Shown here piece after piece: positions 1 to 58,310 of a stretch of DNA of 58,310 nt. Source of the DNA: Candidatus Woesearchaeota archaeon (lineage in GTDB: Archaea > Nanobdellota > Nanobdellia > Woesearchaeales > JAGVYU01); the NCBI GenBank assembly GCA_043810355.1, contig JBDROB010000070.1, positions 1 through 58,310 on the forward strand. The letters run 5' to 3'. The translations under genes and the position numbers were made by a program. Within the stretch, counting starts at the first letter, position 1. Each line of letters begins with the position of its first letter. The notes beneath the pieces were generated by a model, which was given only the letters and a program-made list of their open reading frames with translations, was not told the origin of the DNA and did not search any database.

Positions 1-16
1 AAAAAATAAGAGGAGG

Positions 17-757
17 ATGAATAATATGCAACCAATGCCGCATCAATTAATGGGATATGACAGGGCAATCACAATGTTCAGTCCTGATGGAAGATTATTA
101 CAGGTAGAATATGCTAAAAAAACTGTAAGACAAGGATCAACAGCCATAGGAATGGTGTGTTCTGACGGAGTCTTATTGGTAACAGACAAAAGGGTTGTTG
201 ACAGCCTGATTGTTCCAGAAGCTGTAGAGAAGATATGGCAGATCGATGACCATATAGGAGCGACTGCATCAGGAATATTGAGTGATGCAAGAGTGCTAAT
301 TGAAAGAGCACAGCTAAAAGCACAGCAGCATAGAGTGACTTATGATTCAGAGATTGATGTCTTGTCAATAGTCAAGGACATCTGCGACCTAAAACAAGTA
401 TGCACCCAGAGCGGAGGATTAAGACCATTTGGAGTCTCAGTCCTGATAGCTGGAGTTGATGATACAGGGCCAAAGTTATTTGAGACTGATCCGACAGGGA
501 TATTCTTCAGATATAAGGCAAGTGTCATAGGAGAGGGAGAGCCAGAGATAGAGGAAATTTTGCATAAGGAATACAAGGATACAATGACACTTGATGATGG
601 GCTGAAATTATTAGTGAAATCATTATACAAAATCTTGGACAAGAATTTCAGTGTTGACAGGATTGATGCAGTTGAAGTCAAGACAAATGACAGGACCTTC
701 AGAAAAATATCGAGAGCAAAGCTTGAAAAATTGTTCAAGGAGATAAAGAAGAAATAA
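17..757 (+). CDS. psmA: Proteasome subunit alpha
   Basis: N-terminal YDRAITMFSPDGRLLQVEYA alpha signature; GGLRPFGVS, TDPTG motifs; GAGGAG SD before ATG. Confidence 0.97.
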   Translation: MNNMQPMPHQLMGYDRAITMFSPDGRLLQVEYAKKTVRQGSTAIGMVCSDGVLLVTDKRVVDSLIVPEAVEKIWQIDDHIGATASGILSDARVLIERAQLKAQQHRVTYDSEIDVLSIVKDICDLKQVCTQSGGLRPFGVSVLIAGVDDTGPKLFETDPTGIFFRYKASVIGEGEPEIEEILHKEYKDTMTLDDGLKLLVKSLYKILDKNFSVDRIDAVEVKTNDRTFRKISRAKLEKLFKEIKKK

Positions 758-770
758 AAGGTAGCTTAAC

Positions 771-1490
771 ATGCCAGGAATAACATATGACAAGGAAAGA
801 ATCCACATAAATGTGGCAAGGCTAAGGAAAGGAAGCGAAAAGTTTGAGATTGACATAGATCCAGACAAGGCAATAGATTACAAAAACGGCAAGATAAGCG
901 ATATCAATGAAGTTCTGAAAGCAAAAAAAATATTCTCAGACGCAAAAAAAGGTTTGGAAGTGTCAGAAAAGATATTAGAAACAATATTCAAGACAAGCGA
1001 TCCATTAGAGGTTGCAAATATCATCCTTAAGAATGGCGAGATCCAATTAACTGAGGAATACAGGAAAAAGATGAGGGAATTGAAGATCAAGAAGATTGTC
1101 AGCATAATACACAGGAATGGAGTTGATCCAAAAACTCATCTTCCACACCCAATGATAAGGCTTGAGAATGCAATTGAACAGGCTAAAGTCAAAATAGATG
1201 ATTATAAGCCAGCAGAGATACAGGTTCAAGATGTGCTTAAGAAACTAAGAGTGATTCTTCCTATCAAGTTTGAGATCAAGGAGATTGCAATCAAGATCTC
1301 TTCAGAATATGCAGCAAAATCATATAATCTTGTCAAGGAATTCGGAACAATCCTAAAGGATGAATGGCTGACAGACGGATCATGGTTAGTTGTATTGGAT
1401 ATTCCAGGCGGGCTTGAAAATGATTTTTATGATAAGTTAAACAATTTTACTCATGGTAATATTGAAACAAAAGTATTGAAGATTAAATAA
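771..1490 (+). CDS. Ribosome maturation factor SBDS/Sdo1
   Basis: VARLRKGSEKFEI, IFSDAKKG, GEIQLT, VDPKTHLPHP motifs; canonical position in the archaeal exosome superoperon. Confidence 0.95.
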   Translation: MPGITYDKERIHINVARLRKGSEKFEIDIDPDKAIDYKNGKISDINEVLKAKKIFSDAKKGLEVSEKILETIFKTSDPLEVANIILKNGEIQLTEEYRKKMRELKIKKIVSIIHRNGVDPKTHLPHPMIRLENAIEQAKVKIDDYKPAEIQVQDVLKKLRVILPIKFEIKEIAIKISSEYAAKSYNLVKEFGTILKDEWLTDGSWLVVLDIPGGLENDFYDKLNNFTHGNIETKVLKIK

Positions 1491-1542
1491 ATATATAGCC
1501 AAAAAACATGATAAAATCAGTAAATTGGCGGAGTGATTAAAA

Positions 1543-2259
1543 ATGGGACAATTATTAATAAAAGATAAAGACATTGTAACACCAGGAGAGGAGCTGGCAA
1601 AAGGCATGGACTACCTGCCTGGTGAAGGAACATACAGATTGGATGATTTTGTCAGGGCAAACAAATTTGGCCTGGTGACAATCAATGGAAGAGCAATAAA
1701 AATTATACCCCTGTCAGGCGCTTATCTGCCAAAAAGTGGGGATGTGATTATAGGAGATGTAATCGATCTCTCAATGAATGGATGGAGAATTGACACAAAG
1801 AGCGCTTATTCAGCAATGCTCATGCTTAAAGAAGCAACCTCAGGATATATTGAAAAAGGCGCTGATTTGACCAAATATTTTGACATAGGAGATTATATCA
1901 TGGCAAAGATAACTAATGTGACTTCACAAAATCTTGTTGATCTCACATTAAGAGGACCTGGTCTAAGGAAACTGGTTGGAGGCAGGATCATAAGAGTGAA
2001 TGCACATAAGGTTCCAAGGATCATAGGAAAGCAAGGATCAATGGTATCAATGATAAAAGAAGCTACAGGATGCAATATTAGTGTTGGACAGAATGGTGTG
2101 GTCTGGATACAAGGAGAGCCAAAAAATGAGATTATTGCAATAGAGGCAATAAAGATGATTGAATCAGAATCACATGTCAGTGGATTAACTGATAGGATTA
2201 AAACATCACTGGACAAATCATTAAGATCAAGCAAATTAGGTGAAAAAAATGACATTTAA
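1543..2259 (+). CDS. rrp4: Exosome complex RNA-binding protein Rrp4
   Basis: VTPGE, YLPKSGDVIIG (S1), KVPRIIGKQGSM and VGQNGVVWI (KH). Confidence 0.95.
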   Translation: MGQLLIKDKDIVTPGEELAKGMDYLPGEGTYRLDDFVRANKFGLVTINGRAIKIIPLSGAYLPKSGDVIIGDVIDLSMNGWRIDTKSAYSAMLMLKEATSGYIEKGADLTKYFDIGDYIMAKITNVTSQNLVDLTLRGPGLRKLVGGRIIRVNAHKVPRIIGKQGSMVSMIKEATGCNISVGQNGVVWIQGEPKNEIIAIEAIKMIESESHVSGLTDRIKTSLDKSLRSSKLGEKNDI

Positions 2260-2959
2260 GAGACCAGATGGAAGAAAAAATGATCAATTAAGGGATATTG
2301 AAGCAAAGGCAGGCATAATCAAAAGAGCAGATGGCTCAGCCATGTTCAGAATAGGAAAGACTGTAGCATATGCATCTGTCTATGGGCCAAGGGAACTTTA
2401 TCCAAAGTTTCTGCAAAATCCTAGAAAAGGAATTTTAAGATGCAATTATAACATGATGCCTTTCTCAGGATCAGGAGACAGAGTTCGACCAGGCGGAAAC
2501 AGAAGGTCAAAGGAAATATCAATGGTGACAACAAAATCTTTGGATCCAGTCCTGGACCTTTCAGAATATCCTAATGCTGTTGTGGATGTGTTTATAGAAC
2601 TGCCTCAAACAGATGCAGGATCAAGATGCGCCGGCATATGCGCAGCATCAATTGCACTTGCTGATGCAGGGTTGAATATGAAAGATCTTATAGCTGCAGT
2701 ATCAGTCGGAAATCTCAATGGAAACATTGTTGTAGACCTGGACAAGGATGAAGAAGATCTTGAAGGGGATGTCGCAGATATTCCTATTGCAATAATTCCA
2801 AGCACAGGACAAATCACACTGCTTCAAATGGATGGTATCATAACCAAAGACCAGCTCAAGAAAGCGCTTGAGCTTGGCAAGAAAGTAAGCGGTGAATTAA
2901 TTGAAGTACAAAGAAAAGCACTAAAAGAAAAATACAAAGGTGGAGACAATGGAAAATAA
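2249..2959 (+). CDS. rrp41: Exosome complex exonuclease Rrp41
   Basis: RPDGRK, ADGSA, VYGPRE, RRSKEIS, DAGSRCA RNase PH motifs; start moved to ATG 2249 behind GGTGA SD. Confidence 0.95.
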   Translation: MTFKRPDGRKNDQLRDIEAKAGIIKRADGSAMFRIGKTVAYASVYGPRELYPKFLQNPRKGILRCNYNMMPFSGSGDRVRPGGNRRSKEISMVTTKSLDPVLDLSEYPNAVVDVFIELPQTDAGSRCAGICAASIALADAGLNMKDLIAAVSVGNLNGNIVVDLDKDEEDLEGDVADIPIAIIPSTGQITLLQMDGIITKDQLKKALELGKKVSGELIEVQRKALKEKYKGGDNGK

Positions 2960-3719
2960 GATTGCTCATTTCTTAAAATACCTGAATACAGGATTGAGGT
3001 ATGATAACAGAAAATTAGATGAGTTCAGGAAAATTACGATTGAAGAGAACATATCAAAGAATGCAGAAGGATCTGTAAGGGTGAAATTTGGCGAGACAGA
3101 AGTCTTGGCTGGAGTAAAGATGGAAATGGGAAAACCATTTCCAGACAAGCCAGATGAAGGCTCAATCATGGTCAATGTGGAGTTATTGCCATTATCAAGC
3201 CCTGATTTTGAGTCAGGACCTCCTGGAATCAAGGCAATTGAATTGGCAAGAGTGGTTGACAGAGGAATAAGAGAGAGCAAGGCAGTCGATTTCAAGAAAT
3301 TATGCATTGAAGAAGGGGAAAAGGTATGGATACTCTTGATTGATATAATATCTGTTAATGATGCTGGAAACCTATTGGATGCTAGTGCATTAGCTGCATT
3401 AGCTGCATTAAAAAATGCAGTCTATCCAAAGATTGAGGATGGCAAGATCAATTACAAAGAGATGACAAAGGAAAAAGTAAAACTAGAGAAAGAGCCTATA
3501 AGCATCACTGTCTATAAGGTAGGGGATAAGATGATCATTGATCCTACATATGAGGAAGAGAAGTTTGCAGAAGGCAGACTAACAACTGCATCAACTGCAG
3601 AGGGAAAGATATGTGCAATGCAAAAAGGCCTTGACAGCCCCCTTACATTAGAGGAGATTGACCTGATGGTCAATCTGGCTTTAGAAAAGGCCAAAGATGT
3701 AAGGAAGTCTTTGAAATAA
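2949..3719 (+). CDS. rrp42: Exosome complex component Rrp42
   Basis: AEGSVRVKFGET, PFPDKPDEG, FESGPP, ELARVVDRGIRES, DAGNLLDA; start moved to ATG 2949. Confidence 0.95.
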   Translation: MENKIAHFLKYLNTGLRYDNRKLDEFRKITIEENISKNAEGSVRVKFGETEVLAGVKMEMGKPFPDKPDEGSIMVNVELLPLSSPDFESGPPGIKAIELARVVDRGIRESKAVDFKKLCIEEGEKVWILLIDIISVNDAGNLLDASALAALAALKNAVYPKIEDGKINYKEMTKEKVKLEKEPISITVYKVGDKMIIDPTYEEEKFAEGRLTTASTAEGKICAMQKGLDSPLTLEEIDLMVNLALEKAKDVRKSLK

Positions 3720-3786
3720 AATTAAAATCCTTAACATGTTAAAATAAGGAAAGCTTTTTAAATAGGAATTAACTCCAAAAACTAAG

Positions 3787-4050
3787 ATGGTAGAAAAAGA
3801 CTTTGCAGAAGGTGAAGTAGCTCAGGAAAACTTCACAAAGTATGAAAGAGCTAGGATCCTAGGCTCAAGAGCATTGCAGATATCAGTCGGAGCCCCTTTC
3901 TTGATAAAACTTGATGAAAATGATCTTGAGAATCTAAGATATAATCCAATTGAGATAGCAAAACTTGAATATAATAAAGGATTAATCCCAATAACAGTGA
4001 AGAGGCCTTTGCCAGGCAAGAAAAAGAAAGTCAAGAAACAAGAAGAATAA
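3787..4050 (+). CDS. rpoK: DNA-directed RNA polymerase subunit Rpo6 (K)
   Basis: [21 protein letters not shown] and PIEIA..E...[10 protein letters not shown] signature. Confidence 0.95.
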
Positions 4051-4055
4051 TAGAA

Positions 4056-4661
4056 TCAATTCTTTAATAAATCAATTATTTTTTTAAAATTTTCTTTATT
4101 CATCTTATTTTTATATCTTTTAGCTGAACTGATAGTTGTTTTTCTATTGATTTTTATCTTTTTTTCTTTCAGAATCAGCTGAATCCTTTTTGATATAATG
4201 AATTGGCAGAATTGAGTGACATTTTTTGGGCTTTCAGTCTTATGAGTCCTCTCAAAATCTATAAACACAGGTCTTGACCTGATCAATATGTGCTTGTATG
4301 GGTGGTGCATCTCCTCTTTGTTGATCTTTAGCTGATCCATCTGATAGCATTGTTTTAGGATTGATGCTAATATCTTTATTATTTCAGGTTTTGGACTTTT
4401 TTTTAGAAAGTCGTCAATAAATTCACCTTCAACAAACTTGTAAACAAGTTTTTTGTTTTTGAACATGACAAATTCTGGACCAATCTTATACTTATTCAGG
4501 AGTTTTAAGTAGTTAGCCTCATTTTCAATCCTGTTCTTTGCCTCAGACTCTGGCTTTTTCACCTTAATTGCCACTTTCATGTTTTTATAAATGCCAGTAT
4601 AGATGAGTCCGCGCTTGCCTTTTGAGAAATAAGTGATATTTTTTATTGGTTTTAGCATCAT
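4056..4661 (-). CDS. Small Ser/Thr protein kinase-like protein (RIO/Bud32-related)
   Basis: KGKRGLIY Gly loop, VAIK lysine, helix-C Glu (NEA), FIDFE Mg-binding motif; catalytic loop atypical (KEEMHHPYKH). Confidence 0.7.
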   Translation of the reverse strand: MMLKPIKNITYFSKGKRGLIYTGIYKNMKVAIKVKKPESEAKNRIENEANYLKLLNKYKIGPEFVMFKNKKLVYKFVEGEFIDDFLKKSPKPEIIKILASILKQCYQMDQLKINKEEMHHPYKHILIRSRPVFIDFERTHKTESPKNVTQFCQFIISKRIQLILKEKKIKINRKTTISSAKRYKNKMNKENFKKIIDLLKN

Positions 4662-5023
4662 TTTATTCTATTTATCTTCTTTAGTCTTCCCTTTGATTTT
4701 TTCGTCAAATACTTTTTCTTGATATCCTTAGAAATCATGAACCAAGCAATAAGAAATGTAATAAAAAGAAAGCTGGTTATAGGCCAGAATGGAAGTCTCT
4801 TGAAGAAGCCATACCCTATCAGGAAAAAAATTGCAGTGATTGCAGCAGCATAGACATATTCCATCAATCTGTCTAATCTCATGATATGATATCTTGCCCT
4901 GTAATAGACAATCACCAACAATGGGATGTTAAGGATCAATTCTATTATTGTCTGCATGAATATTCCAAATATTGCCAACATTCCAAGGATAACTATTATG
5001 AAAATTATTATGAATGGCCACAT
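4658..5023 (-). CDS. Hypothetical membrane protein
   Basis: About four hydrophobic segments, basic C-tail; stop overlaps the kinase start. Confidence 0.7.
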   Translation of the reverse strand: MWPFIIIFIIVILGMLAIFGIFMQTIIELILNIPLLVIVYYRARYHIMRLDRLMEYVYAAAITAIFFLIGYGFFKRLPFWPITSFLFITFLIAWFMISKDIKKKYLTKKSKGRLKKINRIK

Positions 5024-5071
5024 ATGAACAATTTATGGGTCTAGATATATTAAGTTTTTGATTGTAATCAT

Positions 5072-5617
5072 TTATTTTCTTATTAAGTAAACAAACAATT
5101 GCTCATAAAAAAACTTTTCAGAGTCAATTAATACTGATTTAAGGTTTAATTGCTTTATTGCCTTGTCAATAATCTTCTTGTTTGTCAAAGAAGAGAATAA
5201 CAGGAGGATTTTTCCATCTTTTTGCAAATAAGGTTTTGCTTGCTTAAGGAACTTGATTGTGAGCTCATACCCTTTTTTCCCTCCGTCAAGAGTTAGGTCT
5301 TTAAGTCTTGCATCATCAGGAAGGTAAGGTGGGTTAAAAATGATAAGATCAAACTTTGGCTTTGTTTTTAATTTTTCAAAAATACTGAACAAGTCGCTTC
5401 TTTTCCAGATAATCTTATTACTTTTTAGATTTGATTTACAGTATTTTATTGCTTCTGGATCAATATCAACACCATAGACTTTCTTTACTTTAATGGATTT
5501 GGCGGCTTGTTCTGCTTGGATTCCAGAACCAGTTCCCATGTCAAGGACTAATCCGTAAGCATATTCTTTTATATGTTTTTTCAGCAAGAATGAGTCTTCT
5601 CTTGGCTCGTAGACCAT
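5072..5617 (-). CDS. HemK2/Mtq2-family release factor glutamine methyltransferase
   Basis: VYEPREDSFLL, LDMGTGSG, FNPPYLP, DGGKKG. Confidence 0.9.
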   Translation of the reverse strand: MVYEPREDSFLLKKHIKEYAYGLVLDMGTGSGIQAEQAAKSIKVKKVYGVDIDPEAIKYCKSNLKSNKIIWKRSDLFSIFEKLKTKPKFDLIIFNPPYLPDDARLKDLTLDGGKKGYELTIKFLKQAKPYLQKDGKILLLFSSLTNKKIIDKAIKQLNLKSVLIDSEKFFYEQLFVYLIRK

Positions 5618-5692
5618 TTTTCAAGTTAATATTTTTTTCTATTTGATTTTTTTAATATTCTTTTTCTATTTTCTTTAAGATTTTGTTTAATC

Positions 5693-5742
5693 TTTTTAGG
5701 AATTCGAATCGATCAAATAATTCGCATCGAATTCGGACTTAA
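5693..5742. repeat. Intergenic palindrome GAATTCGA-N19-TCGAATTC (copy 1 of 2)
   Basis: tttttagGAATTCGA (arm 5700-5707) ... TCGAATTC (5727-5734); same arms and 5' flank recur at 42056-42103. Confidence 0.55.
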
Positions 5743-5786
5743 TCATCTATTTCTCTTTTAATATTCTTTATCTTTTTAATATTTTC

Positions 5787-6254
5787 TCACTTCTTTCTTT
5801 TGTCTTCAAGAACATTAAAGTATTCTCTTACTCGATCTTTTATGCTATTGAGATAGAATTTCTCAATCTTTTCATCAAAAATTTCTGGATACTGCATGTT
5901 TTCAGTTATCCTATAACTGCTGCCATTCTTTTCAAGCAGGAAAATATCCCTCAATCTCTTTAATTGCCTCCTGATGTTAGAGCCGGCAATGCCTACCAAT
6001 GGAAGGTCGCTTTTTTTCCTTGATTCAATAACAAGGTTTTCGATCTCTGCAGCTGTCAGATCCTTGCCTTGGCTATGGATAACATGGAAAATGTCAACAA
6101 TAATATCCCTAGAGTCGCCTGGCTGGAGAAGTCCAATCGATAGGCATAATTTTCTGATAAGCTCTCTGTCTTCTAATTGATATGGCTTTTCATACTTTCT
6201 TAGGGTGATCTCTGAAAAAGGAGTGTCTTTTGATACTGTTCTTTGTTTTGGCAT
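5787..6254 (-). CDS. Hypothetical protein, probable winged-helix DNA-binding fold
   Basis: Start at MPKQ (ATG 6254); SNIRRQLKRLRDIFLLEKNGSSYRI resembles a wHTH recognition helix plus wing. Confidence 0.6.
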   Translation of the reverse strand: MPKQRTVSKDTPFSEITLRKYEKPYQLEDRELIRKLCLSIGLLQPGDSRDIIVDIFHVIHSQGKDLTAAEIENLVIESRKKSDLPLVGIAGSNIRRQLKRLRDIFLLEKNGSSYRITENMQYPEIFDEKIEKFYLNSIKDRVREYFNVLEDKRKK

Positions 6255-6397
6255 TTTCTTGATTTTTTTTCTGCTTATAAGTTTTAGGCAGAAGTGATAT
6301 TTAAGGTTTTCCAAGGTAAAATAGGGATTTAAATGGCAGTTTTCATATACATTTATAAATTGAAGTTGACTTTCAAAAGGTATTAGGAGGAATTAAA

Positions 6398-6907
6398 ATG
6401 AGTCATGGTGATGTAATTGAATCAAGTAAACCGATAAGAATATTTGAAGCAAGTGAAGCAAGTGATGCTACAAGAATATTATATATTGATAGTCATCCAG
6501 AAACAAATATGGAATTGATTCAACGATTTCTAGGAATGCATGCAAGGGGAATATATGCAATGCAAGGAGCTGATTCTTATCAAAGGGCAGTGCAATTGTT
6601 TGGAGAAAATGATCTAGCATTATACGGACTTCATGAACAATTAGGTGATTCTATTGATTTTGCTGATCAAGCAATTGCAGCTGGATTGAAAACAGTGGTT
6701 TTTTCCTGTGATTTCAGATCAAGATCTGAATTGCTTAAAAAGGGAGTTGATGCATTTGTTGGAAAGGACCATGATTCTCCATTTAAAAGATTGGCTTGCA
6801 CGATTGACGCAGTTGTGCATGGATATGATGCATCAAGACCTGAACATAGAGAAATTAGGGGTTATTTGCATCCAGAACTTGTTATAGGAAGAGGAGTTCA
6901 AGAATAG
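6398..6907 (+). CDS. Orphan, degenerate receiver (CheY-like) domain protein
   Basis: ILYIDSH (beta1), VVFS (beta4), GVDAFVGK (beta5 Lys); no Asp at the expected phosphoacceptor position (DLALYG). AGGAGG SD. Confidence 0.55.
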   Translation: MSHGDVIESSKPIRIFEASEASDATRILYIDSHPETNMELIQRFLGMHARGIYAMQGADSYQRAVQLFGENDLALYGLHEQLGDSIDFADQAIAAGLKTVVFSCDFRSRSELLKKGVDAFVGKDHDSPFKRLACTIDAVVHGYDASRPEHREIRGYLHPELVIGRGVQE

Positions 6908-6983
6908 CTCAACAATAGTAATAATAAATATAATAAAATAAAAATAATTTAGGAAAAAAGATAATTAGAAAAATACTGATTGT

Positions 6984-9900
6984 CTATATCTTGCTCAAGA
7001 AGATTTCAAATTCTTTTGCTTTTACTTTTTCTTTTGAATTGTGTGTGAACTTGACTCCAGGCTCTCCTTGGCTAATTGTCAGGTGGGATGCACCTACTTT
7101 ATCTTTTATTGATTTTTCAAATGGAGCCAGCATCTGGGAAAGGTCTTTATCACATTTAAGAAATAATTCAATTCTATCATTTTTCTCTAATCCTGCGTCT
7201 TTTCGTAAGGCTTGAGTCCTTCGCATGATCTCTCTTGAATAGCCCTCTGCCTCAAGCTCTTCTGTCAATGTCTTATCCAGATAAACAAAACCCTGATTAA
7301 ATTCAACCTCTTGAAGATTTTCAGGAATATTTCTCTTGACAATAATATGCTCTTTGACAATAGAGATCTTTTCTCCATTAATAATTATCTCAAACTTACC
7401 TTCTTTATTTAAATTATTAATAATGTCATCAGCACTAGTCTGGGCAAGTTTAACAATTATTTGCGGAGATTTGTTACCAAAATCTGGCCCTAACTTTTTG
7501 AAATCAGCTTGAATAATATTTTTAACTCCTTTAATACTCTTTTCAATAGACAACTCCTTGATATTGGTCTGTTTCTTGATTATGTCTCCAAGCTTTTCAA
7601 TAACCTCTTTCACCTGAGGCTTTTCAGAAACAATAATCGCTTTTTTCAAAGGCCATCTAACTCCCATCTGTATCTTTTCCCTGGCATAAAGAATTCCTTG
7701 AGTAATACTATTGAGGATAGTGATCTGCTCTTCAAGCTCTTCATCAATCAAGTTTTTATCAGCCTCAGGCCAATCATATAATGAGATGCTTTCTTCCTCT
7801 AATCTGAATTCATGCTTTAGATTATGATATATCTTTTCACAGATAAAAGGGGCAGTTGGGGTGAATATCTTGAGTGTCTCAAGCAAGACTTTGTATATTG
7901 TCCAAAGGATTGTCTTTTTGTCCTTTTCATTTCCTAAATTTGACTTATCCCTCACAAACTGGATATAAGTCCTGCTCAATTCAAGGAAAAGCTCTTCAAT
8001 ATATTTTGGAGGATCATTCAGCAGATAATTGTCATATGCTTCAGTTGATCTTGCAATAGTGCTGTTCAGTTTTGAGATGATATATTTCTCCTCGAGCTTT
8101 AAATCAAGATCTGATTTTTTAATCTCTTTAGGATTAAGGTTAAGGTTTTTTGCCATATCTATGACAAATTTATGGACATTCCAGAGAATACCAAGATGCT
8201 TAAGCTTAAGCTTGATGTCATCAAAATTATAGTTCAGGTCAATTGCAGGAAGAGAGTTTGCAATAGAGAAATACCTGAATGAATCTGCACCATATTCACT
8301 GATAACTTCTTCAGGTGAGATATAATTGCCTTGGCTCTTAGACATCTTCCTGCCTTGAGCATCCTGGACAAAACCATGCATGTAGACAGCCTTGAAACTA
8401 GGCTTGTCCATTGCCACCATTGAAGCTACCATCAATAGGTTGAACCAGCCCCTGATCTGGTCTTTTCCTTCAAGAATGAAATCTGCCGGGAATAATCTAT
8501 TGAACAATTCCTGATCTTTAGGATAGTTAAGGTCATTCCAAGAAGCTGTGCCTGCATCAACCCAAACATCGAGGATATCAGGTATTCTTGTTTTTTGTTT
8601 TCTACAGATGCAAGGGATTGTTATCTCATCAATCCAAGGCTTATGAAAATCTTTTGGCTTTTTGCCAGAGAGTGTCTCAAGCTCTTCAATACTTCCTATG
8701 ACATCATATTTTTTGCATGCCTCACATCGCCATACAGGCAAAGGACAGCCCCAAAACCTCTGCTTTGTGATTGAGTTGTCTCTTAGGTTCTCTAACCATG
8801 AATTAAATGCATTATATGCAGATTTAGGAACCCACGCAACCTGATTGTTTGCCTTGATCATGCTATCCTTGAGATCCTCAACCTTGAAGAACCATTGTTT
8901 TGTAGCACGGAAAATGACTGGATTATGGCAGCGCCAGCAATGAGCATAATCATGATCAACATCAGTTGTCTCAATCAAAGATCCATTGTCCTTTAAAGCC
9001 TGTATAAACATCTTGTCATCTTTTTTTGCAACCAAAGAAGAGAATCTTCCCATTGAATCTGGGAATTCACCTTTTTCATTAAGGCTGTTAAAAGGTGGCA
9101 ATCCTTCCCTATAGCCAACCTCATAATCTTCAGGGCCGCATCCAGGAGCGCAATGGACTAATCCTGATCCTGCAGATGTATCAACATATTCTTCAGACAT
9201 GATGACAGAATGAAGCTTTGGATTGTCTTTTATCTCCTGAAAATATGAAATGTCTGCATACAAAGGATGTTCATACTTCATTCCTTCCAAATTCTTTCCC
9301 TTAAATTCCTCAATTGTCTCATAATCCTTATCTGCAACAGACCTGACTAATGGAGCGACTAATTGCTTGGCAATGATCCAGATCTCGTCTTCTACTTTAG
9401 CCCTGACATAATCCAATTCAGGATTTACCATGACAGCCATGTTATAAGGGATTGTCCAAGGAGTTGTAGTCCAAATTATCAGATATTCATTGCTTGTGCC
9501 TTTGACCTTGAATTTGAGGAAGATTGACTCTTCCTTAACATTCTTATATTCTAGTTCATGCTTTGCCAAAGCTGTTTCACATGAAGCACACCAAGTCATT
9601 GTCCTAAATCCTTCATAAAGACGGTTGTTCTCATGAGCTTTTTTTATGAGCCACCATTCTCCATTAATGTAATCCTCGCTTATTGTCTGGTAGGCATTTT
9701 CAAAATCCATCCACACACCTAATCTGATGAATTCTTCATTCATCTTTTTCAGGTTTGTTAAAGCCAGAGTCTTGCACTCTTTAACATACTTGTCAACACC
9801 AAATTTGATAATATCTTCCTTATCCTTAAGTTTGAGTTTCTTGTCAACAGCATGCTCAATAGGAAGGCCATGCATGTCATAGCCAGCCCTGTCATATACA

Positions 9901-10121
9901 TTCAATCCTGAGGCTCTCTTAAATCTCAAAATAGAGTCTTTGATAGATTTGTTCCATGCAGTCCCTATATGGATCTGGCCAGAAGTATAAGGAGGGCCAT
10001 CTAAGAAATAGAAGTCTTTTCCTTTTTCAGATTTTTTCCTGGCTTTTTCAAGGATCTTATGCTTTTCCCAGAATTTCAATATCTCTGGCTCAATCTCCTT
10101 GAAATCATAGTTTGGTATCAT
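6984..10121 (-). CDS. ileS: Isoleucine--tRNA ligase (archaeal/eukaryotic type)
   Basis: DGPPY..G..HIGT, GYDMHGLPIE, WTTTPWT editing domain, EGKDQIRGWF, KMSKS. Confidence 0.97.
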   Translation of the reverse strand: MIPNYDFKEIEPEILKFWEKHKILEKARKKSEKGKDFYFLDGPPYTSGQIHIGTAWNKSIKDSILRFKRASGLNVYDRAGYDMHGLPIEHAVDKKLKLKDKEDIIKFGVDKYVKECKTLALTNLKKMNEEFIRLGVWMDFENAYQTISEDYINGEWWLIKKAHENNRLYEGFRTMTWCASCETALAKHELEYKNVKEESIFLKFKVKGTSNEYLIIWTTTPWTIPYNMAVMVNPELDYVRAKVEDEIWIIAKQLVAPLVRSVADKDYETIEEFKGKNLEGMKYEHPLYADISYFQEIKDNPKLHSVIMSEEYVDTSAGSGLVHCAPGCGPEDYEVGYREGLPPFNSLNEKGEFPDSMGRFSSLVAKKDDKMFIQALKDNGSLIETTDVDHDYAHCWRCHNPVIFRATKQWFFKVEDLKDSMIKANNQVAWVPKSAYNAFNSWLENLRDNSITKQRFWGCPLPVWRCEACKKYDVIGSIEELETLSGKKPKDFHKPWIDEITIPCICRKQKTRIPDILDVWVDAGTASWNDLNYPKDQELFNRLFPADFILEGKDQIRGWFNLLMVASMVAMDKPSFKAVYMHGFVQDAQGRKMSKSQGNYISPEEVISEYGADSFRYFSIANSLPAIDLNYNFDDIKLKLKHLGILWNVHKFVIDMAKNLNLNPKEIKKSDLDLKLEEKYIISKLNSTIARSTEAYDNYLLNDPPKYIEELFLELSRTYIQFVRDKSNLGNEKDKKTILWTIYKVLLETLKIFTPTAPFICEKIYHNLKHEFRLEEESISLYDWPEADKNLIDEELEEQITILNSITQGILYAREKIQMGVRWPLKKAIIVSEKPQVKEVIEKLGDIIKKQTNIKELSIEKSIKGVKNIIQADFKKLGPDFGNKSPQIIVKLAQTSADDIINNLNKEGKFEIIINGEKISIVKEHIIVKRNIPENLQEVEFNQGFVYLDKTLTEELEAEGYSREIMRRTQALRKDAGLEKNDRIELFLKCDKDLSQMLAPFEKSIKDKVGASHLTISQGEPGVKFTHNSKEKVKAKEFEIFLSKI

Positions 10122-10236
10122 TACATATAGAAATTGAGGATTACTTTATAAATTTTTAGAATATGATAGGATTTGCCTGTTTCAGTTACTGCAAAAGCTT
10201 TTAAAAAATTTGCATCTAAATAATTCTGTGATTGAC

Positions 10237-10422
10237 TTACTTAATAAACTCACCGCAAGAATTGCATTTGTGGGCCTGTTCCTTCTCATCCCATGTGGTT
10301 GTTATTCCATAATCTATCTTATTATTGCATTTTGAGCATTTTGGCTCAAGATACTCCACACTTCCAAATATGTTTAATTCGTCCCCCAAGATAACCCCAC
10401 TATATTCAATTAGATTTACCAA
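10237..10422 (-). CDS. Small zinc-ribbon protein
   Basis: CSKC...CNSC pairs; start uncertain (TTG 10422, or ATA 10371 behind a GGGGGA SD-like site). Confidence 0.6.
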   Translation of the reverse strand: MVNLIEYSGVILGDELNIFGSVEYLEPKCSKCNNKIDYGITTTWDEKEQAHKCNSCGEFIK

Positions 10423-10478
10423 TATATAAACTTTTTCCTTATTTAAGTATCATATTATGAATTTAGTCAATAAGCAAA

Positions 10479-10625
10479 TTATGGGCATAAGAATGCTAGT
10501 TTAAAAGGTATAAGGATGCCTTTATTTGCCATGTATACAATAGCTAAAGTCACAATCAATCCAATAACAAAACCAATAACTGCATATTTAAATTCAATCA
10601 TACCAAGCTGTGCTTTTTTGTTCAT
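10479..10625 (-). CDS. 48-aa pilin-like peptide with class III signal peptide (not in ORF track)
   Basis: Hand translation MNKKAQLGMIEFKYAVIGFVIGLIVTLAIVYMANKGILIPFKLAFLCP*; KKA|Q motif, hydrophobic helix, GAGGT SD upstream. Confidence 0.7.
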   Translation of the reverse strand: MNKKAQLGMIEFKYAVIGFVIGLIVTLAIVYMANKGILIPFKLAFLCP

Positions 10626-10671
10626 AGTAATAACCTCTTTTTTTGTATATTTTAACATATAAATCTTCTGA

Positions 10672-11205
10672 TTAGGCTGCTATTCTCTCTGAACTAGCTA
10701 GCCTTCCTGCATCATCAAGCAATTTAGCAAGTGAACTCATCCATTCATTAGCTCTAACAACCTCTTGTTGAATCATTTGCATTGCATTTTGAGCATCTTC
10801 AAGATCTTGTTTGTCAATATCCTTACTTAGTCTTTCCAAATCTGTTTTGAGCTTTCCTGAATATCTTGAGGATAGTTTTACTAATGTGCTGGCTGCAACA
10901 CGAATCTGCTGCAATAAATTCTCAACATACAGCCTATCTCTTGGATTTGCTAGATGCGCTTCAATCTCTCTTAAACCTTCTTCAACCTTTTTTTCATACC
11001 TGTCAACATTTCTTTCACTTCTGCCAGCATATGCAAACTGCCTACGAGCTCTTCTAACATCTTTTCTTTCTTTAGGAGTATTGATTTTTTGAATATCTTC
11101 TTGAAGAGAGCTAAGTAATTCAATCACATTATTAAGAGAATCATGTTCAGCTCCAAGCCAGTCTTTCGCAACTGCTATATTTTTTAACATTTTTCCTTTT
11201 TTCAT
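10672..11205 (-). CDS. Hypothetical all-helical coiled-coil protein
   Basis: Start MKKG behind a GGTGG SD; heptad-like E/K/R/L/Q composition. Confidence 0.65.
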   Translation of the reverse strand: MKKGKMLKNIAVAKDWLGAEHDSLNNVIELLSSLQEDIQKINTPKERKDVRRARRQFAYAGRSERNVDRYEKKVEEGLREIEAHLANPRDRLYVENLLQQIRVAASTLVKLSSRYSGKLKTDLERLSKDIDKQDLEDAQNAMQMIQQEVVRANEWMSSLAKLLDDAGRLASSERIAA

Positions 11206-11466
11206 AAAGCCACCTACTATAATTTGTATGCTAATCCTCACTTTAAATCTTATAATATTAAAATCTTTCTAAATTCTGGCATAATACAAATAGAAAGTAT
11301 TATATACAAAAATATATAGGTTATAATAAACATAATAATGAAATGTAATAAATAGAATAATGGAAAGGATAAATGATAAATTTTGATAAATTAGATCAGT
11401 AAATGGAATGTAATCAAAAAGAGATTTTCAATTTTTTCATTAATTTTTTTTAAACTCAAAAGAGGT

Positions 11467-12702
11467 GTGAATTTGGAAATATTGATCCTTATCTTGGTCT
11501 TGCTGACTGCAAGCTTTATTATATCAAAATTTTTAGGTTATATAAAAATACCTCCAGTCCTAGGACCAATCATTATTGGAATATTCTTAGGAATACCTTA
11601 TGTAAAACTATTCTTGACATCAGGGAATCTTGAATTGCTTGAGTATTTGTCAAATGTCGGAATCATTTTCCTGATGTTTTATCTAGGATTAAAACTGGAT
11701 TTTCTGAGCCTGCAGAAGAATGCAAAAAAGCCATTATTGATATCAGCGTTTGCTTTCATCATCCCTTTGCTCATAGGATACTTTGTCTCGTTCTTTGTTT
11801 TTAATTTGTCAATGATAGAATCAGCCATCATCGGCTTCTCAATCTCAATATCAAGTGCAGCAGTGACAGTAATGATCCTTAAAGACTATAATCTGATCAA
11901 TTCCAGACTGGGAAACACCCTGATCGGAGCTACATTGATTGATGATATTTTTGGATTTCTAGTGATTTTAGGAATAATCGCAATGAAAAGAACATACCAA
12001 AATCCTGAGATTGGATTTTTGCTCATATTATTTGATTTCCTGATATTTATCTCATTGATATACATAGTAAGGTATCTTGTTGTACCTGCAGTCTTGAAAC
12101 TGATAGAGAAAAGAAACCAAAAAGTTGACTTATTTGTGGTTTCAGTCATAATGGCATTGCTGATGACAATAATCTCAGACCTGCTGAAGGTTGATTCAGT
12201 ATTGGGCGCATTCCTAGCTGGTATGATTGTGAGATACACTCTATTATCAGGAGGAAGACTAGAATATAAAAAGGAAAAGGATGTTACAGAACTTATCGAG
12301 GTTGCAACATTTGGATTCTTAGCGCCATTCTTTTTCATCTGGCTTGGATTTAATTTTGACATCCTTCAGTTCATTCAAATAAATCCAATATTGGCAATAA
12401 TCATAATTGTTGCAGCATTATTTGGAAAATTCATCGGAGTTGCAATTGGAAATGGGTTTGCAGGAGGTAATTTCCAGGAATCATTAGTATATGGATGGGG
12501 GATGAATATGAGAGGGGGATTAGAGCTAGTGCTGATTGAGATTGCAAGGGCATCAGCCTTCATATCAGGCGGGATATTCTCAGCGATAATAGTGATGACA
12601 ATAATCACCACATTTATCTCATCTGTATTTTTCAAGAATGATATATTGCTGTATAAATCTGCGAACAGGAAAAAATATGATAATCCCAAATATCGCAATT
12701 AA
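11467..12702 (+). CDS. Cation:proton antiporter (CPA2/KefB-like)
   Basis: About 12 TM segments; IPPVLG, GATLIDD, LGAFLAG, APFFFIWLG, GKFIG, RGG motifs. Confidence 0.9.
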   Translation: MNLEILILILVLLTASFIISKFLGYIKIPPVLGPIIIGIFLGIPYVKLFLTSGNLELLEYLSNVGIIFLMFYLGLKLDFLSLQKNAKKPLLISAFAFIIPLLIGYFVSFFVFNLSMIESAIIGFSISISSAAVTVMILKDYNLINSRLGNTLIGATLIDDIFGFLVILGIIAMKRTYQNPEIGFLLILFDFLIFISLIYIVRYLVVPAVLKLIEKRNQKVDLFVVSVIMALLMTIISDLLKVDSVLGAFLAGMIVRYTLLSGGRLEYKKEKDVTELIEVATFGFLAPFFFIWLGFNFDILQFIQINPILAIIIIVAALFGKFIGVAIGNGFAGGNFQESLVYGWGMNMRGGLELVLIEIARASAFISGGIFSAIIVMTIITTFISSVFFKNDILLYKSANRKKYDNPKYRN

Positions 12703-12703
12703 T

Positions 12704-12862
12704 ATGTCAGAAATATGCCGCTGGCCTGCATGACCAGTGGGCAATAGTCCGCAATCCATTTTTGGAAGGCGGTATATTTCTGAGCATGCTCAAAGCCAGC
12801 AGGGTGAGCGAAGCGAACATGCCGCCAGCATATTGACTGGTGGTTCCTGCCGGCTTTGACAT
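12704..12862 (+). repeat. 159-bp structured dispersed repeat, copy 1
   Basis: ATGTCAGAAATAT...CTTTGACAT; highly similar, same-length copies at 39039-39197 and 56209-56367; starts 1 nt after the antiporter stop. Confidence 0.95.
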
Positions 12863-12924
12863 GAGGCATGATAAAACCAAAAAAATAGCAAAACTTAAAT
12901 ACTTAAATTTCAAAGGGTTTGATA

Positions 12925-13650
12925 ATGGCAAAAAAAGCGGTGAATAAGAAAGGGAACAGCAGTTCAATGGATCCAAACAGGATATCTTCAGGAATACCAA
13001 AATTTGATGAATTATGCCAAGGCGGTTTCACAAGGCATTCAGTAAACCTGATATCAGGAGGGCCAGGATGCGGAAAGTCAATATTCTGCATGCAGTTTCT
13101 ATGGCATGGTGTGACAAGGATGAACGAGCCAGGAGTGTTTGTGTCAACCGAGGAGGAAGTTGATGACCTGAAAGAGGATGCGCTGAAATTTGGGTGGGAT
13201 TTTTCCCAACTTGAAAAAGAGAAAAAACTAGTCTTCATATATTTCAATCCATATGACATGACAGGATTAAAGGATAATCTGAACTCAGCGATAAGAAAAG
13301 TCAATGCAAAAAGGGTTGTGATAGACAGCATCTCAGTATATGGGATGGGGCTTGAGAATGAATTTGAAGTGAGGAAAGCACTTTATGACCTTTCAAGCTT
13401 TCTAAAGGAGACTGGATGCACATCATTGATGACAAGCGAGATAGTTGAAGACAGCAATGGAATAAAATTAAGCAGGTTTGGTGTTGAAGAGTTTCTTGCA
13501 GACAGCATAGTTGTCATAAGATTTGAGAGCATGGGAGGGGATTATTCAAGAAGCCTTCTTATAAGAAAGATGAGAAGGACAAATAACAATGAGGATATAC
13601 ATCCTTTGGAGATATCTAATAGGGGATTATTATTGCATAATCTTGATTGA
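12925..13650 (+). CDS. RAD55/KaiC-like (GvpD family) single-domain ATPase
   Basis: SSGIPKFDEL, Walker A GGPGCGKS, STEE, Walker B VVIDS, IRKMR. Confidence 0.9.
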   Translation: MAKKAVNKKGNSSSMDPNRISSGIPKFDELCQGGFTRHSVNLISGGPGCGKSIFCMQFLWHGVTRMNEPGVFVSTEEEVDDLKEDALKFGWDFSQLEKEKKLVFIYFNPYDMTGLKDNLNSAIRKVNAKRVVIDSISVYGMGLENEFEVRKALYDLSSFLKETGCTSLMTSEIVEDSNGIKLSRFGVEEFLADSIVVIRFESMGGDYSRSLLIRKMRRTNNNEDIHPLEISNRGLLLHNLD

Positions 13651-13808
13651 TTTATTTCTATCTTAAAAACAAGAGGTCTTGGCATGGTCAGAAAAGAAAA
13701 GTTTTTCTGAGACATTTGACATTTATAATGGGCTTTAAAGCTACAGTAAACTGTAACATTTGTTTATTGAAAATTCCGACTCTCTTGTTGGAATTTTCTA
13801 TTGGGTCT

Positions 13809-13942
13809 AATACCCCGACCTTTAGGTCGGAATTTTTAATGCTAAAAAATGCTTTGCATTTTTTGCACACCAGAAATTTGCTAAGCAAATTTCTCAGTGT
13901 CCCAAAAACCAAACGATAAATACCCCTGCCTTTAGGCAGGGG
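13809..13942. mobile_element. Probable non-autonomous IS200/IS605-type mini element (two end-like hairpins)
   Basis: Hairpins CCGACCT-TT-AGGTCGG (13815-13830) and CCCCTGCCT-TT-AGGCAGGGG (13923-13942), both in an AATACCCC context and in direct orientation; resemble IS200/IS605 subterminal palindromes; no transposase between them. Confidence 0.5.
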
Positions 13943-14012
13943 AATAGTTCGGTTTTTGTTATATTTGGAAAGAGCAAAAAATGAGCTTGACCTTGCCAAT
14001 GCAATCTTCAAA

Positions 14013-14048
14013 CAGCCTATTGACTGGTGGTTCCTGCCGACTTTGACA
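14013..14048 (+). repeat. Truncated 3' fragment of the 159-bp repeat
   Basis: CAGCCTATTGACTGGTGGTTCCTGCCGACTTTGACA matches the 3' end of the full copies. Confidence 0.85.
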
Positions 14049-14095
14049 GAAAATTATATAAATAGTAAAGTTAGATATAACAAAAAAAGAGGAAA

Positions 14096-17056
14096 ATGAT
14101 TAAAAATTGTTTGATAGTCTTTTCTGTATTCTTCTTAGTTATTCCCATAGCCATATCCAGCTATCCTGAACCTTATGTTGAGAATGGAGAGTTTAATTCT
14201 ATTATCATACTTGGGGAAGAAGGAAGTTATTATGATGGGATTAGCGCAAATAAGCTAGGTGAAGCTTTGGGAGCAGTTAGTTCTGGAAAGGCAAGAGTTG
14301 CTTCATATAATATTGGCGATCTGCATGTTTATGGGGATGCTTTTCAAGTGAGACAAAATGGTGATATATTAGAAGGTTCTGAGTTTGTTCATGATGTGAT
14401 AAATATCTTAGATAGTAGTCATTTGGAAATGCTTAAAGATGGAGAATTTTCTACAAGTAAAGGTAATTTTGTTTATGATCAAACTTTGGAAGTGCCAGGA
14501 GGGGCATACAATTCATTGGAATATGCCAGGGGAATTCCTGATGATGATTCAAATATTCCAAAAGGCTATATGCTCTTTAACTCAAGCTATGTTTATACTT
14601 ATACATTAAGTTTTATTGATACGCCAATTTCTGAGATTGATACTGCTGCAAATGGGTATGAGCTAAAGGATTTTGAAAAATCTGACATAACAATGCTAGG
14701 GAAGGAATTCTTTTTAATTGACACTGACCATAATGCAAACAACAGTGTTGTTTTGACATTATTGAGCGGAGCAGAAAAAGGAGTTCTTCAGGAGGGGGAG
14801 AAAAAAGAATATGAATTAAATGGGGAGAAGTATGAGATTGAGTTGGTTGCTGTTCAAGATGTTGCTCCGAGCACTGCATTGTTTAAAATTAATGGGGTTT
14901 CTACAAATTCGATTTTAGAAGGAAATACAGATATTGTTAATGGAATGCAAATTACTGTTAGTGAGATTATTCCAAATGAGGCAGGAGATGTGACACTTGA
15001 TTTAGTTGAGTTTTACCTTGACTCTTATAAGGTTGTATTGAAGGATACTGATGTTTCAAGTACGAGTACAGGTGGGCAGCAATATAAAGTTAATGATGAA
15101 ACTATAGATGATACTCGAGTTGAAATTGTTGCTGAAGATGATGGGAGAATTGCTGGAGAAGAATTTAAGCTTAATCAAATTATTATTAGGTGGGCTCCAT
15201 CACAAACCCATTATGTAGAAACAGAACAGTATCTTTCAGAAGTTTTGGAGGAAAGAGATGCATTGTTTGGCAATCTTGACTATTATTTTTATGGATCAAA
15301 TCCCAACAATGAAATAGAGTCTGTTGATCTTATTCCAAAAGGCAATAATGAGTATGTGCTTAAGTTTGAGAATTTGGATAGTGAATTATTAGAGGTTCCT
15401 CTTTTTTATAATAATGACGGAAGTTTTACAAGGTTTGGAAATTCAAATCATGCTCTTGTTGTGGATGAGGTGAGGGATATAACTCAAAATGACTTTTTCC
15501 TTGTAACAACTGATGGATCTGCTAATCCAACAGAAGCAAAAGGATTGACAAAGCTTTTCCAGTACAAAGGGCAGGATGTATCTGAAAACACCTTGAAATT
15601 CAAGAATATGGGGACAGGCGAGGTCTTTAAAATCAATTATAATGCAACTGACTCATTGAATGTAGGTGGGGAAGAATTTATAATAAGTGTAAAGCAAAGT
15701 GCAGTTAATAATGGAAATATTTCAATAGACTTGAATAAGGATGGAAGCATAGATTCTGGAGATGTTCCAGTATTGGTTACTAAGTATTTGGCAAAAATAG
15801 TATTGGATGCAAATACTTTTAGTAAGCTTGAAGTAATTTCTCCTGATTCTGAAGAAGGGGTTTCATTGGCAGCATGGGCTCCTTATGGAGTTACTGAAGG
15901 CCATGATTATTTTCTAATAAGTGTGGGTTCTGATTCAAGGGGGAATATTGATATTGGTGCTCTTGGAAGGTGTTTAAGTTCGAATCTTGATGAGATGACT
16001 GTTGCACTTGGAGCAGGACTTGCAGCTGTAGTGCAGGCAGGATGTTACAATACTTGGACAAATGTGACTTACTCTTTCTTAAAAAGAGTTGGAACAACAG
16101 ATAATTATGATGGAGCTGGAGCTTGGGGAAGTTTTGTTGAATTGTACAAAGATAATAATGGTCCAGATACTATTTATATTGCAGGAGCAAAGAAAATGGA
16201 TGAGACATTGTTCTTTATTACTGATACAAATGCTGAATTTGAGCTTATTGAAGAAGAAGATGAAGAGAGTAATGCTTCAGTATTTGGATTGACATCAAAA
16301 AATATCATTCTTGATAGTGATATAACTAGTAAGAAGAATATTATATCAGTTGGAGGTCCTTGTATTAATCAGAAGACAGCTGAGATAATGGGATTAAATT
16401 ATCCTACATGTGGTGATTTAGGAGTTGGTCCTGGAGAAGCATTGATAAAGGAGTATGATTATGAAGATGGAAAAGTGCTTGTTGTTTTTGGCTATGATTC
16501 TCTTGACACTTTTAATGCTGTTGAAAAGTTGAATTCAGGAATTGAATTGTATGATAATAGTGTTTTGATTAAAGGGGATATTGCAACGGAGTTTACAGGG
16601 TTGATTGAGAAAAAGGTTGAGAAGGTGATGACTACGACCACTACCTTGCTTGAGTCTACTCTTGGATGCGATGGGGGAGCTCTTGCTATAGGTAGGTATG
16701 ATACTCAATCGAGAAAATTTGGAGTAAGAGTAAATAGATACACTGATGTATCAATTGATATGAAAGGACTAAATGGAGTGCTAACTTTAACTGTAAATAA
16801 ACCATTTAAGTCGCAACTTGGTGTTGATTTCCTTGATTATTCTATTCATATAAGACAAGATGATTGTTTTGGCAATGAAGTCCAACTGATTGATGGGCAG
16901 CAGACTGAAGGGGAACAAGTATTAATACATGAGATCATTGTTCCAGAGCCTGGTTGTTACTGTATGTATATAGAAAATGAAGATTTTTTCTTGGATTCAG
17001 CATCAATTGAGCTGAAACCGACAGGCACATTTATGCTTCCTTTTGGAACTAGTTAG
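14096..17056 (+). CDS. S-layer-like protein with extra C-terminal domain
   Basis: Signal peptide; N-terminal YPEPYVENG..IILGE..D..SA and C-terminal IISVGGPCIN...VLVVFGY..DT motifs of archaeal S-layer N/C domains; acidic, beta-rich; TTTTT linker then about 130 aa extra. Confidence 0.75.
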   Translation: MIKNCLIVFSVFFLVIPIAISSYPEPYVENGEFNSIIILGEEGSYYDGISANKLGEALGAVSSGKARVASYNIGDLHVYGDAFQVRQNGDILEGSEFVHDVINILDSSHLEMLKDGEFSTSKGNFVYDQTLEVPGGAYNSLEYARGIPDDDSNIPKGYMLFNSSYVYTYTLSFIDTPISEIDTAANGYELKDFEKSDITMLGKEFFLIDTDHNANNSVVLTLLSGAEKGVLQEGEKKEYELNGEKYEIELVAVQDVAPSTALFKINGVSTNSILEGNTDIVNGMQITVSEIIPNEAGDVTLDLVEFYLDSYKVVLKDTDVSSTSTGGQQYKVNDETIDDTRVEIVAEDDGRIAGEEFKLNQIIIRWAPSQTHYVETEQYLSEVLEERDALFGNLDYYFYGSNPNNEIESVDLIPKGNNEYVLKFENLDSELLEVPLFYNNDGSFTRFGNSNHALVVDEVRDITQNDFFLVTTDGSANPTEAKGLTKLFQYKGQDVSENTLKFKNMGTGEVFKINYNATDSLNVGGEEFIISVKQSAVNNGNISIDLNKDGSIDSGDVPVLVTKYLAKIVLDANTFSKLEVISPDSEEGVSLAAWAPYGVTEGHDYFLISVGSDSRGNIDIGALGRCLSSNLDEMTVALGAGLAAVVQAGCYNTWTNVTYSFLKRVGTTDNYDGAGAWGSFVELYKDNNGPDTIYIAGAKKMDETLFFITDTNAEFELIEEEDEESNASVFGLTSKNIILDSDITSKKNIISVGGPCINQKTAEIMGLNYPTCGDLGVGPGEALIKEYDYEDGKVLVVFGYDSLDTFNAVEKLNSGIELYDNSVLIKGDIATEFTGLIEKKVEKVMTTTTTLLESTLGCDGGALAIGRYDTQSRKFGVRVNRYTDVSIDMKGLNGVLTLTVNKPFKSQLGVDFLDYSIHIRQDDCFGNEVQLIDGQQTEGEQVLIHEIIVPEPGCYCMYIENEDFFLDSASIELKPTGTFMLPFGTS

Positions 17057-17174
17057 TTTGTCTAGTTCTTTTTTTTACTACTTTTTTTCGAAGCATTTAT
17101 ATATTGGAACAATACAACATCCATATTTTTATTACTAATAAATAGTAAACAATTGTTCAGAATTATATATCACA

Positions 17175-20100
17175 ATGACACTACGAAGATCTATACTTAT
17201 AGTTGAAAGTGGTCCTAGAAGGGCTGATCTAGAAGGGGTTTTAAAAGCTTCTTTTCCAGATTATACTATTTATTCTTTTGCTCAGCCTTCAGATGTTAAT
17301 CTTCCAGAGTTAAGCGGTGTTGATGTTGTAATCGGAGATTATGCCTTTAGTGATCAAGGGGATTTTATGCTAGCTGAATTGGCTCAACATAATCCTAATG
17401 CAAGGCAATTAATTTTAGCTAATCAGGATCAAGTTTCCAAAGCAGTTGGTCTTATAAGCGATGGTAGAATAAATGGGTATATTCTGAAGCCATTAGAAGC
17501 GATTGAGGCAATGGTTGTTCCTGTTCTTGAGGAATTATTTCAAAGAATCCATCTTTCAGGAAGTGAATTTCAGGCATCACAACTTGACCAAAAAAGGGTT
17601 ATTGATATTTTTAAAGATTATGGCAATCCTATATTAACTAAGTTATTGCAAATGTTTGGCATGGACACACGTTTTGCAAAGGCAGAAGGCCAGTATGTGT
17701 TTGATGCTGATGGAGAAAAATATTTAGATTTGCTTGGTTCTTTTGGGGCTCTTAATTTAGGTCATAATCCTCCTCAGATTGAAGCAAAGTTACGAGAGAT
17801 TGCTATGTCTCCAAAATTACTTCAGCCCGGACTTAATCCTTATCATGCAGAAGTACTTATGCTTCTTGACCAAATAACGCCAGATTCTGTTTCTAGAGCT
17901 TATTTAGCAAACAGCGGAGCTGAAGCAACAGAAGCAGCTCTTAAATTAGTGGCAGCAGCTACTGGAAAAAGTGCTGTTGTCCATACACAAGGATCATTTC
18001 ATGGAAAAACTCTTGGTGCACTTTCTGTGACCGGAAATCGCAAATATCAAGGACCTTTTAGTGGTTTACTGGTCCAACAACCAGTTATCCCTTATAATGA
18101 TCCAGAAGCACTTGAAAAGATGTTAAGTTCAAGAGATGACATTGCTGCTTTTATTGTTGAACCTATCCAGGGAGAAGGAGGAATTAATGTGCCTTCATCT
18201 GATTATTTGCAAAGAGTTAGGGATATTTGTACTGAACACGGTGTTTTGTTAATTGTTGATGAAATTCAAACTGGACTTGGTAGAACAGGAAAAATGTTTG
18301 CCTCTTCAGATATAAATCCAGATGTTTTACTTATTGGAAAATCACTAGGAGGTGGTCATGTACCTGTAAGTGCAATGATGACTTCTGATAAATTATGGAA
18401 TCTGGCATATGGAACAACTGATAGTGCATTATTGCATACATCTACTTTTAGTGGAAATACTACTGCTTGTGCAGTTGCTGCTGAGTCGATAAGAACATTG
18501 CTAAGTGGTAATTATATTGATAGAGCCAAAGTATTGGGGGATTATCTTTTATCTGGATTACAATATTTACAAGAAATGCATGATATTATTAAGGAAGTCA
18601 GAGGGCAAGGATTAATGATTGGTATTGAATTTAACAAACCCTTTCTTGGAAACCTAATGACTGAGAATTATCTTGGTCAAATAATTGCAGGACAATTATT
18701 CCGTAATTACCATATTATTACTTCTTTTACTCTTAATCGACCAAACATTTTGAGAATTGAACCTCCTTTAACAATAACAAAGGAGGATATTGATTATGCC
18801 TTAAAGTCTATGGATGACCTATTTACAAGATTACCTAAACCAGAACATCATGTAGCCACAATGATACAGTATATGACAAGTGAGGATCTTGATGAAATGG
18901 TTGAAATGGGAACAATTATTGGAGGAAGACAAGAACCAGTTGATTTGGATTCTGCTCATGTGAATGTTATTGCAGATAGACTGATAGCAGATCCTGCTTT
19001 ACTTATGTTAAGAACTAAAACATATGGATCTCTTGATCCTGATCGACGCGAACTGGTTTCGTCAGTTTATACAAATACAATAACTGAGATAAATCAAAGA
19101 GCTTTACAAGCTTCATGTGATGCTGCTAAAGATTTTCATGCAGTTCCCATGTCACAAAGACATAAAGCTCTTGCCAAGTGGGGTGATTTAGTTACAGAGA
19201 ATTTTTCAAGTTTGGTAAAAATAGGCACATTTGAAGGTTTTAGTTATCAAGCTATGCTCTGGCAATTAGACACTATCTTAAATATTCTTGATCCTGAACA
19301 TTTGGTTACTTTAGAAAATATGATGAGGCCTTACCAAACAGCACAAGGTTCAAGAACAGTGTTTTATCGAGAATCAATTCCTGGAGTTGTTGGAATTACT
19401 CCTGCCGCTAATGCTGCAATTGTTTTAGGAACATTAGGTGTTGCATCATCTGTCAGTAGTGGAAAATCATTTGTAATGTCTGCAGGTACCTCTCTTACTA
19501 CGCATACTTTAATGAATTATCTTATAGATGCGTTTGAGGAAAATGGAATTGATCCTGCTCCTATTAATGTTATTTATAGCAATAACAGGGGTTCGATAAA
19601 GGAATGGCCTGGATTTGGAATAAGTGATAGTGGAATTGTGACAGTTGATCCTTCTCTTGAACAGAGAAGAGCTCTTGATTTTGTTGCTTATTGGGGACCA
19701 AGGAATGAAAAACTCATGGAATCTTTTGATAAAGCCGGAATTCAGGGCAGTTATGACCTTAATGGATCAGATCCTATTATTGTAAATAAAGATGCTGACA
19801 TTGACAGAGCTGTCTCTGACATAATGCTTAGGTATGCTGCAAGTGGACAAATATGTATTTCTCCAAAAAGAGCAATTGTGCATGAAGATGCAGCAGGGAT
19901 TGTGTTAGAGAAAGTTAATTATGAAATTAAACAATTACGTGCAGGACTGCTATCAGATCCAACAACAGATTTAATGCCTGTACCTGGCATAAGAGACAGA
20001 AGTAGGTATGAAGAAGCTATTAAACAAGCACTTGGAGAAGGAGGCTTAGTTTATATTAGCGGGGAATTAGTTCCTCTAGGAACAGAATTTTCAAGCTTAG

Positions 20101-20552
20101 AATTATGTCTTGATTACCAAGGAAAACCAGTTGCTTTTGGACCTTATTTAGCACCTGCTGTTGTTCAGGTTCCTCCAGGAAAACAATTTATTGCGGCTTT
20201 AGAAGAAATGTTTAATCCTTTATTATCTTTTCAAATATTTTCAACTCCTGAAGAAGCTATTAATTTAGCTAATAGTTCACGATATGGAATTCGAGCAGGA
20301 GTATGGGCTGAGGATACTCAATTTGTTAATGAGTGTGTTACAAGAATAGGTTCTGCATCGGTATTTGTTAATACACCTCACCTTAACTTATCGCCAGATT
20401 CTCCTGATTTAGGGGGTGGCAAAGATTCAGGTAGAAATATAGGTCCTGGAGGAGCGAAATACTTAGTATATGAATTTGCAGGACCACTTAAACAAGTTAA
20501 ATTCTATTCAAAAGAAGCTGCTAAAGCATTTATGGCTGGATACAAACCTTAA
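17175..20552 (+). CDS. Fusion: receiver domain + class III PLP aminotransferase + aldehyde dehydrogenase-like domain
   Basis: REC: ILIVE, VVIGD, GYILKP. AT-III: YLDLLGSFGALNLGHN, NSGAEATEAALK, SFHGKT, EPIQGEGG, DEIQTGLGRTG, GKSLGGG. ALDH: GITPAN, DLNGSDP, SGQIC, EEMFNP, ANSSRYGI. Confidence 0.85.
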   Translation: MTLRRSILIVESGPRRADLEGVLKASFPDYTIYSFAQPSDVNLPELSGVDVVIGDYAFSDQGDFMLAELAQHNPNARQLILANQDQVSKAVGLISDGRINGYILKPLEAIEAMVVPVLEELFQRIHLSGSEFQASQLDQKRVIDIFKDYGNPILTKLLQMFGMDTRFAKAEGQYVFDADGEKYLDLLGSFGALNLGHNPPQIEAKLREIAMSPKLLQPGLNPYHAEVLMLLDQITPDSVSRAYLANSGAEATEAALKLVAAATGKSAVVHTQGSFHGKTLGALSVTGNRKYQGPFSGLLVQQPVIPYNDPEALEKMLSSRDDIAAFIVEPIQGEGGINVPSSDYLQRVRDICTEHGVLLIVDEIQTGLGRTGKMFASSDINPDVLLIGKSLGGGHVPVSAMMTSDKLWNLAYGTTDSALLHTSTFSGNTTACAVAAESIRTLLSGNYIDRAKVLGDYLLSGLQYLQEMHDIIKEVRGQGLMIGIEFNKPFLGNLMTENYLGQIIAGQLFRNYHIITSFTLNRPNILRIEPPLTITKEDIDYALKSMDDLFTRLPKPEHHVATMIQYMTSEDLDEMVEMGTIIGGRQEPVDLDSAHVNVIADRLIADPALLMLRTKTYGSLDPDRRELVSSVYTNTITEINQRALQASCDAAKDFHAVPMSQRHKALAKWGDLVTENFSSLVKIGTFEGFSYQAMLWQLDTILNILDPEHLVTLENMMRPYQTAQGSRTVFYRESIPGVVGITPAANAAIVLGTLGVASSVSSGKSFVMSAGTSLTTHTLMNYLIDAFEENGIDPAPINVIYSNNRGSIKEWPGFGISDSGIVTVDPSLEQRRALDFVAYWGPRNEKLMESFDKAGIQGSYDLNGSDPIIVNKDADIDRAVSDIMLRYAASGQICISPKRAIVHEDAAGIVLEKVNYEIKQLRAGLLSDPTTDLMPVPGIRDRSRYEEAIKQALGEGGLVYISGELVPLGTEFSSLELCLDYQGKPVAFGPYLAPAVVQVPPGKQFIAALEEMFNPLLSFQIFSTPEEAINLANSSRYGIRAGVWAEDTQFVNECVTRIGSASVFVNTPHLNLSPDSPDLGGGKDSGRNIGPGGAKYLVYEFAGPLKQVKFYSKEAAKAFMAGYKP

Positions 20553-20553
20553 A

Positions 20554-21705
20554 ATGGCAAGAAGAATAGAGACTTTTAATGGAGATTTTGATGAGTTGCG
20601 TGACTTGATATTACGATCTTGGCATCCTGCTTATGATGGTCAAGCTGCAGTTTTTGATTATAGTGTACCATATTTGCAATGGAATCTTCAAGGCTCTACT
20701 TCTGATAAAGAGTTATCTTTATCTTATTACGATGGAAGTACCCTAGTGGGATTTGTGGGGGGAATGCCAAGAACTTTTAGTCTATTTAGTTCTCAAACAG
20801 TAAATGGAAGTTTGTGCAGTTTTTTATCATCTGATGTTAGTACCAAAAGAAGTAGAATCGCTTATGATCTTGTAACTCATTCTTCCGAGAGGCATCATCA
20901 AAGAGGTTATGATTTCCCTTTCTTTTTTTTGGATAAGAATTTTTCAGGGTCTCATCTTCTTTTTCATAAGCATGCTGATGAACATATTTACGATCTCGTA
21001 AGTCTTCCCGACACAAGTTTTTTAATTAAAGTTTTTGATGCTCAGAGATTTAGTGATTTAGATGCTTCAGTATCTAATATAGAGAGAAGAATTCTCAAAA
21101 TGTGGGAATCAGACCCTGTTCCTTTTGAAGTTGATGGCAAAATGCGTGAATATGATGATTCAGATCTTAGCACTTGTTTGTCTTTATTAAACTCCTATAA
21201 ATTCCATATTAATCTTGCTCGTCATTGGACTGAAGATGAATTACAATGGCAATTGTCACATCAAGGGATTAGTAGTACAACTGTATTTGAGAAAGACAAT
21301 CAAATTCAAGGGTTAATAAATTATCATGTAGTGCCTATGCATGGTCGGCCAGGTGTTGCTGGATCTCTTGCAATCATTGATAATATTTATTGGTTTAATC
21401 TTTCTGATCGTGAAAGACAATCTTTTTTATCACAAACTCTGAACCAGATCCAACAATCTCAAGATATACTTGGTGTTTTGGTTTTAGATTTTCCATATTA
21501 TAATCATCAAGATAATTCATCTGTTAAAATTGGAAAAAAGAGTTTTATTTTGAGATCTTTAACAAATCTGGTTCATAACAAACCGTTTAGAAAAACAGGT
21601 TTCTTACCTTTATTGCGTAGATTGGAACCAAATTTTATTGTATATGATCCTGCCATTGCTTCACAAATTGGAAAATGCAATTCAGTGTATTCAGATTTTA
21701 GATAA
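20554..21705 (+). CDS. N-myristoyltransferase-like tandem GNAT acyltransferase
   Basis: Start MARRIE 1 nt after the upstream stop; FDYSVPYLQW, LVGFVGGMP, SFLSS...RSRIA, MREYDDSDL...LLNSY, WTEDELQW parallel NMT motifs (FDYS.EFL.W, LVGFISAIP, NFLCV..LRSKRVA, LRPM...D...LL..Y). Confidence 0.65.
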   Translation: MARRIETFNGDFDELRDLILRSWHPAYDGQAAVFDYSVPYLQWNLQGSTSDKELSLSYYDGSTLVGFVGGMPRTFSLFSSQTVNGSLCSFLSSDVSTKRSRIAYDLVTHSSERHHQRGYDFPFFFLDKNFSGSHLLFHKHADEHIYDLVSLPDTSFLIKVFDAQRFSDLDASVSNIERRILKMWESDPVPFEVDGKMREYDDSDLSTCLSLLNSYKFHINLARHWTEDELQWQLSHQGISSTTVFEKDNQIQGLINYHVVPMHGRPGVAGSLAIIDNIYWFNLSDRERQSFLSQTLNQIQQSQDILGVLVLDFPYYNHQDNSSVKIGKKSFILRSLTNLVHNKPFRKTGFLPLLRRLEPNFIVYDPAIASQIGKCNSVYSDFR

Positions 21706-22833
21706 TGATTTAATCACAAAAACACATTCCTTCTTACCTTGAGCTATACATATAAGCTCCTCACATTTAAACTTCTCTGTAAATAATGTCTGAAATAAAT
21801 TCTCCAAAACTTGAGCTAGGAATAGGTCTGTTGGGTTCTTTGAAATTCCGAATATTTTTTTATATTCATCGGCAAATGGGTTATTTATATTTTTTATTAT
21901 GAACTCTAAATTCTTAAGGTTAGATTTAACAATAATAAATTTACCAAAGCAAGAAAGCGAAAGACGATTCAAAAAGAAAATAAGTTCATCTTTTGTTTTG
22001 ATTTCTTGATTTCTTTTCTTAATTATTCTTTTGACATGGCCTTCTGCCAGTAACATTAGCGCTTTTCTTGCTTTCTTATTATTGATTTCTTCTAGCTTTT
22101 TATTCAATATCACTATACAATAACAAGGAAATAAAACTCCTTGAGTGTTCTCAAAACCAACAGACCCTTCTGTGAAACTAAAAGGTAACTTTTCTTTTTT
22201 ATTATTGCTTATACTCTTTAACTTAGCAAATACACTAGTAAAGCATTTTTCAATCTCTTTTTCAATCTTCAAATGATTTTCATTTAAATCCTTCTTTTTT
22301 TCAAGTTTGCATACAAAATTACAAGATTTGTCACCCCTTCCCAAACATTGAGTTTCAATAGTATAAAAGTTCTTTTTATGAATGGTTTCGAGCACTCCAC
22401 TGATTAATCCGCTAAAATAGAAATTCATAACCTCTTTGGACTTTTTAGATTGATTAGCTTTTAATGCAATTGGCATATTTGTTATCCTTATTTTATATTC
22501 TTTCTTTTCTTCATTTACACTATACAACTCCGCTGATCCATATCCTATTAGGTCGCTTTGTTCAATAAACATCTTATAGCTTCCTTTAAAAATAAAACCA
22601 AATCTTTTGATTATTATTAATGCACCCATTTTGCCTTGGTTTCTTCCAATCTCATAAATTATCTTTTTATATTGTTCATCAAACTCATTTTGAATAAAAA
22701 GGAGATAATCAGAAAAAGATTGAACTTCAAAATAAGTGTAAGGTAAAGAAGATAAATGTAATAATCCCTCAGAGAACTTAATTTCATTAAATCTAAGTAT
22801 ATTGTAAATAAATTTTATAATTCTATTACCCAT
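21691..22833 (-). CDS. Tandem V4R (4-vinyl reductase) domain protein
   Basis: Two repeats ending ETQCLGRGDKSCNF and ELICIAQGKKECVF; IIYEIGRNQG, LIGYG, FSGLISG features. Confidence 0.8.
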   Translation of the reverse strand: MGNRIIKFIYNILRFNEIKFSEGLLHLSSLPYTYFEVQSFSDYLLFIQNEFDEQYKKIIYEIGRNQGKMGALIIIKRFGFIFKGSYKMFIEQSDLIGYGSAELYSVNEEKKEYKIRITNMPIALKANQSKKSKEVMNFYFSGLISGVLETIHKKNFYTIETQCLGRGDKSCNFVCKLEKKKDLNENHLKIEKEIEKCFTSVFAKLKSISNNKKEKLPFSFTEGSVGFENTQGVLFPCYCIVILNKKLEEINNKKARKALMLLAEGHVKRIIKKRNQEIKTKDELIFFLNRLSLSCFGKFIIVKSNLKNLEFIIKNINNPFADEYKKIFGISKNPTDLFLAQVLENLFQTLFTEKFKCEELICIAQGKKECVFVIKSLSKI

Positions 22834-22927
22834 AGAGTATATTTAATTTAGACAATATATTAATGTTTCTGAATATATTAGAAAAAAGTTAGGATAGATC
22901 ATGTTTGTGTTCAATTAAGTTTGTTAC

Positions 22928-23374
22928 TCAAGAGGGTCTTAGTTGTTCATAAATTTCTAAACCCTTCTGAATTCTTGCACACAGTCTTTTTCCATATTCA
23001 GGTTTTTTCTTGTCAATCCAACCAACTAAAAGTCCTGGATGATTAAGGGCATCTTCCATAACTTCTGGACCTGCTTGTGCTGTATTCATAATTATTTGAG
23101 AATATGGTGATATTCTTTTAATGGCTAGAGCGGAGTCAAATCCGTTTTTTACTAGAGAATTATCATCTTTGGGAGGTGCTTTGTAGTCAAGTATCACAAT
23201 AGGTACCTCATATCCTTCTTTAATAGCCTCTTCCACAAAATGTGCAACTTCATCTGGATATTGTGATTTACGAAGATTAAAGCCATCAAACTTTTCATGC
23301 TCTCTTATCTGAGTGACAACTATATCTAAACCTGTTTTTTCATCATCCATAATATATATTATTCCTTTTCTCAT
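22928..23374 (-). CDS. Single-domain response regulator
   Basis: IYIMDDE, VILDYKAP (phospho-Asp), MNTAQ, WIDKK. Confidence 0.85.
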   Translation of the reverse strand: MRKGIIYIMDDEKTGLDIVVTQIREHEKFDGFNLRKSQYPDEVAHFVEEAIKEGYEVPIVILDYKAPPKDDNSLVKNGFDSALAIKRISPYSQIIMNTAQAGPEVMEDALNHPGLLVGWIDKKKPEYGKRLCARIQKGLEIYEQLRPS

Positions 23375-23400
23375 TTTTTTACTTTAGAGTGAATATTTTA

Positions 23401-25377
23401 TTATAAATCTTTTGGCTCTTTTGGTAATCTGACTTCAAAAACTGTTAATTCTGGGCTTGAATATACACTAATTTGACCATCATGGTCACTAATTGCATTA
23501 TAACATTGAGATAATCCAAATCCAAGGCCCTTTGCTTTTGTTGTAAAAAAAGGATCAAAAATTTTAGTTCTTAAGTCTTCTGGAATTTCAGGACCATTAT
23601 TTGAGAATCTGACAACTATAGAGTCCCTTTCTTGAAATGTTTCTAATCTTATCATCCCTTTATCTTCAACTGCTTCAATACCATTTTTTAACAGATTAAG
23701 CCATGCTTGATTAAGATCTGCTACTTTGCCATAAAACTCTGGAATAGAACCATATTCTGTTACTATTTGAACATTTTTTTTCTTTGCTTCATGGTTAATT
23801 AAACTAACAGTTGTTTGTAAGTCTTCAGCAATATTAGTAAGAGCAACAGTTTCTTTTTCATGTCTTGAAAATCCCAAGATTGCATTTACAATTGTTGAGA
23901 CTCTTTGCACACCTTCTCCAAGGTTCCTTACTCTTCTTTCATAAACTGATGCAAAATCAAATATTTTTCTAAATATCTCTTCTGAGATTAGGTACTTGTC
24001 AGCAAGTCCAAATATAAATTTAACATCTTCTCCCTTTAGGCCAGCTTTTGCATATGATTCAGCTACTATTATTGCTCTAGGTACATTTCTTTCTTCAAAT
24101 AAATACTCCATTGCCTCCGCATTGGCTTCTACTTCTCTTTCTTCTATTTGACATGACTGAATAAACTGGTGAATTATAAACTTATATCTTTCAAATTCAT
24201 TTGGTTCAAATATTTGTTCAAAAACATTTTGACTAAGGTCTCGAACAACTTGCCTGTATTCTTCCAAAGTATCTACAGATGGCCTAACAGGAAGCAATGC
24301 ATTTCCCATTTCATGTGCTATACCTGCACTAAGCTGCCCTAAAGAAGCCATTTTTTCTGATTGGACAAGTTGAGCTTGTGCTTCTCTGAGTTCAGCTGTC
24401 CTTGCTTCAACCATTTCCTCAAGGTGTTCTGCATATTCTTTAAGTTGGGTTTGAGCTCCTTGGAGATCCTTATGAGCCCCTTGAAGCTCAAAGAATTGGC
24501 TTTCAGAGTATTCTAATTGTCTTTCTATCATAGCTCTTGTAATAAAATATTGTTTTAATCTCTGGATAGGAAGATGTACTAATCGGTGTCTTAGACTTGG
24601 ATTCTGCCATTTCATATCATATTGACAATGAGGTGCTCCATAAATTCGACCTGATGTCAATACAACTTTTCCATCAATAGATAAATCTTTTAGCACTGCT
24701 ACTCCATTTCTTCCATTATTATTTTGGACATGGACTTCCTTACCATATACTTGGCCATTGATCAACACTTTTTCATCCTCTCTTGTTAACTCTAACCCAA
24801 GATGTGAATATCCTTCAATCACTTCTTCAATAGTGAATATACATCTTGGTTCGTTAATATCTGCTACAGGCAAGTCCCAAATAGTAGGGATTGTTGCAAT
24901 AATTCCTTTGTTCCATGGACACATTAAATATATTGAAGTATCCCTTACCAAGGGATTATATCCTATAGTAACTGTTGCAGAATTATTTCCCAGATCTGAA
25001 ACATCCATGTCAAATATCCTATTGAATCTTCTGTTATACTTTGGAATCTGGCTAACTATAAACCTTGGATTTCCAAATAATCTAACCATATTTTCAAGAA
25101 TACCTACAGAACGTAACTTGGACATATTGACACCAATCTCATAGAATAAATCAGGATCTTGGTTACCTAATAACTCTTGTATAGATAAAACTAGTTTTCT
25201 TGCATGATTCCAGTCTATCCAATGATTTGGATCAGAAACAAATTCTTCTGTCAACTCACTTCCTTCAAAGAGGTGACTAATATCCCCTACTTCAGACATT
25301 ACAAACTGAAGCATAGTGTTGTAATTCATACAACTTACTCTTGTCTCAGGATCAATATCTAATTGTAATTCCCCCAT
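23401..25377 (-). CDS. Cytoplasmic sensor histidine kinase with N-terminal V4R/HNOB-like domain
   Basis: QLVQSEKMASLGQLSAGIAHEMGN (H-box), LNQAWLNLLKNG (N), NNGPEIP, IFDPFFTTK, GLGFGLS; no TM; N-domain CPWNKG...EPRC...GAPHCQYDMKW Cys pattern. Confidence 0.9.
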   Translation of the reverse strand: MGELQLDIDPETRVSCMNYNTMLQFVMSEVGDISHLFEGSELTEEFVSDPNHWIDWNHARKLVLSIQELLGNQDPDLFYEIGVNMSKLRSVGILENMVRLFGNPRFIVSQIPKYNRRFNRIFDMDVSDLGNNSATVTIGYNPLVRDTSIYLMCPWNKGIIATIPTIWDLPVADINEPRCIFTIEEVIEGYSHLGLELTREDEKVLINGQVYGKEVHVQNNNGRNGVAVLKDLSIDGKVVLTSGRIYGAPHCQYDMKWQNPSLRHRLVHLPIQRLKQYFITRAMIERQLEYSESQFFELQGAHKDLQGAQTQLKEYAEHLEEMVEARTAELREAQAQLVQSEKMASLGQLSAGIAHEMGNALLPVRPSVDTLEEYRQVVRDLSQNVFEQIFEPNEFERYKFIIHQFIQSCQIEEREVEANAEAMEYLFEERNVPRAIIVAESYAKAGLKGEDVKFIFGLADKYLISEEIFRKIFDFASVYERRVRNLGEGVQRVSTIVNAILGFSRHEKETVALTNIAEDLQTTVSLINHEAKKKNVQIVTEYGSIPEFYGKVADLNQAWLNLLKNGIEAVEDKGMIRLETFQERDSIVVRFSNNGPEIPEDLRTKIFDPFFTTKAKGLGFGLSQCYNAISDHDGQISVYSSPELTVFEVRLPKEPKDL

Positions 25378-25451
25378 GAGAGTTAAGAATGAATAACAAT
25401 ATTTAAATTTAATGAGTTAGATTTATATAGTATTTTATTTATAATTATATT

Positions 25452-26561
25452 ATGCTTGAAATAATTGAGGTGACAAATAATAAGAATCTTAAGAAGTTTC
25501 TTAAATTTTCTAATAAAATATATGAAAATGATAAGAACTGGATTAAACCATTTTTAGATGAGAAAAAAAAGTTTTTCAGTGATAAAAATCCTCAATGGAA
25601 ATATATAGAAAAATATCCATTAATCCTTTTAGACAATAACAAGATTGTAGGGAGAATATGTGGATTTTTAGACAAAGAAATCATGAAAAAACAATCATTA
25701 GGATTTTTTGGATTTTTTGAAGTGTTAGACAATCCAAAATACTCAAGATTATTATTAAACAAAGTTGAAGAATGGCTAAAAAATAAGAATGTGAATAAAA
25801 TAGTAGGTCCAATAAATAGCTCACTTGAAAATTATACTGGATTTCAATTAAAAGGATTTAACCAAATCTCAACTCCTTCTCTTACTTATACAAAAAAATA
25901 TTATATCAAACATATGAGAAAAAATAATTATAATCATATAAAAAAATTAAATGCATATATAATCAATTTAGATGAATTTAATGTATCAACATTGAAACCT
26001 TTACACAATAATATAAGGACAAATATTCGACCTTTAAATATCAAAGAATTTGATATTGAATCAAGATCTATCTTGGATATCATCAATAATTCATTTCCAG
26101 ATGACTATTTTGGCTTCAGAAAAATCAATATTGATGAATGGAAATTTTTAATTGAGTCTTTAAGACCTCTAATCAATCCAGAGGATATCTTAATCTATGA
26201 AGAGAATAAAAAACCAATTGGAGTTTTGTTTAGTATTCCAAATATAAATATCATATTAAGGACAATAAAACTAAAAAATGATTTTATCAGGAAACTATTA
26301 CTATTCTTTAGAAAAAATTCAATATCAATGAGGGTAATCTCCTTAATATGTATAAAAAGAAATAATACTCAAAAAGGCATAGGCAGTTATTTGATGTCAG
26401 CTTACATCACTCAGGCAAAAAAAAGGGGAATAAAAAATATTGAATATTCTTGGGTTTACGATGATAATCAAGTATCAAAATCATTAATAAATAGATTCAA
26501 TGGAAGAAAATATAAAATATACCAATTATTCCAAAAAACATTAGTTAAAAATCACAAATAA
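25452..26561 (+). CDS. YghO / bacterial ceramide synthase (bCerS)-like GNAT N-acyltransferase
   Basis: IYENDKNWIKP, KNP, VGRI, GFFGFFE, EEWL, IVGPIN, KGF, YY, QKGIGS acyl-CoA loop, EYSWVYDDN pattern of this family. Confidence 0.75.
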   Translation: MLEIIEVTNNKNLKKFLKFSNKIYENDKNWIKPFLDEKKKFFSDKNPQWKYIEKYPLILLDNNKIVGRICGFLDKEIMKKQSLGFFGFFEVLDNPKYSRLLLNKVEEWLKNKNVNKIVGPINSSLENYTGFQLKGFNQISTPSLTYTKKYYIKHMRKNNYNHIKKLNAYIINLDEFNVSTLKPLHNNIRTNIRPLNIKEFDIESRSILDIINNSFPDDYFGFRKINIDEWKFLIESLRPLINPEDILIYEENKKPIGVLFSIPNINIILRTIKLKNDFIRKLLLFFRKNSISMRVISLICIKRNNTQKGIGSYLMSAYITQAKKRGIKNIEYSWVYDDNQVSKSLINRFNGRKYKIYQLFQKTLVKNHK

Positions 26562-27243
26562 TATCTTTACCTGCATAAACATAATCATTTTCCTTAATAT
26601 TTATCTGAATATTCTTTTTTCCGATCTTGTCAGGTAAGATAAGATCAACTTGTGATCCCATCTTTATCATCCCTATCTTCTGGCCTTTATTGACAATATC
26701 ACCTCTTTTTCTCCAGCAAACAACCTTTTTTACAACAGTATCAGCTATCTGGATAATATAGACTGGAAATGACTTATCTTTGACCTTTCCCATTATCAGG
26801 ATTGTGTTCCTCTCATTCTCCAGTTCATAGTTATATTGGCCAGGTCTGGACAATTTATGGAAAATGACTTTGATCAACATGATCAACATTGACTTATTCT
26901 TGTGTGTTGTGTGCTTAATAAAATCAATCTTTCCAGAAACAGGAGCTCTATTGACATGGACACTTAAAGGATTCATAAAAATTCCAATTATATACCCATT
27001 CTTTATATTCTCCTTGATGTGAGTGATTTCCTGTAGTTTGATACTTCTTCCATTCTTGTTTGGATTTGGAATCTTTCCATTTGAAAATCTCTTGATATAA
27101 ACAACTGTGCCATCAGCTGGACTCACTAGATTATTCCCAGCAGGTATCCATCTTTTTGGATCCCTGTAAAATAATGCATATTTCCAAATAATTGTAAGTG
27201 CTATTAAAACAATCAATAATATCAATAAAAAATTTAATAACAA
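26545..27243 (-). CDS. psd: Phosphatidylserine (archaetidylserine) decarboxylase proenzyme
   Basis: N-terminal TM, FYRDP.R, SPADG, IFMNPLSVHVNRAP, ENERN, GMIKMGSQVDL (GS pyruvoyl cleavage site). Confidence 0.88.
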   Translation of the reverse strand: MLLNFLLILLIVLIALTIIWKYALFYRDPKRWIPAGNNLVSPADGTVVYIKRFSNGKIPNPNKNGRSIKLQEITHIKENIKNGYIIGIFMNPLSVHVNRAPVSGKIDFIKHTTHKNKSMLIMLIKVIFHKLSRPGQYNYELENERNTILIMGKVKDKSFPVYIIQIADTVVKKVVCWRKRGDIVNKGQKIGMIKMGSQVDLILPDKIGKKNIQINIKENDYVYAGKDIICDF

Positions 27244-27258
27244 AATTACACCTCTTTT

Positions 27259-28803
27259 TCAATCATATTTATATTTGATCTTTGAATGGTAAGGGAACTT
27301 ATCAAATGGATAGAACCTGACAATGATATAATCCTTTTTTCCATAGACTTTCTTGAAATACTTCTCTTTTGGTTTTAGATCAGGAATCCTGTCAAACAAA
27401 CCTTTTCTGATTGCATTTGTAAATAAGTTTATCTTGTTTTTTGGAATTTTAACGTTTTCTTTTAATTGGATCTCAACAACAAGATATGAGTTGTGTTTTT
27501 TATCATAATCAATCTTTAAATGGAAGTTTCCTGTTGTTTTTCCTCTAAGCAGTTTATTCTTAATCAAGATTGCTTCAACTTTGGTTGGAAATATCAGTGA
27601 TCCATAAAAATTGACTGTACCATCGCTTCTTCCTCTGATGTAGACAAAAGGGAAAGGGACTCTTAATCTTAAGTTAATCTTATTCTTCTTAAGGATTTTC
27701 CTCATCTCATAATAGGAGATGATACCTCCAATATCCTGAAGATTATATTTTATCAATGGCAAGACTGAGTTTAGATCTACAATTGAGAATATTATTTCCT
27801 TATTTTCATTTACCTGAAGAATGTATCTTGTAGGGTCATATTGAAATAACAATGGCAATCCTTTGGTATCTCCATAAACATCTTTTTTTAAATTCTTATT
27901 ATTTCTGGCAATTCTTCTTATCTTTATAGACTCAAACTCTTCGTTTATTCCAGTTATTCCAACATCAGAAGCTCCAAATGCAGAATAAATGTACCCTCTT
28001 TTGTTAATATCATCTGGTTTCTTTCCAATCAATTTGTAGAGATAGTCTCTCATCTCTTCAGGCATTGGCTCACCGCCAAGAATAAGATTAATATTGTATT
28101 TTTTCCAGTCAATCCTATTCTTTTTACCTTGCTCAAGAAGGTTTTTTACAAATGGAGGATAACCTGTTATAATGTATTGGTCAAACATGTTCTTGAATTC
28201 TTTGACAATATTGATTGTGTCTTCAATATCTGGTCCAGGATTGATTAAAGTCGAATGTCCGTCAGCAATTCGAGCAATCTCAATCCCAGTTATCCATGAT
28301 CCAAAAGCAAAAGTGTTGATAAAAAGTGTTTTGTATTTATAAGTTTCAAATAAAAGATCTAGACCAATTGTAGCAAACACTTTTTCTTCCTTTTCTTCCT
28401 CTTGAGATCTTGGCCAAATGGTTGCTTTTCCACTGTGACCTGAGCTCTCAAAAAGTATGTCAATCTCACTTGTGTCATTATTATAGCATAATTCCTTAAA
28501 TGATCCTGCCTTTTTAATATAATTAAATTTTGATGTGATTGGAACATTTTCAAGAAAATCATTGAATTTTCTTATGTTATCTGGATCACACTTGTTTTTC
28601 TTAAGAAATTTCTTATAAAAAGGAATCTCTTTGCTAGCTTTCTTGAATATGAGCATTGCCTTTCTCTTTCCAATGTCCTCTAGAATTTGCGGATCTGATC
28701 TTAAGAGCATTTTCTCTAATTTTTTAGGTTTCTTGCTTATCAATTTAACATACCTTTCAATAACAGAAATAGGGATTAATCTATATAGACCTCTTTTTAG
28801 CAT
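27259..28803 (-). CDS. Phenylacetate--CoA ligase (PaaK)-family adenylate-forming enzyme
   Basis: IPFYKKFL, SSGHSGKATIWPR P-loop, GYPPFVK, GGE, FGASD, PLIKYNLQD, GRSDG. Confidence 0.85.
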   Translation of the reverse strand: MLKRGLYRLIPISVIERYVKLISKKPKKLEKMLLRSDPQILEDIGKRKAMLIFKKASKEIPFYKKFLKKNKCDPDNIRKFNDFLENVPITSKFNYIKKAGSFKELCYNNDTSEIDILFESSGHSGKATIWPRSQEEEKEEKVFATIGLDLLFETYKYKTLFINTFAFGSWITGIEIARIADGHSTLINPGPDIEDTINIVKEFKNMFDQYIITGYPPFVKNLLEQGKKNRIDWKKYNINLILGGEPMPEEMRDYLYKLIGKKPDDINKRGYIYSAFGASDVGITGINEEFESIKIRRIARNNKNLKKDVYGDTKGLPLLFQYDPTRYILQVNENKEIIFSIVDLNSVLPLIKYNLQDIGGIISYYEMRKILKKNKINLRLRVPFPFVYIRGRSDGTVNFYGSLIFPTKVEAILIKNKLLRGKTTGNFHLKIDYDKKHNSYLVVEIQLKENVKIPKNKINLFTNAIRKGLFDRIPDLKPKEKYFKKVYGKKDYIIVRFYPFDKFPYHSKIKYKYD

Positions 28804-28870
28804 AAAATACCTTAATGATATTTATTGTATATAAATCTTATTCTTTAAGAGATAAAAAGAAAAAGAGATG

Positions 28871-30016
28871 TTAAAATTTATATCTTAGAGCAAATGTTGT
28901 TCCAAACCCACGAGTATCATCATGAGCAGTGCTTGTAAAAGTATACCCAATTCCACATTTAAGGCTCAATCTTTTACTCAAGGATCCTTCTCCACCTAAC
29001 CAAGGAGTAAAATAAAACATTTCAACATCCATAGGAGAAACATAGGAAATCAAAGGTATATCAAAAATACTAACACTAATATCCCCTTTAGCTTTAAGAT
29101 GAGAATATCCAAACTCTCCTTCAACATAAGGTTTAAATCCTTTGAAGAATCCAATAAATCTATTTATATCTTGATCAAATTGAGGTCTACCAAGCGGATA
29201 ATATGTCGGACCAGTTGATACTGAGAACATTGATCTTTCTAAATCAACATTTAATCTTAATGGTCCTGCAGACTTTTCATTCTCGATATCTGCATCAATA
29301 TAACCAACTAAAAAAAACCAACCCAACTTATCAGGATACCTTTCATCAAAAATCTTTCTATCAAGAGTCACAAAGCCATTGCTCAATAATCCCTTGTTCC
29401 GATATTTTGTTGTGAATGTATCAATATCAATACCCATTTTTCCAAACATATCTAGCTGATCTTCTGATTTGAGTTTAGGGTACCATGAAGACATTCCAAT
29501 AGAAACAGACCATTTGCTGTCCCTATCCTCAACATAAACAGGCTTGTCAGGATCTAGACTAAGGTCTCTGACTGTGCTTAACTGAGTGAAATCTAGGTTG
29601 TCAAGAAGCCTTGTGGCTTCAAATGCCTGATCTCCTGGAAGAAGCATAAGTCTTGGCTCAAGAGGTGGGATAGGTTCATCTCCTCCATAAGATCTAATGT
29701 TGTCCAGTCTCAGTCTTTGTCCTGTATCAAAGTCAGTTACTACTTTCTCAGGTCCATCTGAACTTAGAGCTGGCTGGTTTCTGCTGCCATCTGAAGAATA
29801 AGGGTCAAAAGGCCTGACTGCTGCTGGACTTGTTGTGTGGCATCCAATTGCAAGTAGGATTGAGGCTATTGTTGTACCTATAATTGGCAAGCGATAAGAA
29901 GATCTTCTTTGTATGGGAATGTGTTCTTGCACCCGGTAGACTCCTCTCCTTTTAGTGATATCAACAGGCCTATCAAGTATCTCTTCACAAATGCCTGTTA
30001 AGTCAGAGTATGCCAT
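28871..30016 (-). CDS. Putative lipoprotein with C-terminal outer-membrane-type beta-barrel
   Basis: Start MAYSD; h-region ending LAIGC; about eight amphipathic strands incl. FKPYVEGEFGYS, LSLKCGIGYTF and terminal GFGTTFALRYKF (C-terminal Phe). Confidence 0.6.
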   Translation of the reverse strand: MAYSDLTGICEEILDRPVDITKRRGVYRVQEHIPIQRRSSYRLPIIGTTIASILLAIGCHTTSPAAVRPFDPYSSDGSRNQPALSSDGPEKVVTDFDTGQRLRLDNIRSYGGDEPIPPLEPRLMLLPGDQAFEATRLLDNLDFTQLSTVRDLSLDPDKPVYVEDRDSKWSVSIGMSSWYPKLKSEDQLDMFGKMGIDIDTFTTKYRNKGLLSNGFVTLDRKIFDERYPDKLGWFFLVGYIDADIENEKSAGPLRLNVDLERSMFSVSTGPTYYPLGRPQFDQDINRFIGFFKGFKPYVEGEFGYSHLKAKGDISVSIFDIPLISYVSPMDVEMFYFTPWLGGEGSLSKRLSLKCGIGYTFTSTAHDDTRGFGTTFALRYKF

Positions 30017-30099
30017 TTTAATACTATCGAGAATACTAGGATATTTAAAAATATTATTGTTTTTCTTATTATAGAATGAATACAATAATTGAATTGGCA

Positions 30100-30247
30100 T
30101 GGACACTGGATGGTATCATTCGCTTTGCTCTTTCTTTTATCCTGTTTAAGGTGCTAAAAGCTTATGCTTTCACCACTGATAGTGTCACTCGTTCCTTTAT
30201 CCAGTGCCCAGCACTCAAACTTTGGGTTTGAGCATTGGACACTGGAC
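30100..30247. repeat. Structured intergenic palindromic element
   Basis: TGGACACTGGAT (30100-30111) pairs with ATCCAGTGCCCA (30199-30210); hairpin CTCAAAC...GTTTGAG; TGGACACTGGA repeated near 30236; GAGCAAAGCGAA on minus strand at 30119-30130. Confidence 0.5.
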
Positions 30248-30353
30248 ATTCTGAGACAAGGTTTATATATAAATTCCAATTATGCAATCAAAGGTGTTGG
30301 CAATTGGAGATTAAATTTTCAAAAAAGAAAATTGAATTAGATAAATATTTAAG

Positions 30354-30512
30354 ATGAAAGTTCCTGATATTGATCTTGAAAAGCTAGAAAAATTTAAAGA
30401 AAAGAATTTCAAGGATAGGCTGGACTTTATAAGAAAGTATGCAGAATGGATAAAAAAAACACCAAACAAGGAATGGAGTTCTCAGCAGAAGAAGATTATC
30501 AACAAAAATTAG
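30354..30512 (+). CDS. 52-aa hypothetical protein (not in ORF track)
   Basis: Hand translation MKVPDIDLEKLEKFKEKNFKDRLDFIRKYAEWIKKTPNKEWSSQQKKIINKN*; host-like codon use; fills the gap up to the convergent patatin stop. Confidence 0.6.
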   Translation: MKVPDIDLEKLEKFKEKNFKDRLDFIRKYAEWIKKTPNKEWSSQQKKIINKN

Positions 30513-31297
30513 ATCTTTTTCAGAACCTTATCAGCCTCTCTAACACCTATCTTGATCAGCTTCTCTGTCTGTGAAAAGTCAGTAATGTGCAGATGCTCTG
30601 GAAGAAGCGGGCTTATCTCTATAAGTTTCTTTATCTTAAAGCTTAGAATTGAGTTCATGATCAGCTGGCGCTTCATCATCTCGCTCACATAATATGACAT
30701 ATTAAGGATTCCTTTTATCTCTTTTGATTGCTTATGATATCCGAGGTTCACTAGTATGACTTGGTCACATCTCAATTCCCTTATTTTATCCAATCCGAGA
30801 TAATTTGAATGACCTCCATCAATATAATAACTGTTGTTGATCATGACTGGCTCAAAAAAAGGAGAGATTGCACAGCTTGCAACTATAGGGTCTTGTAGAT
30901 TGCCCTTATAGAAATAATGGCTTTTTCCATCACTCAATTTTGTACAATTGATATATAACGGCCTTACCAGGTCTTTAAATGATTCTGCCTTAAGATTCTC
31001 ATTTACCAGTTTTTTTAATCCTCTGTTGCTAAACAAGGACTCAATCTTATGGAATTTGTAAAATATCCTCCTGTTCAGGGGAAATATCTTTTTCCTGCTG
31101 ACTCCAATCCATATCCTCTCAAGATTAAGTATGTTCTCAGAAAAATCCTTGCCGTCAAGAAATACAGCAGCATTCAATGCTCCAACACTTGTGCCTATAA
31201 ATACATCTGGTATCAGTGATTGACTCAGAACCTTGAGGACTCCAACTTCAACAGCTCCTTTCGAGCCACCTCCAGTAAGAACCAAAGCTGTTTTCAT
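30509..31297 (-). CDS. Patatin-like phospholipase
   Basis: GGGSKG oxyanion loop, GTSVG nucleophile Ser, ASCAISP, DGG catalytic Asp. Confidence 0.9.
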   Translation of the reverse strand: MKTALVLTGGGSKGAVEVGVLKVLSQSLIPDVFIGTSVGALNAAVFLDGKDFSENILNLERIWIGVSRKKIFPLNRRIFYKFHKIESLFSNRGLKKLVNENLKAESFKDLVRPLYINCTKLSDGKSHYFYKGNLQDPIVASCAISPFFEPVMINNSYYIDGGHSNYLGLDKIRELRCDQVILVNLGYHKQSKEIKGILNMSYYVSEMMKRQLIMNSILSFKIKKLIEISPLLPEHLHITDFSQTEKLIKIGVREADKVLKKI

Positions 31298-31391
31298 AAT
31301 AAAGCCTTATATCTCAGATTATAAAAATCTTATGATAATAAGTTGTGTTTTCCGCAATCTTTAAATACATACATATTAATGTTTAATATTA

Positions 31392-32096
31392 ATGGAAAGA
31401 GTGAAAACATATATTAAAGGCATGGACGAGATATTAGGAGGAGGATTTAATAAAGGTACAGTAGCATTGATAGCAGGTGGAGCAGGTTCTGGAAAATCAG
31501 TGCTAGCAATGGAATTTGTCTATAATGGGATAATAAAAGACAAGCAGCCAGGAGCATTCATATCTTTTGAAGAGGAAAAATCCAATGTATATGCCTGGAT
31601 GAAAGAATTTGGATGGGATCTGGCTGACCTTGAAAAGAAAAAGAAATTTGTGTTCCTTGAATATACTCCTGAGAAAGTGAAGAAACTATTGGATGAAGGA
31701 GGCGGACTGATATCAACTGCTCTTGAGAAGATAAAGGTCAAAAGGATAGCAATAGACTCAATCACCTCTTTTACATTATTATTCAAGGATGAACTGCAGA
31801 GAAGAGAGGCTTTAGTGGATTTATTCAAGCTATTGAGGAGATGGAATGCAACAACAGTTGTTACTGGCGAGTTTGAATCAAATATTGAGGAGCATATATC
31901 AAATGCACTTGAGTTTGAAGTTGACAATATTGTCCTTTTATATCATCCAAGGAAAAAGGACCAAAGGGAAAGATCGATAGAAATATTAAAGTCACGGGGA
32001 AGCTCTCATATTGAAAAGGTGTTTCCTTTTAAGATAGGGGAAAAAGGAATAGAAGTGTTAACAAAGGAAAGAATAGATTATTACAGAAGAAAGTAA
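31392..32096 (+). CDS. RAD55/KaiC-like ATPase (second paralog)
   Basis: GMDEILGGG, GGAGSGKS, SFEE, IAIDS, ILKSRGS. Confidence 0.9.
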   Translation: MERVKTYIKGMDEILGGGFNKGTVALIAGGAGSGKSVLAMEFVYNGIIKDKQPGAFISFEEEKSNVYAWMKEFGWDLADLEKKKKFVFLEYTPEKVKKLLDEGGGLISTALEKIKVKRIAIDSITSFTLLFKDELQRREALVDLFKLLRRWNATTVVTGEFESNIEEHISNALEFEVDNIVLLYHPRKKDQRERSIEILKSRGSSHIEKVFPFKIGEKGIEVLTKERIDYYRRK

Positions 32097-32127
32097 TTTA
32101 TTAAAAATTTGATTACTGACAACTTAG

Positions 32128-32460
32128 TCATTTCATCAAGCTTTCTAGAATATCGTTTATCTCTTTCTCAGATTTCCTGGCAATGTTTGAATAAGGAATT
32201 ACAGAAAGCAATAGGACGCATAATCCAGCAATTACAAGAAAATTCAAGGTATTTTGTGGGATTAATTTGTTCAAGAATCCTATAATGCCTAACAGAAGGA
32301 AAGCAAGGAATAATAATAGACCCTTGTCAAGTATGAGGATAGCCCTTTCCCTGTTCAGCTTTGACTTCTCAATCTTTAAAGCAATAAACTGCTTTTCAGC
32401 ATCAGTCAGCTTCCGCTGAGGAAATTTCCTGAAAACATTCTCTTCCTTATCTTCTCGCAT
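32128..32460 (-). CDS. Hypothetical two-TM membrane protein
   Basis: Two hydrophobic helices after a charged N-terminus; GAGGT SD. Confidence 0.7.
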   Translation of the reverse strand: MREDKEENVFRKFPQRKLTDAEKQFIALKIEKSKLNRERAILILDKGLLLFLAFLLLGIIGFLNKLIPQNTLNFLVIAGLCVLLLSVIPYSNIARKSEKEINDILESLMK

Positions 32461-32618
32461 GATTACCTCTTTTACTTTTTAATGTATATATTGGATTCTA
32501 TGTATTCTTCTATAAAAATGTTACGGAATTTTTAGAATAAATTCCCTAATTTGAGAAATTATTATTAATTTTTTGTAAGTTTTGATAAGAATTGGTTTAA
32601 ATCATCATGCTTAGAGTA

Positions 32619-32987
32619 TCAGGTGAATTTGAACAGGGTCTGGGGCTTTTTGGTGAACCTTGTCACGTTCTTCATCTTTATTGTGTCAATGATCCTGAAA
32701 TAAGGCATCAATTCTTTCTCAATTGACTTAAACCTTTTTTCTCCTGCTGGAGTGAATTTCAGAGTCTTATTATCATATGTTATATACCTCTTTTTTTCAA
32801 GTGTCTCGAGATTTTTATAGATTGATCTAGGCTGTTTCTTCTCTATGCCTGCGTTTTTGACCAAGCTGATGAAATCAGATTTTGATAATGCTACTTCAAG
32901 GCCTTTACTCTTAAACCTCCTGTTCATTATCTTATAGTATGCACCTAAAGCAAATAATATTAGTTTAGTCTTGATTGTTAGCTTCAT
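32619..32987 (-). CDS. Winged-helix protein
   Basis: RSIYKNLETLEKKRYI...LKFTPAG resembles a PadR/MarR-type wHTH. Confidence 0.6.
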   Translation of the reverse strand: MKLTIKTKLILFALGAYYKIMNRRFKSKGLEVALSKSDFISLVKNAGIEKKQPRSIYKNLETLEKKRYITYDNKTLKFTPAGEKRFKSIEKELMPYFRIIDTIKMKNVTRFTKKPQTLFKFT

Positions 32988-33047
32988 AAAGGCATTATTG
33001 TGATGAAAATATAAAAATATTGCTGAAATTGAGACTATATTCTCTTT

Positions 33048-33383
33048 TTAAATGAATAAAGAATTTAATTTTCTTAAAACTTGTGCAAACTTTTTCTGGT
33101 TAAGCATATCAATCTTTTTAATAATTAAATCTTTTTTAATTCTTAAAATTGCATCAACTTTTATCAATGATTTCCTGCTTAACACTCCTATTTCAACATC
33201 ATTCTTATCAATTAATAATGAGTGAGGTTTTTCACTTATCTGTGAAGTCATAGCACATACAAGGATATCCTCTCCTGAATCATTAAATGAGTTTTTAGAA
33301 ATAACTATGGCTGGTCTGATCTTCTTGTTTGATTGGTCAGAAAAGGGAAATGGCAAAAGCACTATCGATCTTTGTTCAAACAT
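33048..33383 (-). CDS. MazF/PemK-family toxin
   Basis: IVLLPFPFSD...KIRPAIVIS, CAMTS; start ATG 33383. Confidence 0.88.
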   Translation of the reverse strand: MFEQRSIVLLPFPFSDQSNKKIRPAIVISKNSFNDSGEDILVCAMTSQISEKPHSLLIDKNDVEIGVLSRKSLIKVDAILRIKKDLIIKKIDMLNQKKFAQVLRKLNSLFI

Positions 33384-33385
33384 TT

Positions 33386-33661
33386 TTATAAATATTCTCT
33401 CCATACTTTATCATCTTCCTCATTATCCCAAATGTCTTTTAAATTAGCTTCTGCTAAAGCAAGAAGGCCCAGGTCCTCCTTTTTTCCCTCTGATGATTTT
33501 AATTTTTTTAACATTTTTTCAATTACCTCAACTTTTTGCAGAGTTAGCTTATTACCTTCCTCTAGCAATATCAACTTAGTGCCTTTATCAATCTTGTGCC
33601 TTTTGCGAACATGTTCAGGGATAACAAGCTGTCCTTTTGATGATACTATTATAGATTCCAT
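33386..33661 (-). CDS. AbrB/MazE-family antitoxin
   Basis: VSSKGQLVIPEHVRK AbrB motif; acidic tail IWDNEEDDKVW; directly upstream of the toxin. Confidence 0.88.
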   Translation of the reverse strand: MESIIVSSKGQLVIPEHVRKRHKIDKGTKLILLEEGNKLTLQKVEVIEKMLKKLKSSEGKKEDLGLLALAEANLKDIWDNEEDDKVWREYL

Positions 33662-33758
33662 TCTTACCAGTAAGCTTAGTAAGTATGAACTTATATTTAA
33701 ATCTTTTGATATTCTTGTTACCAACAAACTTTAAATAATATCAGATTTTACTTTTCAT

Positions 33759-34466
33759 ATGGATGTAAAAAAAGCGGTTATATTAGCTGGAGGTCTTGGC
33801 GAAAGATTGAGACCTCTTACCCTATCAACACCAAAATCACTGGTGAATGTGCATGGAAGGACATTGATAGAGCACCTTCTGGATCTTTTTAAAAAGCATG
33901 GGATCAAGGATATCTATATTTCAGTTGGTTATTTGGGTGAGAAAATAATTGATTATTTTGGAGATGGAAGCAAATTTGGAGTCAAGATAACATTTTTCCA
34001 TGAAAAAGAAAGATTAGGCACTGCAGGATGCCTGAGATTTTTCAAAGAGCATCTGAATGAGACATTTATCTTGACAAATGGTGATGAATTAAAGGAATTA
34101 GACCTGAAAGAAATGGAAGAATTACATAAAATAAATAATTCGAGAGCAACAATCGCGCTATGGGAAGTTGAGGACCCGTCTAAATATGGCGTAGCTGACC
34201 TTGATGGAGAGAGGATAGCAAAATTTGTTGAAAAACCAAAAAAAGAAGAGGCTCCATCAAATTTTATTAGTTCAGGACTTTATATATTGGATCCAGAAGT
34301 TGTAGACATGGTAAAACCAGGATATTGCATGTTTGAAACAGACATATTTCCAAGGATTGCTGAAGCATCTAGATTGTATGGTTATAAGTTTAGAGGGCAA
34401 TGGTTTGACACTGGAAATATAGAAAGGCTTGAAAAAGCAAGAAAAGAGTGGAAGGATCTGAAATAA
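33759..34466 (+). CDS. Sugar-phosphate nucleotidyltransferase (mannose-1-P guanylyltransferase-like)
   Basis: AVILAGGLGERLRPLT..PK, LGTAG, NGD, FVEKP, WFDTG. Confidence 0.88.
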   Translation: MDVKKAVILAGGLGERLRPLTLSTPKSLVNVHGRTLIEHLLDLFKKHGIKDIYISVGYLGEKIIDYFGDGSKFGVKITFFHEKERLGTAGCLRFFKEHLNETFILTNGDELKELDLKEMEELHKINNSRATIALWEVEDPSKYGVADLDGERIAKFVEKPKKEEAPSNFISSGLYILDPEVVDMVKPGYCMFETDIFPRIAEASRLYGYKFRGQWFDTGNIERLEKARKEWKDLK

Positions 34467-34467
34467 A

Positions 34468-35046
34468 ATGACAGTTCTATGCGACAAGGATATTAGAAAA
34501 TATTTGGAAGAAGGGAAATTAGTCATACATGGATTTGACATATCAAAGATTGATCCATGCTCAATTGACTTAAAGCTTGGAAACACATTCAAGATATTCA
34601 AGCATAATGAAATCTCACATATTGACATCAAAAAGGGTTTAAGTGAGGAGTTTATGGAAAAAGTAGAGAAGCGAGATGAACAGCAGTTTATTGTGCATCC
34701 TGGAGAGCTGATCCTGGCACATACAAAAGAGACAGTAAAATTGCCTGCTGATATTGTGGGTACTCTTGATGGAAGGTCTTCCTTAGGAAGGATAGGATTG
34801 GTAATCCATTCAACTGCAAATTCTATTGATCCGGGATTTGAAGGCCATATAACATTGGAAATTAGCAATATTGCAAAGGTTCCAGTAATATTATATCCTG
34901 GAATGAGAGTCTGCCGTCTGGCATTTACAAAATTGTCTGATACATGTGAAATACCTTATAATATGAGGAAGAAATCAAAATATGCTTCTCAGATAGGTCC
35001 TGGGGTCTCTAAGATCTCAATGGATGGGCAAGATAAGCTTGTCTAG
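34468..35046 (+). CDS. dcd: dCTP deaminase
   Basis: PCSIDLKLG, GRSSLGRIG, IDPGFEGHITLE, KYASQ. Confidence 0.93.
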   Translation: MTVLCDKDIRKYLEEGKLVIHGFDISKIDPCSIDLKLGNTFKIFKHNEISHIDIKKGLSEEFMEKVEKRDEQQFIVHPGELILAHTKETVKLPADIVGTLDGRSSLGRIGLVIHSTANSIDPGFEGHITLEISNIAKVPVILYPGMRVCRLAFTKLSDTCEIPYNMRKKSKYASQIGPGVSKISMDGQDKLV

Positions 35047-35057
35047 CAAGACGGTCT

Positions 35058-35073
35058 TTTTAGGACAGAGCCT
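35058..35073 (+). promoter_or_regulatory. 16-bp motif TTTTAGGACAGAGCCT upstream of TATA-like box (copy 1)
   Basis: Exact second copy at 39852-39867; TTTAAA at 35090 and ATG at 35120. Confidence 0.45.
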
Positions 35074-35119
35074 AGGAAAACGTAAGGTTTTTAAACATAA
35101 ATATAAAACAAACACTACA

Positions 35120-35326
35120 ATGACAAAATACAAGATTTCAGTGAACAAGGAAAAATGCATAGGGTGCGGTGCATGCACTTCTGTCAGTGATAATTTCAAA
35201 TTGGATGAGAGTGAGGACACTCCAAAAGCACATCCAGTCAAGGCAGAAGTCGACAAGATAGACAAGGAAAAAGAGGCAGAAGAGATCTGTCCTGTTGATG
35301 CTATTAAGGTTGAGGAATTAGAATAG
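35120..35326 (+). CDS. Monocluster ferredoxin
   Basis: CIGCGAC and distal CPVDAI; start MTKYK at 35120, 30 nt after the TATA-like box. Confidence 0.9.
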   Translation: MTKYKISVNKEKCIGCGACTSVSDNFKLDESEDTPKAHPVKAEVDKIDKEKEAEEICPVDAIKVEELE

Positions 35327-35343
35327 ACAATTCTATTATTTTT

Positions 35344-36030
35344 TTACCTGCTCTTTTCTACACCAACTCTTTTACAGAGGGTGCAAATTTTGCATTTGGA
35401 GCACCAAGGAGAGACAGGAGTGCAGATGTTCTGGCCCCACATGACCAAAAGGTCATTGTAGATTATCCAATATTTTTTTGGAAGGATTTTTCTTAATGTG
35501 AACTCTGTCTCATGTGGATTCTTGGTCTTGAGAAGGCCGAGCCTGTTTGAGATTCGGTCGACATGCACATCAACACAGATTCCTGGCTTGTTGTAGCCTA
35601 ATGTTATCACTAAGTTGGCTGTCTTCCTTCCGACACCGTGGAGTTTTAGTAATTCATCAATTTCATCTGGGACTTTTGATTTGTATTTGGTTATTAGTAT
35701 CTTGGCTATGTCTTTGATTCTTTTTGATTTAGTCTTGTAGAAGCCAACTGGATAGATTGCTTTTTCAATTGTTTTTATTGGAAGTCTTGAGAGCTGTTCT
35801 GGTGTTTTTGCCAGTTTGTTGAGTCTTTGAAAAGCTTTTATTGTTGTCTGGTCTTTAGTCCTAAGGCTGAGGATGCATGAGATGAGGACATTGAATGGCT
35901 TGTTCTTAGTCTTATCCCAAGAGACCATTGTGACTGAAGGGTCTTTCAGTCTTTCAGTCTCTGAAATGAGGATTTTTATGATATTATCAATATCATTTGT
36001 TTTTGTAGTTTTATTTTTTTTCTTATCCAT
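35344..36030 (-). CDS. nth: Endonuclease III
   Basis: HhH GVGRKTAN, VDVHV.RISNR, C-X6-C-X2-C-X5-C Fe-S motif. Confidence 0.93.
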   Translation of the reverse strand: MDKKKNKTTKTNDIDNIIKILISETERLKDPSVTMVSWDKTKNKPFNVLISCILSLRTKDQTTIKAFQRLNKLAKTPEQLSRLPIKTIEKAIYPVGFYKTKSKRIKDIAKILITKYKSKVPDEIDELLKLHGVGRKTANLVITLGYNKPGICVDVHVDRISNRLGLLKTKNPHETEFTLRKILPKKYWIIYNDLLVMWGQNICTPVSPWCSKCKICTLCKRVGVEKSR

Positions 36031-36037
36031 TTTTATT

Positions 36038-36655
36038 TTACTTAAAAACCTCACCAGTCTCTATTGACCAGAATAAGAGGTCGAGTTCATCTATTGGGAT
36101 GTTTATCTTTCTGCTGAAATCCTTGAATTGTTCTTCGATTTTTAAGTAGTGTTTTTTTGTCATAGTTTTTGGCAGTTCTTTGATAACTTTGTATTTTTTC
36201 AGGTTTTTAAGGATGTGTCTGTCAAGGATTGCTAAGTTTTTGTGTCCAGTATTTCTTAAGTAGTGTGAGGCTTCTTTCATACCAATGCCTTTGACATTAT
36301 TGACAAGATATTCTCTTTTTTCTTTTGATGTAAACTTATTTGAAGAAATGATGTCACACAATATATTGTAATTATCTTTCATTTCAGCTAAATAATTGGA
36401 TTTGTTTTTGTAGAATCTGGTTTTTTGCTTAAGGATATCTTTGATATCATCTGCTGCTATATTTCTTTTAATAAAATCCTTTTCTTTTAGAGTTGAGATA
36501 GCTAAATCGCATTTCTTAGCATTTGACTGCGGAGTGAGAAGGCAGAAGCAGAGCTCGTAAAACAACTGGTTACCTCTGATTTTAGAGAAGTCATCCAGTC
36601 TGGATTTGATTATCTTTCTCTTTATTTTATACTCTTTTTTCAGGTTTTTTAGCAT
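36038..36655 (-). CDS. ogg: 8-oxoguanine N-glycosylase/AP lyase (Ogg2 type)
   Basis: ELCFCLLTPQS, KGIGMKEASHYLRN, AILDRHI, ELDLLFW...TGEVFK. Confidence 0.9.
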   Translation of the reverse strand: MLKNLKKEYKIKRKIIKSRLDDFSKIRGNQLFYELCFCLLTPQSNAKKCDLAISTLKEKDFIKRNIAADDIKDILKQKTRFYKNKSNYLAEMKDNYNILCDIISSNKFTSKEKREYLVNNVKGIGMKEASHYLRNTGHKNLAILDRHILKNLKKYKVIKELPKTMTKKHYLKIEEQFKDFSRKINIPIDELDLLFWSIETGEVFK

Positions 36656-36709
36656 GATATCATCAGAAAATGTGCTAGTTTATAAATACTTTTTTTAATT
36701 GTAAAAGTA

Positions 36710-37360
36710 TCAGTCTAAGAATCCGATTGAATTATAGTCTTTAGGATGCTCCCTAAGGAAAGCATGATAAGGAATCCTAAATCCCTTAATTTTGTCATAT
36801 AACTGCTCTCCAAATACAAATTGGGGCTCATCATTAGGATCCGGTGGATTCAAACTTTTTAACCATTGATGTACTCTTTCCAATGGAATTCTCCTGTTGA
36901 AAAAATTTGAAAGGCCTAATTCAAGCATAGCAACTCTTTCATCAAATCTTCCAGGTGTTTCCATAAGTAGAGTTTTAAGGACTGTTGACTTACCTTCAAG
37001 AATCTCTCTTCTCATCTGGCCTGTGAAATGGGTTGTATTAAAAGTTGAGGGAGTAACATAATTTTCAATTTCAACAGGATAAATTGGCTGTCTTCTGAAT
37101 GGAGTGGATTCAAGATGGTCTGGAGTTACTACACCAATATCAACAAATAGTCTTGCTAATGGAAACTGCTGAAACCGCTCATATGGGGATAGTAAAAAAT
37201 AGCATTCATAATAAAGATTAGGGGCAGAATTATGTGAAAGTCGGGTCATACCATCAATCTGTTCACTGCCTATTTTGAACAAACCTAAACCAGATCTCAA
37301 TATCCTTTCCTCTAATTCTTCAGGTGATACTGATGTCAATACCACTAATTGCCTTGCCAT
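36710..37360 (-). CDS. Hypothetical protein
   Basis: 216-aa ORF with TATA-like box about 25 nt upstream; no recognisable motif. Confidence 0.65.
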   Translation of the reverse strand: MARQLVVLTSVSPEELEERILRSGLGLFKIGSEQIDGMTRLSHNSAPNLYYECYFLLSPYERFQQFPLARLFVDIGVVTPDHLESTPFRRQPIYPVEIENYVTPSTFNTTHFTGQMRREILEGKSTVLKTLLMETPGRFDERVAMLELGLSNFFNRRIPLERVHQWLKSLNPPDPNDEPQFVFGEQLYDKIKGFRIPYHAFLREHPKDYNSIGFLD

Positions 37361-37485
37361 ACAAGAGCAGAATGAAAAACGATTTTTAAATGTTATTGGT
37401 ATTGAAAGAGAAAAATTACTGATTTTACAATAAATTATGCATGTTAAAGAAAAGATTTTTATAGATAAAATTTGAGTAGGGTTAT

Positions 37486-38430
37486 ATGGAGATTAAAGTT
37501 GGCAGACAGATGCTTTTCAATATAATCATAGCAGTGATTCTTGTAGGGTTCATCACTTTTTCACTGCTGTATATAAATTCTATGAAGAAAGATTTTGAAT
37601 CAAGAAATCAGGATCTTCAAAATGAGATAACAGTGACAAGATCTGTATTAAGCGACATCATGATAAACCTGACAACTGAGGTTGTTGAGCAAAAGATTTT
37701 GTTCAACTCAATGATGTCATCATTGCAGGAAGAGGACAAGAAAAATCTGGACACATTAAAAGAGCTTATTGACAATCTTGAGCAGCAAAGCAACCTTCAA
37801 TTGTCAGAGCTAAAGGATGACATAACAAACATACAAGTCAGCAGTGCTGACTTCACTGCAATCATTCCTGATGTGATTGGCTCAATTGTAAGTGTTCTGA
37901 CTAATGTCGGGCAGGGATCTGGAGCATTCATAAGAGATGGAGGGTTTATTGTCACAAATTACCATGTAATCAAGGATGCATCAAATGTCAGGGTCTACAC
38001 ATATAATGAGAAGACATATAATGCAATAGTTGTTGGAGCTGAGGTTTCTAGTGACATTGCAGTCCTGAAGATAGACAAGGATTTTGACCATCTTGATTTT
38101 GGAGATTCAGATGACCTTCAGGCTGGACAGAAAGTGATAGCTTTGGGAAACCCAAGTGGGCTTGATTTTACTGTCACAGAAGGGATTATAAGCTCGCCTT
38201 CAAGGGATATTGGCGGGCAGACATTCATCCAGATAGATGTTCCTATAAATCCAGGCAATTCAGGAGGGCCTTTAGTCAATCTGCATAAAGAGATTGTAGG
38301 AATCAATAATTTCAAGATCGGAGGCGGATTTGAGTCATTAGGGTTTGCAATACCCTCAAATAAGGTTGATGAAGTGGTTGATGAGATAATCCGCAGGTAT
38401 GAGGATTTATTGGCATCTCAAGTGACATGA
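37486..38430 (+). CDS. Membrane-anchored HtrA-like trypsin serine protease (coiled-coil stalk, no PDZ)
   Basis: N-terminal TM, coiled coil, GSG, VTNYHV (His), DIAVLK (Asp), INPGNSGGP (Ser). Confidence 0.9.
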   Translation: MEIKVGRQMLFNIIIAVILVGFITFSLLYINSMKKDFESRNQDLQNEITVTRSVLSDIMINLTTEVVEQKILFNSMMSSLQEEDKKNLDTLKELIDNLEQQSNLQLSELKDDITNIQVSSADFTAIIPDVIGSIVSVLTNVGQGSGAFIRDGGFIVTNYHVIKDASNVRVYTYNEKTYNAIVVGAEVSSDIAVLKIDKDFDHLDFGDSDDLQAGQKVIALGNPSGLDFTVTEGIISSPSRDIGGQTFIQIDVPINPGNSGGPLVNLHKEIVGINNFKIGGGFESLGFAIPSNKVDEVVDEIIRRYEDLLASQVT

Positions 38431-38551
38431 GTTTTTGGCTTCACAATGAATATAATAAATATCAGTGTTTGTTACCACCAATTAGTTACTACAAAACCAA
38501 AAGATTTATATACTTAAAAATATCCTGAATTCATATAGAGAGGTATTAAAA

Positions 38552-39019
38552 ATGGCAGAAACAGCAACACAATATAGAGATAGACAAGAAAGGGTAGGAG
38601 AAAATGTAGTAAAATTTGTACCTACATTTGTACCTACAAGTAAAGCAGAAGTTTCAGGAGAGGGAGTTTTCTCTGAAAATATACATAGATATGTTTCTAT
38701 TGAAAATGATCCAGATTATAATAGTGGAGTTCCATTCAATTACAGAGCTGGCTCATTTATGGCAATGGTATCTGCATTGATGAATGGATGCAAACCAATA
38801 GGGAATCAGAGATATCTAAGCAGTGATAGAATTGCTCTTGAAGATTTGGAAATAGACAGGCATCAAGTGGCATTTGGTAAGAGTGAGGCTTATAGGGCAG
38901 TATTGCCTGAAAATGTTGACAGAAGCATTGAAACACTTGATAAGATTGCAAGAGCATATGGAATAAGACTTCAATCACATATTGGAACAAATCCATATGA
39001 ACGTGGATCACAAGAATAA
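38552..39019 (+). CDS. Hypothetical protein
   Basis: 155-aa ORF, GAGGT SD and TTTATA upstream; no motif recognised. Confidence 0.65.
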   Translation: MAETATQYRDRQERVGENVVKFVPTFVPTSKAEVSGEGVFSENIHRYVSIENDPDYNSGVPFNYRAGSFMAMVSALMNGCKPIGNQRYLSSDRIALEDLEIDRHQVAFGKSEAYRAVLPENVDRSIETLDKIARAYGIRLQSHIGTNPYERGSQE

Positions 39020-39038
39020 TATTTCTTATTTTTTTAAT

Positions 39039-39197
39039 ATGTCAGAAATATACCACTGGCCTGCATGGCCAGTGGACAATAGTCCGCAATCCATTTTTGG
39101 AAGATGGTATATTTCTGAGCATGCTCAAAGCCGGCAGGGTGAGCGAAGCGAATATGCCGCCAGCCTATTGACTGGTGATCCCTGCCGACTTTGACAT
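39039..39197 (+). repeat. 159-bp structured dispersed repeat, copy 2
   Basis: Same length and ends as copy 1; 19 nt after the upstream stop. Confidence 0.95.
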
Positions 39198-39241
39198 TTT
39201 ATTGAATAAATTTTATTAAGTCAAATATTCTGTAATCCATA

Positions 39242-39787
39242 TCATCTGACAATAATAGCTCCAGCAAATTCTTCCCTTTCATCAGGATCTTCAAAAAATT
39301 GATCCAATACAATAAAATCACCTTCATGATCATAGGTGTGGCTGAAATTGTCTGAATAGAGAAGACTTCTGCTATTGAACACAGTCCTTTTCCCTTCATC
39401 ATTGATGTCAAAACCAAGGACTACATGGAATGGCTGTTTTAGATCATAACTGACCCATACAACAGTGTCGCCTTTGCTTATCTCTAATTCAGAGGGATCA
39501 AACCCATGCTTTAATATATTAATCTTATGAGTGACAGAATCAAGTACAATAATATCATCTGACTGGCTTTCTTCTGATTGATTTTCTATTGGTTGATCAT
39601 TACTTTCTACATCATTGCCTAATATAATATTGTCTGATCCTGTCATATTATCATCATTCAATTCAATTATCAATGATGTAGGAGTCCCTGCAGAATCTTG
39701 AGATTGTTGTGTTGAACAAGATGAGATCAGAAATATTGAAATGAGTGCTACTAAAGTGATAATACTTAATTTAACCCCCATAATCAT
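39242..39787 (-). CDS. Lipoprotein with cupredoxin-like domain
   Basis: Lipobox-like LISSC; acidic linker; GFDPSELEISKGDTVVW...H...FSHTY plastocyanin-like pattern. Confidence 0.7.
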   Translation of the reverse strand: MIMGVKLSIITLVALISIFLISSCSTQQSQDSAGTPTSLIIELNDDNMTGSDNIILGNDVESNDQPIENQSEESQSDDIIVLDSVTHKINILKHGFDPSELEISKGDTVVWVSYDLKQPFHVVLGFDINDEGKRTVFNSRSLLYSDNFSHTYDHEGDFIVLDQFFEDPDEREEFAGAIIVR

Positions 39788-39851
39788 AACTTATATTTTT
39801 TAATATATAAAAATTTAGGTTCTTGGAGAGATAATAATAACATGGTAAGGA

Positions 39852-39867
39852 TTTTAGGACAGAGCCT
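39852..39867 (+). promoter_or_regulatory. 16-bp motif TTTTAGGACAGAGCCT upstream of TATA-like box (copy 2)
   Basis: Exact match to 35058-35073; TTTAAA at 39882, ATG at 39912. Confidence 0.45.
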
Positions 39868-39911
39868 CACTTAGCGATAAGTTTAAATATTTTCAATCTA
39901 ATAATATACAA

Positions 39912-40301
39912 ATGCATGTCTTAAAAAGAGTATATATCCAATTCTTTGCTTTTCTAGTATTATTGATAGTTTTTGTTGCATTTAAAGGTTCTGTGACAGG
40001 TAATGTAGTGTTAGAAGTAGGAGACAAGACAATAAACCTATTCAACACAATTGTCGGAGCCTTGACCATGGTTTTAGTAGTAATGGTGCTTGTTCTAGCA
40101 TATAGACCAGTATATCAGAATAATATTAATGGAGAAATAAGAAGACACAAGATACATGAGGCAGTTGATATACAGGATTTGCAGAACTTTATCTCGACAG
40201 CAAAAGGAAAAGGGTATTCTAATGAAGAAATCATTGATGGCCTTAAGGATCACAACTGGGGAGAAGACCTGATAGAAAGGGCATTTATGAGGATTGAGTG
40301 A
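39912..40301 (+). CDS. Hypothetical membrane protein
   Basis: Two TM segments with a VTGNVV motif; C-terminal LQNFI....KGYSNEEI...L....W helical module. Confidence 0.7.
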   Translation: MHVLKRVYIQFFAFLVLLIVFVAFKGSVTGNVVLEVGDKTINLFNTIVGALTMVLVVMVLVLAYRPVYQNNINGEIRRHKIHEAVDIQDLQNFISTAKGKGYSNEEIIDGLKDHNWGEDLIERAFMRIE

Positions 40302-41115
40302 TCTGTGATTTTGGTCTATTTTCTGCATGTTTTTCTTTTTTGTATATGTAAAATAAGAAGATTAAGCCGCAAATGAACATCACAACATTAATTATCTGGC
40401 CTAAAGTAAGGCCAAGCCAAAGATAACCAATCTGAGGGTCAGGGGACCTTACAAATTCGATGAAAAACCTCAAAGTTGAGTACATAATGACAAATAATCC
40501 AAATATAGTGCCTTTTGGAACTTTCTTATCCTTGACATTCCAAAGGACAATGAAGATAAAAAGGTTTTTTAAAGATTCATAAAGTTGTGAAGGGTGCCTG
40601 TAAACCAATTCTCCAATTGAATTTGTCTCATTGTTGAAATTCACACCCCATGGCAGGTTTGTGACAGTGCCTATTAATTCTGCATTTAGGAAATTGGCAA
40701 GCCTGCCGAATACCAATGCAAGTGCAGATGGGATTACAGACATGTCAGCAATATCAAGAGGATTGATCTTCTTGATCTTTGACATGATATAACCTACAAT
40801 TATCCCACCCAAAAGACCACCATGAAAACTTAAACCACCTTCCCAGATGTAAAATACCTTGATAGGATTTGAGAAATAATATGGGAAATTATACACCAGG
40901 CAATAAAAAATCCTTGATATAATAAGTGCACCAATAATAGAATAAATGATCAAGTCAGTCAGATCCTCTTTATCAACATCAGGAATCCTTTTCTTGGCAA
41001 GATACAACATGATAAAATATATGAGAATCACTCCAATGACTATAAACAGGCCATAATACCTGATCTGAAAAGGTCCAAGGTTTAATAGTATAGGATCAAT
41101 ATTGTTGATAAACAT
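40285..41115 (-). CDS. lgt: Prolipoprotein diacylglyceryl transferase
   Basis: IDPI...GPFQIRYYG, WEGGLSFHGG, GRLANFLNAE, RHPSQLYES, RFFIEFVR.PD, TLGQ. Confidence 0.93.
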   Translation of the reverse strand: MFINNIDPILLNLGPFQIRYYGLFIVIGVILIYFIMLYLAKKRIPDVDKEDLTDLIIYSIIGALIISRIFYCLVYNFPYYFSNPIKVFYIWEGGLSFHGGLLGGIIVGYIMSKIKKINPLDIADMSVIPSALALVFGRLANFLNAELIGTVTNLPWGVNFNNETNSIGELVYRHPSQLYESLKNLFIFIVLWNVKDKKVPKGTIFGLFVIMYSTLRFFIEFVRSPDPQIGYLWLGLTLGQIINVVMFICGLIFLFYIYKKEKHAENRPKSQITQSS

Positions 41116-41116
41116 C

Positions 41117-41929
41117 TTATTTTTCTCTCACTAATGTGTAAAAATATAATCTATTGAAGATAATTATGAAAAACATGAAAACAAATGTCAGGAAAATAAA
41201 AACTGTCTGATAAGCAATATATATGCTTCCAAACTGATTGTTCTTGAAAATAACAATATTCAGCAAAAAAGTGACAGCAAAAAAGAAAACTGAATAAATC
41301 AAGATAAATATGATATCTATCAAATACAGGAAAGAATAACCTAAAATCTTTTTGCCGAGCAAGGAAAATCCTTTCTTAAGAACACTTGAGACCTTAATGT
41401 TTTTTTCAGAATCAAATAATAAAATCTGAGCCATATTCAGATAAGGATAAAAGAAATAAAGGAATGGGAACAGGATGATTATGCCAAAAAAACCAATGAG
41501 ATTTGTCTGGACATATGAAAAAGCAAACCATTGGACAATAAAATAGAAAATAATTGATAAGACAATGATTATTGAGTTCAAGAAATAGAATCTCTTCAGC
41601 AGATTGAAATCAAATTTCTTTTTTTCATAATAAGACCTGAGGATATGGAGAACAATATACTTGGTGAATGAGTAAAATAAAAGGATCATAAGAGCATATA
41701 TGATTATTACTATGGAAGAAATCCAAAGAATGAACTTTACCTGAATCATATTAGATATGATCTCATTGAATGGAAGGAAAATATTCCATATAAAGTTAAA
41801 ACCTGCCCAAAGCAGGAAGAAAAGTATATCAAATGCTATTATCAGCAATATCATCAGATGGTGCTTTCTAAATTTTTTTAAAGTTTCAAGAGTCCTATCG
41901 ATACTTTTCAGTTTTATTCTTATCCCCAT
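41117..41929 (-). CDS. Hypothetical multi-pass membrane protein
   Basis: About six TM segments; stop 1 nt before the lgt start. Confidence 0.7.
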   Translation of the reverse strand: MGIRIKLKSIDRTLETLKKFRKHHLMILLIIAFDILFFLLWAGFNFIWNIFLPFNEIISNMIQVKFILWISSIVIIIYALMILLFYSFTKYIVLHILRSYYEKKKFDFNLLKRFYFLNSIIIVLSIIFYFIVQWFAFSYVQTNLIGFFGIIILFPFLYFFYPYLNMAQILLFDSEKNIKVSSVLKKGFSLLGKKILGYSFLYLIDIIFILIYSVFFFAVTFLLNIVIFKNNQFGSIYIAYQTVFIFLTFVFMFFIIIFNRLYFYTLVREK

Positions 41930-42055
41930 TCTGAATTATAAATATTATGATTTGAATTAGTATTTGTTTGTTTTGTATATAAATATGTCGGAATTGAGAA
42001 AGTAATTATGTTTTGAAATATATTATTTGATTTTTATACTAAATATTGTCTTATT

Positions 42056-42103
42056 TTTTTAGGAATTCGATATGGATGTATTTTGAATCGAATTCTGAAT
42101 TGA
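42056..42103. repeat. Intergenic palindrome GAATTCGA-N17-TCGAATTC (copy 2 of 2)
   Basis: Arms at 42063-42070 and 42088-42095; flank tttttag shared with the 5693 copy. Confidence 0.55.
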
Positions 42104-42129
42104 TTAGAATTTTGATTGATTATTTTTGA

Positions 42130-43329
42130 TCAGTTCATGTTCTTGATTATCTCATCGCCGAATTCAGAGCATTTCAACAGAGTTGCTCCTTCCATCTGTC
42201 TTTCTAAGTCGTATGTGACAGTCTTGTTCTGGAAGGATTTTTCCATCCCTCTTATTATCAATTCAGCTGCTTCATCCCATCCCATGAGCTCAAGCATCAT
42301 AACACCTGAAAGGATTATTGAACTTGGATTCACCTTGTCCATTCCCTTGTATTTAGGAGCAGTACCATGAGTTGCTTCAAAGATTGCAATACCATCTCCA
42401 ACATTTGCTCCTGGAGCAATCCCTAAGCCACCGACTTGAGCCGCCATTGCATCAGACAGATAATCACCATTAAGGTTCATTGTAGCAATTACAGAATATT
42501 CTTTTGGCCTTAGAAGAGCTTGCTGAAACATAGAGTCAGCAATCCTGTCATTGACTAATATCTTGTCTTTTGGGATGTCTCCTTTTAAGTCATTTTCAAA
42601 AACAATCTTACCTTTGTATTCTTTTTTTAGTAATTCAAATCCCCAATCCTTGAAAGCGCCTTCTGTAAACTTCATGATATTTCCCTTGTGAACCAAAGTA
42701 AGGACTTTTTTGTCTTTTGCAATAGTGTATTCAATTGCAGCTTTCACAAGGCGTTTTGATCCAAATGGAGATATTGGCTTGATGCCTATTCCTGAATCAT
42801 CCCTGATATTCTTTCCTTTTGACTGAATCAGATTGATGATATCTATCGCATCATCTGAACCTGAAGGGTATTCAATACCAGCATAGACATCCTCTGTATT
42901 CTCCCTGAAAACAACAAAATCAACATCTTCTGGACGCTTTACTGGAGAAGGAATGCCTTTGAAATAACGTACTGGCCTTATGCACGAGTATAGGTCAAAC
43001 ATCTGCCTAAGAGTAACATTTAAAGATCTGAAACCTCCTCCAATAGGTGTAGTGAGAGGCCCTTTCAATGCAATCTTAAGATCTTTGATCTTATCAAGAG
43101 ATTCTTCTGGAAGCAATTCCATGCCTAGAGCTTGAGCTTTTTCACCGACAATAATCTCTGTCCATGTGATGCTTCTTTTTCCAGAATATGCTTTGTTGAT
43201 TGCAGCATCAATCACTTTAAGAGCAACAGGAGTTATGTCTGAACCTATACCATCTCCTTCAATATAGCCAATCTCTACATTATCTGGAATAATCCATTTC
43301 TTATCCTGAAAATCTATTTTTTCTGGCAT
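42130..43329 (-). CDS. icd: NADP-dependent isocitrate dehydrogenase (E. coli-type)
   Basis: [67 protein letters not shown]; start MPEK at 43329. Confidence 0.95.
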
Positions 43330-43394
43330 AATTAGGATGTAAATAAAAAAAGATATATAAAGATATTCCCTTTTATGATACAAAATTAAGGAAA

Positions 43395-44435
43395 ATGGCA
43401 AAACAAGAAAAAAACCTGCATGAATCAAAATATTATAAAAAGGATTTCAAGGGGAAGAAAGGTATTGTGCAGTGTGAGCTTTGCCCTTATTATTGTGTTA
43501 TTCCAGAAGGTGGAATCGGGAACTGCCATGCCAGGAAAAATATTGAAGGAAAACTTTATTCTTTAGTCTATGGAAAATCTGTTGCTGCATCAGTTGATCC
43601 GATTGAGAAAAAGCCATTGTTCCATTTTCTGCCAAGCACAGGAGTCTATAGTGTCGGGACAATCGGATGCAATCTTCACTGTTTGCATTGTCAGAACTAT
43701 AATACATCACAGGCACTAAAAGGTACATATGAAGAAGTTGAAATGAGTCCAGAGAAAATTGTTGAGCAAGCTTTGGCAAATGATTGTGCAAGTATAGCAG
43801 CAACTTATAATGAACCAACAATATTTTTTGAATATATGCTTGACATATTCAAGTTAGCCAAGAAAAGAGGGCTGAAGACAGTGATGGTCACAAACGGCTA
43901 CATGAACAAAGAGCCTGCACAAGAATTAGCACCTTATCTTGATGGATTAAATATTGACTTAAAAGCATTCAATGAGAAATTCTATAAAGAGATAAGTGGA
44001 GGAGCAAAATTGCAGCCAGTACTTGATAGGATAAAGTTTTGGCATGGCAAGAAGAAATGGGTTGAGATCACAACCTTGATCATCCCAACATTGAATGACG
44101 ATCTAGAGGAGATTGAGAAGATGTGCAGATGGATCATTGAAAATGTTGGAGATGAAGTGCCACTGCATTTCACTGCATTCTATCCAACCTATAAGTTAAT
44201 GGATAAAAAGCCAACTTCTGAAAAGATATTGGTAAAAGCATATGAGATTGCGAAAAAAACTGGATTAAAATATGTCTATGTAGGCAATATCTATGCAGGA
44301 GACAAAGAACACACTTTCTGCCCAAAATGTGGAGAGGTTGTTGTGAAAAGGGTCGCTTATAATATCATGGAGATTAATATCAAAAAAGGCAAATGCTCTT
44401 TTTGCAAAAAAACCATACCTGGAGTCTGGAATTAG
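43395..44435 (+). CDS. AmmeMemoRadiSam-type radical SAM enzyme
   Basis: N-terminal CELCP..C.......[48 protein letters not shown]. Confidence 0.88.
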
Positions 44436-44478
44436 ACAAAATTTAAAAATTAGCCTGATTTCTCTGATAAACACAAAA

Positions 44479-46743
44479 ATGTTTTTAGACAACAATTATC
44501 TTAGGCAATTTTATGAAAATTATTCTGATAAAAATCGAGAGGTGAAAGAAAGGCTTAAAAAGCCTCTCACTCTGTCAGAAAAAATCATTTTCTCCCATAT
44601 AAGAAATATCCCTGAAAACATTGAAAAAGGCAGGACAGAAGTATCATTAAAGGTTGATAGGGTAGCAATGCAGGATGCAACAGCACAGATGGCAATATTG
44701 CAGTTCATGCTGACAGGAAGAGAGAAAGTTGCAGTACCTACAACAATCCATTGCGATCATCTGATCCAGGCACATAAAGGATCTTCACAAGACCTTAATA
44801 CAGCAATCAAGGAGAATCAGGAAGTCTATGATTTCCTGAAGAGCGCCTCTAATAAATATGACATCGGGTTCTGGAATCCTGGATCTGGCATAATCCACCA
44901 GGTAGTATTCGAGAACTATGCCATACCTGGCGCATTGATGATAGGAACAGATTCACACACTCCAAATGCAGGAGGACTATGCATGATAGCCATCGGTGTT
45001 GGCGGAGCTGATGCTGTCGATGCAATGGCTGGCGAGAACTGGAACATTTCAATGCCAAAAATCATAGGAATAAAACTCACTGGAAAACTTGATGGCTGGA
45101 CTGCTCCAAAAGATATAATACTAAAAGTCGCTGAACTCTTGACTGTAAAAGGAGGGACTGGCTATATCCTTGAATATTTTGGCGAAGGTATCAGCTCTAT
45201 ATCTGCAACTGGAAGAGGAACCATAACAAATATGGGTGCTGAGATCGGCGCAACAACATCTGTATTTCCTTTTGACAAAAAGACAGCTGAATACCTGAGA
45301 TCAACATATAGGGCAGATGTCTCTGATTTTTCAGATAAGATCAAGCAAGACCTTCAGTCTGACAAAGAGGTTCTTGAAGATCCTGAGAAATATTTTGACA
45401 AGGTCATTGAGATAAATCTATCAGAGCTAAAACCGATGATAAATGGCCCACACTCTCCTGATTTTGCTCATCAATTGGCAGATATAGGGGAAAATGCAAA
45501 GAAAAATGAATGGCCTGTAAGATTGTCATATGCATTGATCGGAAGCTGCACAAATTCTTCCTATGAAGATATGCAGAGAGCTGTATCAATCGCAAGACAG
45601 GCTGCTGAAAAAGGTGCAAGAGTAAAATGCGGTTTTATGATAACTCCAGGCTCTGAGCAGATCTACAGGACTATAGAAAGGGATGGTCTCCTTGAAGTGT
45701 TTGAAAATATAGGAGGAATTGTCCTTGCAAATGCCTGCGGCCCATGCATAGGCCAATGGAAAAGAGATGATATCAAGTTAGGGGACAAGAATTCCATAAT
45801 ATCTTCATACAACAGGAATTTCAAAAAAAGGAATGATGCAAATCCTGAAACTCATGCATTTGTCGCAAGCCCAGAGATTGTGACAGCATATGCTTTGGCA
45901 GGGGGACTTGATTTCAATCCTCTGACAGATTTTCTAGAGACTCAATCTGGAGAAAGATTCAGGCTTAAACCACCATCAGCCATTGGCTTGCCATTAAAAG
46001 GTTTTGTCTTTGACACTACTGGCTATGATAAACCAACTGGCTCTGGGAATGTCATAATAAATCCTGATAGTGAAAGGCTCGCCTTTCTCAATCCATTTGG
46101 ACCTTGGAACAAAGAAAAGGATTTCAAGGATTTGTTTGTCCTAGTAAAGGCAAAAGGAAAATGCACAACTGATCATGTCAGCCCTGCAGGAAAATGGCTG
46201 AAATATAGAGGCCATCTTGACAAGATATCTGATAATCTTTACAGCGGGGCAGTCAATGCATTCACAGATGAAGTAGGGAATGGAAAAAATATCATGACAG
46301 ATGAGCAAGGGATTGAATTCAGCAGGATCTCAAGGCATTATCATAATAATGGCAGGGGATGGATTGCAGTAGGTGATTCAAATTATGGAGAAGGATCCAG
46401 CAGAGAGCATGCTGCGATGGAGCCTAGACATCTTGGGTGCAGGGCGATAATTGCAAAGAGTTTTGCACGGATTGCTGAGACCAATCTCAAGAAACAAGGA
46501 ATATTGCCCTTATGGTTTGAGAATGAAAGTGATTATGATAAAATCAAAGAGCATGACCTGATTACAATACCTGATGTTGATATTAAATGCGGAAATCCAG
46601 TAAAGATTCAGATAAAACATTCTGACGGCTCTCAAGAAGAGATAATGGCAAAACATACATATTCTGAAGAGCAGATCAAATGGTTTAATGCTGGGTCAGC
46701 ATTGGATGAGATAAGGAATAGAAATGAAGAGATTGAAAATTAG
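44479..46743 (+). CDS. Aconitate hydratase (mitochondrial/Bacteroidota-like subtype)
   Basis: DRVAMQDATAQMA, HCDHLI, GTDSHT, GSCTNSSYED, ANACGPCIGQW, KCTTDH, NYGEGSSREHA. Confidence 0.93.
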   Translation: MFLDNNYLRQFYENYSDKNREVKERLKKPLTLSEKIIFSHIRNIPENIEKGRTEVSLKVDRVAMQDATAQMAILQFMLTGREKVAVPTTIHCDHLIQAHKGSSQDLNTAIKENQEVYDFLKSASNKYDIGFWNPGSGIIHQVVFENYAIPGALMIGTDSHTPNAGGLCMIAIGVGGADAVDAMAGENWNISMPKIIGIKLTGKLDGWTAPKDIILKVAELLTVKGGTGYILEYFGEGISSISATGRGTITNMGAEIGATTSVFPFDKKTAEYLRSTYRADVSDFSDKIKQDLQSDKEVLEDPEKYFDKVIEINLSELKPMINGPHSPDFAHQLADIGENAKKNEWPVRLSYALIGSCTNSSYEDMQRAVSIARQAAEKGARVKCGFMITPGSEQIYRTIERDGLLEVFENIGGIVLANACGPCIGQWKRDDIKLGDKNSIISSYNRNFKKRNDANPETHAFVASPEIVTAYALAGGLDFNPLTDFLETQSGERFRLKPPSAIGLPLKGFVFDTTGYDKPTGSGNVIINPDSERLAFLNPFGPWNKEKDFKDLFVLVKAKGKCTTDHVSPAGKWLKYRGHLDKISDNLYSGAVNAFTDEVGNGKNIMTDEQGIEFSRISRHYHNNGRGWIAVGDSNYGEGSSREHAAMEPRHLGCRAIIAKSFARIAETNLKKQGILPLWFENESDYDKIKEHDLITIPDVDIKCGNPVKIQIKHSDGSQEEIMAKHTYSEEQIKWFNAGSALDEIRNRNEEIEN

Positions 46744-47312
46744 AAACCCTTTTTCTTCTGTAAATATCTTATCAATTCAGCAGAAATGAATGGCTTGTCC
46801 TTCAGTAGGACATATCTGAAAGGGAAGATTATTGATTCTCCTTTTTTCAGGCTGATTTCAATCTTGTCCTGAAATGGAATATCTTTTAGATATTTCCCTC
46901 CTTTGATGAGTTTTGCGACTAAAACTGCATTGTCTGTCGAGAACTGTCTTTTCCCAAGGTTTCTCTTCTCACATTTCATAAAAGTTGATAATTTTCTTGT
47001 CCTCTTTTTCCTGGGAAAGTCACCAAGGATACCGCCAAAAATCAAATATTTGAATCTCTTGCAGTCATTTGTTGTCAATGTTCTTTTGGCTGATTGATCA
47101 AGGAGAATAGTATCTTTAAGATTAAGATCAGATTGAACAGAGGAAATGCTTTTATTGAACACTTTGCCATAATCTGATAATCTTTTAGTGTCAGATCTTT
47201 TGATATTTGTGAAAATCAGATTATTTTTACCTATAATCTTCGAGATATGCATATATTCAATAATACACCACTTGAATAACTTTGGTTCCATGTGTTCAAT
47301 TATGAATTTCAT
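46740..47312 (-). CDS. Sfm1-like SPOUT methyltransferase
   Basis: FIIEHME...W...EY, FGGILGDFPR.KRT, RNLGKRQFSTDNA, FPFRY. Confidence 0.8.
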   Translation of the reverse strand: MKFIIEHMEPKLFKWCIIEYMHISKIIGKNNLIFTNIKRSDTKRLSDYGKVFNKSISSVQSDLNLKDTILLDQSAKRTLTTNDCKRFKYLIFGGILGDFPRKKRTRKLSTFMKCEKRNLGKRQFSTDNAVLVAKLIKGGKYLKDIPFQDKIEISLKKGESIIFPFRYVLLKDKPFISAELIRYLQKKKGF

Positions 47313-47315
47313 TTT

Positions 47316-47933
47316 TTAGAATGCATAATAAGATGAGTTCTTAAATGCCAAGTAGGCTAAAAATGCAAATATAGCGAGAAGGATCAAACCGCTGATGACC
47401 TGATATTTTCTTAACATTGGATAATAATTCTGAGCATTTGACTTGTTCAATATTCCAAATAGGAACAATGAAGCAATAAATCCTATAATATAAAGAGCGC
47501 TTAGGAATATCCCAAAATAAATTTGGGAAGCTGTGCTCATAAGGGCAATGACTCCAATAAAATTGAAGATTGAGAATGCAAGGATAAATATTGAATCCAA
47601 TAATCCAATGAAGATGATGTGTATATCATGGAATAAAATCTCTGGAAAGTTAAGGTTTATTTTAAAAACTCCTAAGAGCAATGAGGCTGATAAGAGTGTC
47701 ATAATAGCCAGAAAAATGTATAAGACTGCTGTGATCCTGTATGCCAAGAAATCAATTATAGAATAGATAATGCCTCCGAAAATTATAGCAGTGATAAGCA
47801 ATCCAAAAGAATATCCAATAAAATTGAAAAAGCTTTTACCTGATTTCTTGATTATATCAGGCATAATAGGATAGCTTTTTCCAAAAAAGCTCAAAAAGCC
47901 AAGGATAAATGCAGCAATCAGTTGGATATACAT
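47316..47933 (-). CDS. CcdA/DsbD-like membrane protein lacking cysteines
   Basis: AFILGFLSFF...PIMP resembles CcdA AFxxGxLSFxSPCxLP; about six TM; no Cys in the sequence. Confidence 0.45.
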   Translation of the reverse strand: MYIQLIAAFILGFLSFFGKSYPIMPDIIKKSGKSFFNFIGYSFGLLITAIIFGGIIYSIIDFLAYRITAVLYIFLAIMTLLSASLLLGVFKINLNFPEILFHDIHIIFIGLLDSIFILAFSIFNFIGVIALMSTASQIYFGIFLSALYIIGFIASLFLFGILNKSNAQNYYPMLRKYQVISGLILLAIFAFLAYLAFKNSSYYAF

Positions 47934-47951
47934 TTTAAGAATGGGAAAAAA

Positions 47952-48701
47952 TCATTTCTTCCCATATGCTTTTAAGATCTCTAAAGGAATGCCCAACACA
48001 ATTGTGTTGCTCTGATCAGAGCTTATGTCGTTAAGGGTCTGAAGAGTCCTAAGATGGAGAGCACCGTTTGCTGCTGATAGTATCTTTGCTGCTTTTGCCA
48101 TATTGGAAGCAGCAAGGACTTCTCCCTCTGCCTTGATGATCGTGGATCTCTTTTCTCTCTCTGCTTCTGCCTGCTTTCCCATGACTCTCTGCATGTCTTT
48201 TGGAAGCTCTATATGCTTTAATTCAACAGCATCAACCTTGATCCCCCAAGGATCAGTGGCTTTGTCAATTATCAGCCTTATCTTTTGCGAGATTGAATCC
48301 CTGTTGACTAAAAGCTCATCAAGAGATACTTCTCCAACAGTGTCTCTCATTGTTGTCTGTGCCAGCTGTGACACTGCATAACTATAGTTTTCAACTTCTA
48401 AAACTGCTTTAGAAGAATCTGAAACCTTATAGAACAGAACTGCATTGACAAGAATGCTGACATTATCTTTTGTGATAGCATCCTGGTCAGGGACATCAAC
48501 TACTTTCACTCTTAAGTCAATCCTTTGCCATGTCTGGATGACTGGAATGACTATTCTCAGGCCTGGATTCATAATACCAGTATATTTTCCTAAAGTAAAC
48601 CTGACTCCTCTTTCATATTCATTCACAACCTTTAATCCAGAAAGGATGAAAAGAACCACTATTCCTATCAATATTCCTATAGAGCTTAAAGCAAATACCA
48701 T
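47952..48701 (-). CDS. SPFH/stomatin-family protein
   Basis: EYERGVRFTLG, PGL, ITKDNV, AQTTMR, WGIKV, QAEAEREKR, LRTLQTL. Confidence 0.93.
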   Translation of the reverse strand: MVFALSSIGILIGIVVLFILSGLKVVNEYERGVRFTLGKYTGIMNPGLRIVIPVIQTWQRIDLRVKVVDVPDQDAITKDNVSILVNAVLFYKVSDSSKAVLEVENYSYAVSQLAQTTMRDTVGEVSLDELLVNRDSISQKIRLIIDKATDPWGIKVDAVELKHIELPKDMQRVMGKQAEAEREKRSTIIKAEGEVLAASNMAKAAKILSAANGALHLRTLQTLNDISSDQSNTIVLGIPLEILKAYGKK

Positions 48702-48841
48702 TAATATCCCCCCATTAATATGTTATTCTTCTGTATTATCATCCCTACTTAATAAATATTTTGGTTTTTGGTGTTGATAATTGTTAATGTAATGGCTTTT
48801 TCCAAAACTTTAATATACTGATTTCTAACTTAACATTCATT

Positions 48842-49819
48842 ATGAACTTCCAGGACTTGGTCAGGATAGAGAAATATGACACTTATCTAGACCATGCTTT
48901 CAAAAAAGCAAAAGCAAAAGTTGAGCAGGCCAAGGAGCAGAAGCTAAAAGGGGAGAGAGTGCATAAGTCAAGGCAGATGGAGTCATTGAGGATAAATGTC
49001 GTAAAGGATTATCTTACAAACAGTTTTCAGAAAATACTTGATTCTTTTCCAAACATAAACCAGCTGGACAAGTTCTATCTGGAACTGGTGCACTGCACTC
49101 TGGAATATGACCAGCTTAAATTAAGCTTGGGAATATTATCATGGGGTATCAAGCATATACAAAAGTTCTATTCAAAATATAACAGTCTAATAAACCAGAC
49201 AGAAGACCTGCAGAAGATAAACCAATACAGGAGAGAGTTCTATGGAAGGGTTTCCTCAATAGTAAAACAGACCAGCAAGGCCCTATTATATCTTGAAGAG
49301 GCAAGAAAAGTGATGAGGAACTATCCAAACATTAAGACTTCTGTCAAGACAGTCTCAATTGTAGGGTTTCCAAATGTAGGAAAGACAACTCTTCTGTATA
49401 AATTGACTGGGTCAAAGGCTGAGATAAACAGCTATTCATTCACGACAAAAGGCATCAATATAGGGTATATTGGAAAAGACAAGGCAAAAAAGGACAGGAT
49501 ACAGGTGATTGATACGCCTGGGACATTGAACAGGTTTGAAAAGATGAACAATATTGAGAAGATCGCACATCTTGCAATGAAATATGTCTCAGATATTTTT
49601 ATCTATGTTTTTGACCTGAGCGAAGAGTATCCTATAGATGACCAGATTAAACTCTTCAATGAAATAAAGAAGTTTGACAAGAAAATATTTGTCTATCTGT
49701 CCAAGACTGACATCCTTGAGAGGGAGAAAGTTGAAGAATTCAACAAAAAGATAGGATGCATAAAAGATGTCAAAATTCTTGAGAAAGAGATGAAAAAGGC
49801 ATTGAAGGATTCTGAATAA
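48842..49819 (+). CDS. NOG1-family GTPase
   Basis: N-terminal helical domain with FYGRVSS; GFPNVGKT, YSFTT, DTPG, SKTD. Confidence 0.9.
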   Translation: MNFQDLVRIEKYDTYLDHAFKKAKAKVEQAKEQKLKGERVHKSRQMESLRINVVKDYLTNSFQKILDSFPNINQLDKFYLELVHCTLEYDQLKLSLGILSWGIKHIQKFYSKYNSLINQTEDLQKINQYRREFYGRVSSIVKQTSKALLYLEEARKVMRNYPNIKTSVKTVSIVGFPNVGKTTLLYKLTGSKAEINSYSFTTKGINIGYIGKDKAKKDRIQVIDTPGTLNRFEKMNNIEKIAHLAMKYVSDIFIYVFDLSEEYPIDDQIKLFNEIKKFDKKIFVYLSKTDILEREKVEEFNKKIGCIKDVKILEKEMKKALKDSE

Positions 49820-49861
49820 CAAAATATTTTTATAATAGAAACTCTAAAAATAGAAAATTAT

Positions 49862-49889
49862 AGCAATCTTACAGCAATTTTTCAGCAAT
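49862..49889 (+). promoter_or_regulatory. Three AGCAAT direct repeats at 11-bp spacing
   Basis: AGCAAT at 49862, 49873 and 49884, upstream of the pilin-like/SLT genes. Confidence 0.4.
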
Positions 49890-49919
49890 TGTGAAAGTTT
49901 TAATGAAAAAAGAGGCAAT

Positions 49920-50693
49920 ATGATGGGCTTAAACAAAAAAGGACTTGTCACAGTGTTTATACTCATCGGAATATTTCTTCTGATTGCATTCGGAGCATTC
50001 TTTTTTATGAGGTTTCAGCAGTTCCAGCCAGATGACAGTGTGGTCACAGTATCATATGATTTCCAGACTGCCACAAGTTTTATTCATTCATGTGCTGAGA
50101 GGAAAGCTAATGAAGCATTAGTGAGGATATCTGACCAAGGGGGATCTTATCTCTTGACAGAAAATTATTATGACCATCCATTCTTTCCAGTTGCATATCA
50201 TTACATGGATGGAGAGAACATGGCCTATTCACCTGAAGAGGTCAGTGAAGAGCTTTCTAAGTTCATGGATGAGAAAGTGATCGGGTGCATTGATGAAGCA
50301 AATAATGTCCAGAAAAATGTTCTAGTCAGCCAGGATGGAGAACCAGAGACAAGGACAACAATCAATGAGAATTCAGTCGAGTTTGATGTAAAGTTTCCAT
50401 TGAAGATGGATATGGGAAATAATCATCATAAGGAAAGCATGTTTGTTGTAGAGATTGAGAATCTAAGGTTGATAAAAATATTAGAGTTAAGCTGGAGGCT
50501 TGCAAAAGAACAAGGAGAGCATAAGGAGTCATTATGCTACAGCTGCATCTATAAACTTGCTGAAGAGAACAATATGAGAATAGATTATACAAAAATAGGG
50601 GATGATGTCATATATTATTTTATCACAGACCTTACTTCAAGAATAGACGGACTGCCATTGACATTCAGTCTTGCACATAAAAATGGAATATAA
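49920..50693 (+). CDS. Pilin-like protein with class III signal peptide
   Basis: NKKG|LVTVFILIGIFLLI then a Cys-containing globular domain (FIHSC, QGG, IGC). Confidence 0.7.
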   Translation: MMGLNKKGLVTVFILIGIFLLIAFGAFFFMRFQQFQPDDSVVTVSYDFQTATSFIHSCAERKANEALVRISDQGGSYLLTENYYDHPFFPVAYHYMDGENMAYSPEEVSEELSKFMDEKVIGCIDEANNVQKNVLVSQDGEPETRTTINENSVEFDVKFPLKMDMGNNHHKESMFVVEIENLRLIKILELSWRLAKEQGEHKESLCYSCIYKLAEENNMRIDYTKIGDDVIYYFITDLTSRIDGLPLTFSLAHKNGI

Positions 50694-52686
50694 GAACCTG
50701 ATAATCGGAATGGGCATAATCCTAGTCATAATGGGATTAGTCATTGCTGAGGATGCTGGTCAGGCTGAATTTGATGCTGAGTCAGCATCACCTCAAGAGA
50801 TAGCTGATAATTTTGACAGCATAGGCGATCTCAGCTCTGTTGATAATTTTGAAGGAGTCCAGGATGCCTTTAAGATGAAATTTGGAGTCGAGCTTACTGG
50901 TTTATCAGGGTTTGCAAAACTTACTGGAAATATATTATCAACAAACACTATGTCTTTTTCTATGGAAAATATTGACAGCGGATCATTAGAGGTTGATAAG
51001 GACGGGAACATAGTCTACACGCCAGATGAAGGCACAACTGAACTGGAACTTTCTGGATCAGACAATGTGATGGTAGACACTGACGGAAGGGAAATATCAC
51101 TTCTGACAGAATCAGGGGTTCCAGCAGATGTTAGCGGAAAATTCACTTTCAAGGAAAATTCATTGATTGTCTATCAAGATTCACCAGTAAGTGTGAATGG
51201 ATATGAATTTGACAATAGTGGAGATGACCTTTCTATCAGATTTAGCGGAGAAGGTGATGGGATAACTTTCCAAGAAACAGGGATAAGGGCAGAGAATGTT
51301 GAGGATATCACAATAAGAACATCAACAGGGGTGGAAATCGCTTTTGACAGGGGAAAAGCAACAGCTGAGATTGACTATAGGTTCCTTGATGGAACACTAC
51401 TAAAGAGCGGAATGCAGAATGAAAGAGTAACAGACCTATCTAATCTGCTGAATGATCTTGGTTATACTGGAGCAAATGGAAGACCTCTTGACACCCAGTC
51501 ATTGATTTATGGCCCAAACACAAGGAATGCAGTCACACAGCTGCAGAGCGATCTGGACAAGGAAGGAATTGGGCTGTTGCCAAAATATCATTCAGATGGC
51601 GTGTTTGGAGGAGAGACCCTTTCTGCATTCAACACTGCAGTAGGGCCTGAGATCAGGCTCATAAGCGGTGACATAAGCATCACAAGCGACAATATCTATA
51701 CTGAGAATGGAATGATAATGGGACCGACTGGACAAAATCCTCATGAGCATGGATTTCAACTGATCACAGAACAAGACAATTATAGAGCATATCTGCAGGG
51801 GTTTAGGGATAGTGATGTCATTGGAGGAGATGTAACAAGAGAGGTTGTAGGAATTATTGATGCAAGAGAGGTAGTCACAACAAATGAGCTTGGCAGGTTT
51901 GTTGGCTCTAAAAATCAGGATGTCATCAATTATCTTATGGTCACAAAAGGATTGAATTATGATCAAGCGGCAAATTACTTCAATAATATTTATGGAACTG
52001 GTGACAGCGGGTTTAGGGCCCTTGTTCAGGACAGGGAAGGCAGCTTTAATCATCCAAATGCACCAAGACCTGCTTCAACAGGACAGGAGCAAGTACCACC
52101 ATTAGTAGAAAGTCCAAGGCCAGCTGTTGCTGGAACAACAGAATTCAAATATAATTATGAATCTCCTGACGGAGATTATACTGAGTTTGCAAATTATCTT
52201 GACAGCCTGACAAAAACTCAGGGCAGAAATAGTGTTACATCCCAGCTTGGAATTGAAGATAATAGGGATAATTTTGGAGTACAGATGGAACAAAATATCA
52301 GAGGCTACAAGCCATTGATACAGGAGGCAGCAGCAAAATATGATGTCCCCCCTGAACATATTGAAGCTATACTCATCCATGAATCTGGCGGAGCCTCTAA
52401 TTCAGTAAGCACTTCAAGACATGAATGCCTCGGGCCAATGCAATTAAGCAGGTGGCTGTATAAAGATTCTGAGGATTTTGGCCCTGCAATAAATCCATTT
52501 AATGCTGTGCAGGCGATTGACAGAGGAGCAGCTTATTATGCCAACTATTACCATAAATATGGGATGCAGAGGGCATTGGCAACCTATAATGGAGGGCCAA
52601 ACCTATACTCTATTCCAGGACCTCAAAGATATTCACGAGATGTGCAGAGGATAATAAATGCTGGTTCTATCAATAAGTATGATTAG
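50683..52686 (+). CDS. Secreted peptidoglycan-binding protein with C-terminal SLT lytic transglycosylase domain
   Basis: Signal peptide; PG-binding motif LKSG...V..L..LL.DLGY...YGPNTRNAVTQLQ...DGVFGGET (~51400-51630); SLT motifs IQEAAAKYDV, IHESGG (Glu at 52381), GPMQL, ALATYNGGP. Confidence 0.88.
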   Translation: MEYKNLIIGMGIILVIMGLVIAEDAGQAEFDAESASPQEIADNFDSIGDLSSVDNFEGVQDAFKMKFGVELTGLSGFAKLTGNILSTNTMSFSMENIDSGSLEVDKDGNIVYTPDEGTTELELSGSDNVMVDTDGREISLLTESGVPADVSGKFTFKENSLIVYQDSPVSVNGYEFDNSGDDLSIRFSGEGDGITFQETGIRAENVEDITIRTSTGVEIAFDRGKATAEIDYRFLDGTLLKSGMQNERVTDLSNLLNDLGYTGANGRPLDTQSLIYGPNTRNAVTQLQSDLDKEGIGLLPKYHSDGVFGGETLSAFNTAVGPEIRLISGDISITSDNIYTENGMIMGPTGQNPHEHGFQLITEQDNYRAYLQGFRDSDVIGGDVTREVVGIIDAREVVTTNELGRFVGSKNQDVINYLMVTKGLNYDQAANYFNNIYGTGDSGFRALVQDREGSFNHPNAPRPASTGQEQVPPLVESPRPAVAGTTEFKYNYESPDGDYTEFANYLDSLTKTQGRNSVTSQLGIEDNRDNFGVQMEQNIRGYKPLIQEAAAKYDVPPEHIEAILIHESGGASNSVSTSRHECLGPMQLSRWLYKDSEDFGPAINPFNAVQAIDRGAAYYANYYHKYGMQRALATYNGGPNLYSIPGPQRYSRDVQRIINAGSINKYD

Positions 52687-52794
52687 ATCATGAATACTTT
52701 CTTTAAATCCTTAAAATGGTTATCTTTTTTACCTTTAGTTCCTTGTCTGTGCCCATAAGATATTCTATCCAATCTGATGGTCAATAACAATCAT
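52683..52794 (-). pseudogene. Decayed VapC (PIN) toxin
   Basis: MIVID, frameshift, SDWIEYLMGTDKG joined almost directly to a PIN-like C-terminus DNHFKDLKKVFMI*; middle of the domain missing. Confidence 0.7.
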
Positions 52795-52981
52795 AATTTC
52801 CTCTCATAACAGTCTCTTTCAAAAGGCTTTAACTTTTTCCCTTTCAATATTCCAAAATAATCTTTTTTTTAATTAAATCTTTAAAAAGAATTTTGTTAAC
52901 ATTTTCAGATATTTTTCTCTTTCCAAATTTATTCACTAAAGTTTCATATACATCATCCCTTAGCAATATTGTTGTTTTCAT
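52791..52981 (-). pseudogene. Frameshifted VapB-like antitoxin
   Basis: MKTTILLRDDVYETLVNKFGKRKISE... behind GGTGA SD; one more A in the A8 run (plus-strand T 52863-52870) gives ...DYFGILKGKKLKPFERDCYERKL* with an ATGA overlap onto the toxin start. Confidence 0.7.
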
Positions 52982-53099
52982 AATCATTTACTTTCACCAT
53001 AAACCTATATGTTTATGGTGTATTTATATTTTTTTAATATTAGTTGTTAATGACATCCTTAATATAATTAATGTAGAAAAAATTGAAAAATTTTCAGAA

Positions 53100-54173
53100 T
53101 TACTTTCCTTTTTTCATATAGATAGTACGAGTAGGGAAAGGTATTCCGATCTTTGCCTTCTTAAGGTTATTATAGATGTTTGTCGTGGCAACATCTTTTG
53201 CAGAAAACCTTTGTGTGTATGATTCCACATAGAAAAACAATCTGAAGTTAAGTGAGAAATCACCCATGTTGATGAACTTGACAAATGGTTCTGGATCATC
53301 CTTGATAAGGCCTTCAATGCCTTTCAATGATTGCATAGCAACTTTCTTCACCTTTTCTGGGTCAGAGCCATACTCGACGCCAAAGTCAATAGTAACCCTA
53401 GCACTAGGGTCAGGAAGAACAAGGTTCTGGATCTGAGAGTCTGCCAAAGTACCATTCGGAATAACAATGACCTCATTGTCAAAAGTCCTGATCTTAGTCG
53501 ATCTCAAACCTACATCAAGGACTTTTCCAGTCAGCTGTCCGTCATTTATCTTGATTGTGTCTCCAACCTTCAATGATTTATCCAATATCATTGAGATTCC
53601 GCCGAAAATGTTTCCCAGGACTTTCTGCAGTGCAAATGCAACAGCCAGACCTGCAATTCCTAAAGATGCAAGAAGTGGAGCTATCTCAACACCCCAAAAA
53701 TCCAAGATGTATAATAATGCAAGTATATAGACAACAATCTTTACAAACCTATGGAAAAGAGGCAATAATGCATCGTCAAAAGTTGATTTTGTCTTAGAAG
53801 CAAAATGCTCACCCCAATTGTTGATGATAGCATTCAAAACTCCTGAAATGATAAATGCGACACTAATAATGATCAATGTGACAATAGCATCGACTAATCC
53901 TGTCTCAACTTTCTCAGCAAAATTAAAAGAAAGAACAGCAAGCCAGATGCCGACCATCAGCAGTATGAATGAGAGCGGCCTGTTGATAACCTTGACTATC
54001 TGGTCATCCAAATCACTCTTTGTCTTTGAAGCAACCTTAAGGAAAATCTTTTCAAATATTATCACAATCAATTGGGATAAGACATAGAATGCGACAAGGA
54101 TAATAAATGCCTTGATCAGCCTGTTTTCAGGAAGGAATGTCAGATGAGTGTTAGTCAAGTCTATTATTGCCAT
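53100..54173 (-). CDS. mscS: Small-conductance mechanosensitive channel
   Basis: LASLGIAGLAVAFALQ..LGN, KVGDTI, VGLRSTKIRT, IPN, GIPFP. Confidence 0.93.
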   Translation of the reverse strand: MAIIDLTNTHLTFLPENRLIKAFIILVAFYVLSQLIVIIFEKIFLKVASKTKSDLDDQIVKVINRPLSFILLMVGIWLAVLSFNFAEKVETGLVDAIVTLIIISVAFIISGVLNAIINNWGEHFASKTKSTFDDALLPLFHRFVKIVVYILALLYILDFWGVEIAPLLASLGIAGLAVAFALQKVLGNIFGGISMILDKSLKVGDTIKINDGQLTGKVLDVGLRSTKIRTFDNEVIVIPNGTLADSQIQNLVLPDPSARVTIDFGVEYGSDPEKVKKVAMQSLKGIEGLIKDDPEPFVKFINMGDFSLNFRLFFYVESYTQRFSAKDVATTNIYNNLKKAKIGIPFPTRTIYMKKGK

Positions 54174-54247
54174 GCAATTATGTAAATATCAATAGTATTT
54201 ATACTTTTCCAATTTTTAAATATTTAAAGAAATCAGGATTACCCTAA

Positions 54248-54772
54248 TTATTTCTTCTCAGAGACCAAGATACTGCAGGAACAAGGAAGCTTTGAAGCAG
54301 CTCTCTTCAATGCATTCTTTGCATGCAAAACATTATTCTTATCAGTGTCAACAGTCATTATGATCTGGCCTTCCTTAACCCTGGCAGCAATGCCTATAGG
54401 CTTTCCGAAACTATGCTTCATACCAGTGCTCATCCTGTCTGCACCAGCGCCTGCTGCCAATGGATTTTCCCTAAGAATATGATGAGGATAAGGGCGAAGG
54501 CTGAATGAGAATCCGACCTGGCCAATCTGCTTCTCAAGATACCTGTTGCTGGTCTGCCTTGCAGACTCAAGAGCATTATCCCTGATATTCAGGTTCCTTT
54601 TTGAGATAAGGCTGACAGTGAAAGGGAAAACCTTGTTATTCTCTCCACTATTATACTTGACAATCCTTGAGTTAGGGGTGATTCTAATAAATGATCTTTC
54701 CCTAAATTTAGAAATCCTTGAATAAGGCCTTTCCAACCTTCTATAGGCACAAAATTTCCTTAGCTTTGCCAT
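54248..54772 (-). CDS. rpl10e: 50S ribosomal protein L10e (uL16)
   Basis: ALESAR, PYPHHILREN, AGADRMSTGMKHSFGKP, ALKRAASKLP. Confidence 0.96.
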   Translation of the reverse strand: MAKLRKFCAYRRLERPYSRISKFRERSFIRITPNSRIVKYNSGENNKVFPFTVSLISKRNLNIRDNALESARQTSNRYLEKQIGQVGFSFSLRPYPHHILRENPLAAGAGADRMSTGMKHSFGKPIGIAARVKEGQIIMTVDTDKNNVLHAKNALKRAASKLPCSCSILVSEKK

Positions 54773-54800
54773 ATCTTTGGTAAGTTATGGCTGATTTATA

Positions 54801-54886
54801 AAGGTTTTGGAAATGGAAAGCATTTCCAAAGCCCAGGAAAGGTATACCTTTCCACTGGTTACGGAAATCTTTGATTTCCTAACCTT
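54801..54886. repeat. Triple-hairpin palindromic element
   Basis: 13-bp stem 54803-54833, perfect 18-bp palindrome GGAAAGGTATACCTTTCC 54836-54853, stem 54857-54884; bounded by AAGGTT/AACCTT. Confidence 0.6.
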
Positions 54887-55290
54887 AAGAATGGTTTTAC
54901 CTTTTTTATAGGTTTTGGTTAGTTTAAATCAAATTTAATAAAAAAAGTTTGAAGTTATCCTAATGTTTAAATAGATGATATCATAAGAATTTACATAAAT
55001 CATAATGTTATATTTCCATAACATTTACACAATAAAAAATCAGATTTTTTTATGGATAAATGTTGCTCAATTACATAGTAATTTTCACAACATTTATACA
55101 GTAAAAATCAAAGATGCCTAAAAACAAGTTTTTGGCACGCTAAAAATTACAAAGTAATTTTTTAACGTTTTTAAGCATAAATGTTTGAAAAATCCCTGAT
55201 TTTTCATAACATTTATATAGGAGTAAATATAGGATTGAGAGTATATAGTCAAAAATATAACTTTCATTAAAACTAAAGAGGTGTGTATAA

Positions 55291-55959
55291 ATGATAAAAT
55301 CAAGAAAAGCTTCTCTGGAACTTTCTGTTAATGCGATTGTCATAATTGTTTTGGCAATGACCCTTTTAGGGCTAGGCTTATTCTTTATCAGGGGATTATT
55401 CGGGAATGTGATTGATTTGTCAGAATCTACATTTTCCAAGATATCTGATGAAGTAAGCCAGAAACTTAGCAGTGGTCGGGATAAATTATTATTCTCGAGC
55501 ATCCAATTCACACTTGAAAGAGGCAAGACAAAATTAGAAGGTTTTGGGATAAGAAATGATGGCAATGCACAATTGAATTATGGTGTGAAATTTTATTCGA
55601 TAAGTTGTCCTGATCTTAATAATACTGTTTGTAATCCCCCTCCTAATGATAATAACAAAATCGATACATGGTTTACCTATGTGAAAGGTCCAAAAGCTTA
55701 TCAGCTTGCAGCAGGAGACAGTCATGTGAAAAGAGTTGAGATAAAGATACCAAGTCAGGCAAAAACAGGATTATATTTGATAAAAATGGTTGTTTTTTAT
55801 GCTCCTGACGAAATGGCTGCTGCAACACCCCCATCATTTAACGCTTCTACAGAGTCTGATCCATCAAGAGCACCTGGATGGAAAATATTACCAACTTCAT
55901 GTGTAACAACTTCATGTGCAATATATGATGAGACTGAAATATTTTTAACAGTTGCGTAA
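55291..55959 (+). CDS. Pilin-like protein with class III signal peptide
   Basis: SRKA|SLELSVNAIVIIVLA; Ig-like region with GIRN and GLY..K..V; four Cys; GAGGTG SD. Confidence 0.75.
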   Translation: MIKSRKASLELSVNAIVIIVLAMTLLGLGLFFIRGLFGNVIDLSESTFSKISDEVSQKLSSGRDKLLFSSIQFTLERGKTKLEGFGIRNDGNAQLNYGVKFYSISCPDLNNTVCNPPPNDNNKIDTWFTYVKGPKAYQLAAGDSHVKRVEIKIPSQAKTGLYLIKMVVFYAPDEMAAATPPSFNASTESDPSRAPGWKILPTSCVTTSCAIYDETEIFLTVA

Positions 55960-55967
55960 AGGTGATA

Positions 55968-56186
55968 ATTATGAAAAAAAGATTAACTGCATCAGAAGAA
56001 TTTGAGATAATGAAGCTTGTCCTGGACAAGTTCCTTTGGCTTGGATTTGCAATCATGGGTGTTGGACTCTGGAAAATGGTAGTCAATTCAGACATGGGAC
56101 AGGGAGTAATGTTCATGATTATAGGTATAGTAGTATTGGTCTTGTTTGTCATACTCATTGTAAAAGAGTATGAGATCATAGGCTAA
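55968..56186 (+). CDS. Small two-TM membrane protein
   Basis: KKRLTASEEFEIMKLVLDKFLWLG...KEYE; start approximate, GGTGA SD suggests the nearby ATG. Confidence 0.6.
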   Translation: MMKKRLTASEEFEIMKLVLDKFLWLGFAIMGVGLWKMVVNSDMGQGVMFMIIGIVVLVLFVILIVKEYEIIG

Positions 56187-56208
56187 AATATTTTTTATTC
56201 TTTTTAAT

Positions 56209-56367
56209 ATGTCAGAAATATACCACTGGTCTACATGAACAGCGGACAATAGTCCACAATCCATTTTTGGAAGGCGGTATATTTCTGAGCATGCTCAAAG
56301 TCGGCAGGGTGAGCAAAGCGAACATGCCACCAGCATATTGACTGGTGATCCCTGCCGACTTTGACAT
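56209..56367 (+). repeat. 159-bp structured dispersed repeat, copy 3
   Basis: Same length and ends as copies 1 and 2; 22 nt after the upstream stop. Confidence 0.95.
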
Positions 56368-56473
56368 GTTTTTCCCTGATTCTAAGGAGGTTATCCGCAA
56401 TATTTTTATACTATTGACTACAGGAATAGTAATATTGATAGAAATTATATGGAATTATTGATCAAAGAGGTGC

Positions 56474-57868
56474 ATTAAAATTAAAAGAAACATTATTTAC
56501 CAAATTCTAATATTTATTGTCTTATTATTTTCATTGATTGCATTTACAGGATGTTCTGATCCAGAATGCAAGACTGACTCTGACTGCACAAAAAGCTGTT
56601 TTACCTCGATCTGTGTTGACAAGAAATGCCAGCATAATCCACAGACCAATTGCTGCGGAAATATGATGTGCGAATCTGGAGAAAGCAAATGCACATGTGC
56701 AGTAGATTGTGGACCATGCCCTGGAATCACATCATCATATCTAATGCCTTATTGTGATGCAGAGAATGATTGCGCTTCTGTAGCAAATCCAAGCATGATA
56801 CAGGAAAAAGGAAAAAGCATAGAATTGACTTTGTCATCTCAAAGCAAACTTGGGGTTGAGTTTAATTATGATCAACCATTTGATGTTGATGAATCATTAT
56901 TTAAAGCAATATTCCAGATGAATTCAAAGACAGATATGAACATTAATGTTAAGATATCCAGTATAGAGGTATTTGAGGTTTCACCAATGGGTGAAAGGAG
57001 CACAATAGTCAAGGCAATAGTTGATAAGAAATTATATGATATTTCAAGCGAAATCTTGGAGAAAATCCCCTTGGACATTAATTTTGACAGTGAAACAGAT
57101 AAAACAATCAGTGTAATAGTTAATTATGAAGAGACAATCAAATATGGTGCAGGAGAGCAGACATCACAACAGTCTTACACTGAAAATCTTGGGCTGATAA
57201 AATTTATCAATCCAAGCAAAAAGAAGGCTTGCCCTGCATCATGTGATGACGGAAATGAATGCACAGATGACTTGTGCGGAGCAGATACAAGCTATTACTG
57301 CAATTACAGAGTGAAGCCAGGGAAATGCTGCGGCAATTATGCATGCGAGTCAGGCGAGAATCAATGCAATTGCCAGACAGACTGCGGAACATGCAGTGAG
57401 ACCATAGGAAATTACATGGAGAAAGAATGTGTATCAAACCAATGTGTTTCATTCATCAAAAGAGATGTTGAGATAAAGCCAACCACTAAACTGCAGGAGA
57501 TCCAGGGAGTCTACAATATCCAGTCAAAACTCAGCTTTAATGAGCCTTTTGACATCGGGTCTGATCAGTTTATAATCAATTTTGAACTTGTGAGCAAGGG
57601 AAGTGAATTAGGAAACCTTGATTGCACAAAGATACAGGCAATACAGGGAAATGACCTTTTGGGAGAAAGGACCATTGATGAAAGATTGAATAATGCAGGG
57701 GATGAATTCAGGGTAATCCTAAGTCTTGATTTCACACAATTAGAAGTTGAGAAAATCATGTCACCAAATATCAAGGTGTTCTGCAATTATAATCAAGCAG
57801 ATACAAACCAGCTAATAACCTTTACCCTTAGTCCAGGAACAATGACATTTGTAAGGACAGGAAAATAA
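56474..57868 (+). CDS. Cys-rich repeat surface lipoprotein, probable ATT start
   Basis: Frame open from TGA 56459; IKIKRN + h-region + FTGC lipobox-like; two modules CCGN..CESGE..C.C..DCG.C each followed by a beta-rich domain (QPFDV / EPFDI). Confidence 0.75.
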   Translation: MKIKRNIIYQILIFIVLLFSLIAFTGCSDPECKTDSDCTKSCFTSICVDKKCQHNPQTNCCGNMMCESGESKCTCAVDCGPCPGITSSYLMPYCDAENDCASVANPSMIQEKGKSIELTLSSQSKLGVEFNYDQPFDVDESLFKAIFQMNSKTDMNINVKISSIEVFEVSPMGERSTIVKAIVDKKLYDISSEILEKIPLDINFDSETDKTISVIVNYEETIKYGAGEQTSQQSYTENLGLIKFINPSKKKACPASCDDGNECTDDLCGADTSYYCNYRVKPGKCCGNYACESGENQCNCQTDCGTCSETIGNYMEKECVSNQCVSFIKRDVEIKPTTKLQEIQGVYNIQSKLSFNEPFDIGSDQFIINFELVSKGSELGNLDCTKIQAIQGNDLLGERTIDERLNNAGDEFRVILSLDFTQLEVEKIMSPNIKVFCNYNQADTNQLITFTLSPGTMTFVRTGK

Positions 57869-57884
57869 GAACAGGAAAATAAGA

Positions 57885-58310
57885 ATGAAAAAAAAGGGAA
57901 TTGAGTTAAGCGTCAATTTTATGGTCACTCTTATCATAATAATCATAATCTTTGGCTTAAGCATTGTTATTGTCAGAAAATTCTTTCTTGAAGCCTATAG
58001 GATACAGGATGAGCTTGACAAAAAAACATTAGAGAGGATAAATACGCTGCTGAACAGGGGAGAGGTTGTTGTTGTATGGGAGAGGCAGGCAACAATACCT
58101 GTAAAAGAAAGTGAAATATTTGGAATAGGTGTCCTGAATCTTGGGAATGATGGTGAGGACATATTTCATCTTAATATAAGAGCTCAAAAAGGGTATAATG
58201 AAGATGGGAATCCAATCTGTCAGGATCCAGATTTATATGCAATGTCTTTTATCCCAAATTGCAATGACTATTTCACAATTGATTATGACAGGTCAGACTG
58301 GAGCATCGCC
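57885..58310 (+). CDS. Pilin-like protein with class III signal peptide (truncated by window end)
   Basis: Hand translation of the N-terminus MKKKG|IELSVNFMVTLIIIIIIFGLS; similar to the 55291 protein; absent from the ORF track, consistent with no stop in the window. Confidence 0.75.
   Translation, partial: MKKKGIELSVNFMVTLIIIIIIFGLSIVIVRKFFLEAYRIQDELDKKTLERINTLLNRGEVVVVWERQATIPVKESEIFGIGVLNLGNDGEDIFHLNIRAQKGYNEDGNPICQDPDLYAMSFIPNCNDYFTIDYDRSDWSIA

Follow-up and report, generated by a model that had tools for sequence, protein, structure and literature searches.

Several natural enzymes join a class III aminotransferase to an aldehyde-forming or aldehyde-using redox domain on one polypeptide. 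In these transaminase–reductase fusions, among them PigE of Serratia, TamH of Pseudoalteromonas, PP_2782 and thermophilic homologues, the available text of the reports describes reduction of a thioester followed by amination of the aldehyde (PMC10829540, PMC8341465, PMC9594044, PMC5365063), and in PP_2782 and TamH the aminotransferase precedes the redox domain (PMC10829540, PMC9594044). They rely for redox chemistry on a thioester reductase of AAR-like or SDR type, for which Pfam gives only weak Shikimate_DH and THF_DHG matches, and such fusions are sought as one-protein catalysts that convert acids to amines. PatA (YgjG) with PatD (YdcW), AstC with AstD and GabT with GabD pair a class III aminotransferase with an aldehyde dehydrogenase (ALDH) that acts on its aldehyde, as separate proteins with canonical ALDH sites. 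Within the ALDH superfamily, ALDH6 (methylmalonate-semialdehyde dehydrogenase), ALDH20, LuxC and ProA have lost the catalytic triad's Glu and kept the Cys nucleophile; according to the available text of a review, this loss removes the hydrolytic water and stabilises the thioester, which in ALDH6 can then be transferred; alternatively an activated acid is the source of the thioester, and the reductive LuxC, ALDH20 and ALDH18, which likewise lack the Glu, retain the Cys only, with His for Phe401 in ALDH20 and for Glu268 in ALDH18 (PMC12041015). Receiver (REC) domains on standard metabolic enzymes have been described as a recognised trend among both bacteria and archaea, and the main text of the paper describing it, as available, mentions no aminotransferase or dehydrogenase output (PMC5847659).

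The 58,310-nucleotide contig analysed here (the window) comes from the draft genome (83 contigs, 87.6% complete) of a tiny uncultured Candidatus Woesearchaeota archaeon (DPANN). It encodes a protein, P0001, that carries a receiver, a class III aminotransferase and an ALDH-like domain in one chain, as the initial annotation had proposed with domain limits accurate to about 20–30 residues:

17175..20552, + strand: whole gene of the receiver–class III aminotransferase–ALDH-like fusion P0001, 1,125 aa (single ORF, Pfam, same junctions in relatives)
17187..17564, + strand: divergent receiver, residues 5–130 (Pfam and PDB searches, AF2, Foldseek, residue check)
17568..18833, + strand: PigE/putrescine-type class III aminotransferase, residues ~132–553 (Pfam, NCBIfam, PDB)
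18834..19016, + strand: linker together with an N-terminal extension to the ALDH-like domain, residues 554–614 (family alignments)
19017..20549, + strand: remodelled ALDH-superfamily domain, residues 615–1125 (Pfam, alignment to 2wox, motif tables, AF2, Foldseek)
20554..21705, + strand: 383-aa double-GNAT acyltransferase of N-myristoyltransferase-like fold, predicted to be co-transcribed (Pfam, PDB, Atlas structure)

Such an architecture is encountered very rarely. Only three relatives emerged from searches covering 5.8 billion and 1.84 billion proteins and 135 and 401 genomes, and each one that carries a taxon label belongs to the bacterial Hydrogenedentota: P0002 (50% identical to P0001), P0276 (on L009/L014; 51%) and the copy in G147 (45–49%), which stands in for P0003, being 100% identical to it over 735 aa. 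All three have the same aminotransferase–ALDH junction, and one of them has the receiver. L009 and L014 were recovered by alignment-based genome scans; the genome-contig scan with P0001 alone as query found no relative, and the N-terminal 135 aa used as sole query matched no protein at E ≤ 0.01. Given this rarity, P0001 does not represent a common, known catabolic architecture. Our literature searches found no paper treating an aldehyde dehydrogenase–aminotransferase domain fusion of this kind and nothing relevant on receiver domains together with aminotransferases, and a broader search returned nothing relevant beyond the ALDH review. A candidate split version in G511, a genome of the same order, was rejected: its ALDH is canonical (Pfam, 358.8 bits), the gene upstream encodes a FIST protein and no aminotransferase, and of its neighbours the one of 231 aa is an HD protein and the one of 514 aa a glycogen synthase, as against PSD and a ligase in the window.

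The aminotransferase is, to judge by its residues and profile matches, intact and a member of the PigE/putrescine-aminotransferase clade. Aminotran_3 (PF00202) covers residues 167–548 (E = 1e-94; 318 bits, cut-off 30.5), with the PLP lysine that the initial annotation had noted at Lys389 (18339–18341, in GKSLGGG) and the pyridine-nitrogen aspartate, Asp362 (18258–18260), in its motif. Both the best family model (NF053554, 427 bits against a cut-off of 850) and the best solved structure (4ppm, 313.6 bits) are PigE, the model match being limited to profile positions 368–735 of 837, with the N-terminal reductase part of PigE unmatched; putrescine aminotransferase supplies the second-best model (NF008570, 336 bits against 612), and its structure 4uox scores 275.9 bits. 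Fusion to aldehyde-producing or aldehyde-consuming enzymes is typical of this clade, and the nearest relatives of the P0001 domain are joined to reductases (AAR-like or of other Rossmann types), carrier proteins, adenylation domains, tungsten aldehyde oxidoreductase or Fem/GNAT acyltransferase. P0001 resembles the transaminase–reductase fusions in its aminotransferase clade and shares the domain order of TamH and PP_2782, whereas its redox partner belongs to the ALDH superfamily (PF00171). None of the PigE/TamH-type fusions is described with a receiver, and the available text of PMC10829540 names no receiver, response regulator or aldehyde dehydrogenase.

The partner is a complete ALDH fold. 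Aldedh (PF00171) matches residues 615–1092 (E = 3.4e-42; 145 bits, cut-off 23), and the AF2 model (pLDDT 83.6) lies nearest to hydrolytic ALDHs (Foldseek E = 1e-33, TM 0.83 by target). By sequence as well as fold the closest types are hydrolytic and oxidative (BADH, aminobutyraldehyde, succinate-semialdehyde and HpaE dehydrogenases, rather than LuxC, ALDH20 or ProA), the best models being betaine/aminobutyraldehyde dehydrogenases at 95 bits against a cut-off of 615. A Pfam search of the domain gave no match to the LuxC family PF05893, and an Atlas search with it returned generic ALDH clusters only.

It is at the active site that the domain departs from these relatives. In ALDH2 residue numbers, all four family members keep Asn169, Gly245, Gly299, the catalytic Cys302, Glu399 and Phe401 (Asn746, Gly841, Gly891, Cys894, Glu1011 and Phe1013 in P0001, with Cys894 at 19854–19856 in SGQICIS), and all four replace Lys192 by Ser (Ser769), Thr244 by Trp, Ser246 by Pro, Glu268 by Asp and Gly270 by Asn, positions that are invariant in 23 of 23 aligned canonical ALDHs (Ser246 in 22). 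Where canonical enzymes have FTGS, P0001 has YWGP (839–842), and where they have ELGG it has YDLNG, containing Asp861 (19755–19757); the initial annotation had remarked on both changes, which prove to be family-wide, the second as D(L/M)NG. S(N/R)NR takes the place of the GxGxxxG loop, and the GSTxxG loop has been cut by two residues. Across the family 37% of 402 shared columns are invariant, a weak statistic because the family numbers four, three of them related bacteria. Taken together, the aligned residues set the domain apart as a remodelled subfamily in its own right within the ALDH superfamily, predicted to keep its nucleophile (Cys894), oxyanion residue (Asn746) and nicotinamide-ribose pair (Glu1011/Phe1013) and to have lost the water-activating Glu and four otherwise invariant cofactor contacts. 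Since the altered motifs are conserved in the family, the site appears remodelled yet selected, and it fits a non-canonical chemistry, acylating or reductive.

The likeness to non-hydrolytic ALDHs is partial. P0001 shares with them the lost Glu and retained Cys, but has Asp where they show Asn or His, and it keeps Asn169 as well as Phe401, so that the His of ALDH20 is absent. No replacement of Glu could be milder than Asp, which might still activate water; we found no paper on E268D. The suggestion in the initial annotation that the site is CoA-acylating or reductive thus gains from the conserved motifs and loses from the hydrolytic, oxidative character of the nearest relatives and the lack of a LuxC match in Pfam.

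P0001 is probably a two-step amine/aldehyde enzyme with non-textbook chemistry. Our preferred reading, at a probability of roughly 40%, is that an aldehyde intermediate is common to its aminotransferase and its ALDH-like domain, and that the latter works through a thioester, without hydrolysis and probably reductively. That the two domains act consecutively on one aldehyde is very likely; that the ALDH-like chemistry is non-hydrolytic, which the motif changes suggest, is slightly favoured; and the reductive direction, driven by NAD(P)H and the one we think most plausible, falls somewhat short of even odds. In this three-domain, horizontally spread enzyme, the ALDH-like domain would hold the aldehyde as a Cys-thioester; if that is not hydrolysed, the reaction would be an interconversion of acyl-thioester (CoA or carrier) and aldehyde. 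Run reductively, this would let the aminotransferase turn the aldehyde into a primary amine, which the neighbouring acyltransferase (acyl-CoA-type) might then N-acylate.

Should the domain prove to be a thioester-linked or reductive ALDH, P0001 would provide the natural transaminase fusions with a third kind of aldehyde supplier, unrelated to the other two, define a new ALDH subfamily in which Lys192, Thr244, Glu268 and Gly270 are replaced together, and provide a rare case of a receiver on an enzyme of central-metabolism type, in DPANN archaea. A bolder version, which we hold to be doubtful, is that a new non-hydrolytic ALDH branch has replaced the AAR/TR reductase as partner of a PigE-type aminotransferase, within a compact, receiver-gated mobile cassette that includes the coupled acyltransferase, leads from activated acid by way of aldehyde and amine to N-acyl amine, and was exchanged between Hydrogenedentota and a DPANN archaeon; a host-dependent archaeon would then exert signal control over the making or remodelling of amide-linked, lipid-like molecules.

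A strong rival, at somewhat lower odds than the preferred reading, is a canonical oxidative catabolism like that of PatA and PatD, GabT and GabD or AstC and AstD, in which the aminotransferase would convert an omega-amine, possibly N-acylated beforehand by the neighbouring acyltransferase, to an aldehyde, and the ALDH would oxidise this with NAD(P)+ and hydrolyse the thioester to the free acid, Asp861 serving as base. In its favour, the nearest named families include putrescine aminotransferase and the aminobutyraldehyde/betaine-aldehyde dehydrogenases, hydrolytic ALDHs are the best match by fold, Cys, Asn, Glu399 and Phe401 are retained while the base position is still acidic, and the order of the domains is that of the reactions. 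The arginine succinyltransferase pathway likewise combines an acyltransferase with a class III aminotransferase and an ALDH, an arrangement mirrored here; the acyltransferase gene also fits oxidative routes that use N-acyl protection. However, P0001 is fused, its scores on the putrescine-route models fall well short of the equivalog thresholds (336 against 612 and 95 against 615), and its aminotransferase clade consists mostly of reductive-amination fusions; moreover, the five replaced positions include the general base and Lys192, changes that nothing would call for in an ordinary oxidative ALDH. If P0001 were nonetheless an ordinary amine-to-acid enzyme, it would be an oddity born of domain fusion and gene transfer.

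Less probable still is that the ALDH-like domain carries out no redox reaction, either binding or trapping the aldehyde in thiohemiacetal form at Cys894 or serving the aminotransferase as a scaffold, in oligomerisation or regulation, with its cofactor pocket closed or re-used for another ligand. The contacts at Lys192, Thr244, Ser246 and Gly270 are all replaced, with a bulky Trp at Thr244, both loops are altered, and ALDH16 is a precedent for an inactive ALDH in the available text of the review (PMC12041015); yet Cys, Asn, Gly245, Gly299, Glu399 and Phe401 are invariant in a family where little more than a third of columns are, and conservation of the replaced loops points to a working pocket.

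That P0001 is a mis-assembly of two or three separate genes, or their joining through a lost stop codon, is scarcely credible, for although the genome is a draft and the short, 100%-identical contigs from one groundwater DNA run that cover parts of the gene and span the stop/start at 20552/20554 bridge neither the receiver–aminotransferase nor the aminotransferase–ALDH junction, the latter recurs in three further, independent assemblies, the former recurs in G147/P0003, and the frame runs for 3,378 nt with no internal stop or frame change. The single ORF and the shared junction establish the fusion as real, with near certainty; upstream of the ATG the frame stays open for just 11 more codons. 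The linker between the two enzymes (residues 554–614, RLPKPE...TIIGG..PVDL) is family-specific and kept in all members, and AF2 models it poorly (pLDDT <50 in parts).

The receiver is the most divergent part. Pfam at E ≤ 0.01 did not detect it in P0001, nor did a PF00072 search across its own genome; the isolated N terminus scores 14.6 bits (E = 0.038; gathering cut-off 30.2), and P0003 scores 29.7 bits on the same profile. Five of six matches in a PDB sequence search are receiver domains (best 2rjn, E = 0.002). The AF2 model (pLDDT 80.6), built on an alignment with receiver proteins in two of its three helper rows, has five strands alternating with helices, and its best Foldseek matches are receivers (TM 0.71–0.77). 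As modelled, then, the N terminus is a CheY-like (beta-alpha)5 receiver fold, as the initial annotation had held.

Its residues are those the annotation described: Asp55 (17337–17339) and Lys105 (17487–17489) are kept and align with those of 2rjn, 1zgz, P0003, P0277 and L010, Glu11-Ser12 stands in place of the acidic pair of the Mg2+ site after beta1, and Ala82 occupies the Thr/Ser position after beta4. The bacterial relative P0003 has Glu-Asp as its acidic pair and likewise Ala at the Thr/Ser position. Like the enzymatic-output response regulators, P0001 has its receiver fused N-terminally to an enzyme; unlike them it lacks the second acidic, Mg-binding residue and the Thr/Ser. These losses, and the absence of the receiver from two of the four family members, weigh against the proposed switching by phosphorylation; on its residues a genuine phospho-switch in this copy is improbable, the domain may be a pseudo-receiver, and it would modulate the activity or assembly of P0001. 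DPANN archaea have few two-component proteins.

The acyltransferase gene announced in the annotation is indeed coupled to P0001, by its position translationally, its ATG beginning 2 nt past the stop codon. It gives weak NMT and NMT_C matches in Pfam and matches the NMT structure 1iyk (E = 1.9e-5), and its Atlas structure reaches TM 0.86 to bacterial GNAT clusters and 0.76–0.78 to NMT; a comparison with a second GNAT (25452–26561) gave E = 9.3, which does not support paralogy. An acyltransferase lies beside the fusion in two of the three loci with context, the window and L009, where a stand-alone 2-oxoacid_dh (E2/CAT-fold) protein is encoded 70 nt downstream; the two are not homologous, and none adjoins the fusion in G147. 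With the NMT-like gene as query no homologue was found in G061, G147 or G001, the same-genus genome G001 lacks the whole fusion–acyltransferase cassette, and the window, L009 and G147 share no gene content besides the fusion.

Around the cassette lie the following:

17097..17104, + strand: candidate archaeal TATA box, TTTATATA, ~70 nt upstream of the ATG (by eye)
21691–22833, − strand: V4R protein (context only)
22928–23374, − strand: divergent receiver P0277 (context only)
23401–25377, − strand: histidine kinase P0279 (context only)

Comparison of P0277 with the P0001 receiver (E = 0.87) does not support paralogy. The kinase module also occurs, much diverged, in G001, which has no fusion; its adjacency is therefore no evidence of partnership, nor is that adjacency conserved. 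An Rfam scan of the window gave no match, and no RNA run was listed among the sequencing runs holding the sequence. The candidate TTTATATA follows a T-rich stretch behind an S-layer-like gene.

The fusion of a receiver, a class III aminotransferase and an aldehyde dehydrogenase-like domain is real and rare. It is encoded by one uninterrupted open reading frame that extends just 11 codons upstream of its ATG:

17175–20552, plus strand: P0001, the 1125-aa fusion of receiver (REC), class III aminotransferase (AT) and aldehyde dehydrogenase (ALDH)-like domain
P0001 residues 167–548: Aminotran_3 (Pfam, E 1e-94)
P0001 residues 615–1092: Aldedh (Pfam, E 3.4e-42)

From its motifs (SFHGKT, Asp362 within DEIQTG and the PLP Lys389 within GKSLGGG), the aminotransferase looks intact.

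Searches of 5.8 billion and 1.84 billion proteins, together with genome scans, yielded few relatives. The first search, with P0001, scored 8000 candidates and returned 105 proteins (618–1969 aa) under E 0.001; among the candidates scored, likeness beyond the aminotransferase was shown solely by P0002 (1042 aa, AT+ALDH, 50% identity to P0001) and P0003 (760 aa, REC+AT and the beginning of an ALDH, 45% identity). With HMMER against 1.84 billion representatives, the only fusion members among the best 150 were P0001 and P0003. Alignment-based metagenome and genome scans found matches in a metagenome contig (L009) and a contig of a Candidatus Hydrogenedentota bacterium (L014), which are 99.99% identical across 11,917 nt and encode P0276 (1034 aa, AT+ALDH, without a receiver). 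At a whole-genome threshold of E ≤ 1e-30, the ALDH-like part occurs in 2/135 genomes of the latter's phylum, the second being G147, a bacterial genome whose REC+AT+ALDH gene is split in two pieces by a contig end (L022 10443–12770 and L023 4308–5543, severed at two contig ends). P0003 equals the first 735 residues of the G147 protein at 100% identity and then departs into an aberrant, Gly/Arg/Pro-rich tail of 25 residues, which suggests that the database record contains an assembly mistake or a wrong frame. In the window's own phylum 3/401 genomes match at this threshold: the window's own genome, a same-order genome with a canonical ALDH, and one with a partial 116-bit match. None of 61 relatives searched with P0001 carries the fusion; they have stand-alone aminotransferases (up to 220 bits) or ALDHs (up to 71 bits) only. 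The three bacterial fusion members are 56–71% identical to one another, and archaeal P0001 is 45–51% identical to each.

The N-terminus of P0001 receives no receiver call at usual thresholds, scoring 14.6 bits alone against PF00072 (cut-off 30.2), and a PF00072 search of its own genome missed it. Four agreeing lines bear out the initial annotation's reading of a receiver fold: receiver domains make up 5/6 matches in a PDB sequence search (best 2rjn, the REC of a REC-HD protein, E 0.002), where Asp55 aligns at the position of the phospho-acceptor Asp and Lys105 at that of the conserved Lys; P0003 matches PF00072 at the equivalent place (29.7 bits); in an AF2 model (pLDDT 80.6, pTM 0.76), helices alternate with five strands; and the best PDB matches of that model, for which 2/3 helper alignment rows were receivers, are receivers (TM 0.71–0.77). 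Judged by its residues the domain is degenerate, with Glu11-Ser12 at the acidic-pair site, where the G147 protein has Glu-Asp, and Ala82 at the Thr/Ser position. Its alpha5 and beta4 segments resemble their G147 counterparts, which, together with the retention of Asp55 and Lys105, suggests that the triple fusion probably predates the split of the archaeal and G147 lineages. The receiver is absent from two fusion-family members, and the P0001 copy lacks the second acidic residue; phospho-control of P0001 is possible but not supported, and we regard it as doubtful.

The ALDH-like domain was aligned residue by residue to betaine-aldehyde dehydrogenase 2wox and 23 canonical ALDHs, with positions numbered as in ALDH2.

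Site residues in the canonical ALDHs and in the fusion family (P0001 residue named)
Asn169: Asn in 23/23 canonical; Asn746, 4/4 fusion family
Gly245: Gly in 22/23; Gly841, 4/4
Gly299: Gly in 23/23; Gly891, 4/4
Cys302: Cys in 23/23; Cys894, 4/4
Glu399: Glu in 23/23; Glu1011, 4/4
Phe401: Phe in 23/23; Phe1013, 4/4
Lys192: Lys in 23/23; Ser769, 4/4
Thr244: Thr in 23/23; Trp840, 4/4
Ser246: Ser in 22/23; Pro842, 4/4
Glu268: Glu in 23/23; Asp861, 4/4
Gly270: Gly in 23/23; Asn863, 4/4

The altered motifs around a kept catalytic Cys, as first described for P0001, thus extend to the family: Cys894, the YWGP-type change and the Asp861/Asn863 changes are seen in 4/4 members. In addition, S(N/R)NR replaces the GxGxxxG loop of ALDHs, and throughout the family the GSTxxG loop is shortened by two residues and preceded by an insert of ~20 residues. 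Few columns of the family alignment are invariant (148/402 shared, 37%), yet the catalytic and the new residues are jointly retained, a pattern that points to selection rather than decay. The domain is modelled as a complete ALDH fold (pLDDT 83.6, pTM 0.86), nearest to hydrolytic ALDHs (3ek1, ALDH1A, GapN, BADH; TM 0.83 by target). Its nearest named families, all far below cut-offs, are the BADH, HpaE, lactaldehyde and aminobutyraldehyde dehydrogenases, and no stand-alone close relative was found, the top match scoring 81 bits and covering 41% of the query at 36% identity.

Fusions of receivers with metabolic enzymes are already known (PMC5847659), as are transaminase–reductase fusions and aminotransferase and ALDH as separate proteins. 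In literature searches we found no description of a class III aminotransferase–PF00171 fusion, with or without a receiver, although the supplements of PMC5847659 and PMC10829540 may list such architectures, nor of an ALDH branch combining replacements of Lys192, Thr244, Ser246, Glu268 and Gly270.

That Glu268 and four contacts to the cofactor are replaced together, and in a conserved way, speaks against textbook hydrolytic NAD(P)+ oxidation and for thioester-linked chemistry of an acylating or a reductive kind. A putative binding site for NADP(H) or CoA phosphate is the Arg/Lys-rich replacement loop. ALDHs that lose the triad Glu have no hydrolytic water and keep the Cys-thioester for transfer, and reductive members of the superfamily are likewise without this Glu (PMC12041015). 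In the PigE-type aminotransferase clade, the aldehyde is handled by a fused partner: PigE (PMC8341465) and TamH (PMC9594044) aminate aldehydes supplied by a fused thioester reductase, as do PP_2782 and thermophilic homologues that carry an AAR-like domain (PMC10829540), and thioester reduction plus transamination is a general logic (PMC5365063). The nearest relatives of the P0001 aminotransferase are fused to thioester reductases, carrier and adenylation domains. Also among these nearest relatives are P0262 (1054 aa), with a tungsten-type aldehyde:ferredoxin oxidoreductase (AFOR_N, AFOR_C), and P0257 (1245 aa), with an N-terminal FemAB-like/GNAT acyltransferase.

Directly downstream lies a second gene:

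20554–21705, plus strand: 383-aa N-myristoyltransferase (NMT)-like acyltransferase, its ATG (20554) 2 nt after the fusion stop (20550–20552)

Its Pfam matches (NMT and NMT_C) are weak; PDB matches include N-myristoyltransferases (1iyk, E 1.9e-5), and its Atlas model aligns with bacterial double-GNAT proteins of ~350 aa (TM 0.86) and with NMTs (TM 0.76–0.78). Upstream of the fusion are a T-rich stretch and, ~70 nt ahead of the ATG, TTTATATA, a candidate archaeal TATA box recognized by eye only. L009 has a stand-alone 2-oxoacid_dh (E2/CAT-fold) acyltransferase 70 nt downstream of its fusion, so that an acyl-CoA-type acyltransferase follows the fusion in 2/3 loci with context; the two acyltransferases are mutually unrelated. 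G147 has a class I/II aminotransferase directly upstream and an HTH-EIIA gene downstream on the opposite strand, and no further neighbour is common to the three loci.

Our main reading, to which we give a probability of roughly 40%, is a reductive route: the ALDH-like domain would convert an acyl-thioester to an aldehyde, the aminotransferase would convert the aldehyde to an amine, and the neighbouring acyltransferase would N-acylate it. Against this reading, the closest kin of the ALDH-like domain are all hydrolytic ALDHs, Glu to Asp is a conservative change, and P0001 retains the Asn169 and Phe401 equivalents, unlike LuxC and ALDH20. On these points we retain an oxidative route, that of a canonical amine-to-acid enzyme, as an unlikely but serious alternative; with N-acyl protection, as in the AST pathway, it fits an acyltransferase beside AT-III and ALDH equally well. 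The same points leave a place for a non-redox ALDH-like domain, which we consider distinctly improbable.

In G001, a same-genus genome, the flanks are syntenic with the window: the Na/H exchanger and KaiC genes are 92% identical in DNA, and protein identity is 59% for the S-layer-like gene and 80–87% for the PSD-like and PaaK-like ligase genes. The fusion, the NMT-like gene and a counterpart of the GNAT at 25452–26561 are absent from G001, which has at the same site a module of V4R, receiver-like and histidine-kinase genes just 25–33% identical in protein. The signalling module thus occurs there without fusion or NMT-like gene, and fusion and acyltransferase are a two-gene cassette inserted next to a fast-evolving signalling module. 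The initial annotation had looked to the adjacent kinase (P0279, cytoplasmic) as a phosphotransfer source; with a diverged kinase module also in G001, which has no fusion, adjacency no longer counts as evidence of partnership. Two-component parts are few in the window's own genome (PF00072, 2 solid and 2 weak matches; HATPase_c, 5 matches). A Woesearchaeota (DPANN) origin would be in keeping with the window's S-layer-like, V4R and KaiC genes and with the large number of small genomes in its order.

Other features of the region are as follows:

16614–26575: variable island, corresponding to L024 (G001 contig C11) 5900–13850, between the S-layer-like and PSD-like genes; flanking genes have 59–97% protein identity
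22928–23374, minus strand: P0277, a 148-aa receiver-like protein adjoining the kinase
12699–12861: intergenic element of ~165 bp, between the Na/H exchanger and KaiC genes
12919–13650, plus strand: KaiC-family ATPase gene
13763–13965: second repeat, ~200 bp, behind the KaiC gene
26545–31297, minus strand: four-gene run
31392–32096, plus strand: second KaiC-family ATPase gene

By eye, P0277 has canonical receiver residues (IMDDE, VILDY, IIMNTA, DKKKP); it has no Pfam match at E ≤ 0.01 and was missed by the own-genome PF00072 search. With matches at more than 35 places in G001 (85–93% identity), the intergenic element is a short repeat of dispersed type that could be MITE-like, and the second repeat recurs at seven G001 places (about 200 bp or less, 74–99% identity). 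The two KaiC-family genes, which bracket the region, are 34% identical to each other. The four-gene run encodes a PSD-like decarboxylase, an adenylating enzyme resembling PaaK/F390 synthetase (62 bits, in NCBIfam only), a protein of 411 aa without a family match and a patatin-like phospholipase; its first three genes are syntenic in G001, and the run is a possible gene set for lipid remodelling in a DPANN genome.

Follow-up and report, generated by a model that had tools for sequence, protein, structure and literature searches.

A close described counterpart of the locus reported here is the Spt-bCerS-CerR gene cluster of bacteria (Caulobacter and many phyla), described in PMC11087976 and PMC11334938; the latter reports that its data contain no archaeal MAG with Spt-like proteins. 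Individual genes of the locus also recall the PssA-Psd operon (archaetidyl/phosphatidylserine), PaaK and LuxE, bacterial H-NOX and histidine kinase pairs, PigE (prodigiosin) and PatA/PatD-type enzymes, and OmpX/Ail/OmpA/OmpW barrels. In the literature searched we found no description of such an archaeal module, and a relative of a bacterial ceramide-making enzyme in an apparent amide-lipid make-and-sense gene set is, within that search, undescribed in archaea.

Gene content and genomic setting

The window, that is the whole stretch of DNA analysed, comprises positions 1 to 58,310 of contig JBDROB010000070.1 (assembly GCA_043810355.1, Candidatus Woesearchaeota archaeon), from a small genome (G000) that is 87.6 % complete. 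ORF reading of the 58,310-nt window established that ten consecutive ORFs at 17175-31297 are real, and Pfam and NCBIfam largely agree with the domain content ascribed to them in an earlier note on this DNA:

17175..20552, plus strand: fusion of a REC-like part (aa 1-130), class-III aminotransferase (aa ~165-550) and divergent ALDH (aa ~615-1092); accessory (Pfam, NCBIfam)
20554..21705, plus strand: tandem GNAT of NMT fold, 383 aa when counted from its second Met; accessory (sub-threshold NMT_N/NMT_C, Atlas model)
21691..22833, minus strand: tandem V4R protein, 380 aa (Pfam V4R, two stretches)
22928..23374, minus strand: stand-alone receiver-like protein, 148 aa (Pfam Response_reg E=0.16, homology)
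23401..25377, minus strand: soluble histidine kinase with H-NOX-like sensor (aa ~10-260), coiled coil, H-box His355 and HATPase_c; core (Pfam, AF2, Foldseek)
25452..26561, plus strand: bCerS-like GNAT, 369 aa; core (Pfam Acetyltransf_1, gene context, tree)
26545..27243, minus strand: pyruvoyl decarboxylase of the PSD family, anchored by a single membrane helix at its N-terminus; core (Pfam 137 bits, tree)
27259..28803, minus strand: PaaK/LuxE-like adenylate-forming ligase, LIG for short, 514 aa; core (NCBIfam, PDB profile match, motifs)
28871..30016, minus strand: lipoprotein-like protein with lipobox LLAIGC and C-terminal 8-stranded OMP-type beta-barrel (AF2, Foldseek)
30509..31297, minus strand: patatin-like lipase with GGGSKG, GTSVG and DGG motifs; recurrent LIG partner (Pfam 88 bits)

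All ten proteins could be assigned to a family or fold, and their catalytic motifs are intact. Pfam confirms the PS decarboxylase (PS_Dcarbxylase, 6e-40, 137 bits), the tandem V4R (two stretches, 56.9 bits against a cut-off of 31) and the patatin (9e-25, 88 bits). Both flanks of the locus are archaeal, with proteasome, exosome, SBDS, NOG1 and L10e genes on the contig, and the closest named relatives are Candidatus Woesearchaeota. GC content ranges across the locus genes from 23.7 % (GNAT) to 36.5 % (AT-ALDH fusion), the genome standing at 34.9 %. A MazF toxin gene and repeats occur close to the locus; KaiC-like signalling ATPases flank it, and also adjoin LIG in genome G365. Four genes at 23401-28803 form the conserved core, namely LIG, the PSD paralogue, the GNAT of ~370 aa and the soluble histidine kinase with its H-NOX-like sensor.

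The conserved core

Of 401 genomes of the order, 24 have a LIG homologue, and in 19 the match is strong. Twenty-six archaeal LIG loci were compared for partner genes lying no further than 5 kb away: fifteen have the sensor, ten PSD, eight the GNAT, seven an alpha/beta hydrolase and five patatin, and six have none of these five partners. The recurring order is hydrolase-LIG-PSD, with the GNAT divergent and then the sensor kinase; LIG and PSD lie 0-24 bp apart in nine of the ten loci holding both (177 bp in L065), and the core map returns in distinct families within the order as well as on six additional metagenome contigs. In G365 a PanD-type aspartate decarboxylase, which acts on a small molecule, follows LIG, replacing PSD. 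The grouping of the core genes is more than chance, and ligase, PSD, GNAT, lipases and sensor kinase recur jointly in other genomes, which upholds the earlier proposal that acyl-amine/lipid genes are functionally linked here and have a sensing system of their own.

LIG is without any match in the Pfam scan; it matches TIGR02155 of NCBIfam at 3e-17, with 62 bits against a PaaK cut-off of 646, and its family profile recovers PaaK (2.4e-22), LuxE (5e-10) and the amide-forming Cfl from the PDB. Residues S120 and G122 in the SSGxSGKPT loop (P-loop) and the C-terminal K510 are invariant. Judged by these matches and motifs, the enzyme described earlier as a CoA ligase is a PaaK-like ANL enzyme, with CoA as a putative co-substrate; a fatty-acid substrate is a guess, because LIG is nearer to phenylacetate-CoA ligases than to LuxE by the E-values above. 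A hydrolase-ligase pair with a nearby ALDH-superfamily/SDR reductase resembles LuxD-LuxE-LuxC, with their roles in the LuxCDE fatty-acid reductase; however, the partners of LIG are PSD, GNAT and sensor kinase, with no paa or lux context.

Alignment of the LIG-linked PSDs showed the autocleavage motif GS(197)QVD, D44 and H96 to be invariant, and an N-terminal membrane helix is predicted in 10 of 10. The pyruvoyl-forming Gly-Ser, the membrane anchor and the family itself are shared with the PssA-Psd operon, but the locus PSD follows LIG and lies in a separate clade, the ten LIG-linked PSDs forming one group in the tree (SH-aLRT 100). At ordinary PSD loci of the order a CDP-alcohol transferase adjoins the gene in 17 of 18 cases, and is PssA over cut-off in four of five genomes tested; G024 and G295 carry such a PssA-linked copy besides the LIG-linked PSD. 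PSD in genomes without LIG is common in the order (98 of 382). The locus PSD is the sole PSD in G000, where CarS and a PgsA-type transferase are present. Neither PssA nor an Spt-like gene was found there, nor any GGGPS match above the cut-off; as the genome is 87.6 % complete, these three may simply be unassembled.

The locus GNAT carries a C-terminal Acetyltransf_1 domain (Pfam 1.4e-9) and is homologous over its full length to the GNAT of an Spt cluster (E 5e-52; 27 % identity across 371 aa). Among its 80 best metagenome relatives, 55 adjoin an Aminotran_1_2 gene whose top NCBIfam match is serine palmitoyltransferase (560 bits, cut-off 640), and SDR/epimerase and PAP2 neighbours occur at 49 loci each. 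This context, with the GNAT between an Spt-like gene and an SDR, matches the Spt-bCerS-CerR cluster as described in PMC11087976 and PMC11334938 and bears out the label 'bCerS-like'; both systems would N-acylate a lipid amine. The two systems nevertheless differ. The host is an archaeon, neither an Spt-like gene nor CerR was found in G000, and the amine-making partner would be the PSD paralogue together with the ANL ligase. The archaeal LIG-linked GNATs form one clade on a branch apart from the Spt-linked GNATs, and the locus enzyme need not share their substrate.

No membrane segment is predicted in the locus kinase, in line with its description as soluble. Its sensor domain is H-NOX-like in the AF2 model (pLDDT 84.4; Foldseek 5e-6, TM by target 0.62-0.71); weaker fold matches include the N-terminal, ligand-binding domain of VirS and a Bet3 (TRAPP subunit) that bears palmitate. 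Sensing by a V4R-kinase pair, as earlier suggested, was not borne out by AF2 and Foldseek, which place the predicted sensor in the kinase itself and not in the separate V4R protein. The modelled arrangement would resemble bacterial H-NOX and histidine kinase pairs; here, however, sensor and kinase make up one fused protein. The start Met is the only column of the sensor-family alignment conserved in at least 90 % of rows, so that no ligand site can be named, and haem binding is doubtful since neither a His nor any other column is conserved. The sensor family occurs in 16 of the 401 genomes, 12 of the 19 with strong LIG versus 4 of the 382 others, and adjoins LIG in 11. It is found fused to differing outputs (kinase, PP2C/SpoIIE), and HD-domain proteins take the position of the sensor protein in three loci.

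Both locus receivers fall below the Pfam threshold (E 0.026 for that of the fusion and 0.16), but the two and the N-terminus of a reductase in the same-genus genome G001 are mutually alignable with acceptor Asp and Lys invariant. The stand-alone receiver, the response regulator proposed earlier, is homologous both to the N-terminal part of this reductase of G001 (phmmer 2.8e-8) and to a protein next to the kinase in L070 that Pfam identifies as REC (7e-11). A receiver-enzyme fusion, as REC-reductase, recurs in the congener.

Accessory genes

The fusion protein of 1125 aa combines Aminotran_3 (1e-94) and Aldedh (3.4e-42), as the earlier note had it, whereas the receiver claimed with them is the sub-threshold one described above. 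Direct reading places the PLP-lysine motif GKSLGGG at aa 389 and the catalytic Cys, in GQIC, at aa 894. The best NCBIfam matches of the aminotransferase are PigE, matched only in its own aminotransferase part, and putrescine aminotransferase; those of the ALDH include aminobutyraldehyde and succinate-semialdehyde dehydrogenases, all far below cut-offs. Unlike PigE and PatA/PatD-type enzymes, the protein has a fused REC-like domain, and its ALDH departs from betaine-aldehyde dehydrogenase 2wox by Glu to Asp (YDLNGSDP versus MELGGKSP), KPSE to SAGT and loss of the usual glycine-rich NAD motif. Among candidates scored in 5.8 billion clusters there is one other AT-ALDH fusion, P0122, which is 50 % identical and without the REC-like part; none was found in G001-G003.

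The second acyltransferase probably starts at 20554 and not at 20470, the longest-ORF start. Its NMT_N (20 bits) and NMT_C (19 bits) matches are under the Pfam cut-offs, but the NMT-like fold claimed for it is supported by the Atlas model, whose TM scores are 0.76-0.78 against clusters of eukaryotic NMT and 0.86 against a bacterial Acetyltransf_9/1 cluster of 350-aa GNATs. The suggested beta-barrel also stands: the C-terminal 232 aa of the lipoprotein (AF2 pLDDT 91.1) match Ail/OmpX/OmpA/OmpW at 1e-6 to 1e-3 in Foldseek and end in a Phe. This barrel differs from those in being encoded by an archaeon, such organisms not being known to have an outer membrane, and in being preceded by a lipobox and by an N-terminal part that has been seen in its own genus alone. 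Where relatives of the barrel domain are named, they are bacterial (Hydrogenedentota).

G001 keeps V4R, kinase, PSD, LIG and lipoprotein; the V4R counterpart (398 aa) is only 26 % identical between the two congeners, and the lipoproteins share 89 % identity over the first 172 alignment columns and 27 % over the remainder. The other enzymes are replaced in G001 by a REC-fused SDR reductase, an MprF-C-like transferase and an N-/lipid-methyltransferase-like protein, which again belong to lipid- or amine-modifying families. Neither the AT-ALDH fusion nor the NMT-like gene was found in this same-genus genome, and neither is co-conserved with the core. The accessory genes (fusion, NMT-fold GNAT, tandem V4R, receiver, barrel half of the lipoprotein) vary even inside the genus, and that the fusion and the NMT-like gene belong to one pathway with the core is conjecture.

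Proposed role of the module

Our tentative reading, held with a little less than even confidence, is that the conserved module makes an N-acylated amine lipid (an amide lipid resembling a ceramide or an N-acyl-ethanolamine) and is wired to a two-component system sensing a hydrophobic ligand. As to substrates, order of steps, product, signal and the link of add-ons to core, we infer the following. Patatin, with an alpha/beta hydrolase in relatives, would free a fatty acid from scavenged lipid, and soluble LIG would activate it to an acyl-adenylate or thioester. The membrane-anchored PSD paralogue would decarboxylate a serine-type head group, and the bCerS-like GNAT would acylate the primary amine so formed. 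A lipid-like substrate or product may occupy the H-NOX-like pocket of the kinase, which would phosphorylate the receiver next to it. Fusion, NMT-fold GNAT, tandem V4R and barrel lipoprotein would be genus- or strain-specific add-ons for amine/acyl modification or surface lipid handling. Of the earlier interpretation, a linked locus with its own sensing system is supported and sensing through the V4R protein is not; a quorum-sensing role and feedback on the fused enzyme would be conjecture.

An unlikely alternative is a quorum-sensing-like system in which the module both makes and perceives a diffusible small N-acyl amine: the decarboxylase would yield a small amine such as ethanolamine or beta-alanine, LIG would acylate it alone or together with the GNAT, and the H-NOX-like kinase would be the receptor. 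The partner most tightly associated with LIG is a signalling protein whose sensor domain occurs with varied outputs. PanD in the place of PSD in G365, Cfl among the LIG matches and the KaiC-like ATPases at the locus flanks and beside LIG in G365 are also in keeping with such a signal; the membrane helix in 10 of 10 LIG-linked PSDs, the nearest GNAT relatives in lipid (ceramide) clusters and the lipases and OMP-type barrel that go with the module speak against it, and no export gene is conserved with the module. Somewhat less probable again is salvage of scavenged host lipids, with lipases stripping acyl chains, LIG re-activating them, PSD converting host phosphatidylserine, the GNAT capping or detoxifying amines and the kinase tuning the process to supply. 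CarS and the PgsA-type enzyme without GGGPS, PssA or Spt fit dependence on outside lipids, hydrolases and patatin recur next to LIG, and the NCBIfam matches of the fusion follow a catabolic, amine-to-acid domain order. A dedicated PSD clade kept alongside a PssA-PSD pair (G024, G295), however, argues for a distinct substrate and not bulk turnover, and bCerS-type enzymes are biosynthetic (PMC11087976).

Least probable of all is an antagonism or defence system with patatin as a phospholipase effector under sensor control: patatin weakly matches models of anti-phage phospholipases, CBASS-type ones among them (NCBIfam 1.3e-9; PADLOC 3.6e-11), and the region differs between congeners, but patatin occurs in only 5 of 26 LIG loci, no cyclase, nuclease or NTPase partner was found, and the other 15 proteins scanned lack PADLOC matches, bar a weak KaiC-like and a weak winged-helix one. 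Very improbable, too, is the view that unrelated genes, some of bacterial origin, gathered by chance in a variable hotspot and share no function. The 17-26.5 kb stretch is wholly unlike the same-genus genome, GC departs from the genome value as given above, the AT-ALDH fusion is nearly unique, the barrel has bacterial named relatives, and MazF and repeats are nearby. Against this, the core four recur in the same order in separate families and the six metagenome contigs, sensor and LIG co-occur far above background, and the linked PSD and GNAT are one clade each. Chance assembly, which the earlier note had named as a possible refutation, is thereby refuted for the core and can hold only for the flanking accessory genes.

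A recurrent set of genes around the ligase

The stretch 17175-31297 is filled by ten consecutive ORFs, and the gene list from which an earlier note had read an acyl-amine/lipid synthesis-and-sensing locus is borne out by profile searches. The 514-aa PaaK/LuxE-like ligase was chosen as the anchor for a neighbourhood analysis. Matches to it were detected in 24 of the 401 sampled genomes of the order, 19 of them strong. Stretches of 20 kb were taken around these matches, along with 48 loci from a scan for related ligase loci that used a 6-sequence alignment, with one genome per species; counting loci on the same contig once, this gave 26 archaeal ligase loci in 25 genomes.

As judged by family profiles, the region within 5 kb of the ligase gene includes the sensor domain of the neighbouring kinase in 15 of the 26 loci, a paralogue of phosphatidylserine decarboxylase (PSD) in 10, a ~370-aa GNAT acyltransferase in 8, an alpha/beta hydrolase in 7 and a patatin in 5. 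None of these five partner families is near the ligase in six loci; in three of the six their place is taken by an HD-domain protein or by other genes, and one of the six has a PanD-type decarboxylase with two KaiC genes. The recurrent map consists of hydrolase, ligase and PSD on one strand, a divergent GNAT gene and then the sensor kinase, and positions 23401-28803 of the window correspond exactly to this map. The gap between the ligase and PSD genes is 0-24 bp in nine of the ten loci that have both, and 177 bp in the remaining one (L065).

The sensor domain is rare in the order, being present in 16 of 401 genomes, 12 of which are among the 19 with a strong ligase match (it adjoins the ligase in 11 of those 12), as against 4 of the 382 others. 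PSD is common (112 of 401 genomes), occurring in 14 of the 19 strong ligase genomes versus 98 of the 382 others. The sample takes in five genomes flagged as unpublished (G337, G315, G211, G134 and G209), all of which are among the 112 with PSD; only the sample size and the PSD count involve them. Since related genomes are not independent, these counts are given without a statistical test. As an independent check, a metagenome scan with a GNAT profile recovered the sensor-GNAT-PSD-ligase map on six further contigs. For the core genes, the neighbourhood comparison proposed with the earlier note came out in its favour, these genes recurring together in a number of the archaeal loci as well as on these contigs.

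The genome (G000) comprises 1.46 Mb in 83 contigs and is 87.6% complete, the window being one entire contig of 58,310 bases. Archaeal housekeeping genes (proteasome alpha, SBDS, exosome subunits, IleRS, NOG1 and L10e) flank the locus on both sides, and the nearest named loci elsewhere are titled Candidatus Woesearchaeota, with a few labelled 'uncultured Methanosarcinales archaeon', 'Nanoarchaeota archaeon' or 'archaeon'. The GC content ranges from 23.7% in the GNAT gene to 36.5% in the gene for a fusion protein (a REC-like part, a class-III aminotransferase and an aldehyde dehydrogenase, ALDH), compared with 34.9% genome-wide. Sequencing runs of one groundwater study contained 19% of the words sampled from the window; no RNA run was present among the listed runs containing the window's words. 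Assembly of two sequencing runs yielded short contigs only, one of which bridges 20418-20612 exactly, and the other gene junctions of the locus were spanned by none of them. The question of a chimera is answered only indirectly, through synteny with the same-genus genome G001 and the recurrence of the core map on other contigs.

Protein families of the core and accessory genes

A profile of 18 ligase sequences, when searched against the PDB, detected solved phenylacetate-CoA ligases (4r1l, 2.4e-22), LuxE (5e-10) and the amide-forming ligase Cfl (1.7e-9). Residues S120 and G122 of the phosphate-binding loop and the C-terminal catalytic lysine K510 are all invariant. The protein falls below the level of the phenylacetate-CoA ligase equivalog, scoring 62.2 bits with TIGR02155 against a cut-off of 646.3. 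Bacterial relatives of the ligase (25-33% identity) were considered as a guide to the archaeal module and rejected, as they have a nitroreductase-like neighbour and no PSD. Such distant relatives, in Saccharibacteria, Staskawiczbacteria, Chloroflexota and Actinomycetota, adjoin a ~325-aa nitroreductase-like protein, usually encoded directly downstream (L072, L073, L078, L082, L083 and L093), and constitute a different conserved pair.

The PSD paralogue matches PF02666 at 137.4 bits (cut-off 22) and remains under the equivalog level, its best NCBIfam score being 140.9 against a cut-off of 183. The autocleavage site G196-S197 and residues D44 and H96 are invariant in 10 sequences, and a single N-terminal membrane helix is conserved. 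It is the sole PSD in G000, where the single CDP-alcohol transferase is of PgsA type (153.7 bits, cut-off 109.1) and not PssA. For comparison with ordinary PSD, twenty places of the order were fetched, and a PSD-bearing ORF was found in 18; it adjoins a CDP-alcohol transferase in 17 of the 18, and this neighbour is PssA above the curated cut-off in four of the five genomes tested. A quick tree of 28 PSDs places the ten ligase-linked sequences in a single group (SH-aLRT 100) that is nested within the PssA-linked sequences, and G024 and G295 each have one copy of either kind. Taken together, the tree and the neighbour counts indicate that the module carries its own PSD paralogue, whose constant neighbour is the ligase and not PssA. 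In 17 of 18 cases the ordinary loci (L195-L214) share a conserved operon that encodes PSD, PssA and a ~178-aa protein, which suggests an ability to make serine and ethanolamine head groups in many Woesearchaeales.

The 369-aa GNAT protein, whose GNAT domain is C-terminal (Acetyltransf_1, 1.4e-9 in Pfam), belongs to a large family that is unnamed in the sources. It aligns end to end with a GNAT from a serine palmitoyltransferase (Spt) cluster (L186 5986-7110; 27% identity over 371 aa, E 5e-52). Among its 80 best metagenome relatives, 55 adjoin a ~393-aa Aminotran_1_2 protein, 49 a ~335-aa SDR/epimerase and 49 a PAP2 protein. The top NCBIfam match of the Aminotran_1_2 neighbour is serine palmitoyltransferase (560 bits, cut-off 640) and that of the PAP2 neighbour is, weakly, phosphoinositol-dihydroceramide synthase. 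Judged by these families, the metagenome neighbourhoods represent the Spt-bCerS-CerR arrangement of bacterial ceramide genes, which are described as 'often found clustered' (PMC11087976, PMC11334938). In the archaeal module the GNAT neighbours are PSD and the ligase instead of Spt and CerR, and in a quick tree of 80 rows with some long branches, from which identical rows and ORFs shorter than 300 aa were left out, a branch with SH-aLRT 100 separates the 11 PSD- or ligase-linked GNATs from the Spt-linked ones. A search of the 87.6% complete G000 with NF047600 gave no Spt-like gene. The 'bCerS-like' call of the earlier note thus stands at the family level, given the homology to the Spt-cluster protein, but the separate branch and the lack of an Spt-like match in G000 make this GNAT a member of a sister group with another set of partners.

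The histidine kinase (23401..25377) has a HATPase_c domain (67 bits), an H-box with His355 in AHEMGN and no membrane segments. Its first ~345 residues are common to the signalling proteins adjacent to the ligase, and one locus encodes a fusion of this sensor to a PP2C phosphatase. In a model of this part (pLDDT 84.4), an H-NOX-like domain leads into a small beta domain and then a long helix, and Foldseek matched the model to H-NOX proteins with probability 1.00, E 5e-6 and TM by target of 0.62-0.71, with weaker matches to the palmitate-bearing TRAPP subunit Bet3 and the ligand-binding domain of VirS. Haem binding appears doubtful, since no residue is conserved across the sensor family: in an alignment of 14 sequences, the start methionine is the only column that is at least 90% conserved. 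The two receivers, namely a 148-aa protein and the REC-like part of the fusion protein, are both under the Pfam threshold; nevertheless, they can be aligned with one another and with the N-terminal part of a G001 reductase, acceptor Asp and Lys being invariant across the three, and the 148-aa protein shows homology to the receiver portion of this enzyme. The tandem V4R protein shows two stretches of the family (Pfam V4R 56.9 bits, cut-off 31).

Comparison with G001 separates conserved from variable genes. DNA identity between the window and this genome is 93% for KaiC, 69% for the S-layer gene, 82% for PSD and the ligase, 89% for the 5' half of a lipoprotein gene, and 91% for the patatin and KaiC, which in G001 lie close to the end of a different contig. 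The stretch from the S-layer gene to PSD is occupied in G001 by other genes, in this order:

Genes of the variable stretch in the congener G001
1st: split alpha/beta hydrolase
2nd: tandem V4R protein, 26% identical to that of the window
3rd: methyltransferase, with best matches to N-methyl and cyclopropane-fatty-acid synthase types
4th: MprF-C-like transferase
5th: SDR/thioester-reductase with an N-terminal receiver
6th: kinase, 25% identical to that of the window, with the same sensor

No aminotransferase-ALDH fusion was detected in G001-G003. Among 7,997 scored candidates from 5.8 billion clusters, its only other fused relative is P0122, a protein from a 4.5-kb contig that is 50% identical and is without the REC-like part. 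The ALDH domain keeps the catalytic Cys and Asn, has Asp in place of the general-base Glu and is without the usual NAD-binding motifs. Within the order, its closest relative is a 524-aa stand-alone protein of G105, where a V4R protein, a 463-aa protein and this relative occur in a row (L219 7025-10591), the V4R gene being two genes upstream; the 463-aa neighbour had no sequence match in the PDB.

The NMT-like protein has the tandem-GNAT fold of N-myristoyltransferases, its Atlas model reaching TM 0.76-0.78 to eukaryotic NMT clusters; it is under the Pfam gathering scores (NMT 20.0 versus 25 bits, NMT_C 19.1 versus 27.9), and its nearest clusters are bacterial Acetyltransf_9/1 proteins. The patatin scores 88.4 bits (cut-off 27.7), with the oxyanion motif GGGxxG and the motifs GxSxG and DGG at aa 9, 35 and 160. 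The lipoprotein, without a known family, has the lipobox LLAIGC, and its C-terminal 232 residues were modelled as an eight-stranded barrel (pLDDT 91.1) with fold matches to Ail (1.3e-6) and OmpX (1.1e-5) and also to OmpA and OmpW; two of 30 barrel family members match Pfam OMP_b-brl, weakly. It is a mosaic relative to its G001 counterpart: the two are 89% identical across the first 172 columns of the alignment and 27% identical in the barrel, which has some 40 distant relatives, those with names coming from Hydrogenedentota bacteria.

A possible amide product and its alternatives

Protein families and folds, intact motifs, gene linkage and the separate clades of the linked PSD and GNAT are established, and on these a working scheme can be built. 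A lipase would free an acid, which the ligase would activate; the PSD paralogue, at the membrane, would turn a serine-type head group into a primary amine, and the bCerS-like GNAT would acylate this amine. The kinase would sense a hydrophobic ligand and signal through the neighbouring receiver, which in G001 is fused to the reductase, and the fusion protein of the window may be a further target. We favour a lipid on account of the membrane anchor of PSD, the kinship of the GNAT with ceramide clusters, the presence of lipases and the relation of both variable cassettes to lipids. For their lipids, DPANN archaea are believed to rely on hosts. In G000, CarS and the PgsA-type enzyme are present, and neither GGGPS over the cut-off nor PssA nor Spt was found at 87.6% completeness; this gene set would fit remodelling of acquired lipids, though the genome is incomplete.

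Some observations speak against a reading confined to lipids: PSD is replaced by PanD in one relative (G365), the ligase is nearer to PaaK than to LuxE, and the GNAT branches separately. One rival to be weighed is a small diffusible amide signal paired with its receptor, and another is lipid salvage without a new product. A chance pile-up of genes, for which the variation between the window and G001 leaves room, is tenable only for the accessory genes, the core map being shared among loci. The patatin might also suggest a defence system, however this has no support, as PADLOC gave generic phospholipase matches only.

A more specific form of the lipid scheme, which we regard as rather unlikely, is that Woesearchaeota make ceramide-like amide lipids without serine palmitoyltransferase, by way of the ligase, PSD and GNAT, with the H-NOX-fold kinase sensing the lipid. 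The ligase would then join a fatty acid to a serine-type compound, the PSD paralogue would decarboxylate the product to an amino-alcohol lipid, the sister-group GNAT would add the second chain and the kinase would sense the result. If true, Archaea would gain their first described amide-lipid (sphingolipid-like) pathway and also their first described lipid-sensing two-component system. The scheme might, in addition, account for correlations between sphingolipids and Nanoarchaeota that are dismissed as false positives in PMC11334938; according to that paper, none of the archaeal MAGs in its data encodes Spt-like proteins.

Each enzyme family is already known; the novelty lies in the set as a whole, made up of their combination, dedicated clades of PSD and GNAT, and the adjoining H-NOX-fold kinase. 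The literature searched, represented for DPANN sphingolipid and patatin work by titles and abstract openings, contained no description of the module or of a ceramide-synthase relative in DPANN archaea. For the study of how DPANN archaea acquire, alter and monitor host lipids, a concrete and testable handle is offered by a conserved module of four to six genes, in which a relative of ceramide synthase and a specialised decarboxylase are joined by lipases, an acid-activating ligase and a sensor kinase of its own with an H-NOX fold. Should the product be an amide lipid, sphingolipid-like chemistry would extend to Archaea by a route independent of serine palmitoyltransferase.

Other features of the contig

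A bacterial-type prolipoprotein diacylglyceryl transferase, Lgt (40285-41115, Pfam 244 bits), is encoded on the same contig as the barrel lipoprotein (28871-30016). Both Lgt and a lipobox protein with an OMP-type barrel are unusual for an archaeon, and their presence together bears on envelope building in such cells. At 50671-52686 this archaeal contig encodes a 671-aa protein whose C-terminal domain is a lytic transglycosylase (SLT), an activity by which bacteria cut cell walls. Single-domain KaiC-like ATPases flank the locus (12919-13650 and 31392-32096); in G365 (L048 7790-9141), two KaiC genes immediately precede the ligase gene and a PanD-type aspartate decarboxylase follows it. A gene for a MazF/PemK-type toxin lies 1.7 kb past the locus, at 33048-33404.

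An intergenic repeat of ~164 nt occurs at 12699-12862, 39034-39197 and 56204-56368, with about 20 copies in the genome at 83-93% identity, several of them at contig ends, and more than 40 copies in G001. As RNA it folds strongly (-78.4 kcal/mol, z -6.7); it had no Rfam match, nor did a search of the whole window bring up any Rfam family. Either a MITE-like element or a structured RNA could account for this repeat. A second, shorter repeat (13826-13965) has 6 further partial copies in the genome, and one copy lies between the G001 lipoprotein gene and the next gene, where synteny breaks.

Follow-up and report, generated by a model that had tools for sequence, protein, structure and literature searches.

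The window analyzed here, the whole stretch of DNA under study, is a 58,310-nucleotide contig of a Candidatus Woesearchaeota archaeon. It contains two neighboring open reading frames on the forward strand. ORF1 (49920..50693) encodes a protein of 257 amino acids with a class-III-type signal, a hydrophobic helix, and two alpha/beta subdomains; we refer to it and its homologs as A proteins. ORF2 (50683..52686) encodes a B protein of 667 amino acids, which the reading frame, Pfam matches, and alignments together identify as a predicted secreted, peptidoglycan-binding lytic transglycosylase. The genes overlap by 11 nt (50683..50693, forward strand), because the ATG of ORF2 falls within the final codons of ORF1; both frames are open, and the arrangement suggests translational coupling. 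Translation from the ATG at 50683 gives the 667-residue protein, and a TTG at 50671 is an alternative start.

The region upstream of ORF1 (49862..49915, forward strand) is predicted to function as a promoter. Three copies of AGCAAT occur 11 nt apart (at 49862, 49873, and 49884), followed by an A/T-rich, TATA-like TTTTAATG at 49898 and by AGAGG at 49911, ahead of the ORF1 ATG. Beyond the ORF2 stop, at a distance of 37 nt, a run of T residues (TCTTTTTTAC, 52723..52732, forward strand) is a putative archaeal terminator. MscS is the next gene and is encoded on the opposite strand.

In the sister genome the pair is found in synteny. The second genome of the genus keeps ORF1 and ORF2 in the same order with 91% and 87% identity, respectively, so the pairing exceeds chance. 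At this locus the two genes are a genus-specific insertion between NOG1 and MscS. Flanking repeats as a sign of cassette mobility were considered and rejected; the only candidate was an imperfect inverted pair of 27 nt (74%) at 49762 and 52878, in AT-rich DNA. The GC content of the pair (0.37-0.42) is like that of the adjoining genes, and its composition is not deviant. Elsewhere the contig encodes proteasome and exosome components, SBDS, IleRS, NOG1, an archaeal-type uL16, and an S-layer protein. An earlier sequence-only reading of this stretch had described the 11-nt overlap, had called for a comparison of gene order in related genomes, and had raised a bacterial contaminant or prophage as a possible source. 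The overlap and the synteny were borne out, and the contig proved to be archaeal chromosome with housekeeping genes on both sides of the pair. The same reading had assumed a host without peptidoglycan. In agreement with this, no PBP, GT51, or SEDS genes were found in the genome, which is 87.6% complete and 0.82% contaminated, and the archaeon would therefore offer the enzyme no wall as a substrate.

Features of the two proteins

The N-terminus of ORF1 consists of MMGLNKKG followed by LVTVFILIGIFLLIAFGAFFF, that is, a short basic stretch with Gly at position -1 and a hydrophobic helix after it. Residues 1-8 (49920..49943, forward strand) form a putative class III signal peptide, which would be cleaved after Gly8. 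The hydrophobic helix of the mature protein comprises residues 9-34 (49944..50021, forward strand; residues 6-34 are helical in the model). The position after the signal Gly is occupied by Leu in ORF1, as opposed to Gln in the family. A [KR][GAS]Q motif with a hydrophobic run was present in 139 of the 150 top family representatives, and a FlaFind-like pattern matched 118 of 150. The class III signal peptide that had been read from the sequence is thus a class-III-type N-terminus with Leu in place of the Gln of the family.

According to the alignment and the model, the ectodomain spans residues 46-257 (50055..50690, forward strand) and is divided into subdomains at residues 46-180 and 184-257. 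It has a conserved Cys58/Cys123 pair and a QGG(Y) motif; C58, G75, and C123 are invariant in the family alignment. The AlphaFold2 (AF2) model has a mean pLDDT of 89.3, with a linker at low confidence (residues 35-43) after the helix; in both the alignment and the model, this linker is variable and charged. The helix thus appears, in the model, to be set apart from the globular part, unlike in classical pilins. ORF1 had no match in Pfam or NCBIfam, and a Foldseek search of the model against solved structures returned nothing at E ≤ 1e-3. In VIA-align comparisons with solved structures, the best Z was 7.0, and no clear relative emerged. Pilins and minor pilins aligned only to residues 181-257, the last subdomain, with Z of 4.4-4.9; since the usual noise of this method is Z 7-8, these matches are at background level.

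ORF2 starts with MEYKNLIIGMGIILVIMGLVIA followed by ED. Residues 1-22, ending in VIA (50683..50748, forward strand), are a Sec-type signal peptide that is presumably cleaved ahead of ED; it is not of class III, because it has no K/R-G motif. An acidic stretch (residues 23-70) and an acidic, beta-rich region (approximately residues 101-233) follow (together 50749..51381, forward strand). Asp and Glu make up 19-24% of residues 25-240, where a low-confidence model predicts strands. Residues 137-324 align with the B protein of the nearest cassette outside the genus (G040) at 27% identity. The PG_binding_1-like domain (residues 246-290; 51418..51552, forward strand) scored 22.3 bits against a cut-off of 23. 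At the homologous position, PG_binding_1 (PF01471) was found at E ≤ 0.01 in all three aligned relatives; the G040 relative reached 24.4 bits. The proposed peptidoglycan-binding domain is therefore below threshold in ORF2 itself and matched in its relatives.

The SLT (GH23-type) domain (residues 545-640; 52315..52602, forward strand) matched PF01464 with 38.2 bits (cut-off 21.3), and with 42.2 bits in the six-frame search. Family-1 lytic transglycosylases have a catalytic E-S motif and motifs of the G-L-M-Q and A-Y-N-x-G types. In ORF2, the candidate catalytic Glu567 (52381..52383, forward strand) is part of HESGG, which aligns with IESGG of Escherichia coli EmtA (MltE; PDB 2y8p), a member of this family; GPMQL aligns with GLMQL, so that E-S-G-G and G-x-M-Q are found in both, and a YNGG motif begins at residue 635. 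The Sec signal, the composition, and these motifs agree with the sequence-only reading of ORF2 as an acidic, beta-rich, secreted protein with an SLT domain and its catalytic Glu. The likeness to EmtA covers only about 50 residues, and the best match to a solved structure has E 0.002, which marks the domain as divergent. Unlike EmtA, ORF2 has no lipoprotein anchor, its host has no murein, and its SLT domain ends a 540-residue acidic, beta-rich, PG-binding stalk. Full-length ORF2 gave no phmmer match in the PDB at E ≤ 0.01, whereas the SLT part alone did give a match; in phmmer, the SLT domain also had no match to the other SLT proteins of the same genome.

The AF2 model of ORF2, built on a three-row alignment, has a mean pLDDT of 32.8. 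A complex prediction for ORF1 (residues 44-257) and ORF2 (residues 23-330), run without controls, gave a score of 0.00, which speaks neither for nor against binding. A search of 5.8 billion proteins revealed one close relative of ORF2, and the 87%-identical protein at NCBI is a lytic transglycosylase domain-containing protein from a Candidatus Woesearchaeota archaeon.

A conserved partner with changing cargo

ORF1 belongs to a very large, unnamed DPANN family with 9,735 representatives at E ≤ 1e-3 in a profile search. The family was recovered by six-frame and profile searches; a word-based homologue search with ORF1 recovered only ORF1 itself. The family profile had matches in 115 of the 121 sampled genomes of the phylum, and the family is archaeal only in the Atlas listing. 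There are about 11 paralogues with an A domain per genome, with lengths of up to 1,275 aa.

The gene order suggests that translational coupling joins nearly all short A members to a large secreted protein. A large partner with a Sec signal was found downstream on the same strand at all ten evaluable best loci. Among 19 further evaluable loci, which were hand-picked from the six-frame match table and are not a random sample, the partner was coupled in 16, with an exact 4-nt overlap in 13; a same-strand partner was absent for the remaining three A genes. The junction in relatives is mostly a 4-nt ATGA overlap, compared to the 11 nt between ORF1 and ORF2. We did not find this coupling with a pilin-type partner family in the published literature, and report it here as new.

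The B proteins, which are acidic, range from 314 to more than 2,000 aa, and a cleavable Sec signal is their only export signal. In an all-against-all BLAST of 22 of them, only 8 pairs were found. By sequence comparison, then, A is conserved and B is not, and the B partners are polymorphic. Murein modules (SLT, M23, LysM, PG_binding_1) were present in 9 of the 35 B proteins scanned: SLT with PG_binding_1 in two, PG_binding_1 with M23 in one, PG_binding_1 in two, LysM in three, and M23 in one. The other 26 had Ig-like or fn3 domains, beta-helices, weak TPR matches, or no match at all; because of these 26, the A+B family is not wholly murein-directed. As far as domain matches can tell, the cargo that is recognizable beyond Ig-like, fn3, beta-helix, and weak TPR matches is peptidoglycan-directed. 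The G040 cassette keeps the beta-rich and PG-binding part of ORF2, with M23 replacing SLT. Sister cassettes have M23 peptidase (118 bits in G060), and a neighbor has NlpC/P60. Taken at the level of domains and gene order, the pair in the window is one member of a lineage-wide set of cassettes, in which a conserved A is joined to an exchangeable B.

A pattern following the signal peptide, aromatic-[DSTNE]-[PDAS]-[EDQKP], occurred in 15 of 38 B-like proteins and in 12 of 171 control ORFs; it was devised post hoc from the same B sequences, and we regard it as a lead only.

The possibility that ORF1 is an immunity protein was ruled out, because A is the conserved and B the variable member, and because the host has no murein to protect.

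Proposed role and alternatives

We consider it fairly probable that ORF1 and ORF2 form one surface module, which combines a pilin-type scaffold or carrier with a secreted enzyme directed against the bacterial wall. ORF1, with its class III N-terminus and its conserved, two-lobed ectodomain, would be a membrane protein. Made together with ORF2 through translational coupling, it would bind ORF2 and serve as its cell-bound scaffold or carrier; its seat may be the membrane or a type IV filament. ORF2 would leave the cell by the Sec route, be retained at the surface, and attach to murein through the PG_binding_1 region, and its SLT domain (Glu567) would then cleave the MurNAc-GlcNAc bond. The target would be the wall of a bacterium touched by the archaeon, because the archaeon itself makes no murein.

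The sequence-only reading had proposed a wall-opening enzyme displayed on the surface or on a pilus. This proposal is supported in part, by the archaeal genes, the lack of an own wall, a coupled unit that recurs across the order, murein-binding or murein-cutting modules in a quarter of the partners, and another SLT protein of the genome that is fused to a pilin-type N-terminus. Binding of ORF2 by ORF1, pilus display, and an attack on bacteria are predictions; the window has no ATPase or platform gene, and the resemblance to pilins is at background level.

That reading had also noted that peptidoglycan hydrolase activity is not new in archaea, and this is correct. Two papers describe large extracellular SLT proteins of Woese- and Pacearchaeota (fam00969), proposed to bind and degrade the bacterial wall (2021; PMC8204110), and GH23 genes of Woesearchaeota with a like role proposed (Vigneron et al. 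2022; PMC9723730). ORF2 resembles the proteins described there in lineage, SLT domain, predicted secretion, and proposed role, and as an enzyme it is therefore ordinary for the group. It differs in its short length, 667 aa as opposed to "up to 3,000," and in adding PG_binding_1 and the coupling to a pilin-type gene; pili and pilins are not mentioned in the available parts of either paper. Across the order, 95 of 151 genomes have an SLT domain. Strock et al. (2025; PMC12352652) report archaeal peptidoglycan hydrolases that kill bacteria. The enzymes are archaeal, secreted, and aimed at bacterial murein, as is proposed for ORF2. The part of that paper available to us cites the Woesearchaeota transglycosylases in passing, as a pointer to antagonism, and in contrast to the present pair, it mentions no pilin and describes no coupling to a partner gene.

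A sharper form of the preferred reading would place ORF1 in a type IV filament, as a minor or tip subunit; one of three ATPase/platform loci would assemble the filament, and ORF2 would be an exchangeable cargo that opens the wall at contact. We regard this as possible but on balance doubtful. The class-III-type N-terminus found in 139 of the 150 family members fits such a filament, and the genome has the necessary kind of machinery, with one A24 prepilin peptidase gene (contig C56, 61.2 bits) and three ATPase-plus-platform loci. These are, however, located away from the pair: the T2SSE and T2SSF copies are on contigs C79, C1, C69, C13, and C34, and no T2SSE, T2SSF, or other pilus assembly gene was found in the 58-kb window. 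The genome has five SLT loci, and the SLT paralogue on contig C72 (SLT 26 bits), which starts with the pilin-type N-terminus MRMKRKKG followed by SIFLTAAIPF, closes a run of about ten pilin-like genes; this also favors a filament. The pilin fold match at background level, the variable charged linker after the helix, and the A-domain paralogues, which at about 11 per genome and up to 1,275 aa are many for tip subunits, count against it.

Functionalized archaeal type IV filaments are known. In the Sulfolobus bindosome, according to the available part of PMC13705601, functional proteins with class III signals are built into a type IV filament base. As is proposed for our pair, a pilin-type N-terminus places a non-pilin function at the archaeal surface, and, as here, the genes are away from the assembly genes. 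In contrast to the bindosome proteins described there, ORF2 itself has a Sec signal, and its separate, coupled partner ORF1 bears the class III signal; it is the C72 SLT paralogue that carries a class-III-type signal on the functional protein. The cargo would also differ, as ORF2 is a predicted enzyme against the wall of another organism and not a sugar-binding protein. A second parallel is provided by the bacterial minor pilins with PilY1 and by the archaeal PilY-like adhesin (arCOG03511; same source, as far as available), where a small pilin-type gene adjoins, as here, the gene of a large Sec-exported protein, on which the function of the filament depends. However, ORF2 has no PilY1/PilC-type Pfam family at E ≤ 0.1 and no assembly genes nearby, and the likeness to the PilY1 tip complex is by analogy only.

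ORF1 might instead be a membrane-bound aid for export or folding, and ORF2 might be released and digest bacterial wall debris as food. This is improbable in our view, although the B proteins, being long and acidic and having only a cleavable Sec signal, are compatible with it, and translational coupling is as compatible with a 1:1 helper as it is with an anchor. DPANN archaea have small genomes and rely on scavenging (PMC8204110). On the other side, no AnmK gene was found in the genome (87.6% complete), and the anhydro-muropeptides set free by a lytic transglycosylase could not be used without it; the conserved pilin-type N-terminus would be superfluous in a helper, and the PG_binding_1 and LysM modules fit an enzyme that remains attached to an intact wall.

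Still less probable is a substrate other than bacterial murein, namely chitin, an archaeal surface glycan, or the pseudomurein of a methanogen host. The GH23 family includes chitinases, and LysM binds chitin and murein alike; in addition, the PG_binding_1 match of ORF2 is sub-threshold, and its SLT domain is divergent, both from solved structures and from the other SLT proteins of the genome. Nevertheless, ORF2 retains all of the E-S, G-x-M-Q, and Y-N-G-G motifs of murein transglycosylases, and the M23 domain of sister cassettes and the NlpC/P60 domain of a neighbor cut murein peptide and not glycan. Pseudomurein has beta-1,3 links, which are not cut by lysozyme-type enzymes.

An origin of the locus from a bacterial contaminant or a prophage is effectively refuted. 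In its favor, SLT is a domain typical of bacterial and phage proteins (SLT matches were found in 8 of 14 control genomes, all bacterial), and compared with the sister genus the pair is inserted. Against it, archaeal housekeeping genes flank the pair on a contig of 58 kb, contamination is low, the GC content is like that of the neighbors, the Atlas lists the ORF1 family from archaea only, no phage genes or convincing flanking repeats were seen in the window, and the best phage match has just 31-36% identity over 71% of the domain.

The value of the locus is thus in the module, not in the enzyme. All cultivated DPANN archaea have archaeal hosts, according to PMC11291902. For the huge uncultured Woese- and Pacearchaeota groups, the published case for bacterial hosts builds solely on SLT genes being present. 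What is new here is the organization, in which a conserved pilin-type partner (115 of 121 genomes) is coupled to swappable secreted cargo. This widespread module probably serves contact with bacteria. As a concrete two-protein unit, it could be used as a marker to predict which lineages engage bacteria, and it would tie the biology of type IV filaments to inter-domain contact.

More speculatively, and with odds that we would put rather low, the A+B cassettes could represent an archaeal polymorphic-effector system, in which a near-universal pilin-type carrier in DPANN archaea of the Woese- and Pacearchaeota type presents exchangeable secreted cargo, one to one, on a type IV filament or on the cell surface. 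The cargo would comprise murein transglycosylases, M23 peptidases, LysM and PG_binding_1 binders, and adhesins. If this were true, the pair in the window would be a recently inserted cassette that provides a wall-opening tip for its genus, and many such archaea would live on or prey on bacteria rather than on other archaea.

The gene pair and its encoded domains

The locus was confirmed as a whole as the two-gene unit described in the sequence-only reading, which paired a class III signal-peptide protein with a secreted lytic transglycosylase. ORF1 occupies positions 49920-50693 (+ strand; 257 aa), and ORF2 occupies 50683-52686 (+; 667 aa from the ATG at 50683; a TTG at 50671 is the alternative start). 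The two genes overlap by 11 nt, as had been claimed, because the ATG of ORF2 falls in the last codons of ORF1. Immediately 5' of ORF1, at 49862-49889 (+), three AGCAAT words lie at an exact spacing of 11 nt; these may be a regulator site.

A Pfam search recovered both domains that had been read in ORF2: SLT (PF01464) at residues 545-640 with 38.2 bits (cut-off 21.3), and PG_binding_1 at residues 246-290 with 22.3 bits, slightly below the cut-off of 23. The PG_binding_1 match is present at the homologous position in all three aligned relatives and, at 24.4 bits, is above the cut-off in the relative from the genome G040. Taken on its own, the SLT part can be aligned with E. coli EmtA (PDB 2y8p; E 0.002), so that HE567SGG, with the glutamate noted earlier, falls on IESGG of EmtA, and GPMQL on GLMQL. 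YNGG follows these stretches at residue 635. The N-terminus is a hydrophobic Sec-type signal with a putative end between VIA and ED, and residues 25-240 are acidic (D+E 19-24%), in agreement with the secreted protein and acidic region first described.

The AF2 model of ORF1 is confident (pLDDT 89.3) and predicts a helix (residues 6-34), a poorly defined linker (35-43), and alpha/beta lobes at 46-180 and 184-257. With this model, Foldseek returned no match at E<=1e-3, and the best VIA-align match was a gp25-like protein (Z 7.0). Judged by its model, ORF1 has no clear solved relative.

The ORF1 family and its secreted partners

ORF1 has no Pfam or NCBIfam match, and a word-based homologue search with it found nothing. 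A six-frame search gave matches in 52 of 61 related genomes, often several in each. The family profile, made from an alignment of 19 members (A1), matched 9,735 of 1.84 billion representative proteins at E<=1e-3 and 3,499 at E<=1e-30; it was present in 115 of 121 genomes sampled under "phylum", where all genomes listed are from the same order or the same class. In the ESM Atlas, every neighbour of ORF1 is a "hypothetical protein" of Archaea/Nanobdellota that belongs to no Pfam family. The family is very large and unnamed. Its members begin with an archaeal class III-type N-terminus: 139 of the 150 best representatives show [KR][GAS]Q and then hydrophobic residues, which upholds the signal-peptide claim for ORF1; ORF1 itself is slightly atypical in having KKG-L, not KKG-Q. 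In alignment A1, the cysteines C58 and C123 are invariant, and a QGGY motif is also present.

The genome of the window encodes 11 proteins with this domain, and several of their genes (A genes) are followed by genes for secreted proteins of 447 to 2,619 aa. Among the 11 best family loci outside this genome, one lies at a contig edge and could not be judged; the other ten all have a large same-strand Sec-signal protein (B) 3' of the A gene, with an overlap in eight and starts 13 and 89 nt downstream in two. A second, non-random set comprised 21 further family genes, short forms picked by hand from the six-frame hits, two of them at contig ends. Here, 16 of 19 A genes had such a partner, 13 of the 16 with an overlap of exactly 4 nt, and three had none on the same strand. 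As a rule, A is coupled to a large secreted B, and what serves as B is exchangeable.

Two other arrangements were observed. At L058 (G005:C13, 2544-5368), an A gene that lacks a same-strand partner is arranged tail to tail with the gene of a 686-aa secreted NlpC/P60 protein, the two overlapping by 4 nt. In the complete 1.3-Mb genome G018, about 35 kb (L023/L024, C1 ~21600-55300) contain no fewer than five A-type genes whose partners are large and secreted, which looks like an "island" of cassettes.

The A proteins are conserved, whereas the B proteins are variable: an all-against-all BLAST of 22 B proteins gave eight pairs, and ORF2 matched only its orthologue in G001, a second genome of the genus, and the middle part of the G040 partner. 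Among 35 B partners scanned with Pfam, nine contain murein modules (eight of 34 independent partners, because ORF2 and its orthologue are non-independent). These are SLT and PG_binding_1 in ORF2 and its orthologue; PG_binding_1 and M23 (28.5 bits, cut-off 28.7) in the G040 partner; PG_binding_1 in a G034 partner and in the L036 cassette of the window's own genome (contig C3, 4377-9339, +; 60.8 bits); LysM, with up to 78 bits, in two G010 partners and one G017 partner; and M23 (118 bits) in a G060 partner. The L036 partner is a secreted protein of 1,162 aa with two strong PG_binding_1 repeats, in which Pfam recognised no catalytic domain. The remaining 26 partners had Ig-like, fn3, beta-helix or weak TPR matches, or none. 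Outside the genus, the closest cassette is that of G040; its partner retains the beta-rich and PG-binding part but has M23 at the end where ORF2 has SLT, a swap of the catalytic head.

History and archaeal context of the locus

A NOG1 GTPase gene lies directly 5' of ORF1, and genes for MscS and the archaeal-type ribosomal protein uL16 lie downstream. The synteny check in related genomes found the pair in the same order in the sister genome G001 (NOG1 - A - B - MscS - uL16 - pilin-like gene). In G002 and G003, from the next genus, uL16, MscS and NOG1 are direct neighbours, and the interval of about 330 nt from MscS to NOG1 holds no ORF1-family member; the family is also absent from the corresponding place in G018 and G040. 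The pair was thus inserted in the line to this genus. No convincing flanking repeats were found around it.

The 58-kb contig also encodes a proteasome alpha subunit, SBDS, exosome Rrp4, Rrp41 and Rrp42, IleRS, and an S-layer-type protein, and the genome (1.46 Mb in 83 contigs, 87.6% complete) is 0.82% contaminated. The single close relative of ORF2 (87% identity) is an NCBI "lytic transglycosylase domain-containing protein" from a Candidatus Woesearchaeota archaeon. The GC contents of ORF1 and ORF2 (0.37 and 0.42) are similar to those of neighbouring genes, and the phage sequence that best matches the SLT part is 31-36% identical to it. An origin from a bacterial contaminant or a prophage was therefore rejected.

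SLT matches occur at five loci of this genome. One is a 458-aa protein on contig C72 (26 bits) with the pilin-type N-terminus MRMKRKKG/SIFLTAAIPF, which stands last in a row of about ten small genes whose N-termini resemble its own (L039, ~5628-15980, -); another combines SLT with LysM. Matches above the cut-off were found in 95 of 151 genomes of the order and in none of four archaeal control genomes.

Several other genes in the window were recorded. Another protein whose N-terminus is clearly of class III type (55291-55959, +; 222 aa) begins MIKSRKA/SLELSVNAIVIIVLA and has a weak NPCBM_assoc/Ig-like match (18.1 bits); G001 has a longer ORF (289 aa, same N-terminus) at this place, and G002 and G003 have two tandem copies near uL16. 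A bacterial-type prolipoprotein diacylglyceryl transferase, Lgt (40285-41115, -; PF01790, 244 bits), is present in this archaeal genome. The aconitase (44479-46743, +) scores best with the "mitochondrial-type" equivalog TIGR01340 (1,049.9 bits, cut-off 825), above archaeal/bacterial AcnA models. A class III aminotransferase (318 bits) and an aldehyde dehydrogenase (145 bits) are combined in one 1,125-aa frame (17175-20552, +), and a MazF/PemK-type toxin gene (33048-33404, -; 65 bits) adjoins small ORFs that may be its antitoxin.

Proposed role and published precedents

The search of the window's genome (87.6% complete) yielded no gene for a PBP transpeptidase, a GT51 transglycosylase or a SEDS protein, and only one Mur-ligase-type gene is present, the same as in archaeal controls. 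The ORF2 enzyme has no cell wall of its own to act on. We favour, with some reserve, a reading in which ORF1 would insert in the membrane, possibly cut by the A24 peptidase; ORF2 would leave by Sec, be held by the ORF1 ectodomain, and bind and cut the murein of a bacterium touching the archaeon. The earlier proposal of a wall-opening enzyme directed at bacteria is thereby supported in part, by the coupling, the murein modules and the archaeal context without own murein genes; its display and its bacterial target are what we infer.

ORF1 might enter a type IV filament instead of staying in the membrane, a version we hold to be possible but clearly less probable. A single A24 prepilin peptidase gene and three loci that combine a type IV ATPase with a platform protein occur in the genome; none of these genes is in the window, and in VIA-align several pilins and minor pilins match the last lobe of ORF1 only, at background level (Z 4.4-4.9). 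It is unlikely that ORF1 aids export and ORF2 is a freely released scavenging enzyme, against which stands that no AnmK gene was found in this genome. A substrate other than murein is more doubtful still, and foreign DNA is scarcely credible in this archaeal setting.

Pacearchaeota and Woesearchaeota are described as having large extracellular SLT-domain proteins, with attachment to bacterial walls proposed (PMC8204110), and Woesearchaeota MAGs as having GH23 genes and a "vampiristic" lifestyle (PMC9723730); PMC12352652 cites both. The enzyme and its interpretation are thus already published, as the sequence-only reading held for the activity, and for its lineage ORF2 is an unremarkable representative of a class already in print. 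The words pili and pilin are absent from PMC8204110 and PMC9723730. For archaeal type IV filaments, PMC13705601 describes bindosomes as well as a PilY-like adhesin, and calls such systems widespread except in DPANN (which include Woesearchaeota) and Asgard archaea. Full-text literature searches found no description of the pilin-type partner family or the two-gene cassette; Supplementary Table 3 of PMC8204110 may list the ORF1 family as lineage-specific. As far as these searches reach, no publication describes the coupling of this enzyme to a pilin-type carrier family that is near-universal and whose cargo is exchangeable and often directed at murein.
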